Notes under the pieces: model-generated
Database searches by the model: none
What the model saw: only the letters and a program-made list of their open reading frames with translations
What the model was told of the DNA's origin: nothing
From: a virus
Taxonomy: Duplodnaviria; Caudoviricetes
Direction: 5' to 3' (one strand)
Virus record (IMG/VR): IMGVR_UViG_3300028591_000020
Span: 1 to 64,000 of that record
Length of the DNA stretch: 64,000 bases
Shown here: piece by piece, positions 1 to 64,000 of the stretch
How the letters are laid out: every line of letters begins with the position of its first letter
How positions within the stretch are numbered: the first letter of the stretch is position 1
Position numbers and translations under genes: made by a program

Positions 1-46
1 CGGGTTCGCTGTTCGCCCTGTTCAGAATATCGTTACCAAGAAATAA
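1..46 (+). CDS. 3' end of a second DGR target gene (truncated by window edge), ...GFAVRPVQNIVTKK*
   Basis: nt 1-25 are identical to the reverse complement of TR 7248-7272; reading frame gives GFAVRPVQ, as in the main target; TAA at 44-46. Confidence 0.85.
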   Translation, partial: GFAVRPVQNIVTKK

Positions 47-55
47 CCAAACACT

Positions 56-103
56 CGGCTCTGCCAACAAGCCGTTCCACAAGAACGGCCCAAGGCAGAG
101 TCG
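56..103 (+). promoter_or_regulatory. Bipartite hairpin downstream of VR2 (candidate DGR target-recognition element)
   Basis: CGGCTCTGCC-AACAA-GCCGTTC-CACAA-GAACGGC-CCAA-GGCAGAGTCG; same architecture as 8202-8250. Confidence 0.75.
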
Positions 104-118
104 CATATTATAGACGAT

Positions 119-565
119 ATGAAATTCAAAGTTGGTGACAAAATCAAAATTGCGAAAAGCTTCATGCGGATGGGCCGTAATCATGTTGGCTCCGTCGGTA
201 TAGTATTAGAGCATAGATGTTATGGTGGCAGGTATGTTGGCAACGAACCTACGCATTATGTCGTTAAGTTTGATTGCTACAAAGCACCACACATCTTCAT
301 GCGGTTTGATTTGGAAGATAGTTGTGAGCTAATTAAATCAGAAAATATGGCAGAAAAAACATCAGCACCAAAGAGTAAGATTGAGCTTGTTCGTAAAGAT
401 TTATTCATAACGAAGGCTTGCAAATGTTTTTGTGATGACATTTGCGAAAAAGGAATGGCTGGCATGTGTTTCCATAAGCATGATGGTCAAGGCCAAGTAA
501 AGAATACATTTAAGTATAATGAGTGTAATGAACTAAAGTTGCTTATTAACGCTTTAAATAGTTGA
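119..565 (+). CDS. hypothetical phage protein (N-terminal KFKVGD motif)
   Basis: 148-aa ORF in a tightly packed + strand run. Confidence 0.7.
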   Translation: MKFKVGDKIKIAKSFMRMGRNHVGSVGIVLEHRCYGGRYVGNEPTHYVVKFDCYKAPHIFMRFDLEDSCELIKSENMAEKTSAPKSKIELVRKDLFITKACKCFCDDICEKGMAGMCFHKHDGQGQVKNTFKYNECNELKLLINALNS

Positions 566-585
566 CGGATATTATTTTAATAAAC

Positions 586-870
586 ATGGCAAAGACAATT
601 AAGATTACAATTTACAACCCAAAGGAGCTTTGGATAAAGTTCTGTAATTGGGTATTCTGGCCTCGGCATAAAAAGTGTGTTACTTGGTGTGATTATTACG
701 ATGGTGTACTTGATGCTAAAATTGTTGAAATATTGCAAGAAGAAAACGCAAAAGGTACGATTAGTGACGAAACAGCTGAACGGCTTGAAATAGCATTAAA
801 ACATGCTAACTATCAAGTTTCGGAACTTACTGCAAAACTCATGTCAGAACAATATAAATACGAAGACTAA
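586..870 (+). CDS. hypothetical protein
   Basis: ORF track 562-870; ATG at 586 after an A-rich leader is the likelier start. Confidence 0.65.
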   Translation: MAKTIKITIYNPKELWIKFCNWVFWPRHKKCVTWCDYYDGVLDAKIVEILQEENAKGTISDETAERLEIALKHANYQVSELTAKLMSEQYKYED

Positions 871-1037
871 TGAAAAGAATTTCAATTAAAATTGATTGTG
901 ATTTTGATTTGTTGTTTTGGCATTTAGTACCATCCATCAATATAAATCTTCATTCGCACGAGATTGAATTTGAATGGCTGTGTATAGGATTTTATATTTC
1001 AAAAATTAAACAGATAAATCATGACAACAAAAATTGA
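870..1037 (+). CDS. small hypothetical protein (55 aa)
   Basis: read by hand; ATG overlaps upstream TAA (TAATG); fills the gap to the next gene. Confidence 0.55.
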   Translation: MKRISIKIDCDFDLLFWHLVPSININLHSHEIEFEWLCIGFYISKIKQINHDNKN

Positions 1038-1755
1038 GTGGACTCAAAAGGTGTGGAACCCTGTAACGGGCTGCACCAAGGTAAGCGAGGCTTGCCAAAA
1101 TTGTTACGCAGAAGTGATGGCACGACGGCTACAGAAAATGCCTGGAAGTGCTGACAAGTATCGAAATGGATTTCAGCCGACAATTCACGTCAGCAGTCTG
1201 GGTGAACCGTTGGAATGGAAAAAGCCAACTATGGTTTTCGTGTGTTCTATGGGCGACCTGTTCCATAAAGATGTGTCGTTTGACTTCATCGACATGGTGA
1301 TGAACGTCATCCGTGAATGTCCGCAACACACATTTCAGATTCTTACCAAGCGTCCTGAGCGCATGGCAGAGTATTTCTTAACGAGAGACGTACCACAAAA
1401 CGCATGGCTTGGCACGACTTGTGAGAGTGACAAACATTTTGACCGCATTGACCACCTGCGTAAAATCAAAGACGCAAAGGTGCGCTTCCTGAGCTGTGAG
1501 CCGCTGTTAGGTGACTTGTTGGGTATTAACCTGCGTGGTATTGATTGGGTTATAACAGGTGGAGAAAGTGGATCGTGCGCCCGTCGTACACCTGTAGAGT
1601 GGTTCCGTACCCTTCGCGACGTCTGCCAGCGTAACTTTGTGCCTTTCTTCTTTAAGCAGTGGGGAGCATGGAGCGAGGACGGTATTAAACAGAGTAAGTA
1701 TAAGAATGGCTCTCTGCTCGATGGTAGGGAGTGGAAAGAATATCCAAACGTATAA
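1021..1755 (+). CDS. DUF5131 / phage Gp37-Gp68 family protein (radical-SAM-like)
   Basis: IEWT..WNPVTGCTKVSEACQNCYA, VFVCSMGDLFH, ILTKRPER, FLSCEPLLG, WVITGGESG, FFFKQWG. Confidence 0.9.
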   Translation: MTTKIEWTQKVWNPVTGCTKVSEACQNCYAEVMARRLQKMPGSADKYRNGFQPTIHVSSLGEPLEWKKPTMVFVCSMGDLFHKDVSFDFIDMVMNVIRECPQHTFQILTKRPERMAEYFLTRDVPQNAWLGTTCESDKHFDRIDHLRKIKDAKVRFLSCEPLLGDLLGINLRGIDWVITGGESGSCARRTPVEWFRTLRDVCQRNFVPFFFKQWGAWSEDGIKQSKYKNGSLLDGREWKEYPNV

Positions 1756-1757
1756 TC

Positions 1758-2303
1758 ATGTTAGATAACGAAAAACTACAAAAATTAGCAAAGGAAATCT
1801 ATGAGATTGCCGTTGCTCATGGCTGGCACGAAGAGACCAGACCAAACGGGCTGTGGATGGCCCTGGTTATGTCTGAGGTTGCAGAAGCAGTCGAGGCAGA
1901 CAGGAAACACATTTCTGTTAATGGAAACATTGAAGGATTCCATAAATTGGTTGGAGTAGGTCATGATTTTAAGATGGTGTATAGAGATTACATCAAAGGT
2001 TCTGTTGCAGAAGAACTGGCAGATATTGTCATTAGACTGCTTGACTACATTAACATGCGCTGGGGTGATAAATACGATTGGTGGTACAATCCATCCAGTT
2101 TCCGTATTCCTGACGATTTCCCTGTAGCTGCATGGAAACTTGTTAAGGAGCACCTTAACGAAGGAAGCATGAATGTCAGAGACTCCATCCAGTATGTGCT
2201 CGAATGGGCAGAAAAGCTGAACATTGACATTGAGCAGCATATCAATTTGAAGATGCGCTATAACTCTCTCCGTCCTTATAAGCACGGAGGCAAAAAATAT
2301 TGA
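1758..2303 (+). CDS. MazG-like NTP pyrophosphohydrolase
   Basis: SEVAEAVEADR and EELADIVIRLLD acidic helical motifs; C-terminal KMRYNSLRPYKHG. Confidence 0.75.
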   Translation: MLDNEKLQKLAKEIYEIAVAHGWHEETRPNGLWMALVMSEVAEAVEADRKHISVNGNIEGFHKLVGVGHDFKMVYRDYIKGSVAEELADIVIRLLDYINMRWGDKYDWWYNPSSFRIPDDFPVAAWKLVKEHLNEGSMNVRDSIQYVLEWAEKLNIDIEQHINLKMRYNSLRPYKHGGKKY

Positions 2304-2722
2304 TCATGGAAATAACAGAATTGATGATTGGGGATATTGTTCAATATCTCGACGGAAAGAAACTCATTACCGTGGTTGTCGTAAAGCCTGATGGCTCAGG
2401 TAATGTAGTGCGACTCAAGCAGAAGAATGGTCACAAATTTAATACGACCGTAGATTATTTGAGACCTATGCCTCTCACTCCAGAGATTCTTGAAAAGAAT
2501 GGATTTAGAATCGTATTTGATGGCGAGTTGCATGTGTCCTATTTTCAGGACATAGAAAGCTTTCACACAGAAGTTAAAGTTGACAAAATAGGTATATACC
2601 AAAAATTATCAATGTTTGATGGTTTAGGCAATGGTGTTACTATTATTGAATGCAAATACGTCCATCAACTCCAACACGCTTTCTCCATTTGCAAAATAGA
2701 TAAACAAATATCTCTCCCGTAG
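2300..2722 (+). CDS. hypothetical phage protein
   Basis: ELMIGD...PMPLTPEILEKNGF...YVHQLQ pattern recurrent in Bacteroidetes phages. Confidence 0.75.
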   Translation: MIMEITELMIGDIVQYLDGKKLITVVVVKPDGSGNVVRLKQKNGHKFNTTVDYLRPMPLTPEILEKNGFRIVFDGELHVSYFQDIESFHTEVKVDKIGIYQKLSMFDGLGNGVTIIECKYVHQLQHAFSICKIDKQISLP

Positions 2723-2728
2723 TATAAC

Positions 2729-3205
2729 ATGAAAGAAACCAAATTAAACATCGAGCCGGAATTAGGCTCAATCTCAGCAAAAGGTACCAAGTGTTGGTAC
2801 GTTCGTTCTAACATGATAGCCCACAAGTTCATCGTACAGGAAGCCGAATGGATCGGTGGTGTATCAGACTTGCTTCGCATGGCCAAGGGTAATATGTTTT
2901 TCTCTTGGAAGGAAGCCAACGAGTTAGAGACTCAGCTTAATGAGCGTCTTGAAAAACTCAAAGCACTCACTCAGACCGACGAGTACAAACAGAAACTCGC
3001 TGATGATGAAGCCAAGAAAAAGGCTGAATCAGAAGAGCGCAAGCGTAAGCGCGAGGAAGCTATTGCCGCCAAGAAAGCTGCTAAAGAGGCTGCTATCATC
3101 GACCCAACGGCAAAGAAGAAGCCAAAAGGACTCACCACCCGAGAGGCCGCTATCAAGTACGAGGCTAAAAAGAAGAAATCTCCGCATCCTGATATTATCG
3201 TTTAG
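2729..3205 (+). CDS. hypothetical protein with Lys/Ala-rich coiled C-terminus
   Basis: 158-aa ORF; its TAG is part of a TAGTCT-hairpin element. Confidence 0.75.
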   Translation: MKETKLNIEPELGSISAKGTKCWYVRSNMIAHKFIVQEAEWIGGVSDLLRMAKGNMFFSWKEANELETQLNERLEKLKALTQTDEYKQKLADDEAKKKAESEERKRKREEAIAAKKAAKEAAIIDPTAKKKPKGLTTREAAIKYEAKKKKSPHPDIIV

Positions 3206-3371
3206 TCTCTCTATGGAAATGGGAGCTGTCCTCACGGATGGCTCCCATTTAAAACAAACTACTAATTCTTTTACTAACCAAAAACTATTAACCTTATGAA
3301 AAAACTCACTGCTACCGCTGTAGCATACCTGTATTAATAATCAACTATTTTCCGTTTTGTATGTTGCCGTG

Positions 3372-3926
3372 TCACGGCAATAGGCTTATCGTAATACCAA
3401 GTCCTACGAACGGCTCCACCTGTTTTGATTGGAACCCATATCCGTAGCCACCGATAAGCCCAAGATTCCACCTTCTGAACTTTTTCATCGCAACAGTCCG
3501 CGTCTCTACGATGGAATGAAGAATCTCTTTCTGCCTCACAAAGATGCTATCCAGTTGTGGCTCATATCCGCTGACCCATGCCGTATAGGTACTGTCATCC
3601 GTGTACATCTTCTGAGTAACTTCTAAGCAGATAGAATCCTGCTTATTTTCCCAAATACTATCCAAATAAGCGGAATCGGCCTTTATTGGCACCTTAATAT
3701 ATCGTATCACGGTCTCTTTCTTGGCCTCCGGCATTGAGTCCTTTTTCTCCGTGTACTTGATGACTGTCTTTTCAACGGTCTTCACGGGCTGCTCCTGCAG
3801 GTCCCGATATTGCTTGTAGTTATACAGCAACGAGACGATCAACAGGAGAATAATGCCAACCATGCAGATGAAGAATGCTTTCATACTGCCACCGCTACGA
3901 GCCAACTTTTCATCGTAATAGTCCAT
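3372..3926 (-). CDS. putative spanin-like lysis protein
   Basis: N-terminal TM helix; C-terminal alternating beta-strand segment; immediately after the endolysin candidate. Confidence 0.55.
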   Translation of the reverse strand: MDYYDEKLARSGGSMKAFFICMVGIILLLIVSLLYNYKQYRDLQEQPVKTVEKTVIKYTEKKDSMPEAKKETVIRYIKVPIKADSAYLDSIWENKQDSICLEVTQKMYTDDSTYTAWVSGYEPQLDSIFVRQKEILHSIVETRTVAMKKFRRWNLGLIGGYGYGFQSKQVEPFVGLGITISLLP

Positions 3927-3928
3927 AG

Positions 3929-4381
3929 TTATTCGATTTTAATGAATATCATTCCCTTTGCTGTTTTCAGCTTCTCGTACAGAGCATGGAAGGTAGCCGT
4001 TGATTCCAGCACCTTACCCACCTCTTTGTTCTTACCAACGAGGATGCAGCCCTCGCTATCCTTGGCAGTATTGCCGATATGAATCAGCACACCGTCAAAG
4101 GCAGGCACATTCAGCAGTCTGGGTAGATAGCCCTTGCAGAAGTCATACTTCTTCTTCAACGAGAAACGTGGTGACTTCACACCAAGCGTTACCTGGTAAC
4201 GTCCGGTGGGAATTGCCGTCTCTCCATGTTTCTTCTTGGCCTTGTTGACACTGACAGGCAAATTCTGATCCAGTCCTCTGTCACAGTCCTCAATGGTATC
4301 ACAGAAATAGACTCCATCAATATATAGCTTGCCAATAGTGTATGTAGGCCGTTTGGCTATTCGTTTTAATCGTAAATCCAT
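3929..4381 (-). CDS. DUF5675 family putative endolysin
   Basis: YTIGKLYIDG..CDTIED, TAIPTGRY, ILIHxGN-like VLIHIGNTAKDSEGCILVG. Confidence 0.8.
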   Translation of the reverse strand: MDLRLKRIAKRPTYTIGKLYIDGVYFCDTIEDCDRGLDQNLPVSVNKAKKKHGETAIPTGRYQVTLGVKSPRFSLKKKYDFCKGYLPRLLNVPAFDGVLIHIGNTAKDSEGCILVGKNKEVGKVLESTATFHALYEKLKTAKGMIFIKIE

Positions 4382-4395
4382 AACTCAATCCTTTT

Positions 4396-4905
4396 TTAGT
4401 TATCGTCACCGTTGTACTCATGAGAAACAATGTCGTTACCCTCAAAGTCTTTCTTGTCGTGGGTAAGGGCATCCAGCACTTTCTCGATACCGCCATACTC
4501 ACGAATCAATGCAAGGATGGCTTTCCTGTATTCTTGCTGTTGTTTCCTTTCCTTGATGTCAGCAGGCTCCCAGATGCTTTTCACTTCCACGAATCCAACA
4601 TATCCCAACGCTAACAGCGTGAACCAAGGAACCATGATAAAATCCACCTTATAGAAATTGTAAAGGAATAGCAGTAATACCAGCTGTACGACATCTATCA
4701 GACTGAGCGCAAAGGTCATATTGAAATACTTCGAAATCTTCTCAATAGTACGCTTATACCCTTCGCTCGTCTTGAACTCGCCACGCTGTTTTGCTTTACG
4801 GATGCCAGCACGCAAATCGCAAAAGATAAGACCTAAGATGATTATATAGCAGAGCAGCATCAGCCCTCCGTCAAACATCAGTGTTGTTATTCTCTCCTGG
4901 ATCAT
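4396..4905 (-). CDS. putative holin
   Basis: three hydrophobic segments, DLRAGIRKAK motif, charged C-terminus; next to endolysin candidate. Confidence 0.7.
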   Translation of the reverse strand: MIQERITTLMFDGGLMLLCYIIILGLIFCDLRAGIRKAKQRGEFKTSEGYKRTIEKISKYFNMTFALSLIDVVQLVLLLFLYNFYKVDFIMVPWFTLLALGYVGFVEVKSIWEPADIKERKQQQEYRKAILALIREYGGIEKVLDALTHDKKDFEGNDIVSHEYNGDDN

Positions 4906-4967
4906 AGTTTTCTTATTTTGTTATCCTGATATTGTGTTTTTGTATGCCGCTATGTATAGCGGCTCTC

Positions 4968-5441
4968 TCAGATGATGCAGAACAGCACCACATTAACGAA
5001 GCATATCACTTCCGCTATGAAGCACCAACGCCACCTACATTCCTTCCATGACATCAGAATACCAAAAAGCACCCATGTTATAAGAATCTCAGGACGGTTT
5101 AGCGCAATAGCCAACTGGCTAAGCACACAAGCCGACACACCTGCAACATTGTGTACTGCCACCATATCCTTTGCACACAATGGGAACACACCAAGCACAC
5201 CCAAGGCAATTATAGTAAGGAATGCCAGGAACTTGGTATTCTCACTTGTGTTCTCGATGAATCCGGGACACACCAGCCATGCCGTCACAAAGATGACTGC
5301 ACTCCACACCCAACGATGCTTCAAGTCAAAGACTGTCTGACTGATACTTGGTGGAACCTCTCCCCTAACGCCACTGGCGTAGGCAAGGTAGGCAGCGAGA
5401 ATAACCGCCGCCAAACCTGCCATGATATAAATACCTGTCAT
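4968..5441 (-). CDS. multi-pass membrane protein
   Basis: about five hydrophobic segments. Confidence 0.7.
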   Translation of the reverse strand: MTGIYIMAGLAAVILAAYLAYASGVRGEVPPSISQTVFDLKHRWVWSAVIFVTAWLVCPGFIENTSENTKFLAFLTIIALGVLGVFPLCAKDMVAVHNVAGVSACVLSQLAIALNRPEILITWVLFGILMSWKECRWRWCFIAEVICFVNVVLFCII

Positions 5442-5454
5442 ACGCCACTAATGG

Positions 5455-6009
5455 TTACTCGTTAACTTCCTGTTCTTGTTCCTCAGCAGCAGCAAAGAAA
5501 GCCTCGTAAGGCTCGAAGTCGATAGCGTCTTTCTTCTGCCAGCCCTCTGCAAGACACTGCTGAATGTGAACGTAAACACCATCGTAGAAGTTGTTCAGGT
5601 CATCAAGAGTCTCGAAGGTACGGTAGCAGGCTGCGTTGTTCTCGTCCTCACCAATCTTGAAGGTCACAGGAACATAATTCTTGTTGCCTTTCTTCTCTGC
5701 TCTACGCTGAGCCTCTGAATAGTTGCTTTGATTCTCCTTAGACAGCCATACGTGACGCTCTACACCGTCGTTGTCCGTCCAAACGAAGCCTGTGAGAATC
5801 TTCTCGTCCGTCTGAGAGTCGATGTCGGCTATGATAGCCTTCTTCACGTCCTCTAAGGTTACCTGAGAAACCTGCTTCTTGTAGATGTAAATCTCTATCC
5901 AAGTAGCGTTCTCCTCGTCTACTTCTTGATAGCCGTAGCAGATGATCACTCGACTTGCATCCTCCTTGACGGGAGCAAAGTCTGTCTTCTTTCCAAACAC
6001 TTTGTTCAT
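5455..6009 (-). CDS. hypothetical protein (DUF4376-like, tail-fibre associated)
   Basis: GFVW...VWLSKENQSNY...PVTFKIG...GWQKKD pattern. Confidence 0.6.
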   Translation of the reverse strand: MNKVFGKKTDFAPVKEDASRVIICYGYQEVDEENATWIEIYIYKKQVSQVTLEDVKKAIIADIDSQTDEKILTGFVWTDNDGVERHVWLSKENQSNYSEAQRRAEKKGNKNYVPVTFKIGEDENNAACYRTFETLDDLNNFYDGVYVHIQQCLAEGWQKKDAIDFEPYEAFFAAAEEQEQEVNE

Positions 6010-7210
6010 AATTACAAGTTTTTAAATGTTTATAAAAAATAAGTCTGTCTGTAATCTTGGTCATATCCTCGTCGAAGATGCCAATGCGCAAGATGGGTTG
6101 TATCATCAGCAGCTTTCGACTCAGATTGTACGATTTTGTGTGCCTGAATATGCCCAAGTAAGAGTTTACGGAGCGTAGAATCTTCCAAGGCTTCGAGTAG
6201 TCGAACTCGGCAATCTTCTTCTTGATACGCTCTAAGGCATGATTCGAGATATATGTTCGCCAAGGCTTGATGTATGCACCCAGGAACTCTACGCCATGAT
6301 GCACCTCGCTCACCTCCAGCTTGCCCATATGTAAGTCCAAACCAAGTTCCGCTTTCAGGAATTGTCTTATCCTTGGCACCAGACTCAACAGCCATTCTTT
6401 GTTTGCACTCACAACCGCTGCATCGTCCACATAACGCCCATAGAAGTGACACTTCAATTCGCGTTTCATGAATTGGTCTAACAGATTCAGATACACATTC
6501 GAGAAGAGTTGGCTCGTAAGATTGCCAATGGGAAGTCCAAGGCCTTCTTCCAGTTGCAACATGCTCTTGGCTGGGTCCAGCCCATCCCAGTCGGACGGGT
6601 CGCCACAGATGATGCAGTTCTCTTTCGGATTCAGCATAACGATAATTTCCGTCAGCCATTCTACAAATCCCATGTCGAGAATATCTCCCCATGTAGCCGA
6701 TGTGTCTTTGCTGATACGATGTGTGGCCATCTTCCTCAGACTGGCAACAGCAATCTCCAAAAGCCTCTTGCGCACAATGTGCATGAAGTAGCCGCGAATA
6801 TCTAAGTGCATGACATAGCACTTCCGTTGCCAGTTGTGACTCTCCTTTCTGCAGAAGTCCGTGATACGTCCTATTCCATAGTGTGTGCCACGTTCCTTGA
6901 TGCAGCTGTATGTGTCCTTTATAAATGTTCTCTCGAACAGGCCATGCGTGTAGTTGAAGTAAAGATGATGTACGATACGGTCTCTGAATACAGCTGCAAA
7001 TATCTCCCGCTTCTTCGGGTAGTCCACAATGAAGCATTTCGATGGCAGGGGCTTGTATCTCCGATAATACAAATCGTCGCACAGCTCTTCCATGTTCTGC
7101 TTGAGATTCGACTCCCATTTCCTTACATAACTCCTTTTTGACTTGTGCTTTTTCGCACTGTAATATGCTTGATAGAGGTCGAGAAGGAGCTGCTGCCGTG
7201 TCAGAACCAT
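5738..7210 (-). CDS. DGR reverse transcriptase
   Basis: FRDRIVHH, LDIRGYF, GLPIGNLTSQLFSNVYL, YGRYVDD; adjacent TR/VR pair. Confidence 0.95.
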   Translation of the reverse strand: MVLTRQQLLLDLYQAYYSAKKHKSKRSYVRKWESNLKQNMEELCDDLYYRRYKPLPSKCFIVDYPKKREIFAAVFRDRIVHHLYFNYTHGLFERTFIKDTYSCIKERGTHYGIGRITDFCRKESHNWQRKCYVMHLDIRGYFMHIVRKRLLEIAVASLRKMATHRISKDTSATWGDILDMGFVEWLTEIIVMLNPKENCIICGDPSDWDGLDPAKSMLQLEEGLGLPIGNLTSQLFSNVYLNLLDQFMKRELKCHFYGRYVDDAAVVSANKEWLLSLVPRIRQFLKAELGLDLHMGKLEVSEVHHGVEFLGAYIKPWRTYISNHALERIKKKIAEFDYSKPWKILRSVNSYLGIFRHTKSYNLSRKLLMIQPILRIGIFDEDMTKITDRLIFYKHLKTCNYEQSVWKEDRLCSRQGGCKSSDHLLRLSRSRRGERYLDRDLHLQEAGFSGNLRGREEGYHSRHRLSDGREDSHRLRLDGQRRCRASRMAV

Positions 7211-7247
7211 ACAATAAGAGAGAAATAAGGATAGTCAGAAGTGTATG

Positions 7248-7434
7248 CTGAACAGGGCGAACAGCGAACCCGTTGTACCGGTTGTTGTTGTTCTGCGGAT
7301 TGACACCACCAGAGTTGAAGTTCAAGTTCCGAGCATTGACAGCCGAGTTGAACGATGCAGACCAGTAGTTGCCGTTCGAGCCGCGATTGTTCCAAGACGA
7401 GCCGTTGCCGTTGCCAGAGCAAGCGAAGAAAAGC
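7248..7434 (-). repeat. DGR template region (TR), 187 bp
   Basis: AAC-rich copy of target 3' end; 16 mismatches to VR1 by hand alignment, 15 at TR adenines. Confidence 0.95.
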
Positions 7435-7599
7435 TTTCGGCCACAACCTTGCACGATAACACTAAGGGGTTGCACAAGGCAAGACCAAAGTGTATCTTTG
7501 ATTTTTCCCATCACCGCAAGCAGTGGTAGGACGTGTGGCCTGTGAATATCGTTCTGAACCATCCTGATTGTTATTAAAAATGTTATTAGTCTCGTATTG

Positions 7600-8160
7600 T
7601 TAGAATATAGCAGAAACCTGTCTTCGCAAGTCGCGTAGAATATCGTAGGCCTCCCGTGGTGATATGTCCTCGATTGGCAGTGAAACGATATGACTGATGA
7701 TGTCAGATATACGCATGATTCTCGGAGCCTGCTCAGCTGTCTCACGATCTTCGCGCTTCTGCTTCTTGCTCTCCATCAATGGCAGCGCGTTTTTCCAATC
7801 CTCCTTCATCTTATTGAGGTTTTCAAACGTCACTTCACCAATGTTCTCAGGAAGTGCAATCTTCACGTCAATCTGGGTGTCGCTGATGGGCTGAAACTCG
7901 ATATTCCCATTGCTTGGAAGATACTTGCCGATAGACGATGCGGGAAAACCAACGAAAGCGTCAATATATCCGTCTTTCAACTTCTTTGCCAACACCTTCA
8001 AAGGCTTCTCTACTGCTTCACCAAAAGGAAATGCAGACATCAGCCACGCGCTCCAATCATGAGCGCGATACCAGTCACCTTCCTTTATCAAGTGAATCAC
8101 ACTCCACTGGCTTGATTCCTCGCGCTTTGTTTCAATGCTTATTATTTCTGCTATTGTCAT
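7600..8160 (-). CDS. DGR accessory protein, MutS domain-I-like (MSL type)
   Basis: IHLIKEGDWYRAHDWSAWL resembles the MutS mismatch-binding motif; lies between target and TR. Confidence 0.65.
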   Translation of the reverse strand: MTIAEIISIETKREESSQWSVIHLIKEGDWYRAHDWSAWLMSAFPFGEAVEKPLKVLAKKLKDGYIDAFVGFPASSIGKYLPSNGNIEFQPISDTQIDVKIALPENIGEVTFENLNKMKEDWKNALPLMESKKQKREDRETAEQAPRIMRISDIISHIVSLPIEDISPREAYDILRDLRRQVSAIF

Positions 8161-8201
8161 CTTTACAATTTTTTTTCTTATTAGTTCTTACCATTCCAAT
8201 G

Positions 8202-8250
8202 CGGAGTGAGCCTTGGGGCCGCTTGTGGAGCGGCCTTGTGGCCCACTCCG
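8202..8250 (-). promoter_or_regulatory. Bipartite hairpin downstream of VR1
   Basis: minus strand CGGAGTGGGCC-ACAA-GGCCGCT-CCACA-AGCGGCC-CCAA-GGCTCACTCCG. Confidence 0.8.
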
Positions 8251-8289
8251 AATGTTATGGTTTTGTTACGTTCTTTTTGTGGAACGATA

Positions 8290-9408
8290 TTACTGAACAG
8301 GGCGAACAGCGAACCCGTAGCACCGGTAGTTGTTGTTCAACGGATTGACACCACCAGAGTAGAAGCCCAAGTCCCGAGCATTGACAGCCGAGTTGAACGA
8401 TGCAGACCAGTAGCCGCCGCTCGAGCCGCGACTGTACCAAGACGAGCCGTAGCCGTAGCCAGAGCAAGCGAAGAAAAGCAGATTGCCGTTATTCTTCGAC
8501 TTGAGATAGATACCTACAACACCGTTAACGGTGACGAGCTTGTTAGTCGTGCTGGCATCTATGACGGTAGTACCGTCAGCCTGTACGAAGTCACAGTTGT
8601 CAAACAACTCCTGGAACTCAGCCGTTGTCGGCATACGCCAAGGACCACCGAGGTTAGCACGGGCAGCGTCCTGAGAAGGTGCCATGCTGGCAGTCAGCTT
8701 ACAGCCAGGAGTCTGGCCGTAGATAGAATCGGGCTTGTAGCCATTCTCTGCTTCGTTCTTTGAGTTGTCCCATGTGCCAAAGTCGTAGTCGAAGCTCGAG
8801 TTGTCTTTGGGATTATGGCCGTCAGTATTACCCCATGAGAAGAATGTTTTCTCGTACTGGAATGCGCTGGCAGCGAATTTGTCAGGCTGCGTAAGGTCGA
8901 TGTCTGCGTCAGCCCACTTCAAGCCGCTGGGCAGACCCATATCTACGACGTGGGCAGTAGGTGTCTGACTCTGTTCAAGGCCCATGATGCTTACCATGTT
9001 CCAGTTCGTGCCGTCGTATTGGAACTGCACGATGGTACGAGCCTTGATGACTCCGGGCTGGATGGCAGCACCATACACAAGGATTGGCTTTGCGCCTGTA
9101 TTGTTCACGTTCAATGTAGCACCAGGTACTTCATTGGCAGTGGTAAAGAACACGCTAACCTTGCCATTCTTCTTGAGGGCAAAGTTGGAGATGGCAACTG
9201 TCTTGGCTTGTGTGGTGGCAGGAGTAGAGCATGTGCCATACCCGTTGCCGGAACACGCCATGTCCTGAATCAACTGCTGGGCTGGGTACTGCTTTACAGG
9301 AGTACCATCGGGATTGCAAATCATCACAATCTGGTCAGCAGTAGGAGCACCTTGGGTAAGCCCAGAAACAAGTGCTTTAATAGAATTGGCTGTTGAAATT
9401 CCGTCCAT
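8290..9408 (-). CDS. DGR target: tail-fibre/adhesin with C-terminal C-type-lectin-like variable domain
   Basis: N-terminal fibre-like segment; VDMGLPSGLKWA...WRMPTTAEFQEL; VR at C-terminus; at distal end of tail operon. Confidence 0.85.
   Translation of the reverse strand: MDGISTANSIKALVSGLTQGAPTADQIVMICNPDGTPVKQYPAQQLIQDMACSGNGYGTCSTPATTQAKTVAISNFALKKNGKVSVFFTTANEVPGATLNVNNTGAKPILVYGAAIQPGVIKARTIVQFQYDGTNWNMVSIMGLEQSQTPTAHVVDMGLPSGLKWADADIDLTQPDKFAASAFQYEKTFFSWGNTDGHNPKDNSSFDYDFGTWDNSKNEAENGYKPDSIYGQTPGCKLTASMAPSQDAARANLGGPWRMPTTAEFQELFDNCDFVQADGTTVIDASTTNKLVTVNGVVGIYLKSKNNGNLLFFACSGYGYGSSWYSRGSSGGYWSASFNSAVNARDLGFYSGGVNPLNNNYRCYGFAVRPVQ
8293..8479 (-). repeat. DGR variable region VR1
   Basis: colinear with TR at offset 1045; substitutions at TR adenines (e.g. 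AAC to TAC, AGC, GGC, GAC). Confidence 0.95.
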
Positions 9409-9436
9409 GATTTCTTTCTTTTAATGATTTATATTG

Positions 9437-9982
9437 TTAATTCTTAGTAACTACTGTCTTCGGCATGAGTTTAACCAAATCTTTCAGCATATCGTCAACG
9501 GTATAGCTTACACCATTGTAGGTGTAGATGTCAGTCGGCTTCAATGCGGCAGATGCGTTATTTCGGATAGTGGAAAGGTCGCTGATGGTGTCTTGCTTCT
9601 GAGCAAGAAGAGCGTTAATACTGGCCACCCAATATTCTATTGAGGCATCAGTAAATACTTCCCAGTCTTGATCGAGGGTTTCGTCGGCTATAACAAGGGC
9701 TACCTTTCCCCCAACAGTGTGCGTGACAAAGTGGCCATTGTCTATTTGTGGAACAACTGGCATGTTGCTGGTTGCCCTTAAGGCGCGATACAACACACCG
9801 TTGATGCCGATAACAGCATTCTTCCTGAAAGTGCTCGACGGTGTGAGCGAGTTGATGTCTACAGGAAGCAAATGTTCGTCTGCATTCGAGGCAAGCTCAT
9901 ACTTTAATGCTACGTTGGTGTATATCCACGCGGCAATGGGCTTGTAGATTTTTTGAATGAAGGATCGAAGCGTATTACTCAT
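9437..9982 (-). CDS. tail-associated hypothetical protein
   Basis: 181-aa ORF in late operon. Confidence 0.7.
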   Translation of the reverse strand: MSNTLRSFIQKIYKPIAAWIYTNVALKYELASNADEHLLPVDINSLTPSSTFRKNAVIGINGVLYRALRATSNMPVVPQIDNGHFVTHTVGGKVALVIADETLDQDWEVFTDASIEYWVASINALLAQKQDTISDLSTIRNNASAALKPTDIYTYNGVSYTVDDMLKDLVKLMPKTVVTKN

Positions 9983-10051
9983 ACTGTTCTCTGTTTTTTG
10001 TTGTTAATAGGCTGGCAGAGCCCTTTTAGACCCTGCCAACCGTAGCCTTAA

Positions 10052-10861
10052 TTAGTCACCGCTCTGTGCAGGAGCTTCAGCGGCCTGCATGGCAGCCTCC
10101 CAAGCAGTTGTGCACTCAGCCTCAGTGATGATACCGAAGTCGTTCTCCAGTGCGTAACCAGCCTGTGCGTGGTCGCCCCAGCCGTAAGCACTCTCGGCAT
10201 GGCTCAACTTGGTCTGAACAGCAGAAGCCAGCTTAGCCTCAGTCAGAGTACCGTCGGCAATGTCAGCAGTGATAGTGTGAGTGGCGGGGTCGATGCTCAG
10301 AGTAACCATCTTGCCAGTCTGTGTACCAACAGTCAGATACTCGATGCAGGCACTCATGTCTGCGTAGCTGAAAGCAGGAGTCTCGCCTGCAGCGTTGCTA
10401 TTGTACTTCATGTACACACCTACACCTGTTACACCCTGAGCAGCAGTTACCTCGGTTGTGCCGTCGTAATACTTACCGCCGTTCTCCGTGATTGTCACAA
10501 GCTGGAACGTGCCGTTAAGAAGGTCTTTCTCAATGTCGATGTCCATCGTGGTGGCACCAGCACCTGTTCCTTTCGTAAAGCGATAACTCTTGAGCTTTCC
10601 AGCGTTAGGGTTCTGCAGGACCTCAAAGGTCACAACGTCACTGTTGGCCTTGCCAGCCAGTTCAATCAGAGCTTCCTCCACGTTGGTGGACTGAGAGAAT
10701 GCAGCGTTGGTGAACGCAATGTCATCAGCTGCGAGAGCGTTAACCAATCCCTCTGCGTAGGTCTTGGCGGTGTTCAAACTTGACACAATGGTCACGGCAA
10801 TCAGATTCAGCACAAACTGCAATCTTGCCTTGGTCACGAGCTTTGATAAATCAATTGTCAT
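10052..10861 (-). CDS. putative tail fibre/structural protein
   Basis: DGTLTEAKLASAV fibre-like motif; Ala/Thr/Gly-rich. Confidence 0.6.
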   Translation of the reverse strand: MTIDLSKLVTKARLQFVLNLIAVTIVSSLNTAKTYAEGLVNALAADDIAFTNAAFSQSTNVEEALIELAGKANSDVVTFEVLQNPNAGKLKSYRFTKGTGAGATTMDIDIEKDLLNGTFQLVTITENGGKYYDGTTEVTAAQGVTGVGVYMKYNSNAAGETPAFSYADMSACIEYLTVGTQTGKMVTLSIDPATHTITADIADGTLTEAKLASAVQTKLSHAESAYGWGDHAQAGYALENDFGIITEAECTTAWEAAMQAAEAPAQSGD

Positions 10862-10923
10862 AAAGCGTAATGATTTAAAATGTTAATAAATAATGTGAAC
10901 TATACTGAGTGAAAAACTCATTC

Positions 10924-11262
10924 TTAATCTTTAGCTGCCTCATTGATGGCATTCTGCCAGTCATCGGCAAGGTCGGTGTCGGAAATGTCTTCCGTATCCT
11001 GTGGGTCAACATCAAGGCCAGCGTTGTTCATAGCTTCCTGCCAGTCATCTTCCAGCTCTTGCTCGGTAATGACATTCGACTCGTCAAGAACGTCGAGCTT
11101 ATCCTGAATATCCTTGTCGAGGTCTTCCTTCTGAATGCTGCCGTCCTCAATCTGCTGAGAGCCCACACTATTGGGAGCTGGCTGACTGCCACCGCTACCA
11201 CCACTACTACACTCGTACTGTGTTCCGTCACAGTCTTCGATGATCAATGTTCTTTTTTCCAT
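10924..11262 (-). CDS. acidic hypothetical protein
   Basis: DGSIQKEDL motif and duplicated DDWQ.A.N.A. Confidence 0.65.
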   Translation of the reverse strand: MEKRTLIIEDCDGTQYECSSGGSGGSQPAPNSVGSQQIEDGSIQKEDLDKDIQDKLDVLDESNVITEQELEDDWQEAMNNAGLDVDPQDTEDISDTDLADDWQNAINEAAKD

Positions 11263-11270
11263 ATCCGTAG

Positions 11271-11492
11271 TTATTTAATGATGATTACTGCTTGCATATT
11301 CTTTTTCTCTGCCCGTGCCTTTATGGCCGTTTTGGCCGTGAGAATACTCGAATAGAATTTCTGTAGTCCAAGGGTGGGGCAACCTTTCTGAAAGAACTGC
11401 CAAAGCCACAGGAACTTTCTTCTTTGCTCAATCAGGTATCGCTTCGGAGCAATCTTCCTGACTCTGATGATGATTTGTTTTTTCTTTGCCAT
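11271..11492 (-). CDS. basic hypothetical protein
   Basis: 73-aa ORF packed in operon. Confidence 0.6.
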   Translation of the reverse strand: MAKKKQIIIRVRKIAPKRYLIEQRRKFLWLWQFFQKGCPTLGLQKFYSSILTAKTAIKARAEKKNMQAVIIIK

Positions 11493-11504
11493 GTTATTTC
11501 GTGT

Positions 11505-14500
11505 TTAAAGTGAATATCCAGCGTTCTGCAAGATGGCCTGCAACTTCGACTTGTTGATGTAGAGCGTCTTATAGCTACCAACACCTTTGCTATCAATGTA
11601 CTGCAAGTTGAACCAGTAGATGGGGTCTGCAAGTTTATCTTCATTCCAGTCTGTCGGGTCAACAATGAGATTTATATACCCAAACCACGTAAAGCCACTG
11701 CCATAACCCTTGCTGCCTCCTGCGCTTGTGTCAAGCCAGAATGCCTGAACAGGACTGTAAGCGTCTTTCGTGTTGTAGTAATAGACATCGCCTTCTTTCG
11801 TCCTATTGTAGTCGCTATCCTGCATAACGTTGTAACCCCTAAGTTCAAGCTCTTCAATAGACCTACCGTTAAGCATGGTCTCTTTGCTCGAAATGATACC
11901 AGACTGAGGATTATTACACGTCACGACGATACCACCACCATAGACATCACCAGTCTGGAATGGAGAGTGGTAGCTGGCCTTAATGAATTTGCCATTAAAG
12001 TATCTTGCTTCTTCACCACTTGCACAATAGTTGCCACCAAAGTAAGCATTTGCCATGATCTTGGCAAGATACTTTTTCAGGAAAGTCGATGATGGTGGCA
12101 CCTGACTCTTGAACATATACCGATATACCGTAACTATTGCGCTATTTGGTATTTCCGTTGCATCGTATGAACCGTCATCAATGTTGTAATATTGCAGTGT
12201 AAACGATTCAGCCTGAGACTGTGTTCTTTCAGATTCAACAGGGCCGAGACCGTATGTAAACATACCGTTTTTGTCATAGAAATTCAGTACAGCACAACCG
12301 TTAGCATCAACACCAAGCACGATATTCGGGAAATTGTAAGCACCATAGAGCTTGATAACACCTTCGCTGATTTCAACCTTTGAAGATGGACCAATGGTAA
12401 CGATTTTACCTCTGATGTTGGCATCGTTCTGATAGGTACGGCCTGTTCTTAAGTCAACGGCATAGTTTGGAATGAATCTGGCATCGGTTGACTCTATTTC
12501 GATAGATTCAATATAACCAATCTCTCCGTTCTCATTCATGCCTGCGCGGAGATTAAATTTGCCACTACCTGTAGTTATCGTCTTTGTGTACACAAGTGTC
12601 ACAACTTCATCACTCGTTGTTGAACCAAGATAATAAGCGTCGCTCGAATCGTTGTCATCGAACAGCCTCAGATGCATGGTGTCACTGCTGTTTACGTAAC
12701 ACGTAATCTTGATGATATATGTACCTGCAGTAAGGCTGAAATTATTGGTGATTCTGGTCCACTCATTGCTATAACCCTTATCAACTTCATCGGTTTTAAC
12801 AGGAATCTGAAAACTCTCAAAGCCCATCGGATATGCAGGGTCGAAATAGGTATAGGCAGCACGGTTTTTGTATTCGCCTGGCTCTTCCACAGAACCACCG
12901 TAATATACACCGTCAATTGTTCCGTGAACAGAGATAAGCCAGTCACCTGTTATGATGGCAGCTCCGAACTGAGCGAAGTTCTTGACAAAGATTGCATCAG
13001 TGAGTACCACACCATAGTTCTGTAGAATCTTCCACTTATGACTGCTGTTAGATGGTATATCATTGGCCGTTGCAGATGCAACGTCGAGATACCACCATGC
13101 GGTTGCGTAATAAACCACAGGACATAACTTTGCCGTGCGTGAATAGGGAGCTTTCTTTGGGAACTCGCCTGCAATGTAGTACATGCGGCCAGTATCTCCC
13201 TTATCACCTTGATTGGCAATCGTCACATACTTGACACACTTGACAGAACCACCGATAACGATGGCTGCAAATATACTGTTGGAACCTTTGGCATAATCAT
13301 TTTGGTTGTCATCATTGAACCAAGTTCCAGCATCAAAATTTCCGCTTCCGTCAGTTGTGGTGTCTGCATACGTTTTATCGTCATTCAGTATATAGCCGTA
13401 TCTTATCATCGTGTTTGTGAGTACGGAGCGCGTGCTTCCAACGATTTTATAAGCTGTACCAGCAAGGCCTGCCGTAATGATTCCACTCGAATCAACTTTT
13501 GCCCATGCAGTATTGAGTACTATGTCATACATAACAGCATCGTCACCATCCTCACCTTTTTCGCCATCTTTTGTATGGCTTACACAAGTGCCAGTGATGG
13601 AATTTGCGTTAACGCTTGTGCATTTATAGATAGCAGTATGATTCTTACCTGAGTCACTTGATGTACCGGTAACTACGAAATAGTCACTTACACGGCAAGC
13701 AGTAAAATCGCTGTCACCAGTACGCTTGGTGTAATTCTCAGAATGTCCTAATTCTGCATAGGTATTCCAGTTGGCATCAGTGTAGAGGTTGTTTCTAATC
13801 AGAGTCAGAGCAATGCTATAACCAGTTGCACCGTCATTACCAAAATAGCCAATACACTGACCTGATTCTGACGGAACATAAGTTGTACCACCACCGCTGT
13901 AGACTAACTTTGTGCGCGTCCACAAATACTTTCCTTTCTCTGCAGTTGGAGGTGTATTATCCTGCCAAGAGCCTGTTGCAGTAGAAGCCGTACCAAGTGC
14001 ATACTGCTCTGTGACGGAAGCAAATTCACTAACTTTACCCAGGCATTGCTTACCTGTATATTTAGTTGTATTGTTGGAAAGCGTAACCTTCGTTGCCTGC
14101 CAAATATATTTCGATGCGTTGGCAGAAGTTATGTCTAATTCAGCAAAAGTTGTCTTCCATGATACAGAGTCAGCAGGCGCAGTAGAACCGCTGTCACTCA
14201 GAACGAACACAATATCTGCTGACGATATGCTTACACCGTCTTCTACCAATTTCGTTGCTGGATTGCTCCACTCGTCGGCATTGATCGTGTCGGTAGTTCC
14301 ACGGCTTACTGCCATTGCCTGACGTACCCAGCAGGGATAGTGGTTGTTGTCAGTGGCAGGAATATTCGTGCTCCAGCCATTCAGTGTACCTGTCAAGGCT
14401 CCAGTAGCGAAGGTGTAAACAGCTCCGTCGGCTGGCTTGTCAGTAGGCTGAGAGGCTGCACGTTTATAGATAAAGACAGGAGCAGAACTCATACCGTCGG

Positions 14501-14822
14501 CAACGTATTCGACGGGAGTACTCCAATCGGAAGCTGCTATATCGTCAGTATCAGACTGACTACGGGCAACAGCCATGATGACATACAGCTTTGTGTTAGC
14601 TGATGCCGTGGGGATATTCTGACTCCATCCGTTGAAGTATGTCGATGCGCCAGTAAGCCTACCTGTACTGAAAGTATAGGTAAGGGGTCCTGACGGGCGG
14701 TTATTGTCCGTTAGTACGCTGGCAGAGCGACGGTACAAAGGTACGACGACTGTGTTGTAGCCGTCAGTACCATTGGTTCCGTCGATGATACCTTGACAAA
14801 CTAAGCCTCCTGATGCTCTCAT
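11505..14822 (-). CDS. large tail fibre / host-specificity protein
   Basis: internal repeats (YTF.TG.LTG..NGWS.NIP; KYLW.RTK), short collagen-like G-x-x runs. Confidence 0.75.
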   Translation of the reverse strand: MRASGGLVCQGIIDGTNGTDGYNTVVVPLYRRSASVLTDNNRPSGPLTYTFSTGRLTGASTYFNGWSQNIPTASANTKLYVIMAVARSQSDTDDIAASDWSTPVEYVADGMSSAPVFIYKRAASQPTDKPADGAVYTFATGALTGTLNGWSTNIPATDNNHYPCWVRQAMAVSRGTTDTINADEWSNPATKLVEDGVSISSADIVFVLSDSGSTAPADSVSWKTTFAELDITSANASKYIWQATKVTLSNNTTKYTGKQCLGKVSEFASVTEQYALGTASTATGSWQDNTPPTAEKGKYLWTRTKLVYSGGGTTYVPSESGQCIGYFGNDGATGYSIALTLIRNNLYTDANWNTYAELGHSENYTKRTGDSDFTACRVSDYFVVTGTSSDSGKNHTAIYKCTSVNANSITGTCVSHTKDGEKGEDGDDAVMYDIVLNTAWAKVDSSGIITAGLAGTAYKIVGSTRSVLTNTMIRYGYILNDDKTYADTTTDGSGNFDAGTWFNDDNQNDYAKGSNSIFAAIVIGGSVKCVKYVTIANQGDKGDTGRMYYIAGEFPKKAPYSRTAKLCPVVYYATAWWYLDVASATANDIPSNSSHKWKILQNYGVVLTDAIFVKNFAQFGAAIITGDWLISVHGTIDGVYYGGSVEEPGEYKNRAAYTYFDPAYPMGFESFQIPVKTDEVDKGYSNEWTRITNNFSLTAGTYIIKITCYVNSSDTMHLRLFDDNDSSDAYYLGSTTSDEVVTLVYTKTITTGSGKFNLRAGMNENGEIGYIESIEIESTDARFIPNYAVDLRTGRTYQNDANIRGKIVTIGPSSKVEISEGVIKLYGAYNFPNIVLGVDANGCAVLNFYDKNGMFTYGLGPVESERTQSQAESFTLQYYNIDDGSYDATEIPNSAIVTVYRYMFKSQVPPSSTFLKKYLAKIMANAYFGGNYCASGEEARYFNGKFIKASYHSPFQTGDVYGGGIVVTCNNPQSGIISSKETMLNGRSIEELELRGYNVMQDSDYNRTKEGDVYYYNTKDAYSPVQAFWLDTSAGGSKGYGSGFTWFGYINLIVDPTDWNEDKLADPIYWFNLQYIDSKGVGSYKTLYINKSKLQAILQNAGYSL

Positions 14823-14843
14823 GTCTTTATCTATTCGTTTGCG

Positions 14844-16103
14844 TTAGAACTCTGATGACTGTGCGTGAATCTTTACAGGTCGAGCTACCTTGTTGCCGTT
14901 CCCATCAGTGAGCACGACATCCTGGTAGCGCAACGAGCAATATGTCTGACCGCCAGTAGATGGAATGCCGGGCAGGTCACTGATAGATGCTCCTGTATTG
15001 GCATCGTCTGCGTTGAACGTCCATGTAACACTGGCTGCACTGCTGCCAGCAGGGAACGTGTCACCCTTATCCGTGTAGAGCTTCGGGAAGATATACTTCG
15101 TCTGACCTGTGCGGATATTCAGGCGAGGCTCAAGACCTGTCAACTCTATGCCGTTTGTGCCTGCTGCATTATCACAGATAAGCCACTTCACAGCGTACGG
15201 GTCGCTGAGGTCGTAAACAGCAGAGGTACCACTGGCCAACTCGTTACCCTGAGCATCGTACACACGGCAGCGGAGAGTTAGCAGACAGTCAACTGCTTCC
15301 GGACCAATGGTAATCAAGTCGCCAGGAACAAGGCTCTGACCAATGGTGATGTCGGTTGTTCCACCTGCTGCCTGACTGTCTTTCAGTTCCACCTCTGTAG
15401 GTCCTGTGATGTCAAAGAACTTGAATGTATAACCTGTCATGTCTGATGCGCTAACAGGAACACCGTTATGATACAGTCGTGCAAGTCTCTGAGTGGAAAG
15501 AATCTGATTGCTGTTGTTGGTCATGATGAACTTAGCAACATTCAGCGGAACGTGCATTTCCACTGAGTAGCCTGCGTTGGCATCTGCTATCGGACGAATG
15601 GCAACGTCTTTGCCAATACCACTGAACTGAATCTGACCGCCACCACTGACTACGCTACCATCAAACGAGATACGGTCATCGTCGGGATTCAGTATGGCAT
15701 CTGCAGGATTGCCTATCATTACCAAGCAGGGAATTGTGCCACCATCATACGCGAAAGTGTCTTTCTTTAACAATCCAGGAACACCGCCTTGCTGGTTGGA
15801 GATATTGTCCGTGAAGCCAACAAGATTGCCGTTATAGTAGATGTTGGTGATATTAAGGGTTGATGTGATGTCTTGACCTGACGAGGTATCAAAAGCACGG
15901 ATGATGATGCGTGGCAGTGTCGCTTTCTCTGCTGATGTGCCATGCTCATAGATATGCGCCCAATCAGGTGTGCATGTCGTTTCGTCGAAATACTGAGTTA
16001 GGGATGCTGGATTGCCTGCAGCATCTACTACCATGATGTCATATGCAACGGTTGTTCCGTCAATGGTGCCTGCTACAACGAGGCCCGCGTTTACTCTATT
16101 CAT
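14844..16103 (-). CDS. tail/baseplate structural protein
   Basis: beta-rich 419-aa ORF downstream of tail hub gene. Confidence 0.6.
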   Translation of the reverse strand: MNRVNAGLVVAGTIDGTTVAYDIMVVDAAGNPASLTQYFDETTCTPDWAHIYEHGTSAEKATLPRIIIRAFDTSSGQDITSTLNITNIYYNGNLVGFTDNISNQQGGVPGLLKKDTFAYDGGTIPCLVMIGNPADAILNPDDDRISFDGSVVSGGGQIQFSGIGKDVAIRPIADANAGYSVEMHVPLNVAKFIMTNNSNQILSTQRLARLYHNGVPVSASDMTGYTFKFFDITGPTEVELKDSQAAGGTTDITIGQSLVPGDLITIGPEAVDCLLTLRCRVYDAQGNELASGTSAVYDLSDPYAVKWLICDNAAGTNGIELTGLEPRLNIRTGQTKYIFPKLYTDKGDTFPAGSSAASVTWTFNADDANTGASISDLPGIPSTGGQTYCSLRYQDVVLTDGNGNKVARPVKIHAQSSEF

Positions 16104-16288
16104 ACGGTCCCTCCTTTCTTCATCTTGGAGCGAAGCTCATTGAGCACCGCTGTATTGGGTACCAAGGTGACTCCTTCAAGAGCACCCATCAGTCTTGCCT
16201 CGCGTCCGCTGACAATGGCGCGTCCGTCGGGCATCGTCTCGTAATGTCTTCCTTCTGGCAGACGGGATTTGTCAATCAATACATACAT
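16100..16288 (-). CDS. small hypothetical protein
   Basis: 62-aa ORF overlapping the next start. Confidence 0.6.
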   Translation of the reverse strand: MYVLIDKSRLPEGRHYETMPDGRAIVSGREARLMGALEGVTLVPNTAVLNELRSKMKKGGTV

Positions 16289-16306
16289 AGCTATAATGTT
16301 TTGAAT

Positions 16307-17626
16307 TTACTCGAATGATGGCGATATAACCTTTTGGTTGTCGTCTATAACTTGACTGTCGTTCTCTACGACAATATCACAGCCTGAATAGAGAGAAACG
16401 TCAGCCCATACGTTAAAGCCCTCGGGGAACGAGAATCCTTTTTCGCTTGGGATAAAGCTGATGTTTGGCGTAGTACCCAAGGAAATGATTGCTCCAGTTT
16501 TGAGATTCTGAGCTTTCCAGTGAATGCGGAACAGACATCTTCGGTTTTGTGGCACGTCTCTTCCGTTATAGCGTAGCTGCATTTCGTAGCTTGCCCGGAT
16601 GCTCATGTGTACATCTTGCCTGTTACCAGTCAGCTGAATGGGGTCTGCGTGTAAGGTATCGTTGAGCGTCATCGTAAACTGTGTGGTGTAGAATGGATTG
16701 TTGTCTGACAAAGGATTCTGCCAAGCCTCGTCTGCTTCCTTACGCTTGCCGTAACAGCGAACCTTGAACTTAGTTTGGATCATCCTCGCGTCAAAGGTCA
16801 GCGTCTTGGTCTTTACTCCTGTCAGCTGCAGATTCTCTATCTCTTCTTCCGTGAACTGCCTCCAGCCGCTTGCCGATGTGCTATCCTCTTTCACCCAAAG
16901 ATAGCTTGCCTCGTTGTCTGGAACTTCACCGTCAGTACCTATCAGCTGTACGTTTACAGAACGTGGCCAAGGAATATCAAGAATGGTCTGACCAGTAGGA
17001 ATAGCATCTGTGAAGGACAATGGATCAAGCAGAACTTCGTCACCACAGTCACCCTTCATTACAATCATATCCGTATTGTAGTTCTCTGTAGTGAAGTCAA
17101 TGCTCTTCAAGACACGCATCGTCATACCTGTACGAGTGTCAACGAACTTCAAGACGGCATAGATAGGCATTGCTGTTAGACGTGTCACATTCTTGTGGAC
17201 GATAAGGCACAAGTTTGGAACGTTATCACACCATGCAGCGTTGCTTCCGTCACTTATCAGGAAGTCTTCACTGCGCCATGCTGCTTCATGAGTCAGCTCG
17301 CCAGTCTCTTCGTCGTAGATGTCAACATCATCCAATACCGACTGTGCAGGATTGGAAATGCGGCCTGTCTGATAGTCACCCTCTATAGGCATCTGTGTGT
17401 ACCATTCTATATCGCTCAGTGTGACAAATCCAGTCATGATGTTTGAAGGGTCATTGACAAACACTTTTCCACCAAGAATACACGGCACCCACTTTCTGTC
17501 ATCCTCAAAGGTGCTCTCGGTAGTATAGAACATCTGACGTGTACTGCCACCAAGGATTACGATGTCTGCAGACATCGACAGTGCATCGAACACCATTTGG
17601 CTGGAATTGGTTCTACTCTTTATCAT
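16307..17626 (-). CDS. tail/baseplate structural protein
   Basis: 439-aa ORF in tail operon. Confidence 0.6.
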   Translation of the reverse strand: MIKSRTNSSQMVFDALSMSADIVILGGSTRQMFYTTESTFEDDRKWVPCILGGKVFVNDPSNIMTGFVTLSDIEWYTQMPIEGDYQTGRISNPAQSVLDDVDIYDEETGELTHEAAWRSEDFLISDGSNAAWCDNVPNLCLIVHKNVTRLTAMPIYAVLKFVDTRTGMTMRVLKSIDFTTENYNTDMIVMKGDCGDEVLLDPLSFTDAIPTGQTILDIPWPRSVNVQLIGTDGEVPDNEASYLWVKEDSTSASGWRQFTEEEIENLQLTGVKTKTLTFDARMIQTKFKVRCYGKRKEADEAWQNPLSDNNPFYTTQFTMTLNDTLHADPIQLTGNRQDVHMSIRASYEMQLRYNGRDVPQNRRCLFRIHWKAQNLKTGAIISLGTTPNISFIPSEKGFSFPEGFNVWADVSLYSGCDIVVENDSQVIDDNQKVISPSFE

Positions 17627-17638
17627 ATCTCTTTCGTT

Positions 17639-20600
17639 TTAGAATACATAATCTGCAGGCATGTTAACTACCTGTCCGCTATTGCTAAATGTGACAATGC
17701 AAGTGATTAGGGCTTGTCTGTAGGTTATCATCCATCCACTACCCATGTCACCGCGTACCAGCTTTATCCTGTTGCTCTTCGCGTCACCAACTATTGGGTT
17801 GCCGTCAGGACCGACAACAACAGGAGTCCAAGACAAATCTTCGCTGGTCTGCTCAAACTCTTCGGTTGCGCTGTTGTAGCCCGTACTGCGTTTCCATGCT
17901 ATTCGGAAATCATCGACGTTCATAATATGGCCGGTAATATCTTCATCACCAAACCATACGTGCATGGTAAGGATGGTGTTAACATTACCACCTCTGAACG
18001 TACGCCCGTTGCTGGTGGTAATCTCGCTCAGATATACGGTATTGCCGCCTACAGGAGTCCAGTCGGTGCAATTCCAACAAGGCTCTTGTCTTGTTCCGTC
18101 AACCAAACATTCCCAGAGAATGCCGTTGTTCCATACACGGCTAATCTCCAAGTCCACCTTCCACTCCTGCATCATCTTTGCATGCAGCTGCTCGTCGGTA
18201 AGGTCGCTATACGATGCGTCATTACGATATTGCAGCCACAAGGCACGGGTGTAGGTTCTGAAATGGTAAGGCTCGCTAACGGTGGTTCCGTCAACTACGA
18301 TGGTGGGATTGTTGACCCACTGGCCCCTGTCAGTTCTTACGATGGTGGCAGGCCACTTGATTTTGTGTGCGTGCTCGTAGAAGATCGTGTTGACATACAA
18401 CGATGGCATGTTCTTGTCACGAATCTGACTTGGCAGCACTCCTTCGTCATCCAGTACAGAGGGGAGAATACCAAGAGCCAGAGCGTAGTTCTCGGCATGA
18501 AGGATGGGCTGCGTGACATTCCAGTAATGTGTCAGCCTGTGGTCGGTTCCGCTTAGCTCCCAATAGCTCTGACGTAATGGATTGGTGGTGTTACCTCTAC
18601 GGGCAACGGTCATGAAGTCCTTTGGAGCGAAGTTCTTACCGCCAGGCACCATATTGTCAGCCCACAAGGAAACTACCATCACGTCGCGCTCCATGCCGTC
18701 ATTGAGCGTCATGCTGTGAACGCGCATCCATGAGGTGTAGTATTCGTAGCCGTCATCACCTGTCTCGTCATCAACCTTACCAAAGAGAATATCGTTCTCT
18801 GCAATGGCAGGGTGACGGCCTTCTTTCTCCTTGTGCATGTAGCAGGTATAGGTCCCGTCACCATTATCCACAACTTCCTCGATGTCACCACCACCACTAA
18901 ACTGGTAGTCCTGTTCCATGATTTCAAGGTAGTTGTATATCAGCTTTCGGAACATTGCCCAGCCTCTCACAACAAGGCCGTCGGTGCTGATGACACCTGT
19001 AGAGGCATCCATGTGAATGCCAGTACCTTCCATGTCGGGAGAGCCACCCGGAGAGCGCAGAATGTTTCTGAAAACTATCTCGCTGGCTCTCATTGCTTGC
19101 TCTACCGTGAGGTCGCCCTTCACGCAGTCACGGACTATAAGGCTGATAAGGTCGGCTGCACCGTCGGGAGTGATAGCGGCTCCTGTATCAAGCTCGTCAC
19201 CTGCTATCGGATGCTCACGATGGTAGTCACCAAACCACGCCTCAAACAAAGACGTGAAACCTTTCTCGAAGGTGATACGACCTTCTGCTATATCGTTGTT
19301 AAGCCTCGAAAGGAACTGCTCACTACCGTAGTTCTCGATAAGACTCTGAATCTGCTTGCTGGTATAGCCACCGCCACCACCGCTGCCACCACCTGACACG
19401 CTGTTGCCTGAAATGGCTTTGTCTATCATGCGCTGAATGGTGCTCACCTGCTTCTCGTCTCTCAGAGTGACTTCGTAGGTAGGCAGCTCACCATTACCGC
19501 GCTCTCTGATAGTCAGCACGTCGATGATGATACCCTCGTCGATGTCAAGGTCTTCGTCGGCAAACAGGAAGATGTCACCTGCATGGATGGTGTCATGGAT
19601 AGATGTCTCACCACGCTCAATAGCTTCGTCGTGCTGTCGGGCCATCCATATTTCATCAATACGGGGCTGATAGGTGAAGCGTGTGGTGTCATTCTTTTGC
19701 AAGGCTTCAATGGCTGCATACAGCAGCTTCTCACTGGCTGCAGAAACATATTCGTCGGGCAGCTTGATACCTGTCAGCACGTAATGGTCGCCAGTCTTGA
19801 TCTGGAAATCCTTGTAAGGAAACCAAAGGTCAAGAGAATCATCTTTCACGCGCTCTACTCGGCATTCCCACTGGCCGCTGTTATTCTTGGTGGGTCTGTT
19901 GGCCATCTTGAAGCTGCGAGAGCCACACATGCCATCCTTCATGTCGATGGTAGCTCCTTCCTCGTAGTATTCTGCAAGGTCAAAGCCAAGGTTGGGTAGG
20001 GTAATGGTGAAATTGGGAACGTTACCCTCTCCATAGACACCGTTATCAGTTATCTGCTCGGCTGAAACAACCTTGTCAACATCGTTGCCAAGATATTTCA
20101 TACCTTCCAGCGTAGGATGGATATTCTCAGTATCGTTGTTGCCGTCGAAATATATGTTGCTGGGTCTGATACCGTACTCGTCGGCTTTCAGACTTTGAAT
20201 CCATGGACGGTGCTTTTCCTTTGAGAAATAGCCAGTGAAGCCGTTGATGGTGGCCTTACCTGTTGCATCGTCGCAATCCGTACCGCCATTCTCCTTCACC
20301 CAATTGTACAGCGACTTGTTGGGGAATCCGGGCAGCATCAGACGTGACACAGCCATATTGTTAGGCAGATTCTCAGTAGCGTAGTTCTTGTTTGCGAGTG
20401 GGAAAGCACTCTTCTCTACACCACCAACGAAATATACCAAGTCACCCTGCTTGATAGCCTCAGAGAAAGCATTCATTGCTGACTGGTCTGGCTCGTCGCG
20501 GTCATCCTCTGGATTCACACCTGTATATTCGCAATAGACCTCACAGCGGTTGGAGTTGTAGGCCATCGTGACATAACCCTTCACGGTAATGCCGTTTGCC

Positions 20601-21610
20601 TGTAGCTTGACAATGAAGTTATAGTCACCCTTTCCACCGTAGTTTCCGGGATATGACTTGGATATTTCGGTGAAATACTTCTGATAGTAGTCAAGGTCGA
20701 GAATGAAGTTGGCATAATGCAAGCCAGACGTTGCGTAGTTGGCCTTGATGCTCTCCACGTGGGCAAATACCTGCAGATTCAGCTCTGCATAGTAGCGGTT
20801 AGGAAGGTTTTCCTCACTGCCGTATGCTTTCAGACGTGTGACTACCTGCTGGCCCTCTTCGCTGATGCGCTCTATCTCGTAGAGTCCGTTACCCTTACCA
20901 TAGCGGAAAGTGTTGGAGGTGAATACGCCATCGGTGCCAGCGATAACAACATTGCCACGCTGGATGAAGTTCAAATCAAACTCAGAGTTGATTTTCGTCA
21001 GAGCCTCCCAACAGGTGATATTATCCACCGTCAGGGCTACACTCGTCTTTCCGTAAGAAAGTGTGCGCTCGGCTCCCGTCGGGTCCACATACTGCTTATA
21101 GGCATCAATGAAAGCCTGCTGTCTGCCAACAAGTGAACCACGTTGGGCGTTTCTTGCGGTATTCAGTCCAATGAGAATGAATCTGCCAGGATAAAGCTCT
21201 TCCAAACATGCCTGCACTCTATCCAAGAGGTCATCAACACTCTCGCAATAGAAGGGGAACGTAGGCAGTCCCGTGTAGTGCATCTGATTGTCATCAAGCA
21301 CAATGTCAGTAAAGTCACAGCCCACAATCTTGCTCTGTGGGTCTGACACAAACTTGATGTTCTCGTAGATGAATCCCTCACCATGTGTACCACGACGGGC
21401 TTTCTTCAACACCCGTGGATCGTAGTTGATGCAATAACGCTCGCCTCGGTAGTCGATATAGTCACCAATCTGGAATCTGACTGGATTTGCATCCTTGACC
21501 GTGACGGTCAAATAGCATTCAGCCATCCATTCGTCGTGAAGCTCAAGCTCTTTCACCTGCGCCCTCTCGACTCCGTTGATGCTATATATCTTCCACTCGT
21601 TCATACACAC
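17639..21610 (-). CDS. tail tip/baseplate hub protein (Tal-like)
   Basis: 1323 aa; FRYGKGNGLYEI..VVTRLKAYGSEENLPNRYY; follows distal tail gene. Confidence 0.75.
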   Translation of the reverse strand: MCMNEWKIYSINGVERAQVKELELHDEWMAECYLTVTVKDANPVRFQIGDYIDYRGERYCINYDPRVLKKARRGTHGEGFIYENIKFVSDPQSKIVGCDFTDIVLDDNQMHYTGLPTFPFYCESVDDLLDRVQACLEELYPGRFILIGLNTARNAQRGSLVGRQQAFIDAYKQYVDPTGAERTLSYGKTSVALTVDNITCWEALTKINSEFDLNFIQRGNVVIAGTDGVFTSNTFRYGKGNGLYEIERISEEGQQVVTRLKAYGSEENLPNRYYAELNLQVFAHVESIKANYATSGLHYANFILDLDYYQKYFTEISKSYPGNYGGKGDYNFIVKLQANGITVKGYVTMAYNSNRCEVYCEYTGVNPEDDRDEPDQSAMNAFSEAIKQGDLVYFVGGVEKSAFPLANKNYATENLPNNMAVSRLMLPGFPNKSLYNWVKENGGTDCDDATGKATINGFTGYFSKEKHRPWIQSLKADEYGIRPSNIYFDGNNDTENIHPTLEGMKYLGNDVDKVVSAEQITDNGVYGEGNVPNFTITLPNLGFDLAEYYEEGATIDMKDGMCGSRSFKMANRPTKNNSGQWECRVERVKDDSLDLWFPYKDFQIKTGDHYVLTGIKLPDEYVSAASEKLLYAAIEALQKNDTTRFTYQPRIDEIWMARQHDEAIERGETSIHDTIHAGDIFLFADEDLDIDEGIIIDVLTIRERGNGELPTYEVTLRDEKQVSTIQRMIDKAISGNSVSGGGSGGGGGYTSKQIQSLIENYGSEQFLSRLNNDIAEGRITFEKGFTSLFEAWFGDYHREHPIAGDELDTGAAITPDGAADLISLIVRDCVKGDLTVEQAMRASEIVFRNILRSPGGSPDMEGTGIHMDASTGVISTDGLVVRGWAMFRKLIYNYLEIMEQDYQFSGGGDIEEVVDNGDGTYTCYMHKEKEGRHPAIAENDILFGKVDDETGDDGYEYYTSWMRVHSMTLNDGMERDVMVVSLWADNMVPGGKNFAPKDFMTVARRGNTTNPLRQSYWELSGTDHRLTHYWNVTQPILHAENYALALGILPSVLDDEGVLPSQIRDKNMPSLYVNTIFYEHAHKIKWPATIVRTDRGQWVNNPTIVVDGTTVSEPYHFRTYTRALWLQYRNDASYSDLTDEQLHAKMMQEWKVDLEISRVWNNGILWECLVDGTRQEPCWNCTDWTPVGGNTVYLSEITTSNGRTFRGGNVNTILTMHVWFGDEDITGHIMNVDDFRIAWKRSTGYNSATEEFEQTSEDLSWTPVVVGPDGNPIVGDAKSNRIKLVRGDMGSGWMITYRQALITCIVTFSNSGQVVNMPADYVF

Positions 21611-21625
21611 GTCATGTATGCCGCC

Positions 21626-22102
21626 CTACGGCAGCGTCACATCGGTAACAGGGTCATTGACCTTGAGCGTTACTTCAAATATCAGGTATTCGTTGTTATC
21701 GTCAGACTTCCACTTGGCGTTGTCTGATACACCATCCAAGCGGACATTCTGTCTGCCGATACGAGTATAAGAGGAATAGAGCTTAAACTGCCCTAACTTC
21801 AAATGATTTAGGAATGTGCCAACTTTATTGCGGACATCGGCTATTGAGCCGCTTTTCTTGCAGCCAAATTCCACCTTCATGGTGTAGGCTTCAAGTTTCA
21901 AACCATCTTTGGGAATGTACTCGTCATCACCGTCTTCATCATTCCAAGAACGCTTGGCCGGGTCTTTGACTTTGTTGAAAATCACGAAGGGAATCTTCTT
22001 GCAGTAGATACCCCATGTGGCAACACTCTCGCAAATGGGATATGGAGCGTCGTTTGCATCCGTTCCCATTAACTGCAAGAAAAAGTTCTGCCATTTCTCC
22101 AT
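21626..22102 (-). CDS. distal tail protein (Dit-like)
   Basis: KDPAKRSWNDEDGDDEYIP...F.VTLKVNDP; ATG at 22102 preferred because the track start overlaps a promoter box. Confidence 0.65.
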   Translation of the reverse strand: MEKWQNFFLQLMGTDANDAPYPICESVATWGIYCKKIPFVIFNKVKDPAKRSWNDEDGDDEYIPKDGLKLEAYTMKVEFGCKKSGSIADVRNKVGTFLNHLKLGQFKLYSSYTRIGRQNVRLDGVSDNAKWKSDDNNEYLIFEVTLKVNDPVTDVTLP

Positions 22103-22145
22103 AAGTCTTAACGTGTTTGTTATCCCAAATAGTTGATTTTCGCCA

Positions 22146-22180
22146 CAAAGATACAAATATTTTCCGTATAAATATACAAA
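22146..22180 (-). promoter_or_regulatory. Bacteroidetes sigma-A-type promoter inside the tail operon
   Basis: -7 box TATCTTTG (22153-22146) with upstream TTTG in an AT-rich gap. Confidence 0.6.
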
Positions 22181-22240
22181 TAATGCGAATATTTATGCAA
22201 TTTAACAGAAATTTTTGCATAAAGATGGTAAAATGCAGGG

Positions 22241-22750
22241 TTATTGCCCTGCATTTCTCTTATCTCTGATGGTGACATTACCCTCGTAGGTTATCTCGCC
22301 ACCATGCCAGTACACGAAAGCTTTTGAGAATCCTTTGGCCACCACATGAACACGGCAATTATCGTAGGCTTCGACAAACACCTTTGAACTTTCATCAACC
22401 TCTATTCTAAGGTTGGCATGGTGTCTGACATAGACATTTCCCGTACTATTGGTATGGTATCTGAGCGTGCCGATACTCTCACCAAGGGCAACAGCTGTAA
22501 CGAGGTTGCTGGCATCAATACTGCTGTCAAGAAATATTCCTTTCGCCATGAGAATATCCTTGGGGAACACCTTTCTTGCAAACTCCAGTTTGGGATAGTC
22601 ATGCTTGATGCAAAAATCAATGCCACGTAAATATTTTTCAAGTAACTGTTGTATTGACTCTTTATCGCCCCAATCATTATACCATTGGTCGCACAAGCCA
22701 AGTTCTCTTGCTCTTCTCTTTAGAAGATTGTTAAGTTCTTTCTCCTTCAT
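22241..22750 (-). CDS. conserved phage protein downstream of tape measure
   Basis: ARELGLCDQW...YLRGIDFCIKHDYP pattern. Confidence 0.7.
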   Translation of the reverse strand: MKEKELNNLLKRRARELGLCDQWYNDWGDKESIQQLLEKYLRGIDFCIKHDYPKLEFARKVFPKDILMAKGIFLDSSIDASNLVTAVALGESIGTLRYHTNSTGNVYVRHHANLRIEVDESSKVFVEAYDNCRVHVVAKGFSKAFVYWHGGEITYEGNVTIRDKRNAGQ

Positions 22751-22751
22751 G

Positions 22752-25700
22752 TTATTTAATTTTTATACCCTGTCCGTCTGGTGCTAAGCTATGCAGAAGG
22801 TTGTAGATGTCCTCTGCGAAGCTGGCATTCTTGCTGGTGTTCCTTGCTATCTGCTCCAGTTGTGCGAGCTGTGCGCGTGCAATGATAGGCATTTCTGACT
22901 GACCCTGCACGATTGCAAGCATCTGCAAAAGCGTAGCCCTGTTTACACTGACATCTGCACGGATAGCATTCAAGTAGGATGCAAGAAGGTCTGCAGTACT
23001 CTCAGTGATATTCTTGATACTCGATGAAGCAGAACTGCCGGAATCGTCTCTGATGGAATCTCCGTGACGGTTGGCAATCTGCTCAAGACCATCAAGGAAT
23101 ACGGTAGTGACACGTGCTGCCTCGTCGGCATCGGAATACATCTTGGCAAGGATTTCAAGACCGCGTTCGTCCATGCGTCCATCATTGGCCTCAAAATACT
23201 TCATGAACTCATCCATGTTCTTTTGAAGGAGAGGTTCGAGGTACTTCTGAGCGATAATCTTGGTGCCTACCTCCTTGATCATTTCGCTGACCTTCTTCTT
23301 GTAGGCATCAACGGCATTCTCACCAGTAGACCAAGCTTCAACGAGGGCATCAGCCAGACCGGACGCCCAACTCTTATAGTCGATACCGTACAGGTCCTTG
23401 GCCATTTCCTCAGCAAAGTAGCGAATCTCAAGTTCGAGTTCCTTGATTTGCTGCTCCATGTCCTGTACCTTATCCCAATCGGTTTCCTTCTTATCCTTCT
23501 CAGATTCTATCTGACTGCGAAGTTCGTCCTGTTGCACCATGAGAGAAGCCTTTTGGGCATCGTAGTAGCTCTGACTCTTCTCGGCTTCCTTGATTGCCTT
23601 ATATGTACGCTCCTGGATATAGCCGTTGCTGGTGGCACCAATAATATTCATAATGGTGTAGTTGCCAGTATTGAGTTCACGTCTGGCCCTCTCTCTTTCC
23701 TCGTATTTCTGACGATACTCAGCCATCTTGTCAGACGTTTCCTTGTCAGCCTTGGCAGTATAGATACCTCCCAAAGTATGCTCAAGAACGGTCTCGAGAT
23801 TCTTTGTCAGATTCTCCATTTCCTTTTGTCTGCGCTTAGAGGCTTGGATTTCCTCTTCAAGTGCTTCGTCGTGACCGCCAAAGATGGCTTCTATACCAGA
23901 GCTAATCAGACTTACACCTGCACCAATGGCAGCACCCCAAGGACCAGCTGCTTGACCAAATATAGCTGCTGCACCTGCTGCACCAGTGGCAGCACCACCA
24001 AGTGCGCCCTGTACTGCGCCAAAAGCCTGACCAACACCCTTCATGCCAAGTTGGTCGAAGAGATTGATAACGGGGTCGAGTGCACCAGCAAGTGCATCAA
24101 ACTTTCCTCTCAATCCTTCAACACCCTTCACGAAGTCAGAGCCAGCGGCTTTCTTGCCATTCTTGATTTGACCTTTTGTAACAGTACTACCAAGCTTCAC
24201 GCCAAGGATGGAAGACAATTCTTGATTGGCTATCAGGTCGCCTTGTTTATTGGCCTGCTTCTCGTAGCCATTGAGAATCCTCATGCGGCTCATGGCATCA
24301 CTCATTGCCAAGAAGGGATTGCGGTTTGCCAGCTCTTCGCGCATCTTGGCAATGGCACTCTGCAAGGCTTTCACGTCCTCTACACTAAGCCCGGCTGTGT
24401 GTCCGAATCTCTCAGTTTCGGTCATCAAATCCCTCAGAGTCTCAGTAGTCACTCTGTCAAGGTCATCGAAAATCTTCACCCAATTCGTGTTGGCCTTGAA
24501 CTGCTCAAACTGATAATGGGCAATCTTTTCGTTATGCTCCTGTGTGGCTCCTGCCTCTGCCTGCTGGCGAAGGGTGGGGTCATTGATTTTCTTGATAAGT
24601 TCCAGCTGACGCTCGTAGCGACGGTTTTCATCCTCTATCTGCTGGGCAAGAGTGCGATTCTTTGTAACCGTCTCTTCCATCAGCTGTAGAGTTTCTTGCT
24701 TAATCTTCTTTTCGTTGGCAGCATAAGCCTCGTACAACTCAGAGAAAACCTTGCTATTCTCGCCAAACGTCTTAGCGAAGGTGTTCTTATCCATGGCGAA
24801 AACGTCCTCTGCTTTCAGGGCGCCTTGTGGATTGGCTGCAAGGGCTTCGCGCATCTGACGAATCAGTTCATCCTTATATGTTGCACTCTGCACACCGCCA
24901 CCAAAGGCAATAGTCATGGCTCCCTGCTGATTACCTGTCAGCTGATAGATTTTCTTATAGGTGTCGTACTGCTCAGAAAGCAAGCTCAACTGCGTTTTCA
25001 GGTCGCTGTTGATTCTGCTAATAGCGTCAGCATCAGCCTTACGCTGCTGTGATACCTTGTCAGCATCTACGGAACTGACAAACTTCTTTCTCGCCTCAGT
25101 ATTGGCCTTGAATCCCTTGGTCAGCTCGTCGAGACTCTGGCTATAGTTGGTAACGTCACCAAGATTCCAGCCAAAGACATCGGCAAAGCCATTGGCTTTC
25201 AGATAGTCGGTTGCACCAGAGCCATACAGCTTACGGGCATTCTCCAACTCCGAATAGAACTTCTTATAGAGGTCAACACGATTCTTCAAAGACTCAAGAG
25301 CCTTATCCTTCTTGTTGCCACCACCTCCAGTAGTCTTTTTCTTATTGACATTCAGCCCAAGGTCTTTACCAGCCTGCACAATCTTGGCATCCTCTGCCTT
25401 ATCGTTGTTATAGTCCTGTAAAACCTTGCTGACATAGCTACGCCACTCGGGGGCAAGTGGAGCAAGGCCGTTTTCTATATCCTTTGGAAGGCTGCTCAGG
25501 TCGAAGCCGAACTTGATAAGAATCTTACCGTTGCGCTCCATGGATTCCTGCATTTCCTTGTGTTTGTTTTGAAGTTCTTTCTCGACTTTCTCCAAGGAAC
25601 TCTGGGCATCAACGGTAATCCTTATCTTGTTATTATCGAAATAATTCTTCAAATCCTGCTGCCAGGGAGCGAGGTCCTGCTCTTCCACTGATGGTAGAGC

Positions 25701-28700
25701 CTTGATCTTGATGACCATCGGCTCACTAAGCAGCTGGCTATATAACTTGTCACGGAAACGCTCTTTGGTCTCACCATCCAGCTCATAGCTATTCAGCACA
25801 TCGTTGACGGAATCGCGGAACTTCATCAGACCCTCGTTATCCCATTCTGCTATGGTAGCCGGATTGAGACCCTGAGCTTTCAGGGTTTCGTTAAGAGCAA
25901 TTTCAATATGGTCGGCATACTCCTGCATCTGAGTGTCAACCTCTGCCTCTTTGTTCTTAAGAGCATCAAGGGCATTGCTGTATTTCTTGATGGACTCATA
26001 GACTTCATCATCAAAGTCTGTCTGTCTGCGAGCATTGAGGAAATTCTTAAAATTACCACGACCAGTATCTGTTAGCTTGTCATACAACGATTGCCAGTCA
26101 AGCGAAGCCATCTTTTCCTCGTTCCATGCTCCAATTTCCTTATAGAAAAGTTCGAGCTGTACCTTCATGGCTGCACCTAATCGGTCAACACCCTTCTTGG
26201 CAACATTCTTGGCGATATTGGCCTTACTCCAGTCGGCAAGGTCCTCAGCCATGTTGTCATTGAAGAGCTGGGTAAACCAGTTTCCTTTACCGCTCTGGTT
26301 GGCAGCTGCAATGTATGCCTGAACGTTGTCACGCATGATAAGATACTCGTTAGAGACACGCTCCAGCTCGCCAAAAAGGATGCGATATTTCTCTGTCAGA
26401 CTATCAGTACCCTGAATCTGCTTGTCAATCTCTTCACTATAGTTGCCGCTATTCTTGAGGGCGTTGGTCATGCGCTCAATGGCACTCGTCATGTCCTCTG
26501 CATTCTTCGGACGTTCCTTGTTAAGGGAGTTATAGAGATTGTTGACGCTACTCAGATGCTCAAGCATGGAACCTGTTGCGTTACCTGCCAACTCACTTGC
26601 ACGCTTGGCCTGCTCTGAGGCACGCTCATAGAGTGCAACGATACCACCGATGGCAGCAAATGCTACACCAGTCCAGCCGCCCACAAAGCTAAGAGCACCT
26701 TTGCCCATTTTCGACCACATACTCTGACCACCTTGAAGCATATTCAGGGCATTCAGCTGTGTGGCATTGGCAATGGCTACACGCTGTTGACGTGTATAAC
26801 CCTTCATCTGCAGCAGACGGTAGAAATCGCTTTTCTCCATCTTGCCTGCTATCATGAGTTCGTAGGCTTTCCTCTCTGTTATCTGATTTTCGGCTGCAAG
26901 GATGGCATAGTCAGAGCTGACAAGTTTATTCTTGTTTTGTACGAGCTTCTGCTCTTCGGCATTCAGCTGTCTGCCATACCACAAACGTTCGCGCTCAAGG
27001 CGGTTTGCTTCCTGCAACTTGGCAAGCTCCATGTTCTTGATAGCCGTATTTCCACTGGCCTTATCAATGCTTGCACCAATACCAGAGGCCGCATACTTAC
27101 CAAGTCTGGCAAGGGCAATACCACTTAGCATCGGCATGAGAGTATCGGCTGCTGAAACAATGCTGACAATAAGCTCAAGGATATATTTGAGACCACTACC
27201 CATCATGCTCTCACCATCGGCAATACGTCCTAACATAATCTGCCAGGAGTCCTGTAGCTTCTGGTACTTACCATACAGGGTATCGGCAAGTTTTGACTGC
27301 ATATCAAAGAACTGACCGCCCTCGTTGGTCATATCCCAAAGGACTTCCTGCACCATCTTGAACGGCACGGCACGCTTGGAGATAAGCTCAAAGACCTCAC
27401 CAGTAGTTACCATTCTTCCATTCAGATCGGAGAATTTCTCGGCAAGCTTCTGTACCATCGGAATACCTGCCTCTGTGAACTGACGCAATTCCTGACCTCT
27501 CAGCACGGCAGCACTACGTACCTGACCGTAAGCCAATATCAGACGATTCATGTCAACACCAAGACCAGTAGAAATGTCTGCCAGTCGCTTGGTGGTGTCA
27601 AACAGTTCCTTGTATGGTATCTGATAAGCTGACAGCTGCTTGGTGTAAGCCGTCAACTCCATGAATGTTTTCGGTGACTCGATAGCCATATCCTGCAACT
27701 GAGCAAATAGGGTGTTGGCCTGCTCCACATCACCAAGGATATTCTGCAAGGCAATATGCTGGAACTCAAACTGACCGCCAATAGTGATGACACTCTTCAA
27801 GATGCGCTCTAAACCATAGAGTCCTGCGTAGGCTCCAATCTGATTCTGTAGCTGTACGGTGATTCTGTTGGCTTGGTTGCCTGCCTCTGCAATACGATAG
27901 TAGGAAGAGGTAAGACCTTCATTGACGTGGGCCAACATACTGACAGCATCAGCAGCTTTTCTTGCAGCATTGGCACGCTGATTCTTGGCAGCGGCATCGT
28001 CAAGTTCACGCTGTCTGCCTGCTGCAAGGGATTCGTTATATCTGCGCTGAATGGCATTCAGCTCTTCCGTAACCTTTTCCTTCGTCCATGTGGGCGTAGT
28101 GATACGTCCAGACATCAGCAAACCATTCTCGTAGCTGACGTTATGAATCAGAGCTTGTATCTCCTGAATCTTACGACCAAGGGCAGCATATTCCACCGTC
28201 TGCTTGCGGATTCCTGCAATCTTCTGCTGACTGGCGGCATCGGCACTCAGCTTATTCAGGGCAGATTGCAGTTGTTTGTTGGCTTCCAGTCGGCTGTTGT
28301 AGTCGCTGGTGGCACTCGTCAGACCGTTCAACTCTGCCTTGACACGTCTCAGGAACTCTTCGTAGTCGGCACCGGAGGCACTTGCAGGCATGCCGCTACC
28401 ATTGCGCTCAGCACGCTTCACGGCTGACATTCTCGCGGATATACTGTTGATGATGCTGACAGAGCCGGACGTGTCAGTACCAGGAGCCGCACCAACAATG
28501 GCATCAGACAGTTGCTTGCGATAACGCTGCAGCTCATAATACTTGGCTTTGAGGTCATCAATACGTCTTGACTCGTTGGCAGCATTCTTGGCCTCGGCAG
28601 CTTCCTTGGCCTCGATGTTGTCAACATAGCGAAGGGTATCTTTGAGCATCAGCTCGATATTCAGACGGAGCTTGTCAAACTTGACCTCACCCTTGTTAAG

Positions 28701-29018
28701 AAGCCTGTCGGGGTCTTTGAACATTTCAGTAAACTGCTTGCGCACATTCTCAAGCTCGCTACTCATGTTCTTAAGACCTTTCCTCTCGTCTCTTGTGAGA
28801 TTCGCACCTTTCAGCTCGGAGATACGTTTCTGAGCGATATATATCTTGTCATAGACGTTGGAAACGTCAACGATATTCTGATAGACATTCTTCAACTCTG
28901 CTGCATCGTCACTGAGGGCATTTGCCAGCTTCTCAGAGTTACGCATCAGCTTCTCAAGAACACCCGAAATCTCGTCTCTTACACCCAGCTCAAACCAAAG
29001 TTTATCTGCTGCTGCCAT
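22752..29018 (-). CDS. tape measure protein
   Basis: 2088 aa, helical; tape-measure domain AYGQVRSAAVLRGQELRQFTEAGIP. Confidence 0.95.
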   Translation of the reverse strand: MAAADKLWFELGVRDEISGVLEKLMRNSEKLANALSDDAAELKNVYQNIVDVSNVYDKIYIAQKRISELKGANLTRDERKGLKNMSSELENVRKQFTEMFKDPDRLLNKGEVKFDKLRLNIELMLKDTLRYVDNIEAKEAAEAKNAANESRRIDDLKAKYYELQRYRKQLSDAIVGAAPGTDTSGSVSIINSISARMSAVKRAERNGSGMPASASGADYEEFLRRVKAELNGLTSATSDYNSRLEANKQLQSALNKLSADAASQQKIAGIRKQTVEYAALGRKIQEIQALIHNVSYENGLLMSGRITTPTWTKEKVTEELNAIQRRYNESLAAGRQRELDDAAAKNQRANAARKAADAVSMLAHVNEGLTSSYYRIAEAGNQANRITVQLQNQIGAYAGLYGLERILKSVITIGGQFEFQHIALQNILGDVEQANTLFAQLQDMAIESPKTFMELTAYTKQLSAYQIPYKELFDTTKRLADISTGLGVDMNRLILAYGQVRSAAVLRGQELRQFTEAGIPMVQKLAEKFSDLNGRMVTTGEVFELISKRAVPFKMVQEVLWDMTNEGGQFFDMQSKLADTLYGKYQKLQDSWQIMLGRIADGESMMGSGLKYILELIVSIVSAADTLMPMLSGIALARLGKYAASGIGASIDKASGNTAIKNMELAKLQEANRLERERLWYGRQLNAEEQKLVQNKNKLVSSDYAILAAENQITERKAYELMIAGKMEKSDFYRLLQMKGYTRQQRVAIANATQLNALNMLQGGQSMWSKMGKGALSFVGGWTGVAFAAIGGIVALYERASEQAKRASELAGNATGSMLEHLSSVNNLYNSLNKERPKNAEDMTSAIERMTNALKNSGNYSEEIDKQIQGTDSLTEKYRILFGELERVSNEYLIMRDNVQAYIAAANQSGKGNWFTQLFNDNMAEDLADWSKANIAKNVAKKGVDRLGAAMKVQLELFYKEIGAWNEEKMASLDWQSLYDKLTDTGRGNFKNFLNARRQTDFDDEVYESIKKYSNALDALKNKEAEVDTQMQEYADHIEIALNETLKAQGLNPATIAEWDNEGLMKFRDSVNDVLNSYELDGETKERFRDKLYSQLLSEPMVIKIKALPSVEEQDLAPWQQDLKNYFDNNKIRITVDAQSSLEKVEKELQNKHKEMQESMERNGKILIKFGFDLSSLPKDIENGLAPLAPEWRSYVSKVLQDYNNDKAEDAKIVQAGKDLGLNVNKKKTTGGGGNKKDKALESLKNRVDLYKKFYSELENARKLYGSGATDYLKANGFADVFGWNLGDVTNYSQSLDELTKGFKANTEARKKFVSSVDADKVSQQRKADADAISRINSDLKTQLSLLSEQYDTYKKIYQLTGNQQGAMTIAFGGGVQSATYKDELIRQMREALAANPQGALKAEDVFAMDKNTFAKTFGENSKVFSELYEAYAANEKKIKQETLQLMEETVTKNRTLAQQIEDENRRYERQLELIKKINDPTLRQQAEAGATQEHNEKIAHYQFEQFKANTNWVKIFDDLDRVTTETLRDLMTETERFGHTAGLSVEDVKALQSAIAKMREELANRNPFLAMSDAMSRMRILNGYEKQANKQGDLIANQELSSILGVKLGSTVTKGQIKNGKKAAGSDFVKGVEGLRGKFDALAGALDPVINLFDQLGMKGVGQAFGAVQGALGGAATGAAGAAAIFGQAAGPWGAAIGAGVSLISSGIEAIFGGHDEALEEEIQASKRRQKEMENLTKNLETVLEHTLGGIYTAKADKETSDKMAEYRQKYEERERARRELNTGNYTIMNIIGATSNGYIQERTYKAIKEAEKSQSYYDAQKASLMVQQDELRSQIESEKDKKETDWDKVQDMEQQIKELELEIRYFAEEMAKDLYGIDYKSWASGLADALVEAWSTGENAVDAYKKKVSEMIKEVGTKIIAQKYLEPLLQKNMDEFMKYFEANDGRMDERGLEILAKMYSDADEAARVTTVFLDGLEQIANRHGDSIRDDSGSSASSSIKNITESTADLLASYLNAIRADVSVNRATLLQMLAIVQGQSEMPIIARAQLAQLEQIARNTSKNASFAEDIYNLLHSLAPDGQGIKIK

Positions 29019-29062
29019 AGTTGTTATCCTGTTATATTGTTATGTGGCAAAAGCCACTATGA

Positions 29063-29484
29063 TTATTCTACTTTTCCTTCCATGAAGTCATTCAGAGAGA
29101 ATGTCTTACCTGCGTAGGTCTGACCGTTGCGGTCTTTCTTCCATGCTTCTACCAAATTCTTCATTTCATCCTCTTCCTGCTTAGTGGCAATCATCGACTT
29201 CTTGCCTTTTTTATCCTTGTCTGAGCCATATTCTACGGTGGGCTGGTCCATAATCATCAAGTCTATCTGAGCCGATGTATAACCGAAACGCCATCCGTAT
29301 TCCATGATACCCATGAAGGGAGTAAACAGGAACGGGAGTTTTTCTGCTACGGAGTGATTTCCTCCCCACGACGTGCGACTTGGCCACGCTCGTGTCGAGC
29401 TGTCGTCATCATCGTGTCCATTGCCTCTATCATCAATACGGTAATCAGACCTAATGCGTCTGATCGCTCCTTGATTTTTTTTTT
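29063..29484 (-). CDS. tail assembly chaperone, -1 frameshift extension (GT-like part)
   Basis: -1 frame is open from the A10 run to 29063 and closed by TAA immediately before the run. Confidence 0.75.
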
Positions 29485-29817
29485 ACTGGTTAAGATGACT
29501 TCCATCTGGAATGCCGTGCAACGCTCGCGCTTCACATACCAGAGCCAACGCCAGTAAATCCAATAGCCCAGCCAACTCAATACCCATGTCAGGAAACCAC
29601 TCCTGCGGTCCAACTTGACGAGAGCAAACCATTTCACCAGACGCTTCTCAGCATGTTTCTCTTTCAGCATCAGGTGAGCTATACGGGCCTCGGTATCTTT
29701 GTGAAGCCACCCAATAGTGGTTACACGACCATTGACCTCAATAGTCTCACTCTCATTTCTCGTTAGGTCACTCAATAGTTCCTGAACATCTATCTCTGGC
29801 TGTTTTACTTCTTCCAT
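29347..29817 (-). CDS. tail assembly chaperone (G-like)
   Basis: between tail tube and tape measure; contains A10 slippery run. Confidence 0.8.
   Translation of the reverse strand: MEEVKQPEIDVQELLSDLTRNESETIEVNGRVTTIGWLHKDTEARIAHLMLKEKHAEKRLVKWFALVKLDRRSGFLTWVLSWLGYWIYWRWLWYVKRERCTAFQMEVILTSKKKIKERSDALGLITVLMIEAMDTMMTTARHERGQVARRGEEITP
29475..29484 (-). promoter_or_regulatory. -1 ribosomal frameshift slippery site (A10)
   Basis: AGT AAA AAA AAA ATC in the chaperone gene. Confidence 0.75.
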
Positions 29818-29919
29818 TCTTTTATTTGCTTAGTAAATCCAAAAAGAAAGCAACTATCTGATAATCAGAGAGTTCTTATTTTCTTCTTTTATGGTTTTAT
29901 CTTTTTTATGCCACTTTTT

Positions 29920-29960
29920 AAAAGAAAAGAGTGACGAAGCGGAATGCCCGCCCGCCACTC
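29920..29960 (-). terminator. intrinsic terminator after tail tube gene
   Basis: GAGTGGCGGGCGG/CCGCTTCGTCACTC stem followed by U-rich tract. Confidence 0.7.
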
Positions 29961-29997
29961 GGTTTCTTCACTACTCCCTGTCTTGGCAGGGCGTAGC

Positions 29998-30570
29998 TTA
30001 GTTGGTCTTCTTCTTCAAGAAGATAACGTCTGGGTTGGTGCCGTCAGTCTCAATAGAACCGTTGAAGTCAACAGCAATAACTCCCTTTGCGTCGCTGTCG
30101 AGAACGAGGCTGGCAAACAGAGCCGTGTTGTTGATAATCATGATGCGGTCCTTGGCACTGTTGACAATCATCCAAGTACCCTGAACCTTCTTGTTCTTGA
30201 GGATAAGGGCCAGACCCTCGTAGTCCACGTCGTCAACCTTACCAGTGATTGCACTAACAGCGTCCTCACCAAAGGCCAGCTTGAGGATGTCCCCAGAGAT
30301 AGAGGGAACGCGGAAGCCAAGGTCGATGTCACCCGGCTCGGAGTCAGTGATCCATGCGCCAGAAAGACCGATAACCTTATACTCTTCCACTTCGGCCTCA
30401 CCCTGCTCGAAATTCAGGGAGTCAACCTTACAGGGAACGTCCAGCTCGGGAGTGGCGGTGAAAGACTTTACACCTGTTTCCTGGTCAGTTGTGATTTCCA
30501 GTATACCACTCTGATAGAGCAATGAGCTGGGGCCACTGAACTTGTCTGCTAATTGAGCTTTTGTCTTCAT
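29998..30570 (-). CDS. major tail tube protein
   Basis: 190 aa, beta-rich; canonical position before chaperones. Confidence 0.75.
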   Translation of the reverse strand: MKTKAQLADKFSGPSSLLYQSGILEITTDQETGVKSFTATPELDVPCKVDSLNFEQGEAEVEEYKVIGLSGAWITDSEPGDIDLGFRVPSISGDILKLAFGEDAVSAITGKVDDVDYEGLALILKNKKVQGTWMIVNSAKDRIMIINNTALFASLVLDSDAKGVIAVDFNGSIETDGTNPDVIFLKKKTN

Positions 30571-30601
30571 ATCAGTAAACTTTTAAAAGTGAATAAATTA
30601 T

Positions 30602-31021
30602 TTAAACCATCGTTGTCATCTTTGCCTGTATGCGCGTATAGTGGTAGCCGTGTCCGTCGCTCGATGCAGGAATGACCGTTCGAGGAAAGTCTATCTTGAA
30701 CTGATTAGGCACGACGATAGGAAAAACCTCCATCAGTGCATTTCTCAGACGCTTCATGGCTGGCTGATTGAACTCCTTCGGATTACTTCGGGTTTTCCTG
30801 TCAGCAACGAATATCTCAAAGACAACGGTAATATCCAGCCACCAGTCATCAGCCTCGCCAAGAGTCTTGTTGACGGTAGAGTATGGAAGGGAAACGACGA
30901 TAAACTCAGTCAGCTTCTCGTCAGTGGCATTGGGACGCTCCTGCAGGAACGTCTTCGCGCACACCCTCTGCGCTTCCTTATCCATTGTCTCAAGTATGTC
31001 CTCTGGAGTAATCATAATCAT
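30602..31021 (-). CDS. tail terminator-like protein
   Basis: position and size. Confidence 0.55.
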   Translation of the reverse strand: MIMITPEDILETMDKEAQRVCAKTFLQERPNATDEKLTEFIVVSLPYSTVNKTLGEADDWWLDITVVFEIFVADRKTRSNPKEFNQPAMKRLRNALMEVFPIVVPNQFKIDFPRTVIPASSDGHGYHYTRIQAKMTTMV

Positions 31022-31578
31022 GCAAACCTAAACTCTCTGATGTCACCACCACGACCTTCAATGTCATCGGCTATCTGTAAAAGAACCTTATTGCCGCCTA
31101 CCATCTTGGCATAATCGACAACGGTAACCACTCTATACGCTAACGATTCCTGACCCTTCTTTACCCTTGGAGCGTATCTGCTCAGCCACCTCACCACTTC
31201 TGCATCAGCTAAGATGTGACGCATACCTTCGGGTGCCTTGAAGGTGTGTTCCTGGGTGCTTCCGTCATAACGCTGACGGCCCTTGAGAAACTTGTCACCT
31301 TCTGCAAGCGTCAACTGAATGGGTGATTCCCCTTCAATATCGTTGCTGGTAGCACAGCCCACAAACCTGCCATTCCTGTATAAGGCAATGCCAAATGAGT
31401 TGATGTAGTTACCCGTCATGTCAGACATTTTCAGCTCTTCCATTGTTTCACGGGCAAAGTCATGTATCTCAGACATGACCGATGGCAACGCTCTCAGCAT
31501 TTCACGCTGTGCCTTGTTGTAGGCATTCTTGCGGAGATTATCATAGACTTGCTTGATACTGCTTCTGCGTACTGCCAT
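31018..31578 (-). CDS. neck/tail completion protein
   Basis: position; DMTGNYINSFG motif. Confidence 0.55.
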   Translation of the reverse strand: MAVRRSSIKQVYDNLRKNAYNKAQREMLRALPSVMSEIHDFARETMEELKMSDMTGNYINSFGIALYRNGRFVGCATSNDIEGESPIQLTLAEGDKFLKGRQRYDGSTQEHTFKAPEGMRHILADAEVVRWLSRYAPRVKKGQESLAYRVVTVVDYAKMVGGNKVLLQIADDIEGRGGDIREFRFA

Positions 31579-31583
31579 AAACG

Positions 31584-31940
31584 CTACTCCATATTGGCAT
31601 TTCGGTTCATTTCTCCATAAATTACACTACGGTTGTTGTCCGGCTCGAAGTCTTTGACTTCCCATTCCTCGGTGATATTACCTTTTACCACTATCAGAAC
31701 GTCACCAGACATTGGTATCAGGCCGTTCCACTCGTCAAAGCGAACTGGAATGCTGGCCTTGCGCTTGTTGCTGTCAACTTTAGCGTCTCCCGTTGTCGTG
31801 GTGTCTGTATAGCTGCGGCCTATACCCTCATAGACAATCTGCTCACCAAGCCCTCCCTCGGAGTACCTGTCTGGCATTTCACGTCTCACTATCTTGATAG
31901 AGTGAGGGTATCGCGGATTACTGACCTTAATCTTCCTCAT
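31584..31940 (-). CDS. head closure-like protein
   Basis: position; NPRYPH...beta-rich 118 aa. Confidence 0.55.
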   Translation of the reverse strand: MRKIKVSNPRYPHSIKIVRREMPDRYSEGGLGEQIVYEGIGRSYTDTTTTGDAKVDSNKRKASIPVRFDEWNGLIPMSGDVLIVVKGNITEEWEVKDFEPDNNRSVIYGEMNRNANME

Positions 31941-32437
31941 AGTGCAACTTCATGTGGAAGCGGAATACCAGCCTCATTGTAGTCACAGGGCTGAATCCCA
32001 AAGCTGCTTACATTTACCTCAACAGAGTCATCGTAGTCAAACTCTTCGTCATACTTTTCGTAGATAGACTTGGCGTAAGCAAGCATGCGGTCTTTATCTT
32101 CATCCGTCAACTGATAGCCGCCCTCGGAATGGCTCCAACCGTTATCAGAGTCAGAAGTGGAGTTGACCTTTGTAGGACCCATACAAATCCATACGTAAAG
32201 GTCGGCCTTCAGAAGTTCCTTCGTACGCTTCGGCTCGATGACGTTTTCATCATCAGCTACAGCGTCCGGAGCGTCAGCTTCGGGCTTAGGGAATAGTTCA
32301 TCAAACGTCTTGTCTGGGTCTATCCCTCGTTCGTCGCAGATGTGTTCTGCTGTTTCGTCAGATATTTGGAAATTCACACAGCCAAAAACATAGTCTCTGA
32401 CTGTTCTGACCTTCTTCTCTCCACTTTCGTTATCCAT
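31937..32437 (-). CDS. head-tail adaptor-like protein
   Basis: directly after capsid; ADLYVW...WSHSEGG. Confidence 0.55.
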   Translation of the reverse strand: MDNESGEKKVRTVRDYVFGCVNFQISDETAEHICDERGIDPDKTFDELFPKPEADAPDAVADDENVIEPKRTKELLKADLYVWICMGPTKVNSTSDSDNGWSHSEGGYQLTDEDKDRMLAYAKSIYEKYDEEFDYDDSVEVNVSSFGIQPCDYNEAGIPLPHEVAL

Positions 32438-32455
32438 ACGGGCAAATATTAGAGA

Positions 32456-32490
32456 AGGTGCGGCAGGCTGTTGCCAACCTGCCTACACCT
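32456..32490 (-). terminator. stem-loop/terminator after capsid gene
   Basis: AGGTGTAGGCAGG...CCTGCCGCACCT inverted repeat. Confidence 0.55.
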
Positions 32491-32492
32491 TA

Positions 32493-33860
32493 TTAATTTT
32501 GTGTGCGTACGTAGTAGTCAGTACCCTCAACAACCTCGGTATCGGTTGACAGAACGAAGCCACCGTCAGACTGAACGTACCAGCCCTCCTGAACAGGATT
32601 CTTACCCTCAGTATCGGTCACCTTGGTATAGGTGTAGGTCGGCTCTACTGGAGCCTCGCCCATGATATTCAGGTAGTAGAACCAGCGAGTGAGGTTAGGA
32701 ACACACATCGTCTGAGACTCAGACTTAACCTTGATCCACATCTTCTCGCCGTTGCGAACCTCGCGGAACATGGTACGGCCACCGTCGATGAAGGCGGTGC
32801 GAGTGTTACCACTGTCAATAGCAACGAGCTTACCACTCTGGGTAGTACCGATGTCACCATCAGGAATGTACACCAGAACACCCTCGCGGAAGGCCTGCAG
32901 GTTGTGGTATGCAGCCTTATGGGTGCGTGGGTCAATAAACTCGATTGCACCTACCTTGTCAACAACCTCGATGCGTCCGATGCGCTGCTGGATATAGTTC
33001 CAAATCAGCTCTTCATCTTGAGTGTAAGACCATGAGATGCGCAGAGTGTCCTTCGTGATGTCGGGACGCTGAGCAACAGCAAACAGCTCGCGGAAGAAAG
33101 GCATAGCCAGAAGGTCGCGCTTGGTGCGCTTGGAGCACTCCCAGTGTCCGGCAGGCATGCTATCGTTCTCTTCTGCATCCTCGACGATCTTCTGACAAAC
33201 GGTGATTGGGTTGACACCCTTACCAATGCCGGAAACCTGAACTACGTTGCCCTGACCATCCTTGTAGAACCAAGTGCTGGTCTTCTTGTTCTTGGCAGGA
33301 ACGCCAAAGTCAATCTCGAACGGCAGACCGTAGGGGTTGTTAATACCGTCGATGACGAGCTTACCCTCGTTACCAACAATCTGATGACGCTGGAACTGAA
33401 CGGTGTTGAAGTTACCACCAATCAGAGAGTCGGAAGCGGTGAAGAAAAGATTCATCACTGCATCAACAATATCCTGGCGCATGCCACCCAGCATGTCAAT
33501 GAGAGCCATCTTCTCACGAATCTTCTTACGGTCAAGGTACACCTCATGCTTGAAGATGTTAATCTCACCAGTCTTGAGGGTTGCACCGTCAACGCTCTTA
33601 GAAGGACCGTCAGAATCGTAGTCCACGTAGGCAGCCATCGTGTAAGGACGGATGACGGCCTCAATCTGCTCGTAAGTAGGATTCAGGCGAATGTCCGGAT
33701 CCAAGGGGAAGCCCATCTGAGCATAGGTAGCTTCGGCATTCCACTTCTCGGCAAACATATCGTCAAGATACATCTGCAGAGAGGCGTGACCACCGTCTAC
33801 ATAGCCCATAGAGGCAAGGCCCTGAGCAATAAAATCGTAAAATTGTGCGTCGCGTATCAT
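32493..33860 (-). CDS. major capsid protein (HK97 fold, gpE-like)
   Basis: 455 aa after scaffold and decoration genes; YTMAAYVDYDSDGP, FEIDFGVP. Confidence 0.8.
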   Translation of the reverse strand: MIRDAQFYDFIAQGLASMGYVDGGHASLQMYLDDMFAEKWNAEATYAQMGFPLDPDIRLNPTYEQIEAVIRPYTMAAYVDYDSDGPSKSVDGATLKTGEINIFKHEVYLDRKKIREKMALIDMLGGMRQDIVDAVMNLFFTASDSLIGGNFNTVQFQRHQIVGNEGKLVIDGINNPYGLPFEIDFGVPAKNKKTSTWFYKDGQGNVVQVSGIGKGVNPITVCQKIVEDAEENDSMPAGHWECSKRTKRDLLAMPFFRELFAVAQRPDITKDTLRISWSYTQDEELIWNYIQQRIGRIEVVDKVGAIEFIDPRTHKAAYHNLQAFREGVLVYIPDGDIGTTQSGKLVAIDSGNTRTAFIDGGRTMFREVRNGEKMWIKVKSESQTMCVPNLTRWFYYLNIMGEAPVEPTYTYTKVTDTEGKNPVQEGWYVQSDGGFVLSTDTEVVEGTDYYVRTQN

Positions 33861-33884
33861 AATTGAATACCTTTTAGAGATTAG

Positions 33885-34319
33885 TTACTCGATGCCGTAT
33901 GCCTCGCGAGCGTCTTTGCGCAAGCGGACGAACTCAATGTTCGGCAGCTGTGCCTCGACACTGGCAGGAACATCAGTGGCATCACCCCAGCACTTACCCG
34001 ACGTAACAATAGCTGTGGATGCGTAGAACGTACCCTCAACAATCTTGATGTCATGACGGGTCATGCCATTCACAGTCTTTAGCTTGGCAGCACCAGCGTC
34101 AGCCTTGATAACTTCGCAATAATCGCTTTCGTTGTCAAAGTGGACCATGGAACCAGCAGGGATAACATCACCTGCCTTGAAGCCTTGCTTAGCCAAATCA
34201 ATCTTTCGACCGATATGGATAATCTTGTCAACGTCAATCCAGCACTCAACGTTACCACCACCGATTGAGTGGGTCTGCTGAGACATGGTATTGTCCGTTC
34301 CTCTGTTGTAATAGCCCAT
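33885..34319 (-). CDS. head decoration-like protein
   Basis: 144 aa between scaffold and capsid. Confidence 0.55.
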   Translation of the reverse strand: MGYYNRGTDNTMSQQTHSIGGGNVECWIDVDKIIHIGRKIDLAKQGFKAGDVIPAGSMVHFDNESDYCEVIKADAGAAKLKTVNGMTRHDIKIVEGTFYASTAIVTSGKCWGDATDVPASVEAQLPNIEFVRLRKDAREAYGIE

Positions 34320-34372
34320 AACTGAAATGTTAATGAATAATGTTACCTGAAAAATCTTTTTACCCTAAAGAA

Positions 34373-35080
34373 CTATTTCTTCTCTTCGGGTTTTGGGAGC
34401 TTGCCGCGAGCACGCATCTTGGCTTTGAAGGCCTCACGCTTCGCGAGAGCTTCCTTGTCTGGTCCGTCGGTACGATGCTCCTGACCCTTGCGGGGACGCT
34501 CGAACTTGATACCAGCATCCTTCAACTCCTGATAGTAGGCTTCCTCTGCGTCCTTTGCCAGTTTGTCAATGTCGTGAGTCTGACCTTCTTCGAGTTTAGG
34601 GAGCTTAATCTTGGCAATAGTAGCGTTGACGAAATACGAGTTAGGGGTGATTTTCCCTTCCTTGAACGTCTCATTAAGCTTGTTGCGGACCTGGGCGATA
34701 ACAGCATCATTTGCTGCCTTTTCGTCCTTTTCTTTGAGAGACTTCTTAAGACCGTCAATCTCATCCTTCAAGGCTTTGAGTTTCGGGTCATCCTCATCCT
34801 CTTCCTGATGCTCATTGGGCTTCGGCTTCGGAGGGGTCTGCTGCGGATGCTTTTTCTTCCAGTCGTTAATCTGGGTGCCTGCCTCTTTTGCAACGTTTCC
34901 GTTCATACGAATCAGACGGTTGGCAATCCGTTTGCAGAATGCTTCATCGGCCTGACTGTCTTCGGTGATTCCTTCGAGCGCGTCATCCAACTCTGCGTTA
35001 ATAGTCTCTTCGCTGAGCACTGTGATGCGTGATTCGCCATACTGTGCTTCTACTAATGGTCTGAGTGATTCTCTATCCAT
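34373..35080 (-). CDS. capsid scaffolding protein
   Basis: highly charged coiled-coil; first gene of head operon. Confidence 0.65.
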   Translation of the reverse strand: MDRESLRPLVEAQYGESRITVLSEETINAELDDALEGITEDSQADEAFCKRIANRLIRMNGNVAKEAGTQINDWKKKHPQQTPPKPKPNEHQEEDEDDPKLKALKDEIDGLKKSLKEKDEKAANDAVIAQVRNKLNETFKEGKITPNSYFVNATIAKIKLPKLEEGQTHDIDKLAKDAEEAYYQELKDAGIKFERPRKGQEHRTDGPDKEALAKREAFKAKMRARGKLPKPEEKK

Positions 35081-35122
35081 GATTTTTAAAGTTTAAAATT
35101 GATGATTTCAATCGTTACTTAG

Positions 35123-35195
35123 TTGCAGGAGTGTGACTCGAACACACGACCTCAAGGCTATGATCCTCGCGAGCTACCGACTGCTCCATCCTGCG
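35123..35195 (-). tRNA. tRNA-Met(CAT), initiator-like
   Basis: full cloverleaf, 73 nt; C1:A72 mismatch, A11-U24; T-loop TTCGAGT; CCA not encoded. Confidence 0.9.
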
Positions 35196-35298
35196 ATATT
35201 AAAAACCCGACGCTTCGGGTTGATTGTTAACCATGAAAAACATAAATCTACTAACCTTTTGACCACCCTCACGGGTACGATTTTGCATAAATATACCT

Positions 35299-35366
35299 AA
35301 TTTTCTGCAAAAATATGAATAAAAATTGTATAAAACAAATATTTTTGCGTATTTTTGCAGAAAATT
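35299..35366. promoter_or_regulatory. divergent promoters (head operon / terminase)
   Basis: TATTTTTG -7 boxes on both strands (35315-35308 minus; 35350-35357 plus) forming a 16-bp inverted repeat. Confidence 0.6.
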
Positions 35367-35393
35367 ATGAATAATTATTCAATTTCGGGGTAG

Positions 35394-37064
35394 ATGGAAA
35401 AGTTTTCAGGACTTAAAATGCCCGATGGTGAGCCGATTCTGACTCAAGAGTACATCAATACCCTCCAGCAGCAGGCGATTGCAAAGAAACTCAAAAATGC
35501 AATCGTGCCACAGGCTGGAGGGCAAGAAAACATGCTCGCTACCAATGTGGATATACTGATTTGTGGTGGTTCGCGTGGTGGAAGTAAAAGTTTTTCGGGA
35601 TTGATGGAAGCACAAAAAGACATACTAAACCCCGATTTCCATGCAGCCGTATTCAGAAACAACAAGAAAGCCATGGAAAAACTGATACGTGACTCACGTA
35701 AACTTTTTTCACAATTTGGCACTTATAACAAGTCTCAGTCTGATATGACGTGGAACTTCAATGCAGGCGGCACCCTCGGCTTCTACTACCATGATGACAG
35801 CTATGAAGATTTCAAAGAACGTTTCCAAGGTCAGGAGTACGCATACATCTTCATCGACGAGATAACACACATCGAATACAACAAGTTCAAATACCTCACA
35901 ACATGTAACCGTAATGCCTATGGCATTCGCAACCGTTTTTGGGGAACTTGTAACCCTGACCCTCGCTCATGGGTACGTCAGTTCATCGACTGGTGGATTG
36001 ACAAAGACGGATATATCGACCCTGAGCGTGACGGAAAGGTACGCTATTGCTTCATGAAGGGTGACAGAATCAATCAGATTGTCTGGGGTGACACTCGCGA
36101 AGAGGTGTATCTCAAGTGCAAGGAAGAGATTGATGAAGTCTGGAATCCCAAGTTTGATGAATACGGTATGACGAAGGAACAGATGGTGATGTCCGTCGCT
36201 TTCGTACGTGCTGACCTCTCGCAGAATCCTATGCTTCTGCTCTCTGACCCCACATATCTCGCCCGTCTGGCCCAACAGGACAAAGGACAGGTATTGCGTG
36301 ACCTCAAAGCCAACTGGAATGCCTCTGAGGTGGGGGATGACATGATTTCCTACGACGAGTTGGAACAGGTGTTCGGTAATGCCTATCAGTATGGTGACGG
36401 CATCAGACGGTGTACGGCAGATATTGCCCTCGAAGGCGGTGATAACCTTGTCATGTATCTTTGGATAGGCTACCATGTTGCTGACTTCTGCTGTGTCAAC
36501 GTCAATTCCAAGACGGCAGTATCAGTCATTCAGCATAAATTGAAGGAGTGGGGTGTGCTCGAAGAGAATTTCTGCTACGACCTGCAGGGTGTAGGACAGC
36601 TCGTAAAGGGATTCTTCCCAGAAGCCATACCATTCAACAACCAGGCAGCTCCTATTGCTGACGAGGATGATGACTATGATGACGGGGTGAAGTATCTTTA
36701 CAAAGACCTTAAATCACAGTGTGCATATCTCACCTACCGCAAGCTCAAGGAGCTGAACATATCTTTCGATGCAAGTCTGCTTGACCGGAAGGTGTCGGGT
36801 AATGGCTACGAGGATATTATGCTTCGTGATGTGTTACAGAAGGAGCGTATGTCATTGCGTCGTGATCCAGATACAAAGGACAAGGGTTTCTGTCTGATGC
36901 CAAAGAAAAAATCGAAGGTAATAGTAGGACACTCGCCTGACTGGTGGGAGTCTCTGTATTTCCGAGCGTACTTTGACATTGCAGAACCCGTACAGATGGA
37001 AGTCGAAAACTCATGGATGCTGGGGGCAGACATGGAAATGAATTTTGATATGGAATTTAATTAA
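35394..37064 (+). CDS. terL: terminase large subunit
   Basis: Walker A GGSRGGSKS, Walker B YIFIDE, C-terminal nuclease DIALEGGD...SPDWWES. Confidence 0.9.
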   Translation: MEKFSGLKMPDGEPILTQEYINTLQQQAIAKKLKNAIVPQAGGQENMLATNVDILICGGSRGGSKSFSGLMEAQKDILNPDFHAAVFRNNKKAMEKLIRDSRKLFSQFGTYNKSQSDMTWNFNAGGTLGFYYHDDSYEDFKERFQGQEYAYIFIDEITHIEYNKFKYLTTCNRNAYGIRNRFWGTCNPDPRSWVRQFIDWWIDKDGYIDPERDGKVRYCFMKGDRINQIVWGDTREEVYLKCKEEIDEVWNPKFDEYGMTKEQMVMSVAFVRADLSQNPMLLLSDPTYLARLAQQDKGQVLRDLKANWNASEVGDDMISYDELEQVFGNAYQYGDGIRRCTADIALEGGDNLVMYLWIGYHVADFCCVNVNSKTAVSVIQHKLKEWGVLEENFCYDLQGVGQLVKGFFPEAIPFNNQAAPIADEDDDYDDGVKYLYKDLKSQCAYLTYRKLKELNISFDASLLDRKVSGNGYEDIMLRDVLQKERMSLRRDPDTKDKGFCLMPKKKSKVIVGHSPDWWESLYFRAYFDIAEPVQMEVENSWMLGADMEMNFDMEFN

Positions 37065-37078
37065 AACAGGATAACAAT

Positions 37079-38743
37079 ATGGCAAAGAGATTTGATTTCA
37101 AGGAAGTTCTCGTTCGCAAGCCTATCTACAAAGTCTTACCAAGCGAAACGAACATTAAGTTTGAGACCTATCAGGGCAGCGATATGTCGGAGCCTAATGA
37201 CCCTCTCAAGCTACAGGTCTATACGCAGTCGCAGATGCTACGTGAATACTACCCGTCGGCTCATAACATCAACAATCCTGTCCTCTATCCAGATGTGTGG
37301 AAGGAAATGCCTGTGCCGGGCAAGCCGAATCAGAAGCGTTACTTCCGTCAGCCCATCACACGTACTGCTCTGGCTTTCCAGCGCGTCATCAAAATCAAAC
37401 GTAATACGCATGTGTGTGGTAACGATATGCAGTTTGAGTTGGCATCCAAGAGTCGCGACGAAAAGAAAACCCTTCAAGATACGCTGTCGCTGCTGGACTT
37501 CAAGGAAGGCTGGCTGACAATGGGGATGGAAGAGCGTTTCTACGAGGCTGTTGATTCTATCAACACCGTTGCGGATGCTGCCGTGGTTGGCTTCTTTGAT
37601 GAAAATGGTGAACCTCAGACGCGCACATTCTCCTTCATCAACGGCGATAAGCTCTATCCGCACTACGACCCCATCACTGGCCGCATGGTTCTCTTTGCCC
37701 GTAAGTATTACGACCTCGATGAAGATGGAAAGCGTACCACTGAATGGGTAGAGGTGTGGGATGATGAATACCTGTATCGCTTCAAGCGTGACGTGAAGAG
37801 TATTTCTGCTACCATTCTTGACATCTTCGGACTCAACGGATTCAAGCAGGTGGGTGAACCTCAGAAGCACGGATTCCCATTCATTCCTGTTGCCTATCAT
37901 GTCAATCCCGAAGGTCCGGCATGGGCTTTCTCGCAGGACACTATTGAGAAATACGAAGAGGCTATGTCGTACTTCTTCGAGAACAACAAGGCATACGCTT
38001 TCCCGATATTCTATGCTAAGGGCAAGGGCGTGAAACTCAGCGGCAACATGAATGGTGCTGTCAAGGCGGTGGCCATCAGCGACCCCAAGGGTGAAGCTGG
38101 ATTCCTCAAGCAAGAGGACGTTTCCAACTCTTACAACACGCTCCTTATCAAACTCTACGACCTTATCTACGAGCAGTCGTTTGCCGTCAAGCCACCTGAA
38201 TTGAAGTCTGGCGACCTGCCAGGAGTGGCCGTTAAGCTGTTGTTCTCTCCTGCCATTGAACAGGCTATTGGTGATGCTGAACATCTGCAGCCGTTCGTGG
38301 AGCAGCTGGTACGTATCGTCAAGTATGCTTGGGGATATAAGCTCAACCATCCGGCTACACTCATGGCTCTGCCTATCAAGTCGTGGATTGAGCCATATAT
38401 TCATCAGAATGATAGCGAGCTGATGACAAACCTCGCTACCGGCGTATCGAATGGCTTCATTTCCATACAGACGGCTTCTGAGCGTGCTTCTAAGTACACG
38501 AAGAATGATGAAATGGATCGTCTGCTGAAAGAGTATAAGCAGAAGCAGGAACTCGACCTTCTCTATGAAATCAAGAAGAAGAAGGCTGAGGTGGAGGCTG
38601 AGATTGAAAAGCTCAAGCAGACATCGAAGATTCAAGCCAAGCAGGGTAATGTCCGCACTGGCAACGGACGTACTCGTACCACTGACGAGAACGGCAACCA
38701 CGAAGGAGAGAATAATTGGGACACATGGGACAAAACGCATTAA
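37079..38743 (+). CDS. portal protein (SPP1 gp6-like)
   Basis: 554 aa directly after terL; PFIPVAYH, SGVAVKLLF-like motif. Confidence 0.85.
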   Translation: MAKRFDFKEVLVRKPIYKVLPSETNIKFETYQGSDMSEPNDPLKLQVYTQSQMLREYYPSAHNINNPVLYPDVWKEMPVPGKPNQKRYFRQPITRTALAFQRVIKIKRNTHVCGNDMQFELASKSRDEKKTLQDTLSLLDFKEGWLTMGMEERFYEAVDSINTVADAAVVGFFDENGEPQTRTFSFINGDKLYPHYDPITGRMVLFARKYYDLDEDGKRTTEWVEVWDDEYLYRFKRDVKSISATILDIFGLNGFKQVGEPQKHGFPFIPVAYHVNPEGPAWAFSQDTIEKYEEAMSYFFENNKAYAFPIFYAKGKGVKLSGNMNGAVKAVAISDPKGEAGFLKQEDVSNSYNTLLIKLYDLIYEQSFAVKPPELKSGDLPGVAVKLLFSPAIEQAIGDAEHLQPFVEQLVRIVKYAWGYKLNHPATLMALPIKSWIEPYIHQNDSELMTNLATGVSNGFISIQTASERASKYTKNDEMDRLLKEYKQKQELDLLYEIKKKKAEVEAEIEKLKQTSKIQAKQGNVRTGNGRTRTTDENGNHEGENNWDTWDKTH

Positions 38744-38746
38744 GAC

Positions 38747-39313
38747 ATGGACGTAACAGTATCATCAAAGACTAACAAGCTCGCTCGCTCATTGGGCCTT
38801 ACTCCTGAGCAGATGGCTTTCGCTGACCTCATAACGCAAGGATGGCCAGAGGAAGATGCGTATGCCGTTGCTATCCGTACTGGCATGGCAACATGGAACC
38901 GTGCAGCTATCAAGGATGAAGTGGCAAAGATTCTTTCTTCTACTGCCGTACAGAAGCGTATCGCTGCCAACAAAGAGGTGCTTCGCGAGTCGCAGGTGAA
39001 GAAGATTCAGAAGGATATGAAGGATAATGCCAATGACCTTCTGGAACTCGCTACAAATAAGGAGAAAAAGCTGATAGAACTGCAGACCATCCTCAAGACG
39101 CTCAAGCCCGGCTCGACGGAATATAACAAGGTCAATGACCAGATTATCAATATCTCTCGCATGAAGCAGAACGAGGTGAAGACGGATGACAAGACCATCC
39201 ACTACTACCTGCCCGTCTCATATCCTACTGGCTGTCACGACTGCCTGTATTCTCGATGCAACGAATGTCGGTATAAGCGAGAATGCGAAGAAAGAAAGAA
39301 AACCGAGGAATAA
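38747..39313 (+). CDS. putative terminase small subunit
   Basis: LTPEQMAFADLI...AYAVAIRTG HTH pattern, coiled coil, C-terminal Cys cluster. Confidence 0.55.
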   Translation: MDVTVSSKTNKLARSLGLTPEQMAFADLITQGWPEEDAYAVAIRTGMATWNRAAIKDEVAKILSSTAVQKRIAANKEVLRESQVKKIQKDMKDNANDLLELATNKEKKLIELQTILKTLKPGSTEYNKVNDQIINISRMKQNEVKTDDKTIHYYLPVSYPTGCHDCLYSRCNECRYKRECEERKKTEE

Positions 39314-39373
39314 CAACACTTCTTATAAAGCCAACGTTAAAACTTTTGATTTTTGTATCATACGAAGAGAGAG

Positions 39374-39405
39374 AAGGGGAGCCACTTGTGAAAGCAGCTC
39401 CCCTT
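39374..39405. terminator. bidirectional terminator between convergent units
   Basis: AAGGGGAGC...GCTCCCCTT inverted repeat. Confidence 0.65.
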
Positions 39406-39433
39406 TGTTGTGTCTATTGCCGTGTTACGACGA

Positions 39434-39655
39434 TCATTCGTCAAAATGCTCACAAGCTCTGTCGCTAAGTAGTACACAAAACTTTCCGTCTTTATACCAA
39501 GGGCATCTTCCCATGGTGGGCTTGCGTCCGTGAACACTCAGCGTATGGTGTGAGGTCTCTGGAGTGCAGTTCTTACATTCGCCACACTTCCTACCTACCC
39601 ATTTCTTGGGTTGTTCGGGTTTTGGTTGCGGATTGGGCCTCCTGTAAACTGCCAT
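39434..39655 (-). CDS. small Cys-rich protein
   Basis: CGECKNC...C...C...C pattern. Confidence 0.65.
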   Translation of the reverse strand: MAVYRRPNPQPKPEQPKKWVGRKCGECKNCTPETSHHTLSVHGRKPTMGRCPWYKDGKFCVLLSDRACEHFDE

Positions 39656-39656
39656 A

Positions 39657-40130
39657 CTATAAGCCTACCTCTATCTTACGACCATACTCTGCCAAGAGCA
39701 AGGCATCACAGATGGCAAGCGTCACACGCTCCTTGGGGAATAACTGTTGCGCCTTGGCTTTCAGCTTATTCTTCCACTCTGTCTTAGAAGCAGCTGATGA
39801 CTTGCCAAGCTGGTAGGACTTCTCCCACTTGTTGGGTGTGACATCATTCGTCTTGATACCCAAAGCAAGAAGGGCCATTTCAAGATGGCCGCAATGACGG
39901 GCAAAGGTAGCGGTAGCCTTGGAACTCTGACCAGGCATACCAGTACCAACCTTCTCGAGATAGCATACACCGTCATTGCTGAACAGGGTAGAACTGGAGT
40001 ACTTTCTCAGACACTCCAAAATGTCTTGTGGGGTGCCGGGCATCTTACGGACATCAATGACGTTTCCGTCAATATCCAGCACGGCAATACCACCGTTGGC
40101 TCCTGGGTCTATTCCTATAATATACTTCAT
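39657..40130 (-). CDS. RuvC-like Holliday junction resolvase
   Basis: IIGIDPGANGGIA, YLEKV, DALLLAEYG. Confidence 0.85.
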   Translation of the reverse strand: MKYIIGIDPGANGGIAVLDIDGNVIDVRKMPGTPQDILECLRKYSSSTLFSNDGVCYLEKVGTGMPGQSSKATATFARHCGHLEMALLALGIKTNDVTPNKWEKSYQLGKSSAASKTEWKNKLKAKAQQLFPKERVTLAICDALLLAEYGRKIEVGL

Positions 40131-40327
40131 AACAACTTCTTTCTTAAGTCCTTGATATGTTCGGTAATCGTAGTCAGACGGTCAGTAATCAAACCGTCGT
40201 TACACACAGGGATATAGTTTGGAATCTCTACCTTCGGATTCTCAATGGCACAGCAGAGCTGATCCAAATAATCTGTGACTCTGGTGTGGTCCTCGATAAT
40301 CTCTATATAGCCTTTATTTTTGTCCAT
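40127..40327 (-). CDS. hypothetical protein
   Basis: coupled ORF in operon. Confidence 0.6.
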   Translation of the reverse strand: MDKNKGYIEIIEDHTRVTDYLDQLCCAIENPKVEIPNYIPVCNDGLITDRLTTITEHIKDLRKKLL

Positions 40328-40877
40328 CCTCTACCTCCTTTGCCATTTCAACAAGTTTCGCCTTGGCTTCTTCATCAGCCTTTACCTCTTCGAGAATCTT
40401 GTCATCCTCTGCCTTCTCTTCGGCAGTCTCAGCAGTACCAGCAAATGCTTTCTGACGCTCAATGAGGGCTTTCAGGGCATTGGCCTTATCCTCGTAATAC
40501 TTCTGGTCGCCAGTGGTACACACGTCAGTCATCCACATGCCAAAGACATGCAGAATATCGGCAAGGCTGTTCTGTGCCAGCGTCTCACCCTTCTCATGAG
40601 CCTCTAAGGCTACAGGGATGCAATAGTCAAGCCAACGGAATACCTGTGTGTTGAAGCAGAACGTCAGCGAGAAGATACCGCTGATGGCCTCCACCTTGAT
40701 ATAAGGTATTCCTGCACGGCTGAACTGCTTCTTGATTTTGTCAGGCACGTTCTCGTCAGCACGCAAGCCTTTGAGCTGGCTCTTACTGAGGGCTTTCGTG
40801 AACTTGAGAACCTTATAGTTCCCGATTCTTACTTCCTTGCCAAACGGCAGGGCTGGTCTTTCTTTCTTCTCTTCCAT
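40314..40877 (-). CDS. hypothetical protein
   Basis: 187-aa ORF in operon. Confidence 0.7.
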   Translation of the reverse strand: MEEKKERPALPFGKEVRIGNYKVLKFTKALSKSQLKGLRADENVPDKIKKQFSRAGIPYIKVEAISGIFSLTFCFNTQVFRWLDYCIPVALEAHEKGETLAQNSLADILHVFGMWMTDVCTTGDQKYYEDKANALKALIERQKAFAGTAETAEEKAEDDKILEEVKADEEAKAKLVEMAKEVEDGQK

Positions 40878-40878
40878 G

Positions 40879-42402
40879 TTAATCGTCTTCTTTTATGAAT
40901 GTTCCTTTTTCTTCTACGTAATCTACTTGAAGGTTGGCATCGTTGATGACAAACTTCTCTTTCAGACGCTCAGCATTACAGCCATAGACAATATAGCTGT
41001 TGCCTTCCTGTGAGCGTTTCTTGCCAAAGCCAAGCTTACTCATGGTATGCCCGAACTTCTGACCAGTAACAGGCTCCACATCGTTATCCTTGCAGAACTG
41101 ATTGAGGCTTTCAATCATTTCCGATGAAGGAATAAGGGTGTACTCTTCATGTACTGCATGGGCCTCTTTGCGCATCTGATAGCTGTTGACCCAAGCCAAC
41201 ACAGGATTCATCTGCAGCTGTGCCAACAATATCTGCCTACGGTTGCCCTCACTCGATGGGAATACGAACTTCCTACGTTTCAACTCTCTGCTGCCTCGCA
41301 ATATCCAGTTGAAGATGCCGGGGTACTCTGCAACTAACTCACGGCTCAAAGCAGGATTCTGCTTTTCCTTCGGAATGGTAATCTCGAAGCTGATGAACTG
41401 CAAGCGTCTGATAAAGCCAAGGCTTTGGTCATCGGAATATGGCAACTCATTGAGGTTGAAGATAAGGAAAGGGATATTGTAGTTCTCACGAACGTCCTCA
41501 CCAAGCTTCCTGTCCGTAACACTCTCACCAGACACGATGCGCTTGAATACTCCAGTGCGCTTTCTTCCAAAGGTACGCTGGTCTGAGTCTGATGACCAGT
41601 TGAAGATGGCATCACGCAACAGCCTACGCGCACGCATACCTTCATCACCTGTCGCAGTAAGATCGTCGTAGTCGAGTCCACTGATACGCTCCTTGCCAAA
41701 GATACCTATCGCAGTATCGTAGATGGTGCTCTTGCCGTTGGCTCCTGCACCAAGGAGTATCAGGCACAACTCTATCTTTGCGGCATTCTTGCCCTCGTAG
41801 GGATTGTACACCGTACCACGCTCCATCAGCCCAAGGCCCAAAAACATCTGTAGTATCAGGCGGCTGTTCTTATCGGGCAACACCTCATGCAAGAAGTTGT
41901 TCCACTTATTACACTTGGCATTCTCCTTATATTCGTAAGGGTGGTAGTATGTCACATGATACTCAGGACTGAAAGGAAACAGCCTGTACTCACGCAAATC
42001 CAACACACCATTCTTGAAAGCTATCAGGTCCGGTCTTGGGATAAGCTGGTTGTAATAGCGGATGATGTCGATGAAGTATTTCTTGCAGACGGTCTTCTCA
42101 CCAATCATCGGAACTATCCTCAAATGCTCCAAAAGAAGGTCGTAGGCAGTCACTATCAGTTCTTCGCGGATGGTGACATATATCTTGCCGTCAAAGAGGT
42201 AGAAGCTGCCATCGTAATACTTGATAGCGGCTTCCTTGGCCATATTCCTTATCTTCTCTATGAAGTCCAGCTTCTTCTCTTGGTAGGCCTCGGAAGTCCT
42301 GTAGCCCCAGCGGCCCTTGAACTTCTCGAAGTTATAGTCACCACCGGAGCACAGTTGCAAGAGACTGGCAAAAATCTGATTGATAACTGTACTGTCTGTC
42401 AT
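40879..42402 (-). CDS. P4/D5-family SF3 helicase (primase-helicase C-terminal part)
   Basis: IAFKNGVLDL (D5-N), Walker A GAGANGKST, IFNLNELP, GFIRRLQFISF, C-terminal winged helix. Confidence 0.9.
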   Translation of the reverse strand: MTDSTVINQIFASLLQLCSGGDYNFEKFKGRWGYRTSEAYQEKKLDFIEKIRNMAKEAAIKYYDGSFYLFDGKIYVTIREELIVTAYDLLLEHLRIVPMIGEKTVCKKYFIDIIRYYNQLIPRPDLIAFKNGVLDLREYRLFPFSPEYHVTYYHPYEYKENAKCNKWNNFLHEVLPDKNSRLILQMFLGLGLMERGTVYNPYEGKNAAKIELCLILLGAGANGKSTIYDTAIGIFGKERISGLDYDDLTATGDEGMRARRLLRDAIFNWSSDSDQRTFGRKRTGVFKRIVSGESVTDRKLGEDVRENYNIPFLIFNLNELPYSDDQSLGFIRRLQFISFEITIPKEKQNPALSRELVAEYPGIFNWILRGSRELKRRKFVFPSSEGNRRQILLAQLQMNPVLAWVNSYQMRKEAHAVHEEYTLIPSSEMIESLNQFCKDNDVEPVTGQKFGHTMSKLGFGKKRSQEGNSYIVYGCNAERLKEKFVINDANLQVDYVEEKGTFIKEDD

Positions 42403-42409
42403 CGGGATA

Positions 42410-43126
42410 TTATTTCAGATTAAACAGTCGGGCAAAGATGTTACGGTTCAACAGGTAGTCGATATATTCCTTACCCTCTTTGTCGGACTGAGCCAACTCA
42501 CTGACACGGCCTTTCTGCAGAGTCAACTCGGCTTCCATGAGCTTGTTTGACTGCTCAAGGGTGGTATTCTTCGACTTCAACTTATCGTTATCCTCCTGGA
42601 GAATAGCCAAATCCTTGGCCATCTTCTCATTGCAGCCCTTAACCTCGTCCAGATGGTCTTTCAGCTCCGATTTCTCCTTGCAGTGGGTGATGATAATCTC
42701 GTCAAGCAACTTCACCTTCTCTTCCAGTAAGCGAATCTGACAGAGAGTAGGACGGACACGCTTCTTCAATACCTTGAATGGACGGGGACCTTTGCGCGTA
42801 CCATTGACCTGATAGTTCTCGGTGTCTGACGGGTCGTAGTCCTCACCAGCCTTGACGATGCACTTCTTGGCATCATACACAAGACCGTTGGCTTCAAGCA
42901 CCTGAAAGAAACGCTTCATCTCACGATCAGAGGCGTGACGCGCATAGCGCATATCCGTTCCGGCAGGAGCATCGGACGTACAATAAGGAGGAACGGCATC
43001 GTAGAACACTCCCTCGGCACCATCACCAGCCTTGCCGCAACCTGTTTCACCTACTAAGATACGGACATTTCCGAATCCACTGACAATCACATCACCTTTC
43101 TTGAAAATTCTGTCTTTCGCAATCAT
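42410..43126 (-). CDS. hypothetical coiled-coil protein
   Basis: 238-aa ORF. Confidence 0.7.
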   Translation of the reverse strand: MIAKDRIFKKGDVIVSGFGNVRILVGETGCGKAGDGAEGVFYDAVPPYCTSDAPAGTDMRYARHASDREMKRFFQVLEANGLVYDAKKCIVKAGEDYDPSDTENYQVNGTRKGPRPFKVLKKRVRPTLCQIRLLEEKVKLLDEIIITHCKEKSELKDHLDEVKGCNEKMAKDLAILQEDNDKLKSKNTTLEQSNKLMEAELTLQKGRVSELAQSDKEGKEYIDYLLNRNIFARLFNLK

Positions 43127-43446
43127 GATTTTGAAATTTTTGATTTATAGTTTCTTCTGGCATTTTTTGAATTGATGTCCTCTACAATTCTATAACCGCA
43201 AACCTTGCCACATAAAGATGCCTGAAAAACACCCTCATGGACGTAACCATCTTCTAAGTGAGGTTCTATAAACAACCTTCTGAACACGCTATCTCCATGT
43301 GGAGCAACGAATATAAGTGCACTCGGATCGCTATTAAACAAAGATGCAAGCTCCTGTTCACTCATGTTGCGCATGTCGGTTATCTTAGACGGACTTGTAT
43401 AAAACTCTGTAGTACAATAGATTGTTATCATAACTCCGCATTCCAA
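43123..43446 (-). CDS. hypothetical protein
   Basis: coupled ORF. Confidence 0.6.
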   Translation of the reverse strand: MECGVMITIYCTTEFYTSPSKITDMRNMSEQELASLFNSDPSALIFVAPHGDSVFRRLFIEPHLEDGYVHEGVFQASLCGKVCGYRIVEDINSKNARRNYKSKISKS

Positions 43447-43652
43447 ATCATGTTCATCACTTCCTCGTAACTCTCCACAACACTAAGGCAGTGGCCACTA
43501 TAGTTTATATCGGTATGAGCTGGCTTCACAGCACCATACTCTCCCTTCTCTTCCTTATAGGACTCTACGGAATCTATACACTCGGACCGAATAGCACAAA
43601 TGCAGCCGTCAACCAACGCATGGACTTCTATGAAATCTTTACTGCTTGCCAT
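43428..43652 (-). CDS. hypothetical protein
   Basis: coupled ORF. Confidence 0.6.
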   Translation of the reverse strand: MASSKDFIEVHALVDGCICAIRSECIDSVESYKEEKGEYGAVKPAHTDINYSGHCLSVVESYEEVMNMIWNAEL

Positions 43653-43914
43653 CGTCCTCGGTATTTAAAGATATAGTTTCGTTCGGGATGATGTCAGACT
43701 TGTTGCAGGTAAGCAACACTGGCTGCAAAGCCTGCCCGAAAGTCATCACTCCCAACCAAACCTTTCCTTCCTTCATCACCTGCTGCTTCTCTTCGTCCGT
43801 CAACTCCCAACAGGAAACAACAACATCACCATTAACCATAGCAGGTAAAGGCTGGTACTCCGGCTGATTGGCACCAAACGTAGCGTTCGCTTCGGCAAAC
43901 TTGACTGGCTTCAT
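43639..43914 (-). CDS. conserved phage hypothetical protein
   Basis: NQPEYQPLPA...VVSCWELT..E...G.VWL pattern. Confidence 0.7.
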   Translation of the reverse strand: MKPVKFAEANATFGANQPEYQPLPAMVNGDVVVSCWELTDEEKQQVMKEGKVWLGVMTFGQALQPVLLTCNKSDIIPNETISLNTEDDGKQ

Positions 43915-44570
43915 TCTGTACCTCCCTTCAATAACTCAATGGCACGCTCCAAAGCCTCGTCAACTACACTGTCACGAAGACAGCGCTCGAACTTGCGGCC
44001 CTTCTTCACCTTCTCACGCTCAGCACGATAAGACTCCAGCAACTTGACACAGCGAGACTTCGACATCTTCTTGTCTTCATCTTTCTTCTCAGGAATCTTA
44101 GAGTAATAATGACACAAGTCAATACCAAGGACATAACGGGAATGATTCACAGCCTTACGTATAGATGCCATCTGGTCAGAAAGCTCCTTAGCGGTTTCCT
44201 CAGTGATACCCTTAAGTGGGGTAGGATTCAGAAAACCATTCAACCAACCGTAAGGATCAGGATTGTCAGTACGCAGAATCTTCGTCCTGAACTCTTCGGC
44301 CTTCTTCACCATGTCATCAATGACCTTGCTCGCGTACTCAGAGGTGGTCATTATCTGACTCTCCTTAACCATAACGTTAATAACCAAGTCTTTGACAGGC
44401 ATCTTAACGTCAACATAATACTTCGTTTCCTCTGGACCACAGTCAACGCTGCCAGTAACCTTGCCTGACAAATACTCTGTCTTCAACTTCACCGATAATG
44501 AAGGAATAGCAGAGACGTTTATCTCAGCTTCACGGAAACGTACTAATTCACCAATGCGGTACTTACCCAT
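43911..44570 (-). CDS. hypothetical protein (first gene of leftward operon)
   Basis: ORF track 43911-44594; MGKYRIG start preferred. Confidence 0.65.
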   Translation of the reverse strand: MGKYRIGELVRFREAEINVSAIPSLSVKLKTEYLSGKVTGSVDCGPEETKYYVDVKMPVKDLVINVMVKESQIMTTSEYASKVIDDMVKKAEEFRTKILRTDNPDPYGWLNGFLNPTPLKGITEETAKELSDQMASIRKAVNHSRYVLGIDLCHYYSKIPEKKDEDKKMSKSRCVKLLESYRAEREKVKKGRKFERCLRDSVVDEALERAIELLKGGTE

Positions 44571-44692
44571 CACATGGCAAATACAGAACAACAAGATAAC
44601 CGATTATGAACGATAAGGACGATTTGAAGGATTTTGCCCGGAACTAAGCCCCTCGCTCTATAATACCTATCTTAAGATAACAGAACCCGATG

Positions 44693-44735
44693 CAAAGATA
44701 CACAAAATCATTCATATCATACATATTTATGCAAA
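44693..44735 (-). promoter_or_regulatory. leftward promoter of the helicase operon
   Basis: -7 box TATCTTTG at 44700-44693. Confidence 0.55.
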
Positions 44736-44859
44736 AATACCCGTAAATATTAAGAATTTTTAATGAACGATAATATATGACACCATATTTTACCCTCATT
44801 TTTATGAACGAAATCGTGACATCATCAAAAATGTCAAAATTTCGGTATCGTACATACAC

Positions 44860-45530
44860 GGAATTGTTAAAAAGCTCCGAAAAAATCGGGAAAAAATATT
44901 TTTGAGGTGACAGGGGCGCAAATCTCGTGCCAAAATAGGGGGTGTAGGGGTATTAAAGACTCTTTAACATTATATCTTAATATTCATTAAAATTAAGTGT
45001 CCCGTCCTTTTATTAGGCTTATTTAACACTATTTCCGATATTATACCTAATAATATAGGATATTCTCTTAACACTTTTTAACTTAATATATTTGGTTTAA
45101 CATATTTTTGCATTTCGCGCCACCTTGTCACTTTGAAAAATCTTGACGTCATTTTGTCAGTACACCTTTTCTTGACAATATTTTTGCATACCTATTCATT
45201 ACAATATTGCATATATATTCATACGCTCGTAACTTACTATATATCAATAACTTACACGCTTTCACGCTTTTCTGAAATCTTGACAAAGTTACGCAACGAA
45301 GTAAAGTATTTTTACACGAAATCCGGCTATCATATTATAGTATATTAACACTATTAACAAGTCCAGGCTATTTGTTAACATTTAGATCTGTTCGAGCCGG
45401 ATTTGTAAACACTATTTAAGTAATATATTAAAACATTTAACAAATACGTGACTGTGTGCGGCTACATGTTAAAACGTAACTTATTGAATATCAGTACATT
45501 ACGCACTCTATTTTGTAAAGAAAAAATACT
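44860..45530. other. long AT-rich non-coding region (candidate origin or packaging site)
   Basis: no credible ORF; A/T tracts, G-rich patch at 44937-44950, several WATCARN4TTR matches. Confidence 0.5.
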
Positions 45531-45562
45531 ATTGCATATATCGTTTTTTTTCACTATCTTTG
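45531..45562 (+). promoter_or_regulatory. rightward early promoter
   Basis: ATTG-N20-TATCTTTG, canonical Bacteroidetes -33/-7 spacing. Confidence 0.7.
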
Positions 45563-45652
45563 TAATACAAAAGATGAATATTTATTATTAACCAAAGGAG
45601 CGGAGCGCTTGGGGCTCGCCTGCAAAGCAGGAACACGGAGCGCACGGAGATT

Positions 45653-46162
45653 ATGACTAAAAAGTCAGAGAACATTCTCGAGAATGTAGAGAGCGTAAAG
45701 AACGCAGTAGAGAGCGGAAACGAGCTCACGCAGTCCGAAATCCTCAACGCCTATTTGGCAAATCATGCGGTCGAACACTATTGCGCTGCACTGAACGAGA
45801 ACGAAGACGAAGTTAACGAAGTACTTGCAGCCTGCAAGAAGGAAGAAGGAATTTATTGGTTGTTCACTCAGCCCGCAATCGACGGCAAGAAAGCCGACGG
45901 CACACCACTACCAACGCGCGAAGAGTGGGAGCGACTGAACACTGAGGCCGTGAGAGTTGACAACTTGGCAGGAAAGCAGTGGTATAAACGCCCCTTTGTT
46001 ATCGGTGACGCTCGCGGTGTAAAGTCAGTCGTTAACGCTTACGACCGCTACCAGTCCGCAATTGACGGAGCCGCCAAGAAGGTAGATAATACTTTGGCCG
46101 CTGCTGCTGCAATTCTCGGCGTATCGGTTGAGGAATTGAAAGCCCTCAAAGGTATTAAGTAA
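45653..46162 (+). CDS. first early gene, hypothetical
   Basis: 169-aa ORF behind promoter and followed by terminator. Confidence 0.8.
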   Translation: MTKKSENILENVESVKNAVESGNELTQSEILNAYLANHAVEHYCAALNENEDEVNEVLAACKKEEGIYWLFTQPAIDGKKADGTPLPTREEWERLNTEAVRVDNLAGKQWYKRPFVIGDARGVKSVVNAYDRYQSAIDGAAKKVDNTLAAAAAILGVSVEELKALKGIK

Positions 46163-46187
46163 GAGAGCACACCACACCACGAAAGAA

Positions 46188-46220
46188 GGGACCGGAAGAA
46201 ATTCCGGCCCTATCTTTTTT
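46188..46220 (+). terminator. intrinsic terminator
   Basis: GGGACCGGAA-GAAA-TTCCGGCCC followed by TATCTTTTTT. Confidence 0.75.
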
Positions 46221-46352
46221 CATCCCAAAACTTTCCGGTAATGCAGCCAGGGGATCTGATTCCCTGATGGTCACAAGCCCACAAATGCAGAGTGACGGAG
46301 AAACGGGCGAGCCGACTGAACAGCCCGAACGAACGAATTGAACGAACGATTT

Positions 46353-46655
46353 ATGAAAACGAACGAACAAACGATGCAGCCGAGCGATCTGGTTGTCATC
46401 AGCACGGAAACGTTCAAGGATAGAAAGATTGAGGTTTTCCCCGATTTCTTTGTCTACGATTCCAGGACGAGAGCAGAACTCACAAATGCAGGCAGGATTT
46501 ATCTCCGCGCATTATGTGATGACTACATGAACGAGAAAGTAACTGTTGAGGAATTGCTCTGCAATCTCGACACGATTTCCAAGGAATTTCCTTGTGACTC
46601 TGACTTGGTTTATGACAAGATGTTCTTTGAGTTGACCAAAATGATGGAGAGTTAA
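46353..46655 (+). CDS. hypothetical protein
   Basis: ORF track 46338-46655; ATG 46353. Confidence 0.6.
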   Translation: MKTNEQTMQPSDLVVISTETFKDRKIEVFPDFFVYDSRTRAELTNAGRIYLRALCDDYMNEKVTVEELLCNLDTISKEFPCDSDLVYDKMFFELTKMMES

Positions 46656-46658
46656 ATC

Positions 46659-47018
46659 ATGTACGAACGAGAATATAAGGGGAACGAGGTTGTTAGACAG
46701 CTTCGTTTCCATCAGGGAAAGAGAAACGAGTACGAGCGACGCGGACTTTGTGACGCTATAGAGATAAAGATTCCCTACGCTCCGCATTTGATAGAGTTCC
46801 CGAACGAGATAACAGTACGAACGGAGCACGACGGAGAGATTTTCCGTGCCAAGTATCTGCGAACGAGCACACATTTCCCGGGCATTGTTCCGGAGCTGGT
46901 GAACGATAGCGGAGACTACATGCTGATAACGTGGTTAACGTATGGTTCCCTGCTGAGATTGCTCAAGGAAGTACGACAGGGCAAGGATATTAGGAATTTC
47001 GATTTCTTCATATCATAA
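46659..47018 (+). CDS. hypothetical protein
   Basis: 119-aa ORF. Confidence 0.6.
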   Translation: MYEREYKGNEVVRQLRFHQGKRNEYERRGLCDAIEIKIPYAPHLIEFPNEITVRTEHDGEIFRAKYLRTSTHFPGIVPELVNDSGDYMLITWLTYGSLLRLLKEVRQGKDIRNFDFFIS

Positions 47019-47891
47019 CACAGAGCACATGCAGTACGATTGTGCTGCATGTAATGTGGCCATCCTTCGGGGTGAGAGTTGCAAGCCTCTAACACATAGC
47101 ACGGGCAAGGGCCTGTATAAAGACATATCTGCGGAAACCTCCTGAGAACGGAGTACGACATGGATTCGTTGCACGATGAAATGTTGTTGGATATGACACT
47201 GATGCAGGAAAATGCGGAGAGCGTTCCTCATTTCAGCAGTACGCCTGCTGAACGAGTACGACGAACGAATAGAGCCGCTGCCTGAGCGAACAACGCGACA
47301 CCCACGCAGTAGGGAGAAGTCGGGAGTAGGATTTATTCTGCTTTACGTTGAACCTGCTGAAATGGTCGAATAACGAGTAGGCCCTGGGCGATCAGATAAA
47401 AATCATATTCATTATTACGATTGATTCTCGCAGTTGATTGCGAGTACGATATAGAGTTGGCTACCTATCTCGAGTACGACTGTAGAAATGCAGTACGAAT
47501 TATCAGAGGATAATTCGTGGTGGTTCCCGTCGAAAGGTACGATAACACATTTAATCACTTTAGGATGAATCGGGCCGTGTGCTCATGGAGTACGATAGCC
47601 CCACCGCCACAGACGAATTAGATGTTTGTCTGGACGGCAGGGGAAATCTTGCTGCAGAGTACGATGAACGGCTGCAATGAAAGATATTACGAGGTGCGAG
47701 ACCTCAGCATAAAGAATGGCCTGACAGATGACCAAATCTGTCATTATCCCTCGGTTGGGGCAACGACGGCCTGCATTGTCAGGAAAGTCCCAGGTGAACG
47801 AAAGACGATAATGAACGAAGAGGGAGAGACTACGGGAGAGAGTGGAATTACCTCCGCTCTCTCTTACTATTTAACCAATAAAAGTACGATT

Positions 47892-48089
47892 ATGAAGAAA
47901 TTCCTGCAAATCTCGAGAACTATCTTGAGTCTGAGTATTATTACTCTGATTAGTATTGCCATCTGTGCAGTTGTATCGCTGCTTGTCCTGTACGTTTTCG
48001 GCATCAACGATGATACTATCAGATGGTGTGCCAGCATCATGCTTTTCGGCACCATCCTCGTTGCTCTTCTTTTGGGAGCATTCGATTAA
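47892..48089 (+). CDS. small two-TM membrane protein
   Basis: MKKFLQ start after hairpin and A-rich leader; two hydrophobic helices. Confidence 0.65.
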   Translation: MKKFLQISRTILSLSIITLISIAICAVVSLLVLYVFGINDDTIRWCASIMLFGTILVALLLGAFD

Positions 48090-48160
48090 CAAAGTCTCAT
48101 TGATTTTTGTGGCAAAAAGCTGCAAAAATCGCTCATGTTTCACCAAATATAATGAACGAT

Positions 48161-48439
48161 ATGGATAAGTTAAAGAAATTGCAGATGGTAGCCAAAGTTC
48201 TGAGAGATCACCACGGCTACAAAGGTAACAAAGAGTCAGACCATTCCATCAGGTTTAACTTCAAGTTTGACAAGAAGGGCAACATTTGTGGGCCGTACAT
48301 AGACATCTATAATGCCGAGAAGGGTGCAAATCTCTTCGTGTGGCCAGAGTTTATCGAGCTGTGTCATGGCTTGGGTCTGAGCCATTACATTACCTATGAC
48401 AAATATGACCTCAAAGAGGTGGTGCTACACATCTACTAA
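48161..48439 (+). CDS. hypothetical protein
   Basis: bounded by AGTCT-hairpin elements. Confidence 0.7.
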   Translation: MDKLKKLQMVAKVLRDHHGYKGNKESDHSIRFNFKFDKKGNICGPYIDIYNAEKGANLFVWPEFIELCHGLGLSHYITYDKYDLKEVVLHIY

Positions 48440-48490
48440 GTCTCACGGCTCCATCAGGAGCCACTATTATTCACCAAATAACGAACGAGT

Positions 48491-48754
48491 ATGAAACAGA
48501 GAGTAATCAAAACGACTGCAATCTTCCGTTGCATCGTAACATTCAAGGATGGTGCACACAAAATCATCCGCATGACCATTGACAAGGTAGCGCATTTCGT
48601 GTATCTTTTCAGACAGCAGGAGAGAAATATCTTCGTGGATGAAACATGTCTCTTCGAGATGTGCGAAAACGAGTGGTTATGTATGTCATCTGTAGCCGGT
48701 GCCAAATTCATCAATGACCGCACCGACCAGGAATTTCTCAGTATCAGTCTTTAA
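48491..48754 (+). CDS. hypothetical protein
   Basis: bounded by AGTCT-hairpin elements. Confidence 0.7.
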   Translation: MKQRVIKTTAIFRCIVTFKDGAHKIIRMTIDKVAHFVYLFRQQERNIFVDETCLFEMCENEWLCMSSVAGAKFINDRTDQEFLSISL

Positions 48755-48806
48755 AGGGTGGGTACATTTTGTACCCCTCCCACAACAAACCAATAATTAT
48801 TGAACG

Positions 48807-48974
48807 ATGGTAGTAAACAAGATTCTCCGCAACAAGTGCGGATTTTGGTATGTGGGCCGTCTTCTGACTGTTGATCCCGATGGTGTTCCCGTCTATCAGA
48901 GGTTGTCAGATGATTACGTCTACAAAGGATGGGCATTGAACTTTGCCCGTCGTATGTGTATCAAGCTATCGTAG
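48807..48974 (+). CDS. small hypothetical protein (55 aa)
   Basis: read by hand: MVVNKILRNKCGFWYVG...; bounded by elements. Confidence 0.65.
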   Translation: MVVNKILRNKCGFWYVGRLLTVDPDGVPVYQRLSDDYVYKGWALNFARRMCIKLS

Positions 48975-49047
48975 CCTTTTTGGCATGGGTTGGTTTTATT
49001 TCGTTCGTTCGCCTGCCTGTGCTGCTATTCACCAATACTATACGAAT

Positions 49048-49506
49048 ATGTTACCATCAGAATTTTATGACAGGACGCATATCAAGCTCTCCGGAGATGA
49101 ATATGCAGACGTAGAGAACATCTACAACAATGTGGAGATGCAAAAGGATGACTTCTGCCAGCATTGGGTTGAAGAGAAAGAAAATCCTCTGTTCAAGGAG
49201 TTGGCCAAAGCATTCTGCAAGCAGACGAAAGAGCTGTTGCAGACTCAGAGCGACCTCGGCACCATCGAGCACAAATACAAGAGCGAGATTGAGGCCATTA
49301 AAAAGGAGAATGAGCGCATCCTCTCTGACAAGGAAGAGGCTCACAAATCTCTGGGTCGTAAGATTATTGAGAATATCGACGACGAAGTACGTTTGCACGA
49401 TATTCTTGAGGAAGAGTTCACGATAGATTTCATCATCAAGGTCAAGCTGTATAATGACATGGAGCTTGAGCGTAGTGAGCGAGACTATCTAATCGGTAAG
49501 CTTTAG
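49048..49506 (+). CDS. hypothetical protein
   Basis: MLPSEFYDRT...YNN.EMQKDDFC; start after GAATATG leader. Confidence 0.7.
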   Translation: MLPSEFYDRTHIKLSGDEYADVENIYNNVEMQKDDFCQHWVEEKENPLFKELAKAFCKQTKELLQTQSDLGTIEHKYKSEIEAIKKENERILSDKEEAHKSLGRKIIENIDDEVRLHDILEEEFTIDFIIKVKLYNDMELERSERDYLIGKL

Positions 49507-49554
49507 TCTTTAGGAGCCTTGAACGGCTCCACTATTCACCAAATATGTAAGAAT

Positions 49555-49794
49555 ATGGAGAAACTATTGAGAAGTCAGCTTTATCTTGTCGGCTCTGCTG
49601 GCACGTTGGAGAATCTTTGTGCGTTCGCTAAGCAGCGTCTTTATTGGGCGCAGCTCGACACCTCTGAGAGTACACGCTACGAATCCAGGATGGGTAAGGT
49701 GTACGACGTGAGCAATCTCAACGGCCTCGTTCCTGACATGGTAATCATTCAGAGCAAGGTACGTTGTTCTCTTTTCAGGATCAAAGAGAAATAG
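49555..49794 (+). CDS. hypothetical protein
   Basis: start after hairpin-leader. Confidence 0.65.
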   Translation: MEKLLRSQLYLVGSAGTLENLCAFAKQRLYWAQLDTSESTRYESRMGKVYDVSNLNGLVPDMVIIQSKVRCSLFRIKEK

Positions 49795-49796
49795 CT

Positions 49797-49955
49797 ATGC
49801 CAAAGGGTAAAGTAAAGTGGCTCACGTTCACGGACAATCCCCGTTGGGGCAGATATTTCATCGGTGAGAGTGAGTCCAGACAGGAAGCCATCGACAAAGG
49901 TAAGGCAGCAAACAAAGGCAGATTCGTAGTTGAACGAAGAGTAAAGTTCAAGTAG
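49797..49955 (+). CDS. small hypothetical protein
   Basis: 52 aa; ends in TAG of a TAGTCT element. Confidence 0.6.
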   Translation: MPKGKVKWLTFTDNPRWGRYFIGESESRQEAIDKGKAANKGRFVVERRVKFK

Positions 49956-50008
49956 TCTTTTGCGGCTCTTGCATGGGCCGCACAATTAACCCTTTAAACT
50001 GAAAGAAT

Positions 50009-50896
50009 ATGGAAAGAAGAGAAAAAGTAAATGCCATCAAGAGTCTGGCAGTAAGTAGCGGACGGATGATTAGTATGGATCCGGAAAGCTGGGGCGAGCA
50101 TCGTCTGAACGCTTTGGAATCTGAGTTGCAGGAGTTTCTTGCGCAACTTCCCGAAGAGGTACGTGACGAGTACGAAGATAAGTACATCGGCAAATACAAA
50201 GAATGGCTCTATGCTATGAGCCGTTGTGTATCTCAGATGGTGACGGGTGCAGGTGGTTGGACGGCTGCTAAGCTACGACGCAAGCAGAAGAATGACCAGT
50301 ACGAACGTAATGCACGCGAACGTCTTGATAAGTGGGCCGAAAAGGTCATCAAACGTTGCAATCGCCAAGAACGCATGACTGGCTGGGCCGAAGTCGAACG
50401 TCTGCAAGAAAAGCTTGACAGCTTGACTGCAGCCCAGGAGATGATGAAAGCGGCCAACAGAATCATTCGCAACAAGAATCTTGCAGAGGTTGAAAAGGTT
50501 GACGAGTTGGTTGCCCTTGGTCATAGCGAACAGGATGCAATACACTTGATGGAGCCAGATTTCTGCGGACGTATCGGATATGCTGACTACGCATTGAGAA
50601 ACAATCTTGCCACCATAAAGGACACGGAAGCCAAAATCAAGCGTCATGCTGCAATGGCAGAGCGTGCGAGAGGTGGTGACGAGGTTCACGAATACAAGTG
50701 GGGAAAGCTTGTTGTTGCATTCGGTGACGAACGCTACCGCTTCATCTTCGATGGAAAGCCAGCCCCGAACGTCATCAGCCTCATGAAGAGCAATGCTTTC
50801 AAATGGAGTCCTTCAAACTCAGCGTGGCAGCGTCAGATTACCGTCAACGCAAAGTATGCCGTGAAGCGTATGATTGAACAGCTCAACAACATGTAG
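50009..50896 (+). CDS. DUF3560-like / polyvalent-protein-associated protein
   Basis: SQMVTGAGGW...; C-terminal FKWSPSNSAWQRQIT. Confidence 0.6.
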   Translation: MERREKVNAIKSLAVSSGRMISMDPESWGEHRLNALESELQEFLAQLPEEVRDEYEDKYIGKYKEWLYAMSRCVSQMVTGAGGWTAAKLRRKQKNDQYERNARERLDKWAEKVIKRCNRQERMTGWAEVERLQEKLDSLTAAQEMMKAANRIIRNKNLAEVEKVDELVALGHSEQDAIHLMEPDFCGRIGYADYALRNNLATIKDTEAKIKRHAAMAERARGGDEVHEYKWGKLVVAFGDERYRFIFDGKPAPNVISLMKSNAFKWSPSNSAWQRQITVNAKYAVKRMIEQLNNM

Positions 50897-50946
50897 CCTT
50901 TAGCCTGCCTTGCATGGTGGGCACCACAAACCAATACATTAGGAAT

Positions 50947-51144
50947 ATGCCACACATTATCATGCACAAAGGCGTAGAAATACGCCAGTACGGAACACAG
51001 CCGGGCGAGAGTGTTTATCCTCTCTGCTTTACCGACGATCTTGAGCAGCAGAACATGTGTAATAGTGACGGTAGAAACATCGTCAAGATGCACGATTCTC
51101 TTTGGGATGCTAAGGCTTATATTGACAAACACGTAAAATCATGA
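50947..51144 (+). CDS. small hypothetical protein
   Basis: start after hairpin-leader. Confidence 0.65.
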   Translation: MPHIIMHKGVEIRQYGTQPGESVYPLCFTDDLEQQNMCNSDGRNIVKMHDSLWDAKAYIDKHVKS

Positions 51145-51147
51145 GCC

Positions 51148-51381
51148 ATGGAGTACGAAAAAAATTGCACTCAGATAAACATCACAAAGTGGAATGCTCT
51201 GATGAAGGGAGCCAGGAAATGTAGCTATAAGAAGCTTGTTGCCAGAATCAAGAAAGAGATTCCCTCGCTCTATGAGTCGCTGTGCCTGAACTTCTACAAT
51301 CCGTGGGAAGGCGACTGCCAGCAGACAAAGACGCACTACATCTTGGTACACTCTGGCATAGAGTATTTTATCAGAAAGTAG
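51148..51381 (+). CDS. hypothetical protein
   Basis: FYNPW...THYILVHSGIEYF pattern. Confidence 0.7.
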   Translation: MEYEKNCTQINITKWNALMKGARKCSYKKLVARIKKEIPSLYESLCLNFYNPWEGDCQQTKTHYILVHSGIEYFIRK

Positions 51382-51439
51382 TCTGACACCATTTCGCTGA
51401 CACCAACGAAATGGTACTATAAACCAAACATTATGAATT

Positions 51440-51769
51440 ATGAAAGCATTATGTATCTCAACTTGTCATCTGATTGCTAACGGACACGGCTCTATCTTTG
51501 AGCCAGTACGCGAAATCAGCGGTAAGAAGTTCTATTGCAAGGGAGATTTCTCTATTGCAAAATCTTGCGAGAGGGCTTATGTGGTTCTTTGGAAGAATGT
51601 GATTGTTGGGGAGTTTGTCGGAGCGAACAAAGAGCTTGTTGACTTACTCCACTCCAAGACTGCACCTGACTCAAAGAAGGTCATGCAGAGTTACAACTAC
51701 AGGACCGCATTGGCTGATATTGAGGAAGCTCAGAAATGGGCAGAACGCTACAACTTCAAAATCTGCTAA
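51440..51769 (+). CDS. hypothetical protein
   Basis: bounded by elements. Confidence 0.7.
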   Translation: MKALCISTCHLIANGHGSIFEPVREISGKKFYCKGDFSIAKSCERAYVVLWKNVIVGEFVGANKELVDLLHSKTAPDSKKVMQSYNYRTALADIEEAQKWAERYNFKIC

Positions 51770-51827
51770 AGTCTCTGAATGTGGCTATGCTTTAGCCACA
51801 ACTATTAACCCCTAAACTTATAGGAAT

Positions 51828-52163
51828 ATGGAAACAAATGCAGTAGAAAAAGATGCTAAGCGCATCCACGAAGTGACAGGCCGACCAATGGCTGAGTGTG
51901 AAGAGCAGGCAAAGCAGATTGCCGAGTGTGTACGTGAAATGTGTGACCGCGTGGTGGAGTTCTTTTATCTCAAGAAGGATGGAACCACACGACAGGCTTT
52001 CGGTACGCTTCAGCAGGAAGTTGTCATTGCTCATGTGACAAGTCAGCCTTCCAAGGAACCAAACCCTGACCTCGTAACGTACTTTGATACTGAGGCTCAG
52101 GCATGGCGTTCCTTCAAGAAGGTTAACTTCAAGAGCTACGTAAAGCAGGGACAACAAGCATGA
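51828..52163 (+). CDS. DUF2693 / SH3-barrel (WYL-like) protein
   Basis: VEFFYLKKDGTTRQAFGTL...VTYFDTEAQAWRSFK. Confidence 0.8.
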   Translation: METNAVEKDAKRIHEVTGRPMAECEEQAKQIAECVREMCDRVVEFFYLKKDGTTRQAFGTLQQEVVIAHVTSQPSKEPNPDLVTYFDTEAQAWRSFKKVNFKSYVKQGQQA

Positions 52164-52297
52164 CGAATATCGCGAAATATGCTTGGTGTCTCTTCCTTGC
52201 AGCCCTGACGTTTGGTATCTGGACGCTCCCAATCTTAATCGTCTTGGTCCTCGTCAATCTCTATCTTATCAAAAAGCATCCCGAATGGTACAAATGA
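52160..52297 (+). CDS. small membrane peptide (45 aa)
   Basis: read by hand; ATGA overlap; long hydrophobic stretch. Confidence 0.6.
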   Translation: MTNIAKYAWCLFLAALTFGIWTLPILIVLVLVNLYLIKKHPEWYK

Positions 52298-52356
52298 AGT
52301 CTCAAGCCGTGCAAAGGACACGGCACACATTATTAACCCCTAAAATGTAGTGAATT

Positions 52357-53271
52357 ATGAAAAAAGAAAAGAACATTTGCGTAGAAGAAGTTGCCAAAGT
52401 TCCTGTTGTGAAGTACTACTTTTACAGGAAAGACACGAATGGCTATCTGAAAACGGATGGTGGGCTTGTTTATGTGTCAGTCACGGCTATCAGCATTGAC
52501 TTCAAGAAACAGCTCTTAGTAACGACGCTCACAGACAAGAGCGGCAAGGAGTATCTGAAAGAAGGTAAATTCTCTCTTTATGCAAGTCCAGAGGCGTACG
52601 AAGCTGACGATCCAATGAGAATGAACGTGTATCAGACGTGGGAACTTCTTAAGTTTGCCGATTGGGGCCGACTGACTGATTGCGCTGTTGGTATTGTTGA
52701 CGAGGAAGAAGGCAAGCAATCCTGTTATATCAAGGTATGGATATTCGAGGATGGTGGTGCAAAAGAAATTCCCGTTGTCATCAACTCCATTGCCTGCGAC
52801 ACGTACGAGAAATGGCACTTGACCGACGGCAACATTCCTGTGAAGATATGGGAAACCAGAGCTGACGCATACGCCTGCAACGAATATCAGATTACTGATA
52901 GTGACGGCGAGGTGTTCACTGAGGAAGGATTTCAGAAAAGACTTGTACCGACTCCTGCACAGTGGGTTGTCATTAAGCAGATGAAGGTGCTCTTCGATAA
53001 AGCAAAGGCATTAGGACTCCGCTTCATGTGGGACCGCGAATATGGCGGTAACCTCAAGGCTGTAAACTATGAGAATGTACACATCTTCGAGTACGACGCT
53101 CAAGCGTTTGAAGGTGGCGACCTCGTTCAGGTCAAGGACCTTGCGTTTGCAGATACCGGAATTGACTTCTTCGATTACTGTGGTGACGAGGGTGATAGAT
53201 ATAAGTTTGCCCTCAATCCAACAGCGCGTCAGAAAAAGGAATGGCTCAAAGCCACTCAAGGTAACGAGTAG
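52357..53271 (+). CDS. hypothetical protein
   Basis: 304-aa ORF bounded by elements. Confidence 0.75.
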   Translation: MKKEKNICVEEVAKVPVVKYYFYRKDTNGYLKTDGGLVYVSVTAISIDFKKQLLVTTLTDKSGKEYLKEGKFSLYASPEAYEADDPMRMNVYQTWELLKFADWGRLTDCAVGIVDEEEGKQSCYIKVWIFEDGGAKEIPVVINSIACDTYEKWHLTDGNIPVKIWETRADAYACNEYQITDSDGEVFTEEGFQKRLVPTPAQWVVIKQMKVLFDKAKALGLRFMWDREYGGNLKAVNYENVHIFEYDAQAFEGGDLVQVKDLAFADTGIDFFDYCGDEGDRYKFALNPTARQKKEWLKATQGNE

Positions 53272-53805
53272 TCTTTCTCCCTGCTTGCATGCAGGGAACA
53301 ACAAACCAAGTTTTGTTCGCTACGAGCAATCTCACGGCTCGCAGTTGCCATCAGTGGGTGACAGTAGGGAAAGACCTCCGTCTCATTCTCCACCACGTAT
53401 CAGACGTAAAAGCACGGGTGCGGTTTGTGACATGACAAAGTACACGTTGTGCGGCAGACGGGAGAAATTCAAGCACTTAGCATTTCGGTTCCTCTCACTC
53501 CTTAATAAAGAGAGCATGCGAAAGCCGTCGAAGCCACTTAGGGACGTAAAGGCAGTGGGGGTATGCAACCACCAAGTGAGTAACATCGGCTGATGAAGGA
53601 AAATAACAGGGCGTGCCGTGCGGCCATAGAGGCGGATAGTGCAGACCACACCTGCGCGAATGACAACCAAAGGCTACCGTTTAACGCTAACGCAAAAGCG
53701 CAAGCCATGGAACAACTATTCACGGAATTATCGTGTCTGAATTGGTAAAAGTCTTACAGGGAATGTGGACGCACATTCCCTACCAATAACCAACTACACA
53801 AGATT

Positions 53806-54324
53806 ATGGCAAAGTTAAACGTCTATTCATTTGCCGACTATAACTCTGTCCGTTTCCTCGCCCATCAGGTGAAGGATGGTAACGACAGCAGTATCAGTCG
53901 TGCAGCTCGTTACATGGCGCATCTTGTGTCGTGTATCGCTGACGAGCGATGTGTTATCATTCCTGTACCTGGTCGTACAGGTGTCGCTCTCTACACAAAG
54001 GTTCTTGCCGAACGTATCTCTGAGTTGACTGGTGTATGTGTCGTGGACTGCCTAAAGTGCAAGCCACACATGACTCAGTATCTCCGCAAGATACGCTATG
54101 GACTTGACAGCATGCGTCCGATGGATTTCTCCATCACTCAGGACGTTCCATCAGACGTTATCCCTATCCTCATAGATAACGTTCTCGACACAGGTACTAC
54201 CATCATGTCAGCCATGAAGGCATTGAACAGAACTCTCTACGTCGTTGTGCTTGGCAACACGCACAACTTCCTGCATTTCAATTATCCTATCAACCTCTAC
54301 GAACAGTCTCTTGCTCTCCAGTAA
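53806..54324 (+). CDS. phosphoribosyltransferase-like (ComF-type) protein
   Basis: VIIPVPG...; PRPP-loop-like LIDNVLDTGTT. Confidence 0.75.
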   Translation: MAKLNVYSFADYNSVRFLAHQVKDGNDSSISRAARYMAHLVSCIADERCVIIPVPGRTGVALYTKVLAERISELTGVCVVDCLKCKPHMTQYLRKIRYGLDSMRPMDFSITQDVPSDVIPILIDNVLDTGTTIMSAMKALNRTLYVVVLGNTHNFLHFNYPINLYEQSLALQ

Positions 54325-54362
54325 CATGGAGAGTGCTATTAACCCATAAAATTATCAAGAAT

Positions 54363-54689
54363 ATGACAAAGATTACCTACAATGAGCAAGAACTTCGCCT
54401 TGTGCAGTCTCGCTATCAGAACAACAATGCGCTCTACGTTGGACTCGTTGACAATGACGGAGAGTTTTATGCAGATGTGACGGTCAACATGCCCATCAGC
54501 AGCACTATGCCGACTGACTGCGCTTTCGTTGACACAAACAATCTCTCTTGGAAAATCATCGAAGTGCTGACTGATGCAGGTATTGTGACACCTATCCATC
54601 AGACGTGCAGAAGTGGTTTCTATCAGTATCATGCTTTCCGCTTTCAGAATCTCTGGGATATTGATGACATCACAGCAGCGATCAACTAA
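54363..54689 (+). CDS. DUF4313-like protein
   Basis: Y.NN.ALYV.L...GE.YADVTVN...AFVDTNN...SGFYQY. Confidence 0.75.
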   Translation: MTKITYNEQELRLVQSRYQNNNALYVGLVDNDGEFYADVTVNMPISSTMPTDCAFVDTNNLSWKIIEVLTDAGIVTPIHQTCRSGFYQYHAFRFQNLWDIDDITAAIN

Positions 54690-54891
54690 GTACGAAGCCG
54701 TCTGCGAGTCAGGAAATACGGATGCTGACACCATCATAAAGTTCCCTGACCGCGAATCGGCAGAAATGTTCTGTCAGATTTGGCGTGCCTCGCATCCTGG
54801 CACCCATGCTTGGGTACGAGAGACACAGCACCGCCACATGGAGCACAACACGCTTGGCCGTTCCGTAATGACGGTGGACCTCTACGATTAG
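54664..54891 (+). CDS. hypothetical protein
   Basis: ORF ending in TAGCCT element. Confidence 0.55.
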   Translation: MTSQQRSTKYEAVCESGNTDADTIIKFPDRESAEMFCQIWRASHPGTHAWVRETQHRHMEHNTLGRSVMTVDLYD

Positions 54892-54951
54892 CCTCAGTGT
54901 GCAGCGTGATTTTGTCACGCTGTTCCCAATAACCCCTAAATACATCAGAAT

Positions 54952-55488
54952 ATGAATGAATACAAACCAATCTTCGCCTGCTATGAAGAAATCAAGCAGC
55001 GTGAAATCAGAGAATTGAAGGATGCGGTACGAGCAGCGAGAGGGCAGTATGTTTTCCCGAAGGATAAACATCCGTATGTGATGTGCAACCTCGACTCTGG
55101 CCCGTGTGACCTACGTGTTGACAGCGTAGAGATACAAAACATTTCAGACGTAGATGTACTGGTCATCTTTGGTTACGACGAGCAGGCAGGGCAGGCAGTT
55201 GAAATCTCTCTTGAGGATATTGCTTACAGCCATATCTCGTTTATCACAGAGGCTATTCCCGTTCGCAAGTTCACACAATCTTCATTCTCTATCTCTCGCC
55301 TCAGTCGTGAAGACCTTGAACAAAAAGGATTTGATACGTCTGACGTGGATGACAAGACGATGGAAAAGCTGGCTTCTAAGCTGGGTGATGACTATTGCGA
55401 ACAACTCTTTTGGATTTCGCTCGAAATCATTGCCGAATCTATGGGCATTCCTCGCAGAGAGGACCACAAAGAGGATGATGACGAATAG
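54952..55488 (+). CDS. hypothetical protein
   Basis: F.ISRLSREDLEQKGFD.S.VDDKTMEKLASKLGDDYCEQLFW pattern. Confidence 0.75.
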   Translation: MNEYKPIFACYEEIKQREIRELKDAVRAARGQYVFPKDKHPYVMCNLDSGPCDLRVDSVEIQNISDVDVLVIFGYDEQAGQAVEISLEDIAYSHISFITEAIPVRKFTQSSFSISRLSREDLEQKGFDTSDVDDKTMEKLASKLGDDYCEQLFWISLEIIAESMGIPRREDHKEDDDE

Positions 55489-55490
55489 CT

Positions 55491-55700
55491 ATGGCCACCA
55501 TCCGCTTGCAGCTCATTAAGGGCTTCTTCTATCCGACGGATGCAGATAGTCGTAAGATTCTCGAAGAGAGTATGCGGCTTGACCGCATCCCACTTGAACG
55601 AATAGACGTGGTATCTCCCAAACTTGTGAAAGCTGGTCATGCTCTGGCTATCACAGGCTGGGACCCACCGCCTGTTCCCGTGCGCTTTTCGTCTCTTTAG
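55491..55700 (+). CDS. small hypothetical protein
   Basis: coupled ORF. Confidence 0.6.
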   Translation: MATIRLQLIKGFFYPTDADSRKILEESMRLDRIPLERIDVVSPKLVKAGHALAITGWDPPPVPVRFSSL

Positions 55701-55750
55701 CCGTAAGAAATTTACGGCACTACCTAACCCCTTAAAAGAAAGGATTGAAT

Positions 55751-56659
55751 ATGAGTCAAAACAATGTTTATCAGATGGTGACTGACCGCATCGTGGCACA
55801 GCTGGAGCAAGGGCTTGTTCCTTGGCATAAGCCGTGGACGGGCGTAGGTCTTGAAGATGGTGGAGCTATCAACTATGTCAGCCGAAAGCCTTACAGTATG
55901 CTGAATCAGATGCTTCTTGGACGCGAGGGAGAATATCTCACCTTCAAGCAGATCAAGGAGCGTGGAGGTAGTATCAAGAAGGGAGCGAAAGCTGGTGTCG
56001 TGGTATTCTTCACCACTACGACCTATACCAAGCGCGAGGAAGTGCAGGAAGATGGCTCTACCGAGACTGTCAACGTCGTAAAGGAACATCTTATGCCTGT
56101 GCTCAAGTACTACAACGTCTTTCATATTGACGATTGTGAGGGTATCGAGAGCAAGATTAAGGTTGAAGAGGATGCTGGACCGAAGATTTCTCCCATCGAG
56201 TCAGCCGAGAAGGTTCTGAACGGCTACGTCGAACGAGAGAAAGAACTGCAGTTCCGCAACAATATACCGACTGACCGGGCCTACTATTCTCCGACACTCG
56301 ACCTTATCTCTGTTCCTATGCTCTCTCAGTACGAGATTGCGGAAGAGTATTACTCGACCACGTTCCACGAAGCGATTCACTCTACCATGCCAGAGAATCG
56401 TTGCAACCGCAAATCTGAGCAGAAACTTGCTGCCTTTGGTAGTGAGGACTATTCTCGCGAGGAACTTGTGGCCGAGATTGGCTCTGCCATGCTCTGCAAC
56501 AATGTTGGCATCGACTGCGAGAAGGCTTTCAAGAACTCTGTAGCCTATATCCAGGGATGGCTTAAGAAGCTCAAGAACGACAATCGAATGATTGTGTGGG
56601 CTGCATCCCGTGCTGAGAAGGCTGCAAAGTACATTCTTGGTGAGCCTGACGCTGAGTAG
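55751..56659 (+). CDS. ardC: ArdC-like antirestriction ssDNA-binding protein with zincin (HExxH) domain
   Basis: VTDRIVAQLEQGLVPWHKPW, YSMLNQMLL, YLTFKQ, AYYSP, HEAIH, YSREELVAEIGS. Confidence 0.9.
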   Translation: MSQNNVYQMVTDRIVAQLEQGLVPWHKPWTGVGLEDGGAINYVSRKPYSMLNQMLLGREGEYLTFKQIKERGGSIKKGAKAGVVVFFTTTTYTKREEVQEDGSTETVNVVKEHLMPVLKYYNVFHIDDCEGIESKIKVEEDAGPKISPIESAEKVLNGYVEREKELQFRNNIPTDRAYYSPTLDLISVPMLSQYEIAEEYYSTTFHEAIHSTMPENRCNRKSEQKLAAFGSEDYSREELVAEIGSAMLCNNVGIDCEKAFKNSVAYIQGWLKKLKNDNRMIVWAASRAEKAAKYILGEPDAE

Positions 56660-56716
56660 TCTATCATTCCTGATGTGTAAGGCATCGGGAACTATAAACC
56701 AAACAATATCAAGAAT

Positions 56717-57415
56717 ATGGAAAGAACATTTTTACCCGTAAACTGTTGGGCAGCGGAAGATATTCCGTCCAACAAACTGATTGAGGGCAACCCCGAGAAC
56801 ATGAGTAATGCAGAATTGCTCTCTATCATCATTGGCACTGGCTCCGATAAGGAGAATAGTGTAGAACTTGCACGTCGCATCCTTCTAACCTGTGACAACA
56901 AGCTTTCAGAGCTGGCTAAGAAGTGCAACAACCCCAACAATCTCACCTACATGCGTGGCGTGGGCAAGCAGAAAACTGCTAAGATTATAGCAGCTCTCGA
57001 ACTTGGCAAGCGTCGCCAGCATGAGCAGGCCACCGAACGGCCTGAACTCAAAACGGCAGTACGAGTCTATAATATGATGGCTCCTATCATGCAGGATTTG
57101 GAAAAGGAAGAGTTTTGGGTGCTTCTCATGGGTCAGCACTTCAAGCTGATAAAGAAGTTCCGGCTGTCACAGGGTGGTATCTCTGAGGTGTCCGTGGATA
57201 TTCGCATCATCATGAAGGAAGCGGTTCTGAATAACGCCACCGTCTTGGCTGTCTGTCATAACCATCCCTCTGGCTCTCTGAATCCGAGCAAATGTGATGA
57301 CGATATAACATTCAGCCTCAAGAAAGCCTGTGATGTTATGCGCATCCATCTCAGCGATCATGTCATTATAACTGATGGCGCATACTACAGCTATCGCGAG
57401 CAAGGAAGAATCTGA
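56717..57415 (+). CDS. radC: RadC family JAB/MPN protein
   Basis: SNAELLSII, ALELGKR, EEFWV, HNHPSG, DHVII. Confidence 0.9.
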   Translation: MERTFLPVNCWAAEDIPSNKLIEGNPENMSNAELLSIIIGTGSDKENSVELARRILLTCDNKLSELAKKCNNPNNLTYMRGVGKQKTAKIIAALELGKRRQHEQATERPELKTAVRVYNMMAPIMQDLEKEEFWVLLMGQHFKLIKKFRLSQGGISEVSVDIRIIMKEAVLNNATVLAVCHNHPSGSLNPSKCDDDITFSLKKACDVMRIHLSDHVIITDGAYYSYREQGRI

Positions 57416-57435
57416 CCAACAAATGACCAACAATT

Positions 57436-57651
57436 ATGTTATACACCGACGTTCAAGCTCAGGAACTCGTAGGGCAGGTTCTCGAATCTCTCAACGAGGA
57501 TGGCCGTTATCCTCTCCATGAGGGAGATATGGGCTACTACAAGAATGCCAATGGAATCTGGACGGCTTGGGATAATTCTACAGGCGACTGCTGGGTAGAG
57601 GATTTCAAGACCCGAAAGGAGGCCATTGAATGGTTAGGAAATGTTAATTAG
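57436..57651 (+). CDS. hypothetical protein
   Basis: WTAWDNSTGDCWVEDF pattern. Confidence 0.7.
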   Translation: MLYTDVQAQELVGQVLESLNEDGRYPLHEGDMGYYKNANGIWTAWDNSTGDCWVEDFKTRKEAIEWLGNVN

Positions 57652-57688
57652 TCTTTTTATCCTGCATGACATTTGCCGTGCAGGATGC

Positions 57689-57814
57689 AACTCACACAGC
57701 AACTCACACACTGATTCACACAGTAATTCACACACTTAACACATTGTGTATCAAAGAGTTAATGCAAAACATCACACACCAATTCACACAGCGATTCACA
57801 CACTAACTCACACA
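57689..57814 (+). repeat. 2x4 array of 12-bp-period direct repeats (RAYTCACACA) around a central spacer
   Basis: copies at 57689, 57701, 57713, 57725 and 57769 (degenerate), 57781, 57793, 57805. Confidence 0.9.
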
Positions 57815-57974
57815 ATCGCGCGTGTGTATATAAAGGTACGTGCGCGTTTATTGTTATATAATAAATATATATTCTACCAGTATATATATACTTGTTCAAA
57901 AACGACTTTTTGTCTCTGATGTTAAAAATTCAGAAAACATCCTATATTATAAACCAAATTATTAATTTTGCAAT

Positions 57975-58949
57975 ATGAAAGAATTAAGAGGTCTCAGTTT
58001 AGACCAAAACAAGAAGTTCAAGTTCGCTATAGAATGCGGATATTTGGACGATTGGGAAACTGACCCACGAAAATGGAAACATACTTTCGTAGGTGCTTTC
58101 CTATGGAAATATCCCTCAAGGGTTAAAATCCTGAATATCCTCAAGGATATTATAGGCAACATACCTACGTGGGGTGACTTGAATGACGAGACATTACGCG
58201 ACCTCGTAGATGAACTGATAGAGCAGGGCCTTGCCACGTCATCCATCAGAACGATGTGTGCAGAGCTGAAAGTGGTACTCAATGAGAATGTGAAAAAAGT
58301 ACCATGCGACAGCTTCCAGAAGATATTGTCTGTGAAGGGGTCGGCAACAAAGCCAGTCTATCTGACGAGTAGCGAAATGGAACTCCTTCTTGCTTTCAAG
58401 CCTCGTACAGAGACGGAACACTACGTGCATCGTAACTTCTGCGTCTCTATGCTCACGGGCGCAAGGCTTGTAGATACATTGAAGCTAACCATCAGTAATT
58501 GTGACATTGAAACAAATATGCTGTCATACATTCCTCAGAAGACTCCTGGCATTGTCGTACACGTTCCCGTTGATGAACGGCACCACCTGCGAACGTTCCT
58601 TGCAGATATACCAAAGAACGACAGGTGCCTTGATACGTACAACGAGGTCATACGACGCATCTGTGAGCTTGTTGGCATTGACACGGTATGTAATGCCGTC
58701 AAGGCAGGAAAGGACGTGACAGCACCAAAGTATCAGCTTGTCAGCTCTCATACAGCACGTCGCTCCTTTGCGACGAATCTATATTTGGCTGGTGTGTCGC
58801 TCGAAGACATATCCATGATGATGGGCCACGGCAAGAATATCGAGACAACAAAACGGTATATCTGTGCAGAGCGTGCGCTGAATCCAAACGTCATGTCATA
58901 CTTCCAGCAGCCAGTCACCACTCCCTCTGAACTATCAGAGGTTGGTTAG
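57975..58949 (+). CDS. second tyrosine recombinase
   Basis: TGAR, QKT, HTARR, MGH, KRYI: complete R-K-H-R-H-Y set. Confidence 0.9.
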   Translation: MKELRGLSLDQNKKFKFAIECGYLDDWETDPRKWKHTFVGAFLWKYPSRVKILNILKDIIGNIPTWGDLNDETLRDLVDELIEQGLATSSIRTMCAELKVVLNENVKKVPCDSFQKILSVKGSATKPVYLTSSEMELLLAFKPRTETEHYVHRNFCVSMLTGARLVDTLKLTISNCDIETNMLSYIPQKTPGIVVHVPVDERHHLRTFLADIPKNDRCLDTYNEVIRRICELVGIDTVCNAVKAGKDVTAPKYQLVSSHTARRSFATNLYLAGVSLEDISMMMGHGKNIETTKRYICAERALNPNVMSYFQQPVTTPSELSEVG

Positions 58950-58951
58950 TC

Positions 58952-60184
58952 TCAAGGCAGGGTTTTCCCTGCCACAAAATCAACCACTCTTCTCACAGCA
59001 TTGTCTATCTTACGCTGGTCATGGGCGATATAACGTGCCGTAACGCGCTTACTCCAAGAATGCCCGAGACACTGGCCGATAGTCTGCTCACTGATGTCAA
59101 GGTCGTTTGCAGCTATTGATCCGAACGAGTAGCGTGCTGAATAGAGTGTGATGTCAGGACAGAGTGGTGCATACTCCATCTTTCGGAGCTTACCTACTTT
59201 GTCCTTTACCTTCCAGCTTGGACCAACCTTCTGCAGAGCTTCGTTGGCTTGCTTGGCGAACGAGTGATAGTCGCTCCTGCAGTCCATAAAACTAACGAGC
59301 CAGCCCTCTCTCGAAGGATAGCGGTCAATAATCTCCTGCGCCTCTGGCAGTACTGGCAGGGTGATGACACGAATCTTCGTCACACCTTCCTTATTCGTTT
59401 TCTTTCTGATAAACGAGATGTGGCCATCCTTGATGCTGTCTGCTTTGAGCGATAGCAGGTCAACGGGATTGATGCCTGCAAGGTAGAACGATAGGAAGAA
59501 GAAGTCAACGTATGGCCGTTGCCACGGCTCACAAGGATAATCTCTGAGTCGTCTCAGTTCCTCGACGGAAAGATTGTTGGGAACTGTCTCTTCCTCTCTG
59601 ATGTGATAGTCCAGGAAAGGATAGTTTGTGGTCATTCCCTTGCGTCTGGCCCAATTGAACACAGCACGGATATTCCTCAGTTCCTTTGCCACGCCATTTA
59701 TCTTCATGCCATGCTTGATGCAGTGGTCATAGAACGAGTCCATCCAGTCTTTTTCGATTGAAAAATCAGCGTTTCGATCGAACGATTCCACCTTCCTCGC
59801 TGTTATCCTATACAAAACAGCCGTTTGTTCCCTTTTTGTGGCGGCGAACGATTGGATAGCATCTGACAGGGCGAACGGCTTGGCTTTCTTCTGAATGCCG
59901 AAAACCTCATTCAAAATACGCTCCTTGAGTTCTTTGTTGCTCAGCCCTGCAATATCCCGTTCGAGACATAGCGAGGTTACAGAGGCGAAATATTTGCCCA
60001 ATAGGATAGTCTTACGCTTCCAATCTCTATCAGACTTTGGAAACGACATCTCAACCAGCTTATCACATGTAGTGATGCCAGTGTTCACGAAAAATCTGCC
60101 CTGCTTCGTACTGACGATGAAGTACACAGGGAAAGAGCCGTCTTTGTTCGCTCTTGTTGTGTTTACATAAGGATAAATCTTCAT
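58952..60184 (-). CDS. int: phage integrase (Bacteroidetes tyrosine recombinase with arm-binding N-terminus)
   Basis: N-terminal GSFPVYF arm-type domain; GINPVDL, RKKT, YSARYSF, LGHSW, TARYI; next to att core. Confidence 0.9.
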   Translation of the reverse strand: MKIYPYVNTTRANKDGSFPVYFIVSTKQGRFFVNTGITTCDKLVEMSFPKSDRDWKRKTILLGKYFASVTSLCLERDIAGLSNKELKERILNEVFGIQKKAKPFALSDAIQSFAATKREQTAVLYRITARKVESFDRNADFSIEKDWMDSFYDHCIKHGMKINGVAKELRNIRAVFNWARRKGMTTNYPFLDYHIREEETVPNNLSVEELRRLRDYPCEPWQRPYVDFFFLSFYLAGINPVDLLSLKADSIKDGHISFIRKKTNKEGVTKIRVITLPVLPEAQEIIDRYPSREGWLVSFMDCRSDYHSFAKQANEALQKVGPSWKVKDKVGKLRKMEYAPLCPDITLYSARYSFGSIAANDLDISEQTIGQCLGHSWSKRVTARYIAHDQRKIDNAVRRVVDFVAGKTLP

Positions 60185-60203
60185 ATTCTGAGTATTAACT
60201 GGT

Positions 60204-60224
60204 TTGCTACACTATTTGCTGCAC
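60204..60224 (+). repeat. integrase arm-type site (left)
   Basis: TTGCTACACTATTTGCTGCAC, 20/21 identical to 60435-60455. Confidence 0.75.
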
Positions 60225-60333
60225 CAAATTAACCCTCAAAAGCCTGCAAAAGCCGCGATTTCTCTTAATCGCATGGGGATTTTCCCCAACTCAGAATAAT
60301 ATTGTAAAACCCTAACTTGCTGATTATCAGCAT

Positions 60334-60377
60334 TGAGCGGAATACGGGACTCGAACCCGCGACCCTCGGCTTGGGAA
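60334..60377 (-). other. attP core = 3' half of tRNA-Gly(CCC)
   Basis: minus strand TTCCCAAGCCGAGGGTCGCGGGTTCGAGTCCCGTATTCCGCTCA: anticodon loop to acceptor end; 5' half absent. Confidence 0.85.
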
Positions 60378-60434
60378 AATTCTGAGCCAACTTGCAGAAC
60401 CTTTATTTATGGGGCTTCTGAGAATCGGTACAGA

Positions 60435-60455
60435 TTGCTACACTATTTGCTACAC
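60435..60455 (+). repeat. integrase arm-type site (right)
   Basis: TTGCTACACTATTTGCTACAC tandem. Confidence 0.75.
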
Positions 60456-60459
60456 TAAA

Positions 60460-60855
60460 TCACGTCTTTTTTATTATCCATACGATGATGATAACTACCA
60501 ACCATATCGGTGGAACCAGCAGAATAACGGCCCAACCGAATATAAAGAGTAAGGCAGCACCGATTAATGAGCCTACCACTATCAGAATATTAGTGATAAG
60601 TTCCTTGCGCCTGGCTGTCTGAACAGGATTCTTGAGCTTTTTGCTCTTCAAATCCTCAATCATTCCGTTGATCGCCTCTTCACGCTTGTCATTGAGACTG
60701 CGCCCGTCCTTTTGTTTGCGGAGCATACTATATCGAGCTTGGAAAGTGTGAAAGGCGAATGAGCCATCTGCACCAAACAGGTTATTGACTTCATCCAACG
60801 AAGCCTTCCTGTTGGTACGTATGTACTCCAGAGCTGAGATACATTTATTCTCCAT
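60460..60855 (-). CDS. membrane protein downstream of repressor (lysogeny-expressed candidate)
   Basis: two C-terminal TM helices; 3 bp from the repressor stop. Confidence 0.7.
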   Translation of the reverse strand: MENKCISALEYIRTNRKASLDEVNNLFGADGSFAFHTFQARYSMLRKQKDGRSLNDKREEAINGMIEDLKSKKLKNPVQTARRKELITNILIVVGSLIGAALLFIFGWAVILLVPPIWLVVIIIVWIIKKT

Positions 60856-60858
60856 AGC

Positions 60859-61188
60859 CTACCTGATTAGTGATACCAATTTATTCATAACATCTTCACG
60901 CTGTTGATAGTTGGCTACGAGCTGTTTACATAGCTCTATCAACTCCGTGTTGGTGGCTACATCTACATTCCGTCGGTCTTTAGAGAGCATTGGGCCCTCA
61001 CCATGTGTCAATAACCATTCCGCAGATACTCCTTCACACTTGGAGAAAAGAAGTTCTACGTCAAATGTGTCACGTTTCAGCCATGCGCTGATGTTCTGAG
61101 CAGGAACGCCAATCATGTTGGCGAACTGAGCCTGATTGCCGTTTGTGTAGTGCAATATCAGACATTTGAGCATTTCACTTTTCTTCAT
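60859..61188 (-). CDS. CI-like HTH repressor (no peptidase domain)
   Basis: NQAQFANMIGVPAQNISAW HTH; SAEWLLTHGEGPM; divergent from Cro-like gene. Confidence 0.85.
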   Translation of the reverse strand: MKKSEMLKCLILHYTNGNQAQFANMIGVPAQNISAWLKRDTFDVELLFSKCEGVSAEWLLTHGEGPMLSKDRRNVDVATNTELIELCKQLVANYQQREDVMNKLVSLIR

Positions 61189-61209
61189 AACGACCTCATT
61201 GTGTTAAGA

Positions 61210-61263
61210 ATCTACAAAATGTGTATAATATCTACAAAATTTTTATGTTCATATCTACGAAAT
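61210..61263 (+). promoter_or_regulatory. candidate operators in genetic switch
   Basis: three ATCTAC(A/G)AAAT copies; -7 boxes TATCTTTG (61267-61274 +) and TAAATTTG (61338-61331 -). Confidence 0.55.
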
Positions 61264-61359
61264 GTTTATCTTTGTACCGTGAAACCTTAAAAACGAGTTT
61301 ACAACTTGTTTACATTTTGGTTCCAGACTGCAAATTTAAAAATAAATTTTTAAATAACA

Positions 61360-61551
61360 ATGGCAAGAAAGAAAAAAATTATTCAAGTACCCTCGGGAAA
61401 CGTCGAAAAACTCATGAAAGTGATGCGTTGCTCCCGTTCAGCAGTGTTTAATGCACTCGCTTACCGCTCTGATTCCGAATCTGCCAAAGCTATTCGCTCA
61501 CAGGCTTTGTCTGCCTATGGGGGTATAGAAACATTTAAGTACGTTCTCTAA
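61360..61551 (+). CDS. Cro-like small DNA-binding protein
   Basis: KLMKVMRCSRSAVFNALAY HTH pattern. Confidence 0.75.
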   Translation: MARKKKIIQVPSGNVEKLMKVMRCSRSAVFNALAYRSDSESAKAIRSQALSAYGGIETFKYVL

Positions 61552-61563
61552 CCAACCGCAACC

Positions 61564-62403
61564 ATGCAAGAAGGATTGATTGATTTTGGCGACAGCCACC
61601 CTGCACAAACTCCTATTAGTAGAGTTTTTGCCTATAACGGCACTAACGTAACCTTTGCAAAGAAAGGTGGCACCGTCATGATCAATGCCACCCAAATGGC
61701 AAAGCCTTTTGGAAAGAGACCTGTAGATTGGCTACAGAACTCCCAAACCTCTGATTATCTCAGCGAATTATCCAAAGTGAGAAAAAGCACTTTGGCCGAT
61801 TTGGTGAGAGTTACGAAGGGCGGTAACAATCCTGGCACATGGATGCATGAAGACGTAGCCATTGAGTTTGCCCGTTGGCTCAGCCCAGCATTCGCTATCT
61901 GGTGCAATGACCGCATCAAGGAGCTAATGAAGTATGGCATTACCGCCACTGAGACCACGATTGATAGTATTATCGCAGACCCCGACAATGGTATTCGTCT
62001 GCTGACAGCTCTTAAGCAGGAGCGTGAGCAACGTCAGTTGGCAGAATCAAGAGCTGCCATGCTCGAAGAAGTAACCAAGGAGCAGGCACCAAAGGTAGCA
62101 TTCGCAGATGCAGTACTTAGCAGCCCGGACTCCATCCTTATCGGTGAACTGGCCAAGATTCTGTGTCAGCGAGGCTATCAGACTGGAGAAATTCGTCTCT
62201 ACGAGCAGTTGCGCAATGAAGGTTATCTTTGCTCAGCTGGCTCCGACAGAAACCTACCCATGCAGCGTTATCTCGAAATGGGCCTGTTTGAAGTTACCAA
62301 AGGAACACGTTCCGGCAACGGTGGCGTTATGCACGTCACACGTACTACTAAGGTAACACCAAAGGGCTGTCAGTATTTCATTGATAAATTCCTTGCACAA
62401 TGA
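61564..62403 (+). CDS. antirepressor (KilA-N plus ANT/KilAC C-terminal domain)
   Basis: MINATQMAKPFGKRPVDWL...GTWMHEDVAIEFARWLSP; PKVAFADAV...ILIGELAKIL...TKVTPKGCQYF. Confidence 0.9.
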   Translation: MQEGLIDFGDSHPAQTPISRVFAYNGTNVTFAKKGGTVMINATQMAKPFGKRPVDWLQNSQTSDYLSELSKVRKSTLADLVRVTKGGNNPGTWMHEDVAIEFARWLSPAFAIWCNDRIKELMKYGITATETTIDSIIADPDNGIRLLTALKQEREQRQLAESRAAMLEEVTKEQAPKVAFADAVLSSPDSILIGELAKILCQRGYQTGEIRLYEQLRNEGYLCSAGSDRNLPMQRYLEMGLFEVTKGTRSGNGGVMHVTRTTKVTPKGCQYFIDKFLAQ

Positions 62404-62510
62404 ATAAGCCCAGCCAACATGACATAATCATGATGTTCCTGCTTGCTTTCCTTGCATTCGGAATAGTATTCACCCTCATTTTCATGGTAGAATTGGTATG
62501 GGCGAAATGA
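62400..62510 (+). CDS. small membrane peptide (36 aa)
   Basis: read by hand; ATGA overlaps at both ends; single TM helix. Confidence 0.6.
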   Translation: MNKPSQHDIIMMFLLAFLAFGIVFTLIFMVELVWAK

Positions 62511-62734
62511 AAGTAGCAAAAATCGACACCCGTAAGCTCTGGCTCTCCAACAAGGAAGCTGCCAAGTATCTCGGTGTTAGTAAGGACTGGCTCAAAGACC
62601 GTCGTGAGAACGGAACGCTGCATTACTCAGTGGTTGGCAACACCATCTTCTACATCAAGAAGGAGATTGACCGACTGATAGCTGATAATGCAATATCTGG
62701 AAAATCCATATTTAACGACATAAGCAACTTATAA
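62507..62734 (+). CDS. excisionase-like HTH protein
   Basis: WLSNKEAAKYLGVSKDWLKDRR...FYIKKEID. Confidence 0.8.
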   Translation: MKVAKIDTRKLWLSNKEAAKYLGVSKDWLKDRRENGTLHYSVVGNTIFYIKKEIDRLIADNAISGKSIFNDISNL

Positions 62735-62849
62735 ATCCTCAGAGGTCCTACAATGTCGTGAGACACTACCTCAACTCAGAATTAACAAAGTAAATAAATT
62801 CATAGGCTGACCTTGGCCGCTGTGAAGTTCCCAAGGTTTTCAACAAAAC

Positions 62850-62929
62850 GGAAGAGTAGCTCAGCTGGTTAGAGCGCACGGTACGGCCATGTACTGTGAA
62901 GGTCGCAGGTCCGAATCCTGTCTCTTCCC
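62850..62929 (+). ncRNA. tRNA-like RNA 1 (no canonical anticodon loop)
   Basis: acceptor GGAAGAG/CTCTTCC, D-stem GCTC/GAGC, 8-bp anticodon-position stem with 6-nt loop, T-loop TCCGAAT. Confidence 0.8.
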
Positions 62930-63221
62930 AAAGCCATTTATCAGCAGTGCCGATGATGTCTGTGTGGCGAACAGAAGGAGGCCGGGGAATTGCTACGTGG
63001 CTAACAGTCGCACGGCTATTGAGGATTTATCCTCGCGATGATGACGGCCACGTTTGTTCTTTGACTTATTGATACACAAAGTACACCGCAATAAAAGAAG
63101 TTTGATGAAATGATTCATCGAGTTATAAACCAAATATATGCCCCTGAAAGGACAGGGGAGAGGTGAAAGTCCTCACAGAACAGATAACAAACCCACATTG
63201 CCCTCAGTCGTGAGGGCAACA

Positions 63222-63331
63222 CTCCACTTAGCTCAGTCTGGCAGAGCGTCGGCAAACCCTATTGAAGAAAGTAAAGTGCCATAAAAAATTAATATAGCCG
63301 AAGGTCGCAGGTCCGAATCCTGCAGTGGGGA
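63222..63331 (+). ncRNA. tRNA-like RNA 2 (43-nt loop in place of anticodon loop)
   Basis: acceptor CTCCACT/AGTGGGG, D-stem GCTC/GAGC, stem TCGGC/GCCGA, T-arm GCAGG-TCCGAAT-CCTGC. Confidence 0.8.
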
Positions 63332-63333
63332 CT

Positions 63334-63510
63334 ATGGAAATATACATAAGCAAAACCAATTATAAGCTCCTTTGCGAGCTCGTTGATAAGGCGGTGGCCA
63401 TCATTCAGCAGGGAAATTCTTCATGTCGCGAGTACAATATTGCCCGTCGGCTCAGATTGACTAAAAATGCCATCGTCAGGCAGGTCGAGAAAGGTAATAA
63501 AACAAAATGA
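63334..63510 (+). CDS. small hypothetical protein
   Basis: ATG 2 nt after the discriminator position of tRNA-like RNA 2. Confidence 0.65.
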   Translation: MEIYISKTNYKLLCELVDKAVAIIQQGNSSCREYNIARRLRLTKNAIVRQVEKGNKTK

Positions 63511-63511
63511 T

Positions 63512-64000
63512 ATGTATAAAGAATTTCGCATTCAAGGTGGCGTGACTGAAACGGTCAACGCAGAAGGCGGTATAGTTCATCTATACGGCGGAGTAGTGGA
63601 GCATCTTAACCTTCAAGGTGGTAGCTTCATACAGCATGGCGGTATTGTAGAGCGAAAAATTCAAATTGACAGCTCTGGTACGAAACCTGAACCACAGGTG
63701 ATTTATAAAGACCGTATTCAATATCGCGATAGGGTGGTCTACAAAGACCGCATCGTTTACAGAGATTCTATGCAAGTAACTGCCTTACAGCAGAAGATTC
63801 AGAAACTCGAAGAGGAACTTGGAAAGAAGAAAGCCGAGGAAACCCCGAACGATGACGTGCTTATAAGACGCATCGAACATCTGGAGTCTATTCTCAAACT
63901 GGAACGTGAACAACACGATCGAGAAATTGGTGACTTGAAAGAGAATCTGAAAGGTGTCAAGGAAGCATATTTTCAACTCCTTCACCAGCAGAATAATGTT
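63512..64000 (+). CDS. hypothetical protein, runs off window
   Basis: read by hand: MYKEFRIQGG...YKDRIQYRDRVVYKDRIVYRD then coiled coil; no stop before 64000. Confidence 0.75.
   Translation, partial: MYKEFRIQGGVTETVNAEGGIVHLYGGVVEHLNLQGGSFIQHGGIVERKIQIDSSGTKPEPQVIYKDRIQYRDRVVYKDRIVYRDSMQVTALQQKIQKLEEELGKKKAEETPNDDVLIRRIEHLESILKLEREQHDREIGDLKENLKGVKEAYFQLLHQQNNV

What the first reader, a model, noticed from the sequence alone, without database searches (positions are those of the whole stretch)
1..103. Second, remote DGR target on the opposite strand, in the non-structural gene region
Seen: nt 1-25 match the TR 3' end 25/25. They continue with AATATCGTT, matching the VR1-specific flank TAATATCGTT rather than the TR flank CATACACTT, i.e. 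an IMH-type rather than IMH*-type end. A double hairpin like that of VR1 follows. This VR is about 7 kb from the TR, inverted relative to it, and upstream of DUF5131/MazG-type genes rather than in the tail operon. Established: DGRs can mutagenise several targets in trans. Inference: one TR diversifies both a tail adhesin and an early/middle protein whose body lies just outside the window.
Basis: partly seen in the sequence, partly recalled or inferred. Interest (0 to 1): 0.75.

Follow-up and report, generated by a model that had tools for sequence, protein, structure and literature searches.

The report
Second, distant target of phage DGR
The first 25 bases of the window are the tail of a real second gene that this rumen Prevotella-type phage rewrites with its mutagenic retroelement; the gene sits among replication genes, not tail genes, but this layout is already published for related gut phages and the protein's job is still unknown.

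Summary
Observation confirmed. The record is a circular 75.5-kb phage assembly whose first 127 bases repeat at its end, so the DNA "upstream of 1" is the contig's end. There lies a 265-aa gene (genome 74717-75514; its stop is window 44-46). Its last 185 nt (VR2) match the template repeat (TR, window 7248-7434, minus strand) with 16 mismatches, all at TR adenines. VR2 differs from VR1 at 19 sites. It carries the VR-type flank AATATCGTT and a two-tier hairpin with a CACAA loop that occurs only at the two VRs.

In 15 near-identical homologues, 17 of 21 hypervariable columns are TR adenine codons. The protein has a conserved N-terminal helical module (invariant FCREAYKF in 15 loci) and a C-type-lectin-like domain. 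In ten other phage or prophage records its relatives are likewise non-adjacent DGR targets, 7-49 kb from the TR in either orientation. Where neighbours were annotated, they are replication or DNA-modification genes.

The layout is not new. Benler et al. 2021 (Quimbyvirus) and Hedzet et al. 2021 (Bacuni phages) describe it. This scan also found it on other DNA (e1-5768296). Verdict: new member of a known kind. A non-virion role for target 2 is plausible but unproven.

The parts
1..25 (+). Last 25 nt of VR2. The whole VR2 is genome 75309-75493 (about L005:11309-11493); its first 160 nt lie outside the window, at the other end of the circular contig.
   Evidence: 185-nt match to the TR with 16 mismatches, all at TR adenines.
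1..46 (+). 3' end of the target-2 gene (265 aa; genome 74717-75514; stop codon TAA at window 44-46). Unlike target 1, it reads through the VR flank and adds the tail NIVTKK.
   Evidence: The reading frame is conserved in relatives.
26..34 (+). VR-specific 3' flank AATATCGTT, playing the role of an IMH. It is shared with VR1 and absent from the TR.
   Evidence: In L007 the two VRs share a different flank (TTCGCCTAC), which is again absent from its TR.
56..103 (+). Two-tier GC-rich hairpin downstream of VR2: 10-bp outer stem, 7-bp inner stem, CACAA loop.
   Evidence: z = -5.8; a hairpin follows all ten VR flanks folded and none of the six TR flanks; this loop type occurs only at the two VRs of the genome.
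7248..7434 (-). Template repeat (TR), 187 nt with 39 adenines, mostly in AAC or AAT codons.
8293..8479 (-). VR1, at the 3' end of the adjacent target.
   Evidence: 16 mismatches to the TR, 15 at adenines.
8290..9408 (-). Target-1 gene (372 aa), at the end of the late operon. Its C-type-lectin-like domain is 51% identical to that of target 2.
8202..8250 (-). Two-tier hairpin downstream of VR1, with a CCACA loop.
7600..8160 (-). DGR accessory gene (186 aa). It has no Avd, Pfam, NCBIfam or PHROG match, but it is conserved in related cassettes.
5738..7210 (-). DGR reverse transcriptase, with the IGNLTSQ and YVDD motifs. The true end is probably near residue 400.

Best explanation
Window 1-103 is the 3' end of a genuine second, non-adjacent target of the phage's single diversity-generating retroelement (DGR). 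RNA from the TR (7248-7434, minus strand) is copied by the DGR reverse transcriptase with random bases opposite adenines. The cDNA then replaces either VR1 (860 bp away, same strand) or VR2 (7.2 kb away across the circular junction, opposite strand). Targeting is inferred to use three elements that both VRs share and the TR lacks: the GC-rich VR end, the flank AATATCGTT, and a downstream two-tier hairpin with a C(C)ACA(A) loop.

Target 2 is a 265-aa protein without a signal peptide. It consists of a conserved N-terminal two-helix module (invariant FCREAYKF), a short beta hairpin and a C-type-lectin-like domain. The variable residues sit in the last 55 residues. It belongs to a family that is a dedicated remote DGR target in Bacteroidales phages and is encoded among replication and DNA-modification genes.

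Shown here: the A-specific mismatches, independent variation of VR2, diversification in natural populations, protein-level selection on the N-module, and the conserved layout. Inferred: the homing mechanism (by analogy with phage BPP-1) and any function of the protein. My best guess, at about even odds, is a diversified binding protein that is not a docked virion part and that acts inside or around the infected cell.
For: TR-VR2: 16 of 16 mismatches fall at TR adenines over 185 nt. VR1 and VR2 differ at 19 sites. The genome holds only the TR, VR1 and VR2. The RT has the DGR hallmark IGNLTSQ plus YVDD.

The hairpins are strong and specific to the VRs.

Population data: in 15 homologues at least 87% identical, 17 of 21 hypervariable columns are among the 21 TR A-codons (p about 1e-19). 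Mean residue types per column are 4.4 at A-codons against 1.2 elsewhere.

The same pairing appears in ten other records. Counts are mismatches at TR adenines over all mismatches:
- L007: 15/15
- L010: 22/22
- L012: 17/19
- G001: 18/20
- G003: 15/15
- G007: 12/14
- G009: 17/19
- G008: 12/12
- G006: 17/20
- Bacuni_F1: 16/18
Distances range from 6.6 to 49 kb, in both orientations.

The fold search puts the three solved DGR variable proteins on top: TaqVP Z 4.9, TvpA Z 4.3, Mtd Z 4.1.

FCREAYKF is invariant in 15 loci while 7 of its 8 third codon positions vary.

Neighbouring genes are replication, recombination or methylase genes here and in distant relatives.

Guo et al. 2011 (PMC3240598) showed for BPP-1 that IMH plus a hairpin suffice for targeting, that stem structure and loop sequence matter, and that the target works in either orientation.
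Against: No reads were available, so within-sample variation at VR2 was not measured. Activity is inferred from comparisons between genomes.

The lectin fold assignment is weak. Pfam Lcl_C scores 20.6 bits against a cut-off of 34.9. The model has mean pLDDT 63.5 and all fold-search Z scores are below 5.

The accessory protein matches no Avd model.

Nothing shows when target 2 is expressed or whether it is in the virion. Most phage DGR targets studied so far are structural (PMC8144416).

One relative (L012) has a frame-shifted VR2.

One 97%-complete relative (G002) has a family member but no RT.
Confidence: 0.93

Rival explanations
1. Target 2 is a second virion-borne receptor-binding or adhesion protein. 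It docks on the tail or capsid through its N-terminal helices and merely happens to be encoded outside the late operon. The DGR then widens host range or adhesion through two adhesins.
For: Most phage DGR targets are tail proteins (PMC8144416). Its lectin-like domain is a paralogue of target 1's, at 51% identity. Small lectin-only targets in other two-target phages were proposed to be Mtd-like (PMC10743442). The protein has no signal peptide, as expected of a virion protein.
Against: In every record examined the gene sits among replication, recombination or methylase genes, on their strand. The N-terminal motif is invariant between phages that share no BLAST-detectable capsid, portal, terminase or tail proteins. 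G000 shares only 5-6 similar ORFs with G003 and with G009. A conserved virion docking partner is therefore hard to find. In cultured Bacuni phages, F1 and F2 differ by 15 SNPs in the distant VR yet infect the same host, whereas differences in the adjacent VR go with a host change (PMC8143477).
Confidence: 0.4
2. VR2 is a fossil: a former target, or a duplicated lectin-like domain, that is no longer rewritten. Its resemblance to the TR reflects shared ancestry only.
For: No read-level data were available. G002 keeps a family member without an RT. L012 carries a frame-shifted copy.
Against: All 16 mismatches are at adenines and none at the 146 other aligned bases. Near-identical phages differ almost only at TR A-codons. 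The flank and hairpin are intact. In L007 the lectin-like part of target 2 has been exchanged, and the VR matches that phage's own TR at 15 of 15 mismatches.
Confidence: 0.04
3. Assembly artefact: the start of the contig is a chimeric or duplicated copy of VR1, produced because variable repeats break assemblies.
For: The contig break falls inside a repeat. A 127-bp terminal repeat is typical of a k-mer overlap; a second record, G003, has exactly the same length.
Against: VR2 differs from VR1 at 19 sites. It has its own upstream gene and its own downstream flank. The 127-bp overlap includes 102 nt of unique sequence. L006, L007 and L010 carry the same junction within uninterrupted contigs.
Confidence: 0.01

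Closest known systems
Quimbyvirus ('Quimbyviridae') two-target DGR (Benler et al. 2021, PMC8008677)
   Same: These are phages of Bacteroides and Prevotella with a median genome of 75.2 kb; this genome is 75.5 kb. One VR sits at the end of the tail-fibre region. The second target is distal to the structural module, on the opposite strand, next to methyltransferases, and the authors read it as non-structural.
   Different: The Quimbyvirus RT is reported as three overlapping frames. Here one ORF carries all the RT motifs. I could not obtain the Quimbyvirus sequence, so homology of the second targets and family membership of this phage were not tested. The neighbours here are replication and recombination genes plus a single C5 methylase, not a four-methylase and tRNA-ligase island.
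Bacuni phages F1/F2/F4 of Bacteroides uniformis (Hedzet et al. 2021, PMC8143477)
   Same: These are cultured phages with one TR and two DUF1566-type targets, one beside the RT and one distant. The distant one (Bacuni_F1_00026) lies between DNA polymerase A and C5 methyltransferases. It is a distant homologue of this family (26.6% identity over 96% of P0047; hhalign probability 98.5 for the C-terminal domain). Its VR shows 16 of 18 mismatches at TR adenines.
   Different: The genome is 40 kb. The target is on the same strand as the TR, 12 kb away. The accessory protein is of the Avd type. The N-terminal motif is only loosely similar, with no FCREAYKF.
Bordetella phage BPP-1 DGR (Mtd; target-site rules of Guo et al. 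2011, PMC3240598)
   Same: Adenine-specific TR-to-VR transfer. The VR lies at the 3' end of a C-type-lectin-fold gene. A VR-specific 3' element plus a downstream hairpin mark the target. Targeting works in either orientation and in trans.
   Different: BPP-1 has a single, adjacent target and an Avd accessory protein. Its hairpin is a simple 8-bp stem next to the IMH. Here the hairpins are two-tiered and lie 30-42 nt downstream, and the accessory protein is of an unknown family.
Non-adjacent targets of phage-associated DGRs (Wu et al. 2018, PMC5758913)
   Same: That survey found 45 of 372 DGRs with non-adjacent targets. In prophages these lie within 50 kb of the RT, with one adjacent and one not.
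   Different: The survey did not describe this protein family or its constant position among replication genes.

Membership tests
Diversity-generating retroelement (target / variable repeat) | A TR-VR pair whose mismatches fall at TR adenines | tested here: met
   16 of 16 mismatches at A over 185 nt, p about 8e-11.
Diversity-generating retroelement (target / variable repeat) | An RT of the DGR class, with the (I/L/V)GxxxSQ motif and a YxDD catalytic box | tested here: met
   IGNLTSQ and YVDD are present. RVT_1 scores 39.2 bits against a cut-off of 29.6.
Diversity-generating retroelement (target / variable repeat) | A VR-specific 3' element (IMH versus IMH*) and a downstream hairpin or cruciform | tested here: met
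   The flank AATATCGTT is shared by VR1 and VR2 and absent from the TR. Hairpins occur only after VRs. Their function was not assayed.
Diversity-generating retroelement (target / variable repeat) | The VR lies in a C-type-lectin-fold domain at the C-terminus of the target | tested here: inconclusive
   Lcl_C scores 20.6 bits, below the cut-off of 34.9. The model has pLDDT 63.5. The top three structural matches are TaqVP, TvpA and Mtd, but only at Z 4.1-4.9. A relative, P0025, passes the Lcl_C cut-off (36.4 bits).
Diversity-generating retroelement (target / variable repeat) | An Avd-type accessory protein | tested here: not met
   The 186-aa accessory protein has no Pfam, NCBIfam or PHROG match. 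Non-Avd accessory genes are known in DGRs (PMC5758913), so this does not exclude a DGR.
Diversity-generating retroelement (target / variable repeat) | Ongoing diversification in natural populations | tested here: met
   17 of 21 hypervariable columns in 15 near-identical homologues are TR A-codons, p about 1e-19. This compares genomes, not reads.
Quimbyvirus-type two-target DGR phage (Benler 2021) | A second target distal to the structural module, on the opposite strand, beside DNA-modification genes | tested here: met
   The gene starts 16 nt after a 569-aa C5 methylase gene.
Quimbyvirus-type two-target DGR phage (Benler 2021) | Placement by TerL, portal and MCP phylogeny in 'Quimbyviridae' | not testable with these tools
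   No Quimbyvirus sequence is in the collections searched. The genome size of 75.5 kb agrees with the published median of 75.2 kb.
Quimbyvirus-type two-target DGR phage (Benler 2021) | An RT split over three overlapping frames | tested here: not met
   A single ORF carries all the RT motifs. A 571-codon alternative-frame ORF overlaps it but translates as junk apart from the TR.
FCREAYKF-lectin remote-target family (defined here) | An N-terminal motif ..LK.QLL..FG....K.(I/V)DFCREAYKF followed by a C-type-lectin-like C-terminus, 225-270 aa in all | tested here: met
   A search of 1.8 billion representatives found the N-module only at the N-terminus of such proteins or in short fragments.

The most novel reading that the evidence does not exclude
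The remote target is not a virion part. It would be a DGR-diversified intracellular binding protein of the replication and anti-restriction module. A constant N-terminal adaptor (FCREAYKF) would dock on a highly conserved partner, either a host protein or the retroelement itself. The hypervariable lectin face would track a fast-changing host factor such as a defence protein. That would make it a phage-side counterpart of the DGR-diversified 'antigen sensors' of bacterial conflict systems.
Probability: 0.3. Interest if true: 0.75.

Novelty: new member of a known kind. Interest (0 to 1): 0.35.

Why it matters
The finding confirms that one retroelement in this rumen phage rewrites two genes. It also ties together scattered reports (Quimbyvirus, Bacuni phages, a 135-kb phage seen earlier in this scan). 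At least the relatives tested here share a single small protein family as their remote target, always encoded among replication or DNA-modification genes. This holds even in phages that share almost nothing else.

If that protein proves to be non-structural, DGRs in gut and rumen phages would do more than switch receptors. They would also diversify an intracellular or released binding protein, probably in phage-host conflict. Bacuni phages are cultured, which makes the question testable at the bench.

Tried and rejected
The context of the many metagenomic homologues could therefore be read only through the search for related loci and the genome search.
- PHROGs and NCBIfam gave nothing for target 2, target 1 or the accessory protein.
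- The ESM Atlas gave no usable hit for the N-module.
- Foldseek against the PDB found nothing at E <= 0.001. Only the wide VIA search pointed to DGR variable proteins, and weakly. A profile search of PDB sequences gave only Lcl at E = 0.04.
- The top hits of the N-module search were giant or LPXTG surface proteins. They match only a short 'GYDENGxPLI' spacer repeat and were set aside as irrelevant.
- I tested whether the VR2 hairpin is just the phage's general intergenic 'punctuation' hairpin. It is not: the CACAA-loop type occurs only at the two VRs.
- I tested whether target 2's lectin domain is re-created from each phage's own target 1. It is not: the non-VR parts of target 2 proteins are 52-72% identical to one another, against 32-48% to target 1 proteins.
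- My first proteome comparison was flawed by ORF calling and was redone.
- Quimbyvirus itself could not be fetched. GenBank phages hold no close relative.

Full report
**What is at the coordinates.** Window 1-25 reads CGGGTTCGCTGTTCGCCCTGTTCAG. It is 25/25 complementary to 8293-8317 (the end of VR1). Extended to 29 nt, it is 28/29 complementary to 7244-7272 (the end of the TR plus flank). The next nine bases, AATATCGTT, equal the flank of VR1 (TAATATCGTT) minus one T. They are unlike the TR flank CATACACTT. A two-tier hairpin follows at 56-103: 10-bp outer stem, 7-bp inner stem, CACAA loop. Folded as DNA it gives -17.1 kcal/mol, z = -5.8, and none of 200 shuffles is as stable. VR1 has its counterpart at 8202-8250 (z = -8.3). 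The TR flank does not fold.

**Where the rest of the gene is.** The window is bases 1-64000 of a 75,595-bp virus record whose first 127 bases recur at its end. A second, unrelated record (G003) has a terminal repeat of exactly the same length. From general knowledge of assemblers, that is the signature of a circular contig closed by a 127-mer overlap. I fetched bases 64001-75595 as L005. A 265-aa ORF runs from L005:10717 to 11514, and its stop is window 44-46. Its last 185 nt align to the TR without gaps and with 16 mismatches, every one at a TR adenine (39 A in 187 nt; hypergeometric p about 8e-11). For comparison, VR1 has 16 mismatches, 15 of them at adenines. VR1 and VR2 differ from each other at 19 positions, so they were rewritten independently. 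The genome holds no further copy.

The join across the contig ends is real. L006, L007 and L010 carry the target-2 gene and then the orf148 homologue on uninterrupted contigs.

**The retroelement.** On the minus strand the order is:
- target 1 (9408-8290, with VR1 at 8479-8293);
- the VR1 hairpin;
- a 186-aa accessory gene (8160-7600);
- the TR (7434-7248);
- the RT (7210-5738).

The RT has an RVT_1 domain and the DGR hallmarks IGNLTSQ and YVDD. The accessory protein matches nothing in Pfam, NCBIfam or PHROGs, so it does not look like Avd by sequence. It is nevertheless conserved in related cassettes.

**Is VR2 still being rewritten?** The 90%-identity cluster that contains this protein has 22 members. 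I aligned 15 homologues that are at least 87% identical. Residues 1-197 are almost invariant, with 1.16 residue types per column. The 21 codons that carry an A at position 1 or 2 in the TR average 4.4 types, and the other VR codons 1.2. Of the 21 columns with three or more residue types, 17 are TR A-codons (p about 1e-19). This compares genomes rather than reads, but it is what active mutagenic homing predicts.

**What target 2 is.** It has no signal peptide or membrane segment (by reading the sequence). The AlphaFold model is modest (pLDDT 63.5). It shows two N-terminal helices (3-15, 21-36), a beta hairpin, and from about residue 66 a globular domain.

In a search that does not depend on Foldseek, the three best matches to that domain are the three solved DGR variable proteins: TaqVP (Z 4.9), TvpA (Z 4.3) and Mtd (Z 4.1). 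FGE-sulfatase-like folds come next. Pfam gives only a sub-threshold Lcl_C hit. The domain is 51% identical to that of target 1.

The N-terminal module defines a family. A word-based search found 106 clusters of 164-304 aa. An exhaustive HMMER search of 1.8 billion representatives found the module only at the N-terminus of proteins up to 270 aa long, including the full-length 200-270-aa members and short fragments. Two subtypes of C-terminal domain, one long and one short, carry the same N-module. The eight residues FCREAYKF are invariant in 15 distinct loci, while seven of their eight third codon positions vary. The constraint is therefore on the protein, not on the DNA.

**The layout is conserved.** In every long enough relative that has an RT, the family member is a non-adjacent target of that record's own TR.

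| Record | Mismatches at TR adenines | Distance from TR | Orientation to TR |
|---|---|---|---|
| L007 | 15/15 | 6.8 kb | inverted |
| L010 | 22/22 | 6.6 kb | inverted |
| L012 | 17/19 | 8.7 kb | inverted |
| G001 | 18/20 | 49 kb | direct |
| G003 | 15/15 | 19.5 kb | direct |
| G007 | 12/14 | about 38 kb | direct |
| G009 | 17/19 | about 15 kb | direct |
| G008 | 12/12 | about 37 kb | direct |
| G006 | 17/20 | about 35 kb | direct |

One 97%-complete record (G002) has a family member but no RT.

The neighbouring genes belong to replication, recombination or DNA modification:
- Here they are RecT-like, exonuclease VIII, helicase, SSB, NinB, DnaD-like, DUF6633 and C5 methylase genes, then target 2, then DUF5131 and a MazG-like gene.
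- In G002 they are RecE- and RecT-like genes.
- In G003 they are helicase and methyltransferase genes.
- In G001 there is a DnaB-like helicase gene.

Yet G000 shares only five or six BLAST-detectable ORFs with G003 or G009. These include the RT, the integrase and the N-module of target 2 (plus DUF6633 in G003). No similarity was detected in capsid, portal or terminase genes; only one short weak match (27% identity over about 250-280 aa) fell in a large late-operon protein.

The non-VR parts of target-2 proteins are closer to each other (52-72% identity) than to target 1 of the same phage (35-48%). In L007, 95.7% nucleotide identity to G000 runs through the end of the methylase gene and the first 114 nt of target 2. 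It then drops to 71%. The lectin-like part was exchanged while the N-module was kept.

**Target-site signals.** In all ten VR flanks folded, a strong nested GC hairpin follows 30-45 nt after the VR, and in none of the six TR flanks. The stems differ between VR1 and VR2 and between phages, but the loops keep C(C)AC(A/C)A. In G000 a 7-bp GC stem with this loop occurs only at the two VRs. Within a phage the two VRs share 9-11 nt just after the VR (AATATCGTT in G000, TTCGCCTAC in L007). That stretch differs from the TR flank and differs between phages.

This matches the rules worked out for BPP-1: IMH plus hairpin are sufficient, stem structure and loop sequence matter, and the target works in either orientation (PMC3240598). 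The homing mechanism here is inferred by that analogy; it is not shown.

**What is already known.**
- Wu et al. 2018 found non-adjacent targets in 45 of 372 DGRs, including many prophages with one adjacent and one non-adjacent target within 50 kb (PMC5758913).
- A note from this scan on another genome (e1-5768296) pointed me to Benler et al. 2021, which I read. Quimbyvirus-like phages of Bacteroides and Prevotella have a median genome of 75.2 kb. [quoted passage not shown] That is the layout reported here.
- Cultured Bacuni phages also have an adjacent and a distant target (PMC8143477). I found that the distant one, Bacuni_F1_00026, lies between DNA polymerase A and C5 methylases. It is a distant homologue of this family and shows 16 of 18 mismatches at TR adenines.
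- In that paper F1 and F2 differ by 15 SNPs in the distant VR and infect the same host. F1 and F4 differ in the adjacent VR and infect different hosts. This is a small hint that the remote target does not set tropism.

**Function.** Two readings remain.

(a) *A second adhesin on the virion.* This fits the prior for phage DGR targets and the paralogy with target 1.

(b) *A non-virion binding protein of the replication and counter-defence module.* This fits three observations: the constant gene position, the invariant N-module in phages whose structural genes are unrelated in sequence, and the Bacuni host-range data.

I put the two at roughly even odds, with (b) slightly ahead. Neither was tested here.

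**Verdict.** It is a new member of a known kind.
- the remote targets form one protein family with a constant N-terminal module and an exchangeable lectin-like domain;
- the family holds its position among replication genes across very different phages;
- both VRs of a genome share a private flank and a loop-conserved hairpin.

Interest is moderate to low (0.35) because the layout is published. The open question of what the second target does can be tested in the cultured Bacuni phages.

Noticed in passing
window 6030-7745 (-): A 571-codon ORF in an alternative frame overlaps the RT gene by about 1.2 kb and runs through the TR. Apart from the TR-encoded lectin segment, its translation looks like out-of-frame junk. 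Separately, the last ~90 codons of the RT ORF (5738-6009) overlap the next gene, and relatives align only to about residue 396. Benler et al. report an RT in three overlapping frames in Quimbyvirus, so a frameshift arrangement may be worth a look.
   Followed up: partly
L012:1080-1994 (= P0016): In this relative VR2 carries a 1-nt indel relative to its TR. The target-2 frame therefore ends in unrelated residues, and an upstream extension gives a 304-aa ORF. This is a DGR-made frameshift, a dead copy, or an assembly error in a variable region.
   Followed up: no
L007:9673-11019 compared with genome 74389-75595 and window 1-359: There is a recombination breakpoint inside target 2. Identity is 95.7% through the end of the methylase gene and the first 114 nt (the N-module), then 71%. 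In L007 most of the methylase gene is missing; only about 103 C-terminal codons align.
   Followed up: partly
L005:10840-10920 (target 2 residues 40-68): The linker 'LVGYDENGAPIIEKTS..TPKEIT' resembles a roughly 30-residue spacer repeat ('GYDENGLPLI...TKEQL') that recurs 9-33 times in LPXTG-anchored and giant surface proteins (P0107-P0109). It is probably a chance match or a common beta-hairpin motif.
   Followed up: partly
G002 (record of L013), 17202-17502 and 36044-36190: This 77-kb, 97%-complete phage has a family member and a second lectin gene that is 77% identical in the VR-like stretch. It has no RT (no RVT_1 hit) and no A-biased template, so it may be a lineage that lost its DGR.
   Followed up: partly
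L005:8095-8736 (orf213, DUF6633): This protein of unknown function lies two genes upstream of target 2. It is one of only six ORFs shared with the otherwise unrelated phage G003 (42% identity), where it also lies about 4 kb upstream of the target-2 gene.
   Followed up: no
window 7600-8160 (-): The DGR accessory protein (186 aa) has no Avd, Pfam, NCBIfam or PHROG match. It is conserved at 30-68% identity in the cassettes of L007, L008, L010 and L012. It may be a new accessory family; another note of this scan, e1-5854511, covers it.
   Followed up: partly

What the first reader, a model, noticed from the sequence alone, without database searches (positions are those of the whole stretch)
48092..58975. 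Cassette-like gene array punctuated by a conserved NAGYCT-hairpin-leader element
Seen: (T/A/C)AG(T/C)CT followed 2-8 nt later (mostly 3-5) by a 6-12 bp stem-loop, usually then an A/C-rich leader and ATG. Copies at 48092, 48438, 48745, 48972, 49504, 49953, 50894, 51379, 51769, 52297, 53269, 53749, 54304, 54889, 55689 (deviant TCGTCT), 56657, 57649, 58947, plus an outlier at 3203; possible degenerate copies at 47827 (AGACT) and about 10047 on the minus strand (AGGCT). Stem sequences all differ but pair, often with G-T wobbles that work only on the + strand; three share the loop TTGCAT. None has a U-tract on either side, so they are not intrinsic terminators. In 11 of 19 the TAG of the motif is the upstream gene's stop codon; in three the ORF reads through the motif, so it is not just a stop-codon context. 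Leaders fall into local subfamilies (TATTCACCAAATA; TTAACCCYTAAA; AAACCAA). The second tyrosine recombinase is itself bracketed by two copies. Established analogies: integron attC sites (stop codon inside the core site), PeSL cassettes of T4-type phages, REP GTAG-plus-hairpin substrates of HUH enzymes, RNase III sites of the T7 early transcript. It matches none of them exactly. Inference: these are either recombination joints of a phage gene-cassette system or sequence-specific RNA processing/start sites giving each early gene a 5'-hairpin-protected mRNA.
Basis: partly seen in the sequence, partly recalled or inferred. Interest (0 to 1): 0.85.

Follow-up and report, generated by a model that had tools for sequence, protein, structure and literature searches.

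The report
Hairpin punctuation between phage accessory genes
Almost every gene boundary in a 12-kb accessory operon of this Prevotella phage carries the same three-part signal (a box at the stop codon, a hairpin, an A/C-rich leader), which probably marks where the long message is cut or shielded and is also where related phages swap genes.

Summary
A strict scan finds 16 AG(T/C)CT-plus-hairpin copies on the + strand of 48-59 kb, against 0.8 in shuffles and none on the minus strand.

- a stop codon fused to AGYC(T);
- 3-9 nt of spacer;
- a 6-13 bp hairpin;
- the leader aCTATT(A/C)ACCAA;
- about 15 nt, then GAAT(T)ATG.

Stems differ in sequence, and G·T outnumbers A·C 46 to 3, so the sense strand is the one that folds. 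No module contains a host-type promoter or a U-tract terminator. The same operon starts with conserved twister ribozymes.

The family occurs in rumen Prevotella phages and in Segatella copri prophages, always upstream of a 324-aa Xer-like recombinase. Related phages gain and lose genes at the modules. However, breakpoints vary in position, and 67 distinct arrays keep strictly the same cassette order (0 of 618 pairs reversed). That argues against integron-style mobility.

Best reading: an RNA punctuation module in a polycistronic transcript that also serves as a PeSL-like recombination joint. The mechanism is inferred, not shown.

Unchecked notes from this scan report integron-like arrays in other Bacteroidota phages. 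I tested that idea here, and it is not favoured.

The parts
45555..45594 (+). Host-type Bacteroidota -7 box TATCTTTG (45555-45562), followed 22 nt later by the leader motif ATTAACCAAA. Likely the promoter of the whole + strand operon.
   Evidence: The only intergenic TAnnTTTG facing the array; no module contains one.
46235..46298 (+). Twister-P1-like self-cleaving ribozyme in the first intercistronic gap.
   Evidence: 53.4 bits, E 1.2e-9, below Rfam's gathering score. Counterparts in G003 and G006 and L100.
47048..47105 (+). Second, weaker twister-like match.
   Evidence: 27 bits, E 0.04. At the matching place G003 and G006 have a Twister-P5 above the gathering score.
47829..47891 (+). Degenerate module: AGACT, hairpin 47834-47865, leader ACTATTTAACCAAT, ATG 47892.
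48093..48151 (+). Module: AGTCT, hairpin 48101-48131, leader, ATG 48152.
48439..48490 (+). Module: TAAGTCT, hairpin 48447-48462, leader ACTATTATTCACCAAAT, ATG 48491.
48746..48806 (+). Module: AGTCT with the stop TAA just after it, hairpin 48756-48781, leader, ATG 48807.
48973..49047 (+). Module: TAGCCT, long-loop hairpin 48982-49023, leader, ATG 49048.
49505..49554 (+). Module: TAGTCT, hairpin 49513-49530, leader, ATG 49555.
49954..50008 (+). Module: TAGTCT, hairpin 49961-49982 (loop TTGCAT), leader, ATG 50009.
50895..50946 (+). Module: TAGCCT, hairpin 50903-50922 (loop TTGCAT, two G-T pairs), leader, ATG 50947.
   Evidence: The matching junction in L100 keeps the pairing with changed bases.
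51380..51439 (+). Module: TAGTCT, hairpin 51388-51415, leader, ATG 51440.
51770..51827 (+). Module: AGTCT, hairpin 51780-51800, leader ACTATTAACCCCTAAA, ATG 51828.
   Evidence: The same leader sits behind a different hairpin in G006.
52298..52356 (+). Module: TGAAGTCT, hairpin 52306-52324, leader, ATG 52357.
   Evidence: The identical hairpin follows the same small gene in four relatives, each time with a different leader behind it.
53270..53309 (+). Module: TAGTCT, hairpin 53278-53297 (loop TTGCAT), leader ACAACAAACCAAG. It is followed by an ORF-less stretch of about 440 nt, not by an ATG.
   Evidence: G006 has the same leader and ORF-less stretch behind another hairpin.
53750..53805 (+). Module: AGTCT, hairpin 53758-53781, leader, ATG 53806.
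54305..54362 (+). Module: CAGTCT, hairpin 54313-54334 with the upstream ORF's stop inside the loop, leader, ATG 54363.
54890..54951 (+). Module: TAGCCT, hairpin about 54897-54927, leader, ATG 54952.
55690..55750 (+). Module with the deviant box TCGTCT, hairpin 55700-55718, leader ACTACCTAACCCC, ATG 55751 (ArdC-like gene).
56658..56716 (+). Module: TAGTCT, hairpin about 56667-56691, leader CTATAAACCAAAC, ATG 56717 (RadC-like gene).
57650..57687 (+). Box and hairpin only (TAGTCT, hairpin 57658-57687). TCACACA iterons follow instead of a leader.
57975..58949 (+). 324-aa Xer-like tyrosine recombinase at the 3' end of the array. It has a leader motif at 57946-57961 and a -7 box TAATTTTG at 57963-57970.
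   Evidence: Homologues sit downstream of module arrays in 76 of 80 viral loci.
58948..58973 (+). Box and hairpin after the recombinase (TAGTCT, hairpin 58956-58973). It overlaps the 3' end of the convergent integrase gene.
   Evidence: Conserved in G003 and G006.
3204..3295 (+). Outlying copy: TAGTCT, 8 nt, a 14-bp hairpin with A- and T-tracts (it also looks like a bidirectional terminator), leader ACTAACCAAAAAC, then a 13-codon ORF.

Best explanation
Each copy is a composite intercistronic punctuation module that works in the sense-strand transcript of one long operon. The operon probably starts at the host-type promoter at 45555. The module has two halves. H is the AGYC(U) box fused to the stop codon plus a stable hairpin of variable sequence; it forms the 3' end structure of the upstream cistron. 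L is an unstructured, G-free leader (aCUAUU(A/C)ACCAA ... GAAU(U)AUG); it forms the 5' untranslated region of the next cistron.

I infer that a host endoribonuclease cuts at or beside the hairpin. The hosts encode both RNase Y and RNase E/G. Cutting would leave each cistron with a 3' hairpin against exonucleases and a clean, accessible leader for Shine-Dalgarno-independent initiation. At the least, the hairpin would insulate neighbouring cistrons from each other.

Because every accessory gene of this phage family is formatted with the same short H and L signals, the modules are also the places where ordinary or relaxed homologous recombination joins different genes. The phage has a RecT-like protein. 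The modules therefore behave as linkers of a hyperplastic accessory region, as PeSLs do in T4-type phages.

Shown here: the anatomy, the strand specificity, the absence of promoter and terminator signals, the family distribution, and gene exchange at the modules. Inferred: the cleavage, the enzyme, and the role of the AGYC box.
For: Structure and strand:
- Stems differ in sequence but all pair. Internal wobbles are G-T 46 against A-C 3, where composition predicts 47% G-T (p = 4e-12).
- In minimum-energy folds the box and the leader stay single-stranded.
- GNRA and UUCG tetraloops recur among the loops.

Polycistronic context:
- None of the 18 leaders holds the Bacteroidota -7 box TAnnTTTG. The box occurs at 45555 ahead of the operon.
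- The hairpins lack U-tracts. In contrast, the terminators seen in four host loci, two each from Segatella copri and the Prevotella MAG, and the phage's own terminator at 46189-46225 have them.
- Every intergenic gap of 40 nt or more in the array carries a module. Genes without one are coupled by gaps of 20 nt or less.

RNA cutting is built into this transcript: two twister ribozymes lie at the operon head here and in G001, G003 and G006.

L behaves as an RNA 5' end:
- In the S. copri-type phages a host promoter TATCTTTG sits 8 nt before the leader of the recombinase gene.
- L also precedes ORF-less RNA genes, at 53305 and 63129.

The box is selected together with the stop codon. The stop overlaps the box in 58 of 77 modules, and TAG makes up 59% of array stops against 16% elsewhere.

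The hosts encode RNase Y (643 bits) and RNase E/G (442 bits). Structure-guided RNase Y cleavage 6 nt upstream of a duplex has a published precedent (PMC5449607).

Gene exchange at modules is seen. The phage encodes a RecT-like protein. The PeSL precedent is PMC2839356.
Against: - No RNA end data exist, so cleavage is wholly inferred.
- G-T wobbles would also be tolerated in folded + strand DNA, so the strand bias does not exclude a single-stranded DNA role.
- The AGYC box has no assigned reader. It drifts between lineages (AGTCT, AGCC[T/A]AAAA, degenerate), so it may be dispensable.
- If cleavage fell inside the box, three ORFs would lose their stop codon.
- The tight linkage of arrays to a Xer-like recombinase in every lineage is left unexplained.
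- Stems of 6-13 bp are shorter than the 24-bp RNase Y guide in sae and far shorter than RNase III sites.
Confidence: 0.5

Rival explanations
1. Integron-like cassette system. The box and hairpin would be an attC-like site that folds in single-stranded + strand DNA. The adjacent 324-aa Xer-like recombinase would excise and insert cassettes of the form leader-ORF-box-hairpin.
For: - Recombinase homologues down to 39% identity have at least 3 modules in the 10 kb upstream in 76 of 80 viral loci: 1.18 per kb, against 0.05 downstream and 0.04 on the other strand. The same holds in Prevotella and S. copri prophages.
- In 10 of 21 comparisons the shared sequence ends 0-3 nt after the hairpin foot. 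The 304-aa gene present here and absent from G006 is bounded in that way.
- The stop codon sits in the 5' box, as in many attC sites, and AGCCTAAC variants resemble RYYYAAC.
- The G-T bias is compatible with DNA folding.
- Gene order differs at two points between the distant lineages G002 and G004.
- Unchecked notes of this scan claim such systems in other Bacteroidota phages.
Against: - Across 67 distinct arrays and 162 cassette clusters, all 618 cluster pairs seen together at least twice keep one order. No cassette is repeated within an array.
- Breakpoints are not fixed. Eleven of 21 lie 9-17 nt into the leader, and the indel of cassette 12 maps inside the leader.
- The G004/G005 replacement has diverged, homeologous flanks, as expected of homologous exchange.
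- There is no conserved inverted core 3' of the hairpin, and the stems are near-perfect without extrahelical bases.
- The recombinase scores 31.6 bits against a 265-bit cut-off for integron integrases.
- The recombinase gene itself carries L and H, and modules also occur outside the array (3204, genome 68995).
Confidence: 0.15
2. A true PeSL-type unit. The hairpin would terminate or attenuate transcription of the upstream gene, and the leader would hold a promoter read by a phage-modified RNA polymerase, so that each gene is its own transcription unit.
For: - The order stop / stem-loop / conserved box / ATG is the same as in PeSLs, whose U-less stem-loops terminate well in vivo (PMC2839356).
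- L precedes non-coding RNA genes, which need no translation signal.
- L coincides with the 5' end expected from a real promoter.
Against: - No leader contains the host -33/-7 consensus.
- The family searches of 30 proteins returned no sigma factor, RNA polymerase or antiterminator. Most small ORFs were not searched.
- The ACC box lies only 15-24 nt from the ATG.
- The host terminators examined carry U-tracts.
Confidence: 0.15
3. A purely translational device without cleavage. The hairpin starts about 9-12 nt after the stop codon, at the mRNA entry of the terminating ribosome. It would keep the G-free leader unpaired, or govern termination-reinitiation, in a host that initiates without Shine-Dalgarno pairing.
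For: The distances are tight: the stop overlaps the box, the spacer is 3-9 nt, and hairpin end to ATG is 21-36 nt. The leaders are G-free and predicted to be unpaired.
Against: The module also precedes ORF-less RNAs and, at 57650, follows the last gene before the iteron region with no ORF after it. This reading does not explain the AGYC box.
Confidence: 0.1
4. A new, very small self-cleaving ribozyme class, suggested by its position next to twister ribozymes.
For: Known ribozyme classes tend to cluster (own knowledge of Weinberg et al. 2015). Twisters head the same operon.
Against: Only about 5 + 11 conserved, unpaired nucleotides flank a stem of free sequence. I saw no conserved tertiary pairing, and no covariation between TAG and CTA. 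No module matches an Rfam ribozyme.
Confidence: 0.03

Closest known systems
PeSL (promoter-early stem-loop) cassettes of T4-type phages (Arbiol et al. 2010, PMC2839356)
   Same: A repeated composite intergenic motif between a stop codon and the next ATG. It has a stem-loop with G-T pairs, is concentrated in a hyperplastic region of small accessory ORFs, and marks gene insertions, deletions and replacements between relatives, with crossovers at varying points inside the motif.
   Different: No host-type promoter is present in the module. A box fused to the stop codon precedes the hairpin. The hosts are Bacteroidota, which use no Shine-Dalgarno sequence. Mini-circles have not been tested.
Integron cassette arrays (IntI, attI, attC)
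   Same: A co-oriented row of short, mostly promoterless cassettes, each ending in a folding element that begins at the stop codon, with a tyrosine recombinase gene at one end of the row.
   Different: The recombinase is not an IntI. There is no R''/R' inverted core and there are no extrahelical bases. Breakpoints are variable and the arrays are strictly collinear in 67 relatives.
RNase III processing sites of the T7 early transcript (R0.3-R1.3)
   Same: Hairpins in the intercistronic gaps of a polycistronic early phage transcript that cut it into stable units (own knowledge).
   Different: The stems are 6-13 bp, too short for RNase III. There is a linear 5' box, and many more copies.
RNase Y site of the S. 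aureus saePQRS transcript (Marincola and Wolz 2017, PMC5449607)
   Same: A downstream duplex guides cleavage a fixed 6 nt upstream in an intergenic region, and this shifts the stability of the flanking cistrons. In the window's lineage the G of AGYCT lies 6 nt before the stem.
   Different: The sae guide is a 24-bp duplex, and the cleavage-site sequence does not matter there. No cleavage has been shown here.
REP/BIME elements with RAYT transposases
   Same: A short conserved 5' tetranucleotide-like box followed by an extragenic palindrome, often just after stop codons.
   Different: REP palindromes are conserved in sequence within a genome; here the stems are unrelated to each other. The family searches run here returned no HUH enzyme, though I made no dedicated search for one.

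Membership tests
Integron (attC / IntI) | An integron-type integrase (IntI clade with its extra domain) | tested here: not met
   TIGR02249 scores 31.6 bits against a cut-off of 265, and PRK15417 15.7 against 435. The best matches are weak, generic Xer models.
Integron (attC / IntI) | attC with paired inverse core sites R'' (RYYYAAC) and R' (GTTRRRY) and extrahelical bases | tested here: not met
   Only a 5' box is conserved. The 3' side is the leader aCTATT(A/C)ACC, which is not complementary to the box, and the stems are near-perfect.
Integron (attC / IntI) | Cassettes excised and re-inserted, giving reordered or repeated cassettes and one fixed crossover point | tested here: not met
   0 of 618 cluster pairs are out of order in 67 arrays and there are no repeats. 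Breakpoints fall at 0-3 nt or at 9-17 nt from the hairpin foot.
PeSL regulatory cassettes | A repeated intergenic stem-loop motif between stop and ATG in a hyperplastic region, marking gene indels between relatives | tested here: met
PeSL regulatory cassettes | A host sigma-dependent early promoter inside the motif | tested here: not met
   No module contains TAnnTTTG, and sigma-70-like matches are not above the shuffle level (32 against 25.6 +/- 4.6).
PeSL regulatory cassettes | Mini-circles formed by recombination between neighbouring motifs | not testable with these tools
   Needs inverse PCR or read-level data.
Intrinsic (Rho-independent) terminator | A G+C-rich hairpin immediately followed by a U-tract | tested here: not met
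   Only 48447 and 48101 pass a lax T-count filter. The host terminators examined and the phage terminator at 46189 have clear T-tracts.
RNase III processing site | About 20 bp or more of duplex | tested here: not met
   The stems are 6-13 bp.
REP / RAYT | A palindrome whose sequence is conserved among copies, plus a cognate HUH transposase | tested here: not met
   The stem sequences are unrelated between copies. The HUH gene was not specifically searched for.
Known self-cleaving ribozymes (Rfam) | A match to a ribozyme covariance model at the module | tested here: not met
   The only Rfam hit on a module is a chance-level Histone3 stem-loop (E 0.045). The twister hits lie elsewhere.

The most novel reading that the evidence does not exclude
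The box and hairpin are folded-DNA recombination sites of a phage-borne, integron-like gene-capture system run by a Xer-type recombinase rather than an IntI. The collinearity seen in 67 arrays would then reflect recent common descent plus selection, not the absence of cassette mobility.
Probability: 0.13. Interest if true: 0.85.

Novelty: new variant of a known kind. Interest (0 to 1): 0.6.

Why it matters
The array holds counter-defence-type genes (ArdC-like, RadC-like and many unknown ORFs). Its content differs between nearly every pair of related phages, including prophages of the common human gut bacterium Segatella copri.

A standard plug-in format for accessory genes would explain how these phages keep swapping such genes without breaking expression. 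The format consists of a stop-linked box, a hairpin and a leader.

It would also be a natural example of cistron insulation in a phylum that translates without Shine-Dalgarno pairing and whose mRNA processing is poorly known.

The modules give a simple sequence handle for finding accessory-gene regions in Prevotellaceae phages. One carrier is a sequenced isolate (strain HDD04), so the RNA and DNA models can be tested directly.

Tried and rejected
- The 11-kb region has no match in the phage collection by megablast.
- Relatives found through the ArdC-like protein (L001-L028) mostly lack the module, so it does not travel with that gene.
- A 15-mer leader search in viral contigs gave mainly chance hits.
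- A phage carrying a 71%-identical homologue of the 295-aa gene has no modules at all (L101).
- TAG(T) pairing with (A)CTA as a closing helix: no covariation. CTA is equally frequent behind AAG and CAG boxes.
- An antisense terminator reading fits only the AGCC-AAAA lineages. It does not fit this window, where the spacer is pyrimidine-rich.
- Neither the box nor the leader is complementary to the 3' end of S. copri 16S rRNA.
- The loops of the two tRNA-like RNAs contain no complement of the box.
- Ribozymes do not replace hairpins at junctions in seven further arrays.
- My fixed-register count of compensatory changes was confounded by whole-hairpin replacement (66 both-changed pairs kept, 66 broken). 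I do not use it as a statistic.
- The test of whether H goes with the upstream gene and L with the downstream gene gives only a moderate bias in the S. copri set (H 54% against 32%; L 36% against 25%).
- Three literature searches found no description of this element.

Full report
**Setting.** The window is bases 1-64000 of a 75,595-bp phage record whose two ends repeat each other.
- Virion genes lie mainly on the minus strand up to about 44.6 kb, apart from a + strand block at 35.4-39.5 kb.
- A 1-kb A+T-rich control region follows.
- From 45653 a co-oriented + strand operon runs to 58949, where it meets a convergent 410-aa integrase.
- The operon encodes an ArdC-like protein, a RadC-like protein, a weak phosphoribosyltransferase-like protein, a protein matching a PHROG labelled primase, many ORFs with no family, and at its end a 324-aa tyrosine recombinase.
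- A repressor, an anti-repressor, a RecT-like protein, a helicase and a methyltransferase lie beyond the integrase.
- A close relative is an integrated prophage next to a tRNA gene in a Prevotella MAG. More distant ones sit in Segatella copri genomes.

A strict scan gives 16 copies on the + strand of 48-59 kb. Shuffles give 0.79 +/- 0.88, the opposite strand none, and the remaining 63 kb a dozen weak hits over both strands. The hairpins are stable (-10 to -16.5 kcal/mol, mean z = -3.0), and the minimum-energy folds leave the box and the leader unpaired.

**The unit is bigger than AGYCT plus a hairpin.** I aligned 60 modules from five phages. Behind the hairpin comes a G-free leader with consensus aCTATT(A/C)ACCAA, followed by about 15 A/T-rich bases and GAAT(T)ATG. 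The distance from hairpin end to ATG is 21-36 nt.

On the 5' side the box is welded to the stop codon:
- TAG of TAGYCT is the stop in 43 of 77 modules.
- TAA of AGCC-TAA is the stop in 15.
- The stop lies 1-8 nt before the A of the box in most of the others.

TAG makes up 59% of stops in array genes against 16% elsewhere in the genome. Every intergenic gap of 40 nt or more in the array holds a module. Genes without one overlap their neighbour or follow it within 20 nt.

**Which strand folds.** I allowed both G-T and A-C as internal pairs. The stems of 81 modules in six phage records then contain 46 G-T and 3 A-C, where base composition predicts about equal numbers (p = 4e-12). The structure is therefore selected on the sense strand. 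That fits RNA. It does not by itself exclude folded + strand DNA.

**Not promoters, not terminators.** The Bacteroidota -7 box TAnnTTTG occurs at 45555, ahead of the first gene, and at 57963, just before the recombinase ATG. It occurs in none of the 18 leaders.

The four host loci examined, two each from S. copri and the Prevotella MAG, show hairpins flanked by A- and T-tracts. So does the phage's own terminator at 46189-46225. The modules have no such tract. The array is thus most simply one long transcript that reads through the modules.

**RNA cutting is a theme of this operon.**
- Rfam finds a twister-P1-like ribozyme at 46235-46298 (E 1e-9, below the gathering score) and a weaker match at 47048-47105.
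- Two twisters sit at the same place in G003 and in G006, with the P5 type above the gathering score. One sits in L100.
- I did not find ribozymes taking the place of hairpins further down seven other arrays.

**The leader behaves as an RNA 5' end.**
- In the S. copri-type phages the recombinase gene has a host promoter TATCTTTG 8 nt ahead of its leader, so a primary transcript would begin with L.
- Here L follows the operon promoter by 22 nt.
- L also precedes two ORF-less RNA genes, the roughly 440-nt stretch after 53305 and the tRNA-like gene after 63129. It is therefore not only a translation signal.

**The family.**
- The module array occurs in IMG/VR contig 3300011008_000302 (13 copies, nearly all TAGTCT) and in four further viral records found through a gapped pattern. 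It also occurs in the Prevotella MAG prophage and in S. copri prophages, including strain HDD04.
- The box varies by lineage: AGTCT plus pyrimidines here, AGCC[T/A]AAAA in the S. copri and sheep/goat types, and weak in G002. When I search only for hairpin plus ACC leader plus ATG, 68 of 118 hits have AGYCT.
- A phage with a 71%-identical homologue of the 295-aa gene has no hairpins at all. The module is therefore a lineage trait, not a requirement of the genes.

**Link to the recombinase.** Homologues of the 324-aa protein (39-82% identity) were recovered in 80 viral loci. Seventy-six have at least three modules in the 10 kb upstream on the same strand: 1.18 per kb, against 0.05 downstream and 0.04 on the other strand. 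The exceptions mostly have short flanks.

The two array-bearing records without the gene end inside the array. Many of the 80 loci are close kin, so this amounts to about four independent lineages.

The protein is a generic Xer-like recombinase and fails the integron-integrase models. In this phage it sits beside TCACACA iterons that another note links to the replication initiator. A role in multimer resolution is an untested alternative.

**Gene exchange at the modules.**
- The arrays of G000, G001, G003 and G006 share about a dozen gene families in one order, with unrelated genes between them.
- The hairpin after the 45-aa gene at 52160 is identical in four relatives, and the sequence behind it diverges 2 nt after the stem in each.
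- The leader of the 111-aa gene at 51828, and that of the ORF-less stretch, each sit behind different hairpins in G006.
- The 304-aa gene (52357-53271) is absent from G006, and the gap is bounded by the two hairpin feet.

So far this resembles cassettes of the form leader-ORF-box-hairpin.

**Why I do not read it as an integron-like system.**
1. Breakpoints are not fixed. Of 21 pairs with a shared hairpin and different downstream sequence, 10 diverge 0-3 nt after the stem and 11 diverge 9-17 nt into the leader.
2. For the presence or absence of cassette 12 in the S. copri set, a polymorphic base at leader position 3 stays with the upstream hairpin. That puts the crossover inside the 13-nt identical leader core.
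3. For the 178-aa gene at 54952, only the last 10-12 nt before the ATG are shared between relatives.
4. The one replacement between two nearly identical phages (G004 and G005) has flanks that pass from 100% to about 90% identity before diverging. That is expected of homologous exchange with a diverged donor.
5. I cut 75 S. copri-type arrays at the hairpin feet and clustered the 893 pieces into 162 clusters, which gave 67 distinct arrays. All 618 cluster pairs seen together at least twice keep the same order, and no array repeats a cluster.
6. Single clusters have up to 14 different neighbours, so mixing is intense, but it preserves order. Excision and re-insertion at an attI-like site should scramble order. 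Deletion between modules plus homologous exchange between collinear phages should not.
7. Tandem duplicates of two cassettes in G001 fit unequal exchange between modules.

This behaviour matches that described for PeSLs, including crossovers at several points of the motif (PMC2839356). The phage has a RecT-like annealing protein. Two order differences between the distant lineages G002 and G004 keep the door slightly open.

**What the RNA module does** is inferred.
- The hairpin is shared more often with the upstream gene (54% against 32%) and the leader slightly more often with the downstream gene (36% against 25%). This suggests a 3' element plus a 5' element rather than one 5' cap.
- The hosts encode RNase Y and RNase E/G.
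- In S. aureus a downstream duplex directs RNase Y to cut 6 nt upstream and changes the fate of the flanking cistrons (PMC5449607). In this window's lineage the G of the box lies 6 nt before the stem, but the spacing is longer in other lineages.
- Cleavage beside the hairpin, protection of cistron ends and insulation of the unstructured leader are all compatible with the data. I cannot separate them without RNA ends.
- What reads AGYC is unknown.

**Verdict.** The element is an undescribed relative of PeSL-type regulatory cassettes in temperate phages of Prevotellaceae, acting most probably at the RNA level. An integron-like reading is disfavoured but not excluded.

Other, unchecked notes of this scan claim integron-like arrays with Xer-type recombinases in other Bacteroidota phages. 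I used them only as a lead for the order and breakpoint tests.

Noticed in passing
window 46235-46298 and 47048-47105: Two twister-type ribozyme matches in the first intercistronic gaps of the operon. Counterparts lie at the same place in G003 (L225 13308-13371 and 12665-12733, minus strand), G006 (L241 8511-8576 and 8099-8172, minus strand) and L100 (6396-6457).
   Followed up: partly
window 46189-46225: A canonical hairpin-plus-T-tract terminator directly after the first gene and just before the twister. This suggests attenuation or antitermination at the operon head.
   Followed up: no
window 53298-53745: An ORF-less slot of about 440 nt, formatted like a cassette (leader in front, box and hairpin behind) and followed by a phosphoribosyltransferase-like gene. 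The slot is conserved in G006, though its 5' part differs. No Rfam match.
   Followed up: no
window 57690-57970: TCACACA iterons, an A+T-rich tract and a -7 box TAATTTTG ending 4 nt before the recombinase ATG. The recombinase mRNA may be leaderless.
   Followed up: no
window 49976-49981, 50916-50921, 53291-53296; also L100, G003, G004, L234: The hairpin loop TTGCAT (or TTGCAC, TAGCAT) recurs on unrelated stems in several lineages. This hints at a loop-specific partner for a subset of modules.
   Followed up: no
window 1-80 and genome 75470-75595: The first roughly 80 bases of the record are repeated at its end, as expected for a circular or circularly permuted assembly.
   Followed up: no
window 3296-3337: The outlying module at 3204 is followed by a leader and a 13-codon ORF (MKKLTATAVAYLY) between convergent operons.
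   Followed up: no
window 9985-10060, minus strand: A module-like unit (AGGCT, imperfect hairpin, CCTATTAACAAC leader, ATG) in front of a late gene on the minus strand.
   Followed up: partly
L220 (G001) 15497-15874 and 17560-17924: Tandem duplications of two small cassettes, each copy ending in the same hairpin.
   Followed up: partly
G006, about 1.4 kb beyond its recombinase (L232 12375-12440): The Prevotella MAG prophage ends at a tRNA gene just past its integrase. This places the module array at the integrase-proximal end of the prophage.
   Followed up: no

Follow-up and report, generated by a model that had tools for sequence, protein, structure and literature searches.

A predicted initiator-bound iteron cassette, probably a second origin or replication-control locus, upstream of a small tyrosine recombinase gene in a temperate phage

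An array of short repeats lies directly upstream of a small tyrosine recombinase gene in a virus of the Caudoviricetes, and this position raises the question of whether the repeats serve the recombinase or the replication of the phage. The window analyzed here is a stretch of 64,000 nucleotides (positions 1 to 64,000 of IMG/VR record IMGVR_UViG_3300028591_000020, G000); a 127-bp terminal overlap indicates that the G000 assembly closes as a circle of 75.6 kb. A first-pass annotation regarded the array as the recombinase's own and offered three explanations: an iteron origin bound by the SF3 helicase of the phage, a second attachment or resolution site, and action of the enzyme on NAGYCT cassettes. 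The sequence comparisons described below suggest that the array is probably a second, intergenic origin or a tightly bound replication-control locus, which would be occupied by the phage initiator, and that the recombinase is a separate gene.

The array contains eight copies of TCACACA with a 12-bp period in two blocks of four (starting at 57692, 57704, 57716, and 57728, and at 57772, 57784, 57796, and 57808) around a 37-bp spacer, the inner copies of the two blocks being 44 bp apart from start to start (Table 1). The extended sequence RAYTCACACA is fitted exactly by seven of the eight repeats (the eighth is CATCACACA) and has eight matches in the window against 0.94 expected, a count reached in none of 100 shuffles. 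The alternating CG/TG patch that follows the last iteron is a 30-bp dyad (CGCGCGTGTGTATATAAAGGTACGTGCGCG), which occurs once in the genome. Next to it lies the AT-rich tract, whose first part (57849–57928) ranks second for low stability among the 80-bp stretches of the 75.6-kb genome and deviates from the mean by about 4 SD. This tract supports an origin but is not decisive, because the promoter region of the recombinase also falls inside it; the -7 promoter consensus of Bacteroidota is TAnnTTTG. The repeat array, the palindrome and WATCARN4TTR match of the spacer, the CG-alternating patch, and the very AT-rich tract had all been picked out in the first-pass annotation and are confirmed.

Table 1. 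Elements of the recombinase locus and of related loci (positions in the window unless G000 is named)
Feature	Position	Strand	Remarks
End module of preceding early gene	57649..57686	+	TAGTCT + hairpin ATCCTGCA..TGCAGGAT
Iteron block 1	57689..57734	+	four TCACACA, 12-bp period
Cassette spacer, 37 bp	57735..57771	+	homologous to spacer of in-gene cassette
Spacer palindrome	57739-57749		ACACATTGTGT
IHF-consensus-like WATCARN4TTR match	57749-57761		TATCAAAGAGTTA; in spacer
Iteron block 2	57772..57814	+	four TCACACA, 12-bp period, 44 bp from block 1
GC/AT/GC dyad	57817-57846	none	abuts last iteron
AT-rich tract, candidate DNA-unwinding element	57849-57953	none	20% G+C
Start module before recombinase ORF	57912..57941	+	GTCTCT + hairpin GATGTT..AACATC
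Predicted -7 promoter match	57963..57970	+	TAATTTTG; 4 nt before ATG; kept in relatives
Small tyrosine recombinase, 324 aa	57975..58949	+	core-binding + catalytic domains; full R-K-H-R-H-Y set
Integrase, 410 aa	58952..60184	-	N-terminal extension + SAM_5 domain; convergent with recombinase
attP of integrase	60202-60457	-
attP arm repeats GTGYAGCAAA	60202-60225 and 60434-60457
attP tandem motif	60233-60259		GGNTTTTG
attP IHF-like site	60313-60325
attP core	60334-60377		3' part of tRNA-Gly(CCC)
D5/P4-alpha-like SF3 helicase, 507 aa	40879..42402	-	rival candidate iteron binder
Replication initiator, 289 aa	G000 71353-72222		O/RepA_N/DnaD-like; just past the window
In-gene cassette	G000 71697-71802		inside initiator gene

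Across 13 array-bearing loci, the cassette proximal to the recombinase gene keeps the 12/44/12 spacing and the ATCAR-N4-TTR motif of the spacer even though it is non-coding, and the dyad is kept in 12 of these loci at a fixed distance of 2–3 bp from the last iteron. The dyad is a candidate either for a structural element of an origin or for a recombinase core. Relatives usually carry two cassettes, inverted to each other and about 100 bp apart. An inverted cassette centre read by eye in L001 and L003 was rejected, since the multiple alignment gives one orientation in all loci. Pattern scans of viral contigs (TCACACA pairs; GGGCACAA-N1-3-CGCGCG) yielded no new recombinase loci among the matches listed, which were mostly due to chance, and a DNA search of the phage collection with 57400–60300 as query gave no match.

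Elsewhere in G000, TCACACA pairs occur only inside the ORF of the replication initiator (Table 1), which has matches among PHROG families annotated as replication initiation protein and as DnaD-like helicase loader but no family match in Pfam or NCBIfam. The in-gene cassette has the same 12/44/12 geometry, the same ATCAR-N4-TTR motif, a related spacer (CTTAAC..ATCAGCGAGTTAG), and an AT-rich flank of its own. An AlphaFold2 model of the initiator contains a winged helix (helices 64–71 and 75–87, wing 91–104; pLDDT 70–82), and residues 107–173, which are encoded by the iterons, are disordered in it. The fold matches of this model are all winged-helix DNA binders, including two weak matches (4pt7 and 4pql; E ~0.01–0.02) that we take to be staphylococcal RepA N-domains. 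The initiator is thus predicted to bind to the TCACACA repeats through its N-terminal winged-helix domain, and its gene would hold the primary copy of the cassette in the DNA coding for the disordered inter-domain linker. No initiator was found within the 10-kb flanks of the metagenome recombinase loci; the match L006 in a MAG proved to be a different initiator with different repeats.

The repeat type and the initiator change together. Residue 76, which lies at the start of the recognition helix predicted within the winged helix, is Trp with TCACACA (3 distinct proteins), Arg with YGACACA (19), and Lys with GGGCACA (5), a correspondence without exception in 27 distinct initiators, although these counts do not represent independent events because the sequences are related. 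The Lys76–GGGCACA pairing is also present in five further BS-TP2-like sequences (37% identity). In the Bacteroides phage BS-TP2, GGGCACA iterons lie in the O-like gene, and this in-gene cassette is the only one found in the first 50 kb of the 57.6-kb genome. Within single genomes, an initiator gene and a matching recombinase-adjacent cassette are found together in only two records (G000 and its relative G002), the GGGCACA recombinase loci falling outside this set; in G002, the initiator gene carries 3 + 3 TGACACA, and both cassettes upstream of the recombinase gene are likewise of the TGACACA type. Identity of the SF3 helicase and of the recombinase likewise varies with the repeat type, as would be expected from linkage. 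Three features of iteron origins are thus seen at this locus: repeats of fixed period above chance, repeats shared with the initiator gene's own cassette that change together with the initiator, and an adjacent AT-rich candidate unwinding element.

The recombinase matches PF00589 with 43.6 bits (cut-off 27.1; E 3.4e-11), which places it in the tyrosine recombinase superfamily, and R164, K189, H259, R262, H285, and Y295 are invariant among 19 homologues. Its alignment with XerC starts at residue 57, its alignment with the neighbouring integrase runs from residue 77 onto integrase residue 151, and about 74 N-terminal residues of the integrase are absent from it; there is therefore no room for an arm-binding domain, such as characterizes the N-terminus of Lambda/IntDOT-type integrases. 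The NCBIfam equivalog cut-offs for XerC and XerD are missed (44.3 vs 335 bits and 42.2 vs 330 bits), and a PDB sequence search gave marginal integrase matches only. The protein is a simple Xer/Cre-type enzyme without an arm-binding domain, in agreement with the full catalytic set and the lack of an obvious arm-binding N-terminus described in the first-pass annotation. Our best guess is that it would resolve circular multimers of the replicating phage. No candidate pairs of recombinase sites were found in the genome. The long inverted and direct repeats of the genome were considered as targets but proved to be the TR and the two VRs belonging to a diversity-generating retroelement. The palindrome before the recombinase ATG was likewise discarded as a recombinase site, since it appears to match the stop/AGTCT-hairpin-leader module of early genes. 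The hairpin of this start module differs from that of relatives (GCTGTT..AACAGC) by a compensatory change.

The recombinase gene closes with a TAG codon whose last base is 58949, and the stop codon of the integrase lies at 58952–58954, so that the two genes lie tail-to-tail with 2 bp between them, as had been noted. This pair is kept in about 20 loci, and the convergent integrase is still present in most close relatives. The attP of the integrase is located elsewhere (Table 1), with a core in tRNA-Gly and separate arm repeats, which argues against the array as attP and, with it, against the proposed second attachment site; that the array region is a resolution site is possible. The array is absent beside about 30 recombinase orthologues (L008, L077, L010, L079, L515/L516, and 24 Bacteroidales prophage loci), among them the orthologues in LoVEphage-type Bacteroides prophages. 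In view of this distribution and of the same cassette in the initiator gene, the attribution of the repeats to the enzyme is not supported, and the recombinase does not depend on the array. Absence of the array beside orthologous recombinases is one half of what the first-pass annotation had itself named as speaking against its view, the other being lack of binding by either protein. The recombinase is most likely a gene separate from the array and the usual neighbour of the integrase, and it is a conserved convergent partner of the integrase both in this clade and in LoVEphage BI-TP1.

Because an intergenic cassette (57689–57814) is followed by the GC dyad and then by the strongly AT-rich tract, this region is most likely a second origin or an initiator-bound control locus, which would be comparable to oriR of SPP1. 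Early transcription probably runs through the array, because the array ends a rightward early operon. In SPP1, gp38 binds to oriL, located inside gene 38, and to the intergenic oriR, about 13 kb distant on the circular map, and both sites are built from direct repeats together with an unwinding element that is AT-rich (PMC6316719). The layout is alike here, in that a second cassette of like build lies outside the initiator gene in G000 and G002, and in G000 the array is 13.4–14 kb from the in-gene cassette. Unlike SPP1, the phage described here is temperate and belongs to a host of another phylum, its repeats, 7-bp cores that recur every 12 bp, form two blocks separated by a bend-site-like spacer, and in this clade the second cassette always precedes the recombinase gene.

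The initiator may bind to the array for a different job, the cassette then serving for regulation or titration instead of as an origin, namely through control of the recombinase promoter, handcuffing with the in-gene origin, or fork arrest only, a view that is plausible but rather unlikely. Handcuffing limits replication at P1 incA and F incC. In all 13 array-bearing loci the cassette is directly 5' of the recombinase promoter, and one origin should suffice for the initiator family, because the in-gene cassette already comes with an AT-rich flank and no other cassette was found in the first 50 kb of the 57.6-kb BS-TP2 genome; moreover, the role proposed for SPP1 oriR is fork stalling (PMC6316719). 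However, the conserved GC dyad and the exceptionally unstable tract look like an unwinding element, and the inverted cassette pair of relatives is closer in layout to a bidirectional origin than to an operator. The recombinase could instead act at a resolution site of its own, with the dyad as crossover core and the cassette and bend site as a topological filter. Accessory sequences of cer and psi impose such a filter on Xer, and rfsF adjoins oriV1 for F ResD. With arms of 10–11 bp and a centre of 8–10 bp, the dyad loosely fits a site of the loxP, dif, cer, or rfsF type, in which inverted arms for the recombinase flank a crossover region of 6–8 bp; it is single-copy as expected and is placed just 5' of the recombinase gene at its constant distance from the last iteron. 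In addition, the BI-TP1 orthologue follows a gene for a ParA/MinD-like ATPase, which is typically found beside plasmid resolvases. This explanation is nevertheless unlikely, given that the arm symmetry is only about 7/11, that the heptamers are assigned to the initiator, and that the dyad, being missing in L002 despite cassettes and recombinase and beside every array-less orthologue, is linked to the cassette rather than to the enzyme. A combination, in which the initiator-bound cassette with its bend site is an accessory arm and the GC dyad the resolution core, is quite unlikely.

The SF3 helicase might bind to the iterons via its C-terminal winged helix. Its identity is 96–100% in records with TCACACA (G008, G001), 84% with GGGCACA (G003), 72% with TGACACA (G002), and 46–54% in records without cassettes, and the Prevotella MAG prophage L001 retains the helicase and TCACACA cassettes without a detectable initiator. 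This prophage is apparently truncated, lacking a second att site as well as an early region. A correlation of this kind with the helicase is expected from linkage within lineages. Residue 76 of the initiator predicts the repeat type across clades of 37–98% identity, and a search of 50 kb of BS-TP2, which has GGGCACA iterons in its O-like gene, revealed no SF3 homologue. The iteron origin of the first-pass annotation thus stands in essence, but the residue-76 covariation and the result for these 50 kb of BS-TP2 make the helicase a very improbable binder. Movement of hairpin-bounded early-gene cassettes by the recombinase in an integron-like manner, with the array as an attI-like platform, corresponds to the suggestion that the enzyme acts on NAGYCT cassettes and is extremely unlikely: the match to the IntI model TIGR02249 reaches 31.6 bits, where the cut-off is 265, and extends over residues 254–298 only (the last 45). 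The hairpin-punctuated early array always closes with the recombinase gene, and the gene blocks in which the window departs from the L001 prophage stop near hairpin modules; however, the modules share a leader sequence of 25–35 bp and the phage encodes a RecT-like protein, so that homologous exchange is enough, and gene order is collinear between relatives.

Several known replicons share features with this locus. The lambda ori lies inside gene O, and in RepA_N plasmids the origin lies inside repA, whose product has a winged-helix N-domain and a DnaD-like C-domain. The initiator here is similar in its iterons within the linker-coding middle of the gene, its N-terminal DNA-binding part, and its DnaD-like C-terminal part, but those systems are not known to have a second external cassette. 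The P4 alpha primase-helicase binds to ori and crr, which are two separated clusters of one short repeat. Two separated clusters of the same repeat and a D5/alpha-like SF3 helicase are likewise present in this replicon; unlike in P4, the predicted binder is a separate winged-helix initiator and not the helicase. With F ResD/rfsF, P1 Cre/loxP, and Xer cer/psi, the locus shares a small arm-less tyrosine recombinase beside replication or partition functions, but here the recombinase is paired with an integrase at attP and not with a plasmid backbone. LoVEphage, for which two 'integrases' have been described (PMC8525569), is among the most prevalent temperate phages of the human gut (PMC12629997). 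The LoVEphage-type phages BI-TP1 and PV4-TP1 are similar in genome size (~71–75 kb) and in having a diversity-generating retroelement, and BI-TP1 gp60, which is 39% identical to the recombinase and has no Arm-DNA-bind_5 domain, is convergent with the integrase gp61, which has one. Unlike in the present phage, the small recombinase gene of LoVEphage-type phages is preceded by a ParA/MinD-like gene and not by an iteron cassette; no homologue of the initiator was found in BI-TP1 or PV4-TP1.

The two cassettes and the single initiator provide a testable origin map for rumen Prevotella phages related to LoVEphage, for which we found no mapped origin in the literature, and the widespread second 'integrase' of LoVEphage-type phages is now set apart from the repeats. 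If the initiator-bound cassette were an accessory arm of a resolution site, the replication initiator would be an architectural cofactor of a phage Cre/Xer-like resolvase, and, together with a second origin, this would enable phages that otherwise integrate to be maintained or amplified as resolved circular plasmids too. The covariation predicts a recognition rule by which the first three bases of the iteron correspond to a single residue at the start of the recognition helix, and this rule could aid in predicting replicon compatibility among phages of Bacteroidales.

The 75,595-bp record, from a rumen Prevotella phage, closes as a circle through a 127-bp overlap between its ends; the window covers bases 1–64000 of it. 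Eight TCACACA cores with a period of 12 bp form two four-copy blocks at 57689–57814, and the inner copies of the blocks are 44 bp apart (RAYTCACACA in the window: 8 observed vs. 0.94 expected; 0 of 100 shuffles reach 8). The first-pass annotation of an array next to a tyrosine recombinase is confirmed with respect to the repeats, the spacer motifs, the complete catalytic set and the 2-bp gap between the convergent stops of the recombinase and the 410-aa integrase. Beyond the dyad that follows the last repeat (Table), an AT tract of 20% G+C is the second least stable stretch genome-wide. Hairpin modules are read directly at 57649 and 57912, and in the hairpin ahead of the recombinase ATG a compensatory change distinguishes this phage (GATGTT..AACATC) from its relatives (GCTGTT..AACAGC). 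The early genes, with the recombinase among them, appear to be separated by a stop/AGTCT-hairpin-leader module, an arrangement that resembles the promoter–stem-loop cassettes of T4-type phages. Gene blocks differing from a Prevotella MAG prophage (L001) end near early-gene hairpin modules (window 48000–57950).

Table. Positions of features in the phage genome (record numbering).
Feature	Position	Strand	Remark
D5/alpha-like SF3 helicase	40879–42402		
ArdC-like antirestriction/zincin protein	55745–56659		among last early genes before cassette
RadC-like JAB protein	56717–57415		among last early genes before cassette
71-aa ORF, phrog_37721	57436–57651		among last early genes before cassette
Cassette spacer			37 bp; palindrome ACACATTGTGT and TATCAAAGAGTTA, the latter fitting WATCARN4TTR
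GC/AT/GC dyad	57817–57846		30 bp; after last repeat; unique in genome
GTCTCT-hairpin module, then TAnnTTTG-type -7 box			directly before recombinase ATG
Tyrosine recombinase, 324 aa	57975–58949		full R-K-H-R-H-Y set
Arm repeats GTGYAGCAAA	60202–60225 and 60434–60457		12-bp period
Tandem GGNTTTTG motif (ATCGCGGCTTTTGCAGGCTTTTGAGGG)	60233–60259		attP P arm
IHF-like site	60313–60325		
tRNA-Gly(CCC) 3′ 44 nt, core	60334–60377		
Candidate RT	5738–7210		ORF
TR	7248–7434	-	
Avd-like ORF	7600–8160		
VR1	8293–8479		3′ end of ORF 8290–9408
VR2	about 75309–75493	+	3′ end of C-lectin-like ORF

Genome-wide, clustered TCACACA occurs only in this array and inside the ORF at 71353–72222, where a pair of repeats, a 37-bp spacer (CTTAACGATGTGGAAATCAGCGAGTTAGC..) and two further pairs of repeats reproduce the 12/44/12 geometry of the array. 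The 289-aa product of this ORF, referred to here as the initiator, has PHROG matches to families annotated as replication initiation protein and as DnaD-like helicase loader, and has no family match in Pfam or NCBIfam. Its AlphaFold2 model, based on 12 homologues, contains a winged helix at residues 24–104 (helix 64–71, recognition helix 75–87, wing 91–104; pLDDT 70–82), and the linker encoded by the iterons (residues 107–173) is disordered. Foldseek retrieves winged-helix DNA binders exclusively, with weak matches throughout (best E 0.004); ‘initiator’ and ‘N-terminal domain of DNA binding protein’ are the titles of two of these entries. An initiator gene with internal iterons is likewise seen in lambda O and is known from RepA_N plasmids. 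SPP1 gene 38 has the same arrangement (PMC6316719).

The repeat type covaries with the residue that follows the conserved W-x-W-(T/S)-E in the N-domain alignment, Trp76 of the initiator, which starts the recognition helix. Trp is found with TCACACA (3 distinct proteins), Arg with TGACACA or CGACACA (19) and Lys with GGGCACA (5), with no exception among the 27 distinct proteins, although these share ancestry, so that the counts are not 27 independent events, and one of the two scan patterns itself fixed the residues allowed at position 76. The first N-domain alignment adds five BS-TP2-like sequences (BS-TP2 being a cultured Bacteroides phage) with Lys and GGGCACA that are only 37% identical to the initiator, and the Arg and Lys states each occur in clades of widely differing identity to it. 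In a 73-kb relative (G002), the initiator homologue is 50% identical and carries 3 + 3 TGACACA, and both cassettes upstream of its own recombinase are likewise TGACACA; only two records hold both an initiator and a recombinase-adjacent cassette. Initiator homologues of two other virus records (G007, G009) have in-gene GGGCACA, a heptamer that also precedes the recombinases of locus L003 and nine metagenome loci. The L001 prophage has the cassettes and no initiator, and is probably truncated because the whole early region and the second att copy are also absent. Since residue 76 covaries with repeat type, we infer from these alignments that the heptamers are sites of the initiator.

In SPP1, gp38 binds both oriL within gene 38 and oriR roughly 13 kb away, each consisting of direct repeats together with an AT-rich unwinding element, and gp38 bound at oriR has been proposed to stall forks, triggering the switch to concatemer synthesis (PMC6316719). 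This pair is the closest precedent. Here too both cassettes are built alike; the AT tract is stronger at the intergenic cassette than at the in-gene one. Split iteron clusters have another precedent in P4 ori/crr, which is bound by the alpha helicase-primase. The first-pass annotation had proposed, as one option, an iteron origin bound by the SF3 helicase, and the origin part of this proposal is probably right, whereas the covariation of residue 76 with the repeats points away from the helicase as the binder. The identity of the SF3 helicase does follow iteron type, but this correlation is what linkage would give. Moreover, in the first 50 kb of the 57.6-kb BS-TP2 genome, a GGGCACA cassette is present only inside the gene for the initiator homologue (annotated ‘replication initiation O-like’) and an SF3 helicase homologue was not found; iteron binding by the helicase is very improbable.

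The first-pass annotation also assigned the array to the recombinase as its own, which the distribution of arrays contradicts, as do heptamers that fit the initiator. Recombinase homologues number 443 in the protein collection (E ≤ 1e-10) and 493 stretches in species genomes, and arrays lie upstream of about 14 distinct recombinase loci of 58–100% identity (TCACACA 82–100%, GGGCACA 67–79%, TGACACA 58%). The commonest layout is two 2 + 2 cassettes about 100 bp apart, the distal inverted and the proximal direct; variants are the single 4 + 4 cassette of the window and two direct cassettes at L002. No array is present at L008 and L077 (56%), L515/L516 (59%), L010 and L079 (38–40%), or at 24 further Bacteroidales prophage loci with recombinase orthologues, and the array-less virus records G004 and G005 have no such cassette anywhere in the record. 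Because orthologues occur without an array while the convergent recombinase–integrase pair persists (about 20 loci, arrays present or not), the array is a clade-specific insertion that separates the recombinase from the last early gene, and is not the substrate of the recombinase in general.

The recombinase itself has no space for an arm-binding domain, falls well short of the model cut-offs for XerC, XerD and IntI, and shares only 22% identity over 115 residues with the integrase. Gp60 of BI-TP1, a cultured LoVEphage-type temperate Bacteroides phage, is 39% identical to the recombinase, has SAM-like and catalytic domains only, follows a ParA/MinD-like ATPase and is convergent with the integrase gp61, which carries an Arm-DNA-bind_5 domain; the LoVEphage paper mentions ‘two integrase proteins’ without analysis (PMC8525569). 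No candidate recombinase site has a second copy in the genome. Long genomic repeats were ruled out as targets, since they belong to a diversity-generating retroelement (5738–9408 and 74717–75514), in which nearly all TR-to-VR differences fall at TR adenines. Multimer resolution is our guess for the recombinase, as a single site per genome and the neighbours (the origin cassette here, the ParA-like gene in BI-TP1) would fit. The GC dyad could be the core of a recombinase site, but it is missing in L002 and beside all array-less orthologues.

A second attachment site at the array, another option raised from the sequence, is not borne out, as attP of the 410-aa integrase is located at 60202–60457, with a tRNA-Gly core and arm repeats. 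The L001 prophage is collinear with window 19.2–60.4 kb and ends at 60377, where the host contig goes on with a complete tRNA-Gly(CCC) gene. The arm repeats vary among related phages (GTCAGCAAA, GTGCACCA, GTACAGCA), a pattern suggestive of co-evolution between them and the N-domain of the integrase. In L001 (about 5728–5757), L060, L064 and L069–L071, a copy of the tandem GGNTTTTG motif also occurs immediately upstream of the proximal cassette, and this copy and the one in the attP arm change together between phages; an excisionase-like factor or a host factor may bind the motif. The integrase (58952–60184), for which SAM_5 is the sole Pfam match, has LAGINPVD aligned where the recombinase has LTGARLVD (Arg-I), and may lack the first catalytic arginine, which is missing in IntDOT-type integrases. 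Just beyond attP are a weak CI-repressor-like HTH protein (60859–61188, minus strand) and a KilA-N/ANT antirepressor (61564–62403).

The in-gene and intergenic cassettes probably represent a two-cassette phage origin of the known oriL/oriR kind, beside a widespread small recombinase. Assembly on the cassette would involve the initiator and, at the spacer, a host bending protein; the complex would either open the AT tract or, as a tight complex, control fork passage. In phages of both the rumen and the human gut, the first three iteron bases can be predicted from a single initiator residue: TCA with Trp, YGA with Arg and GGG with Lys.
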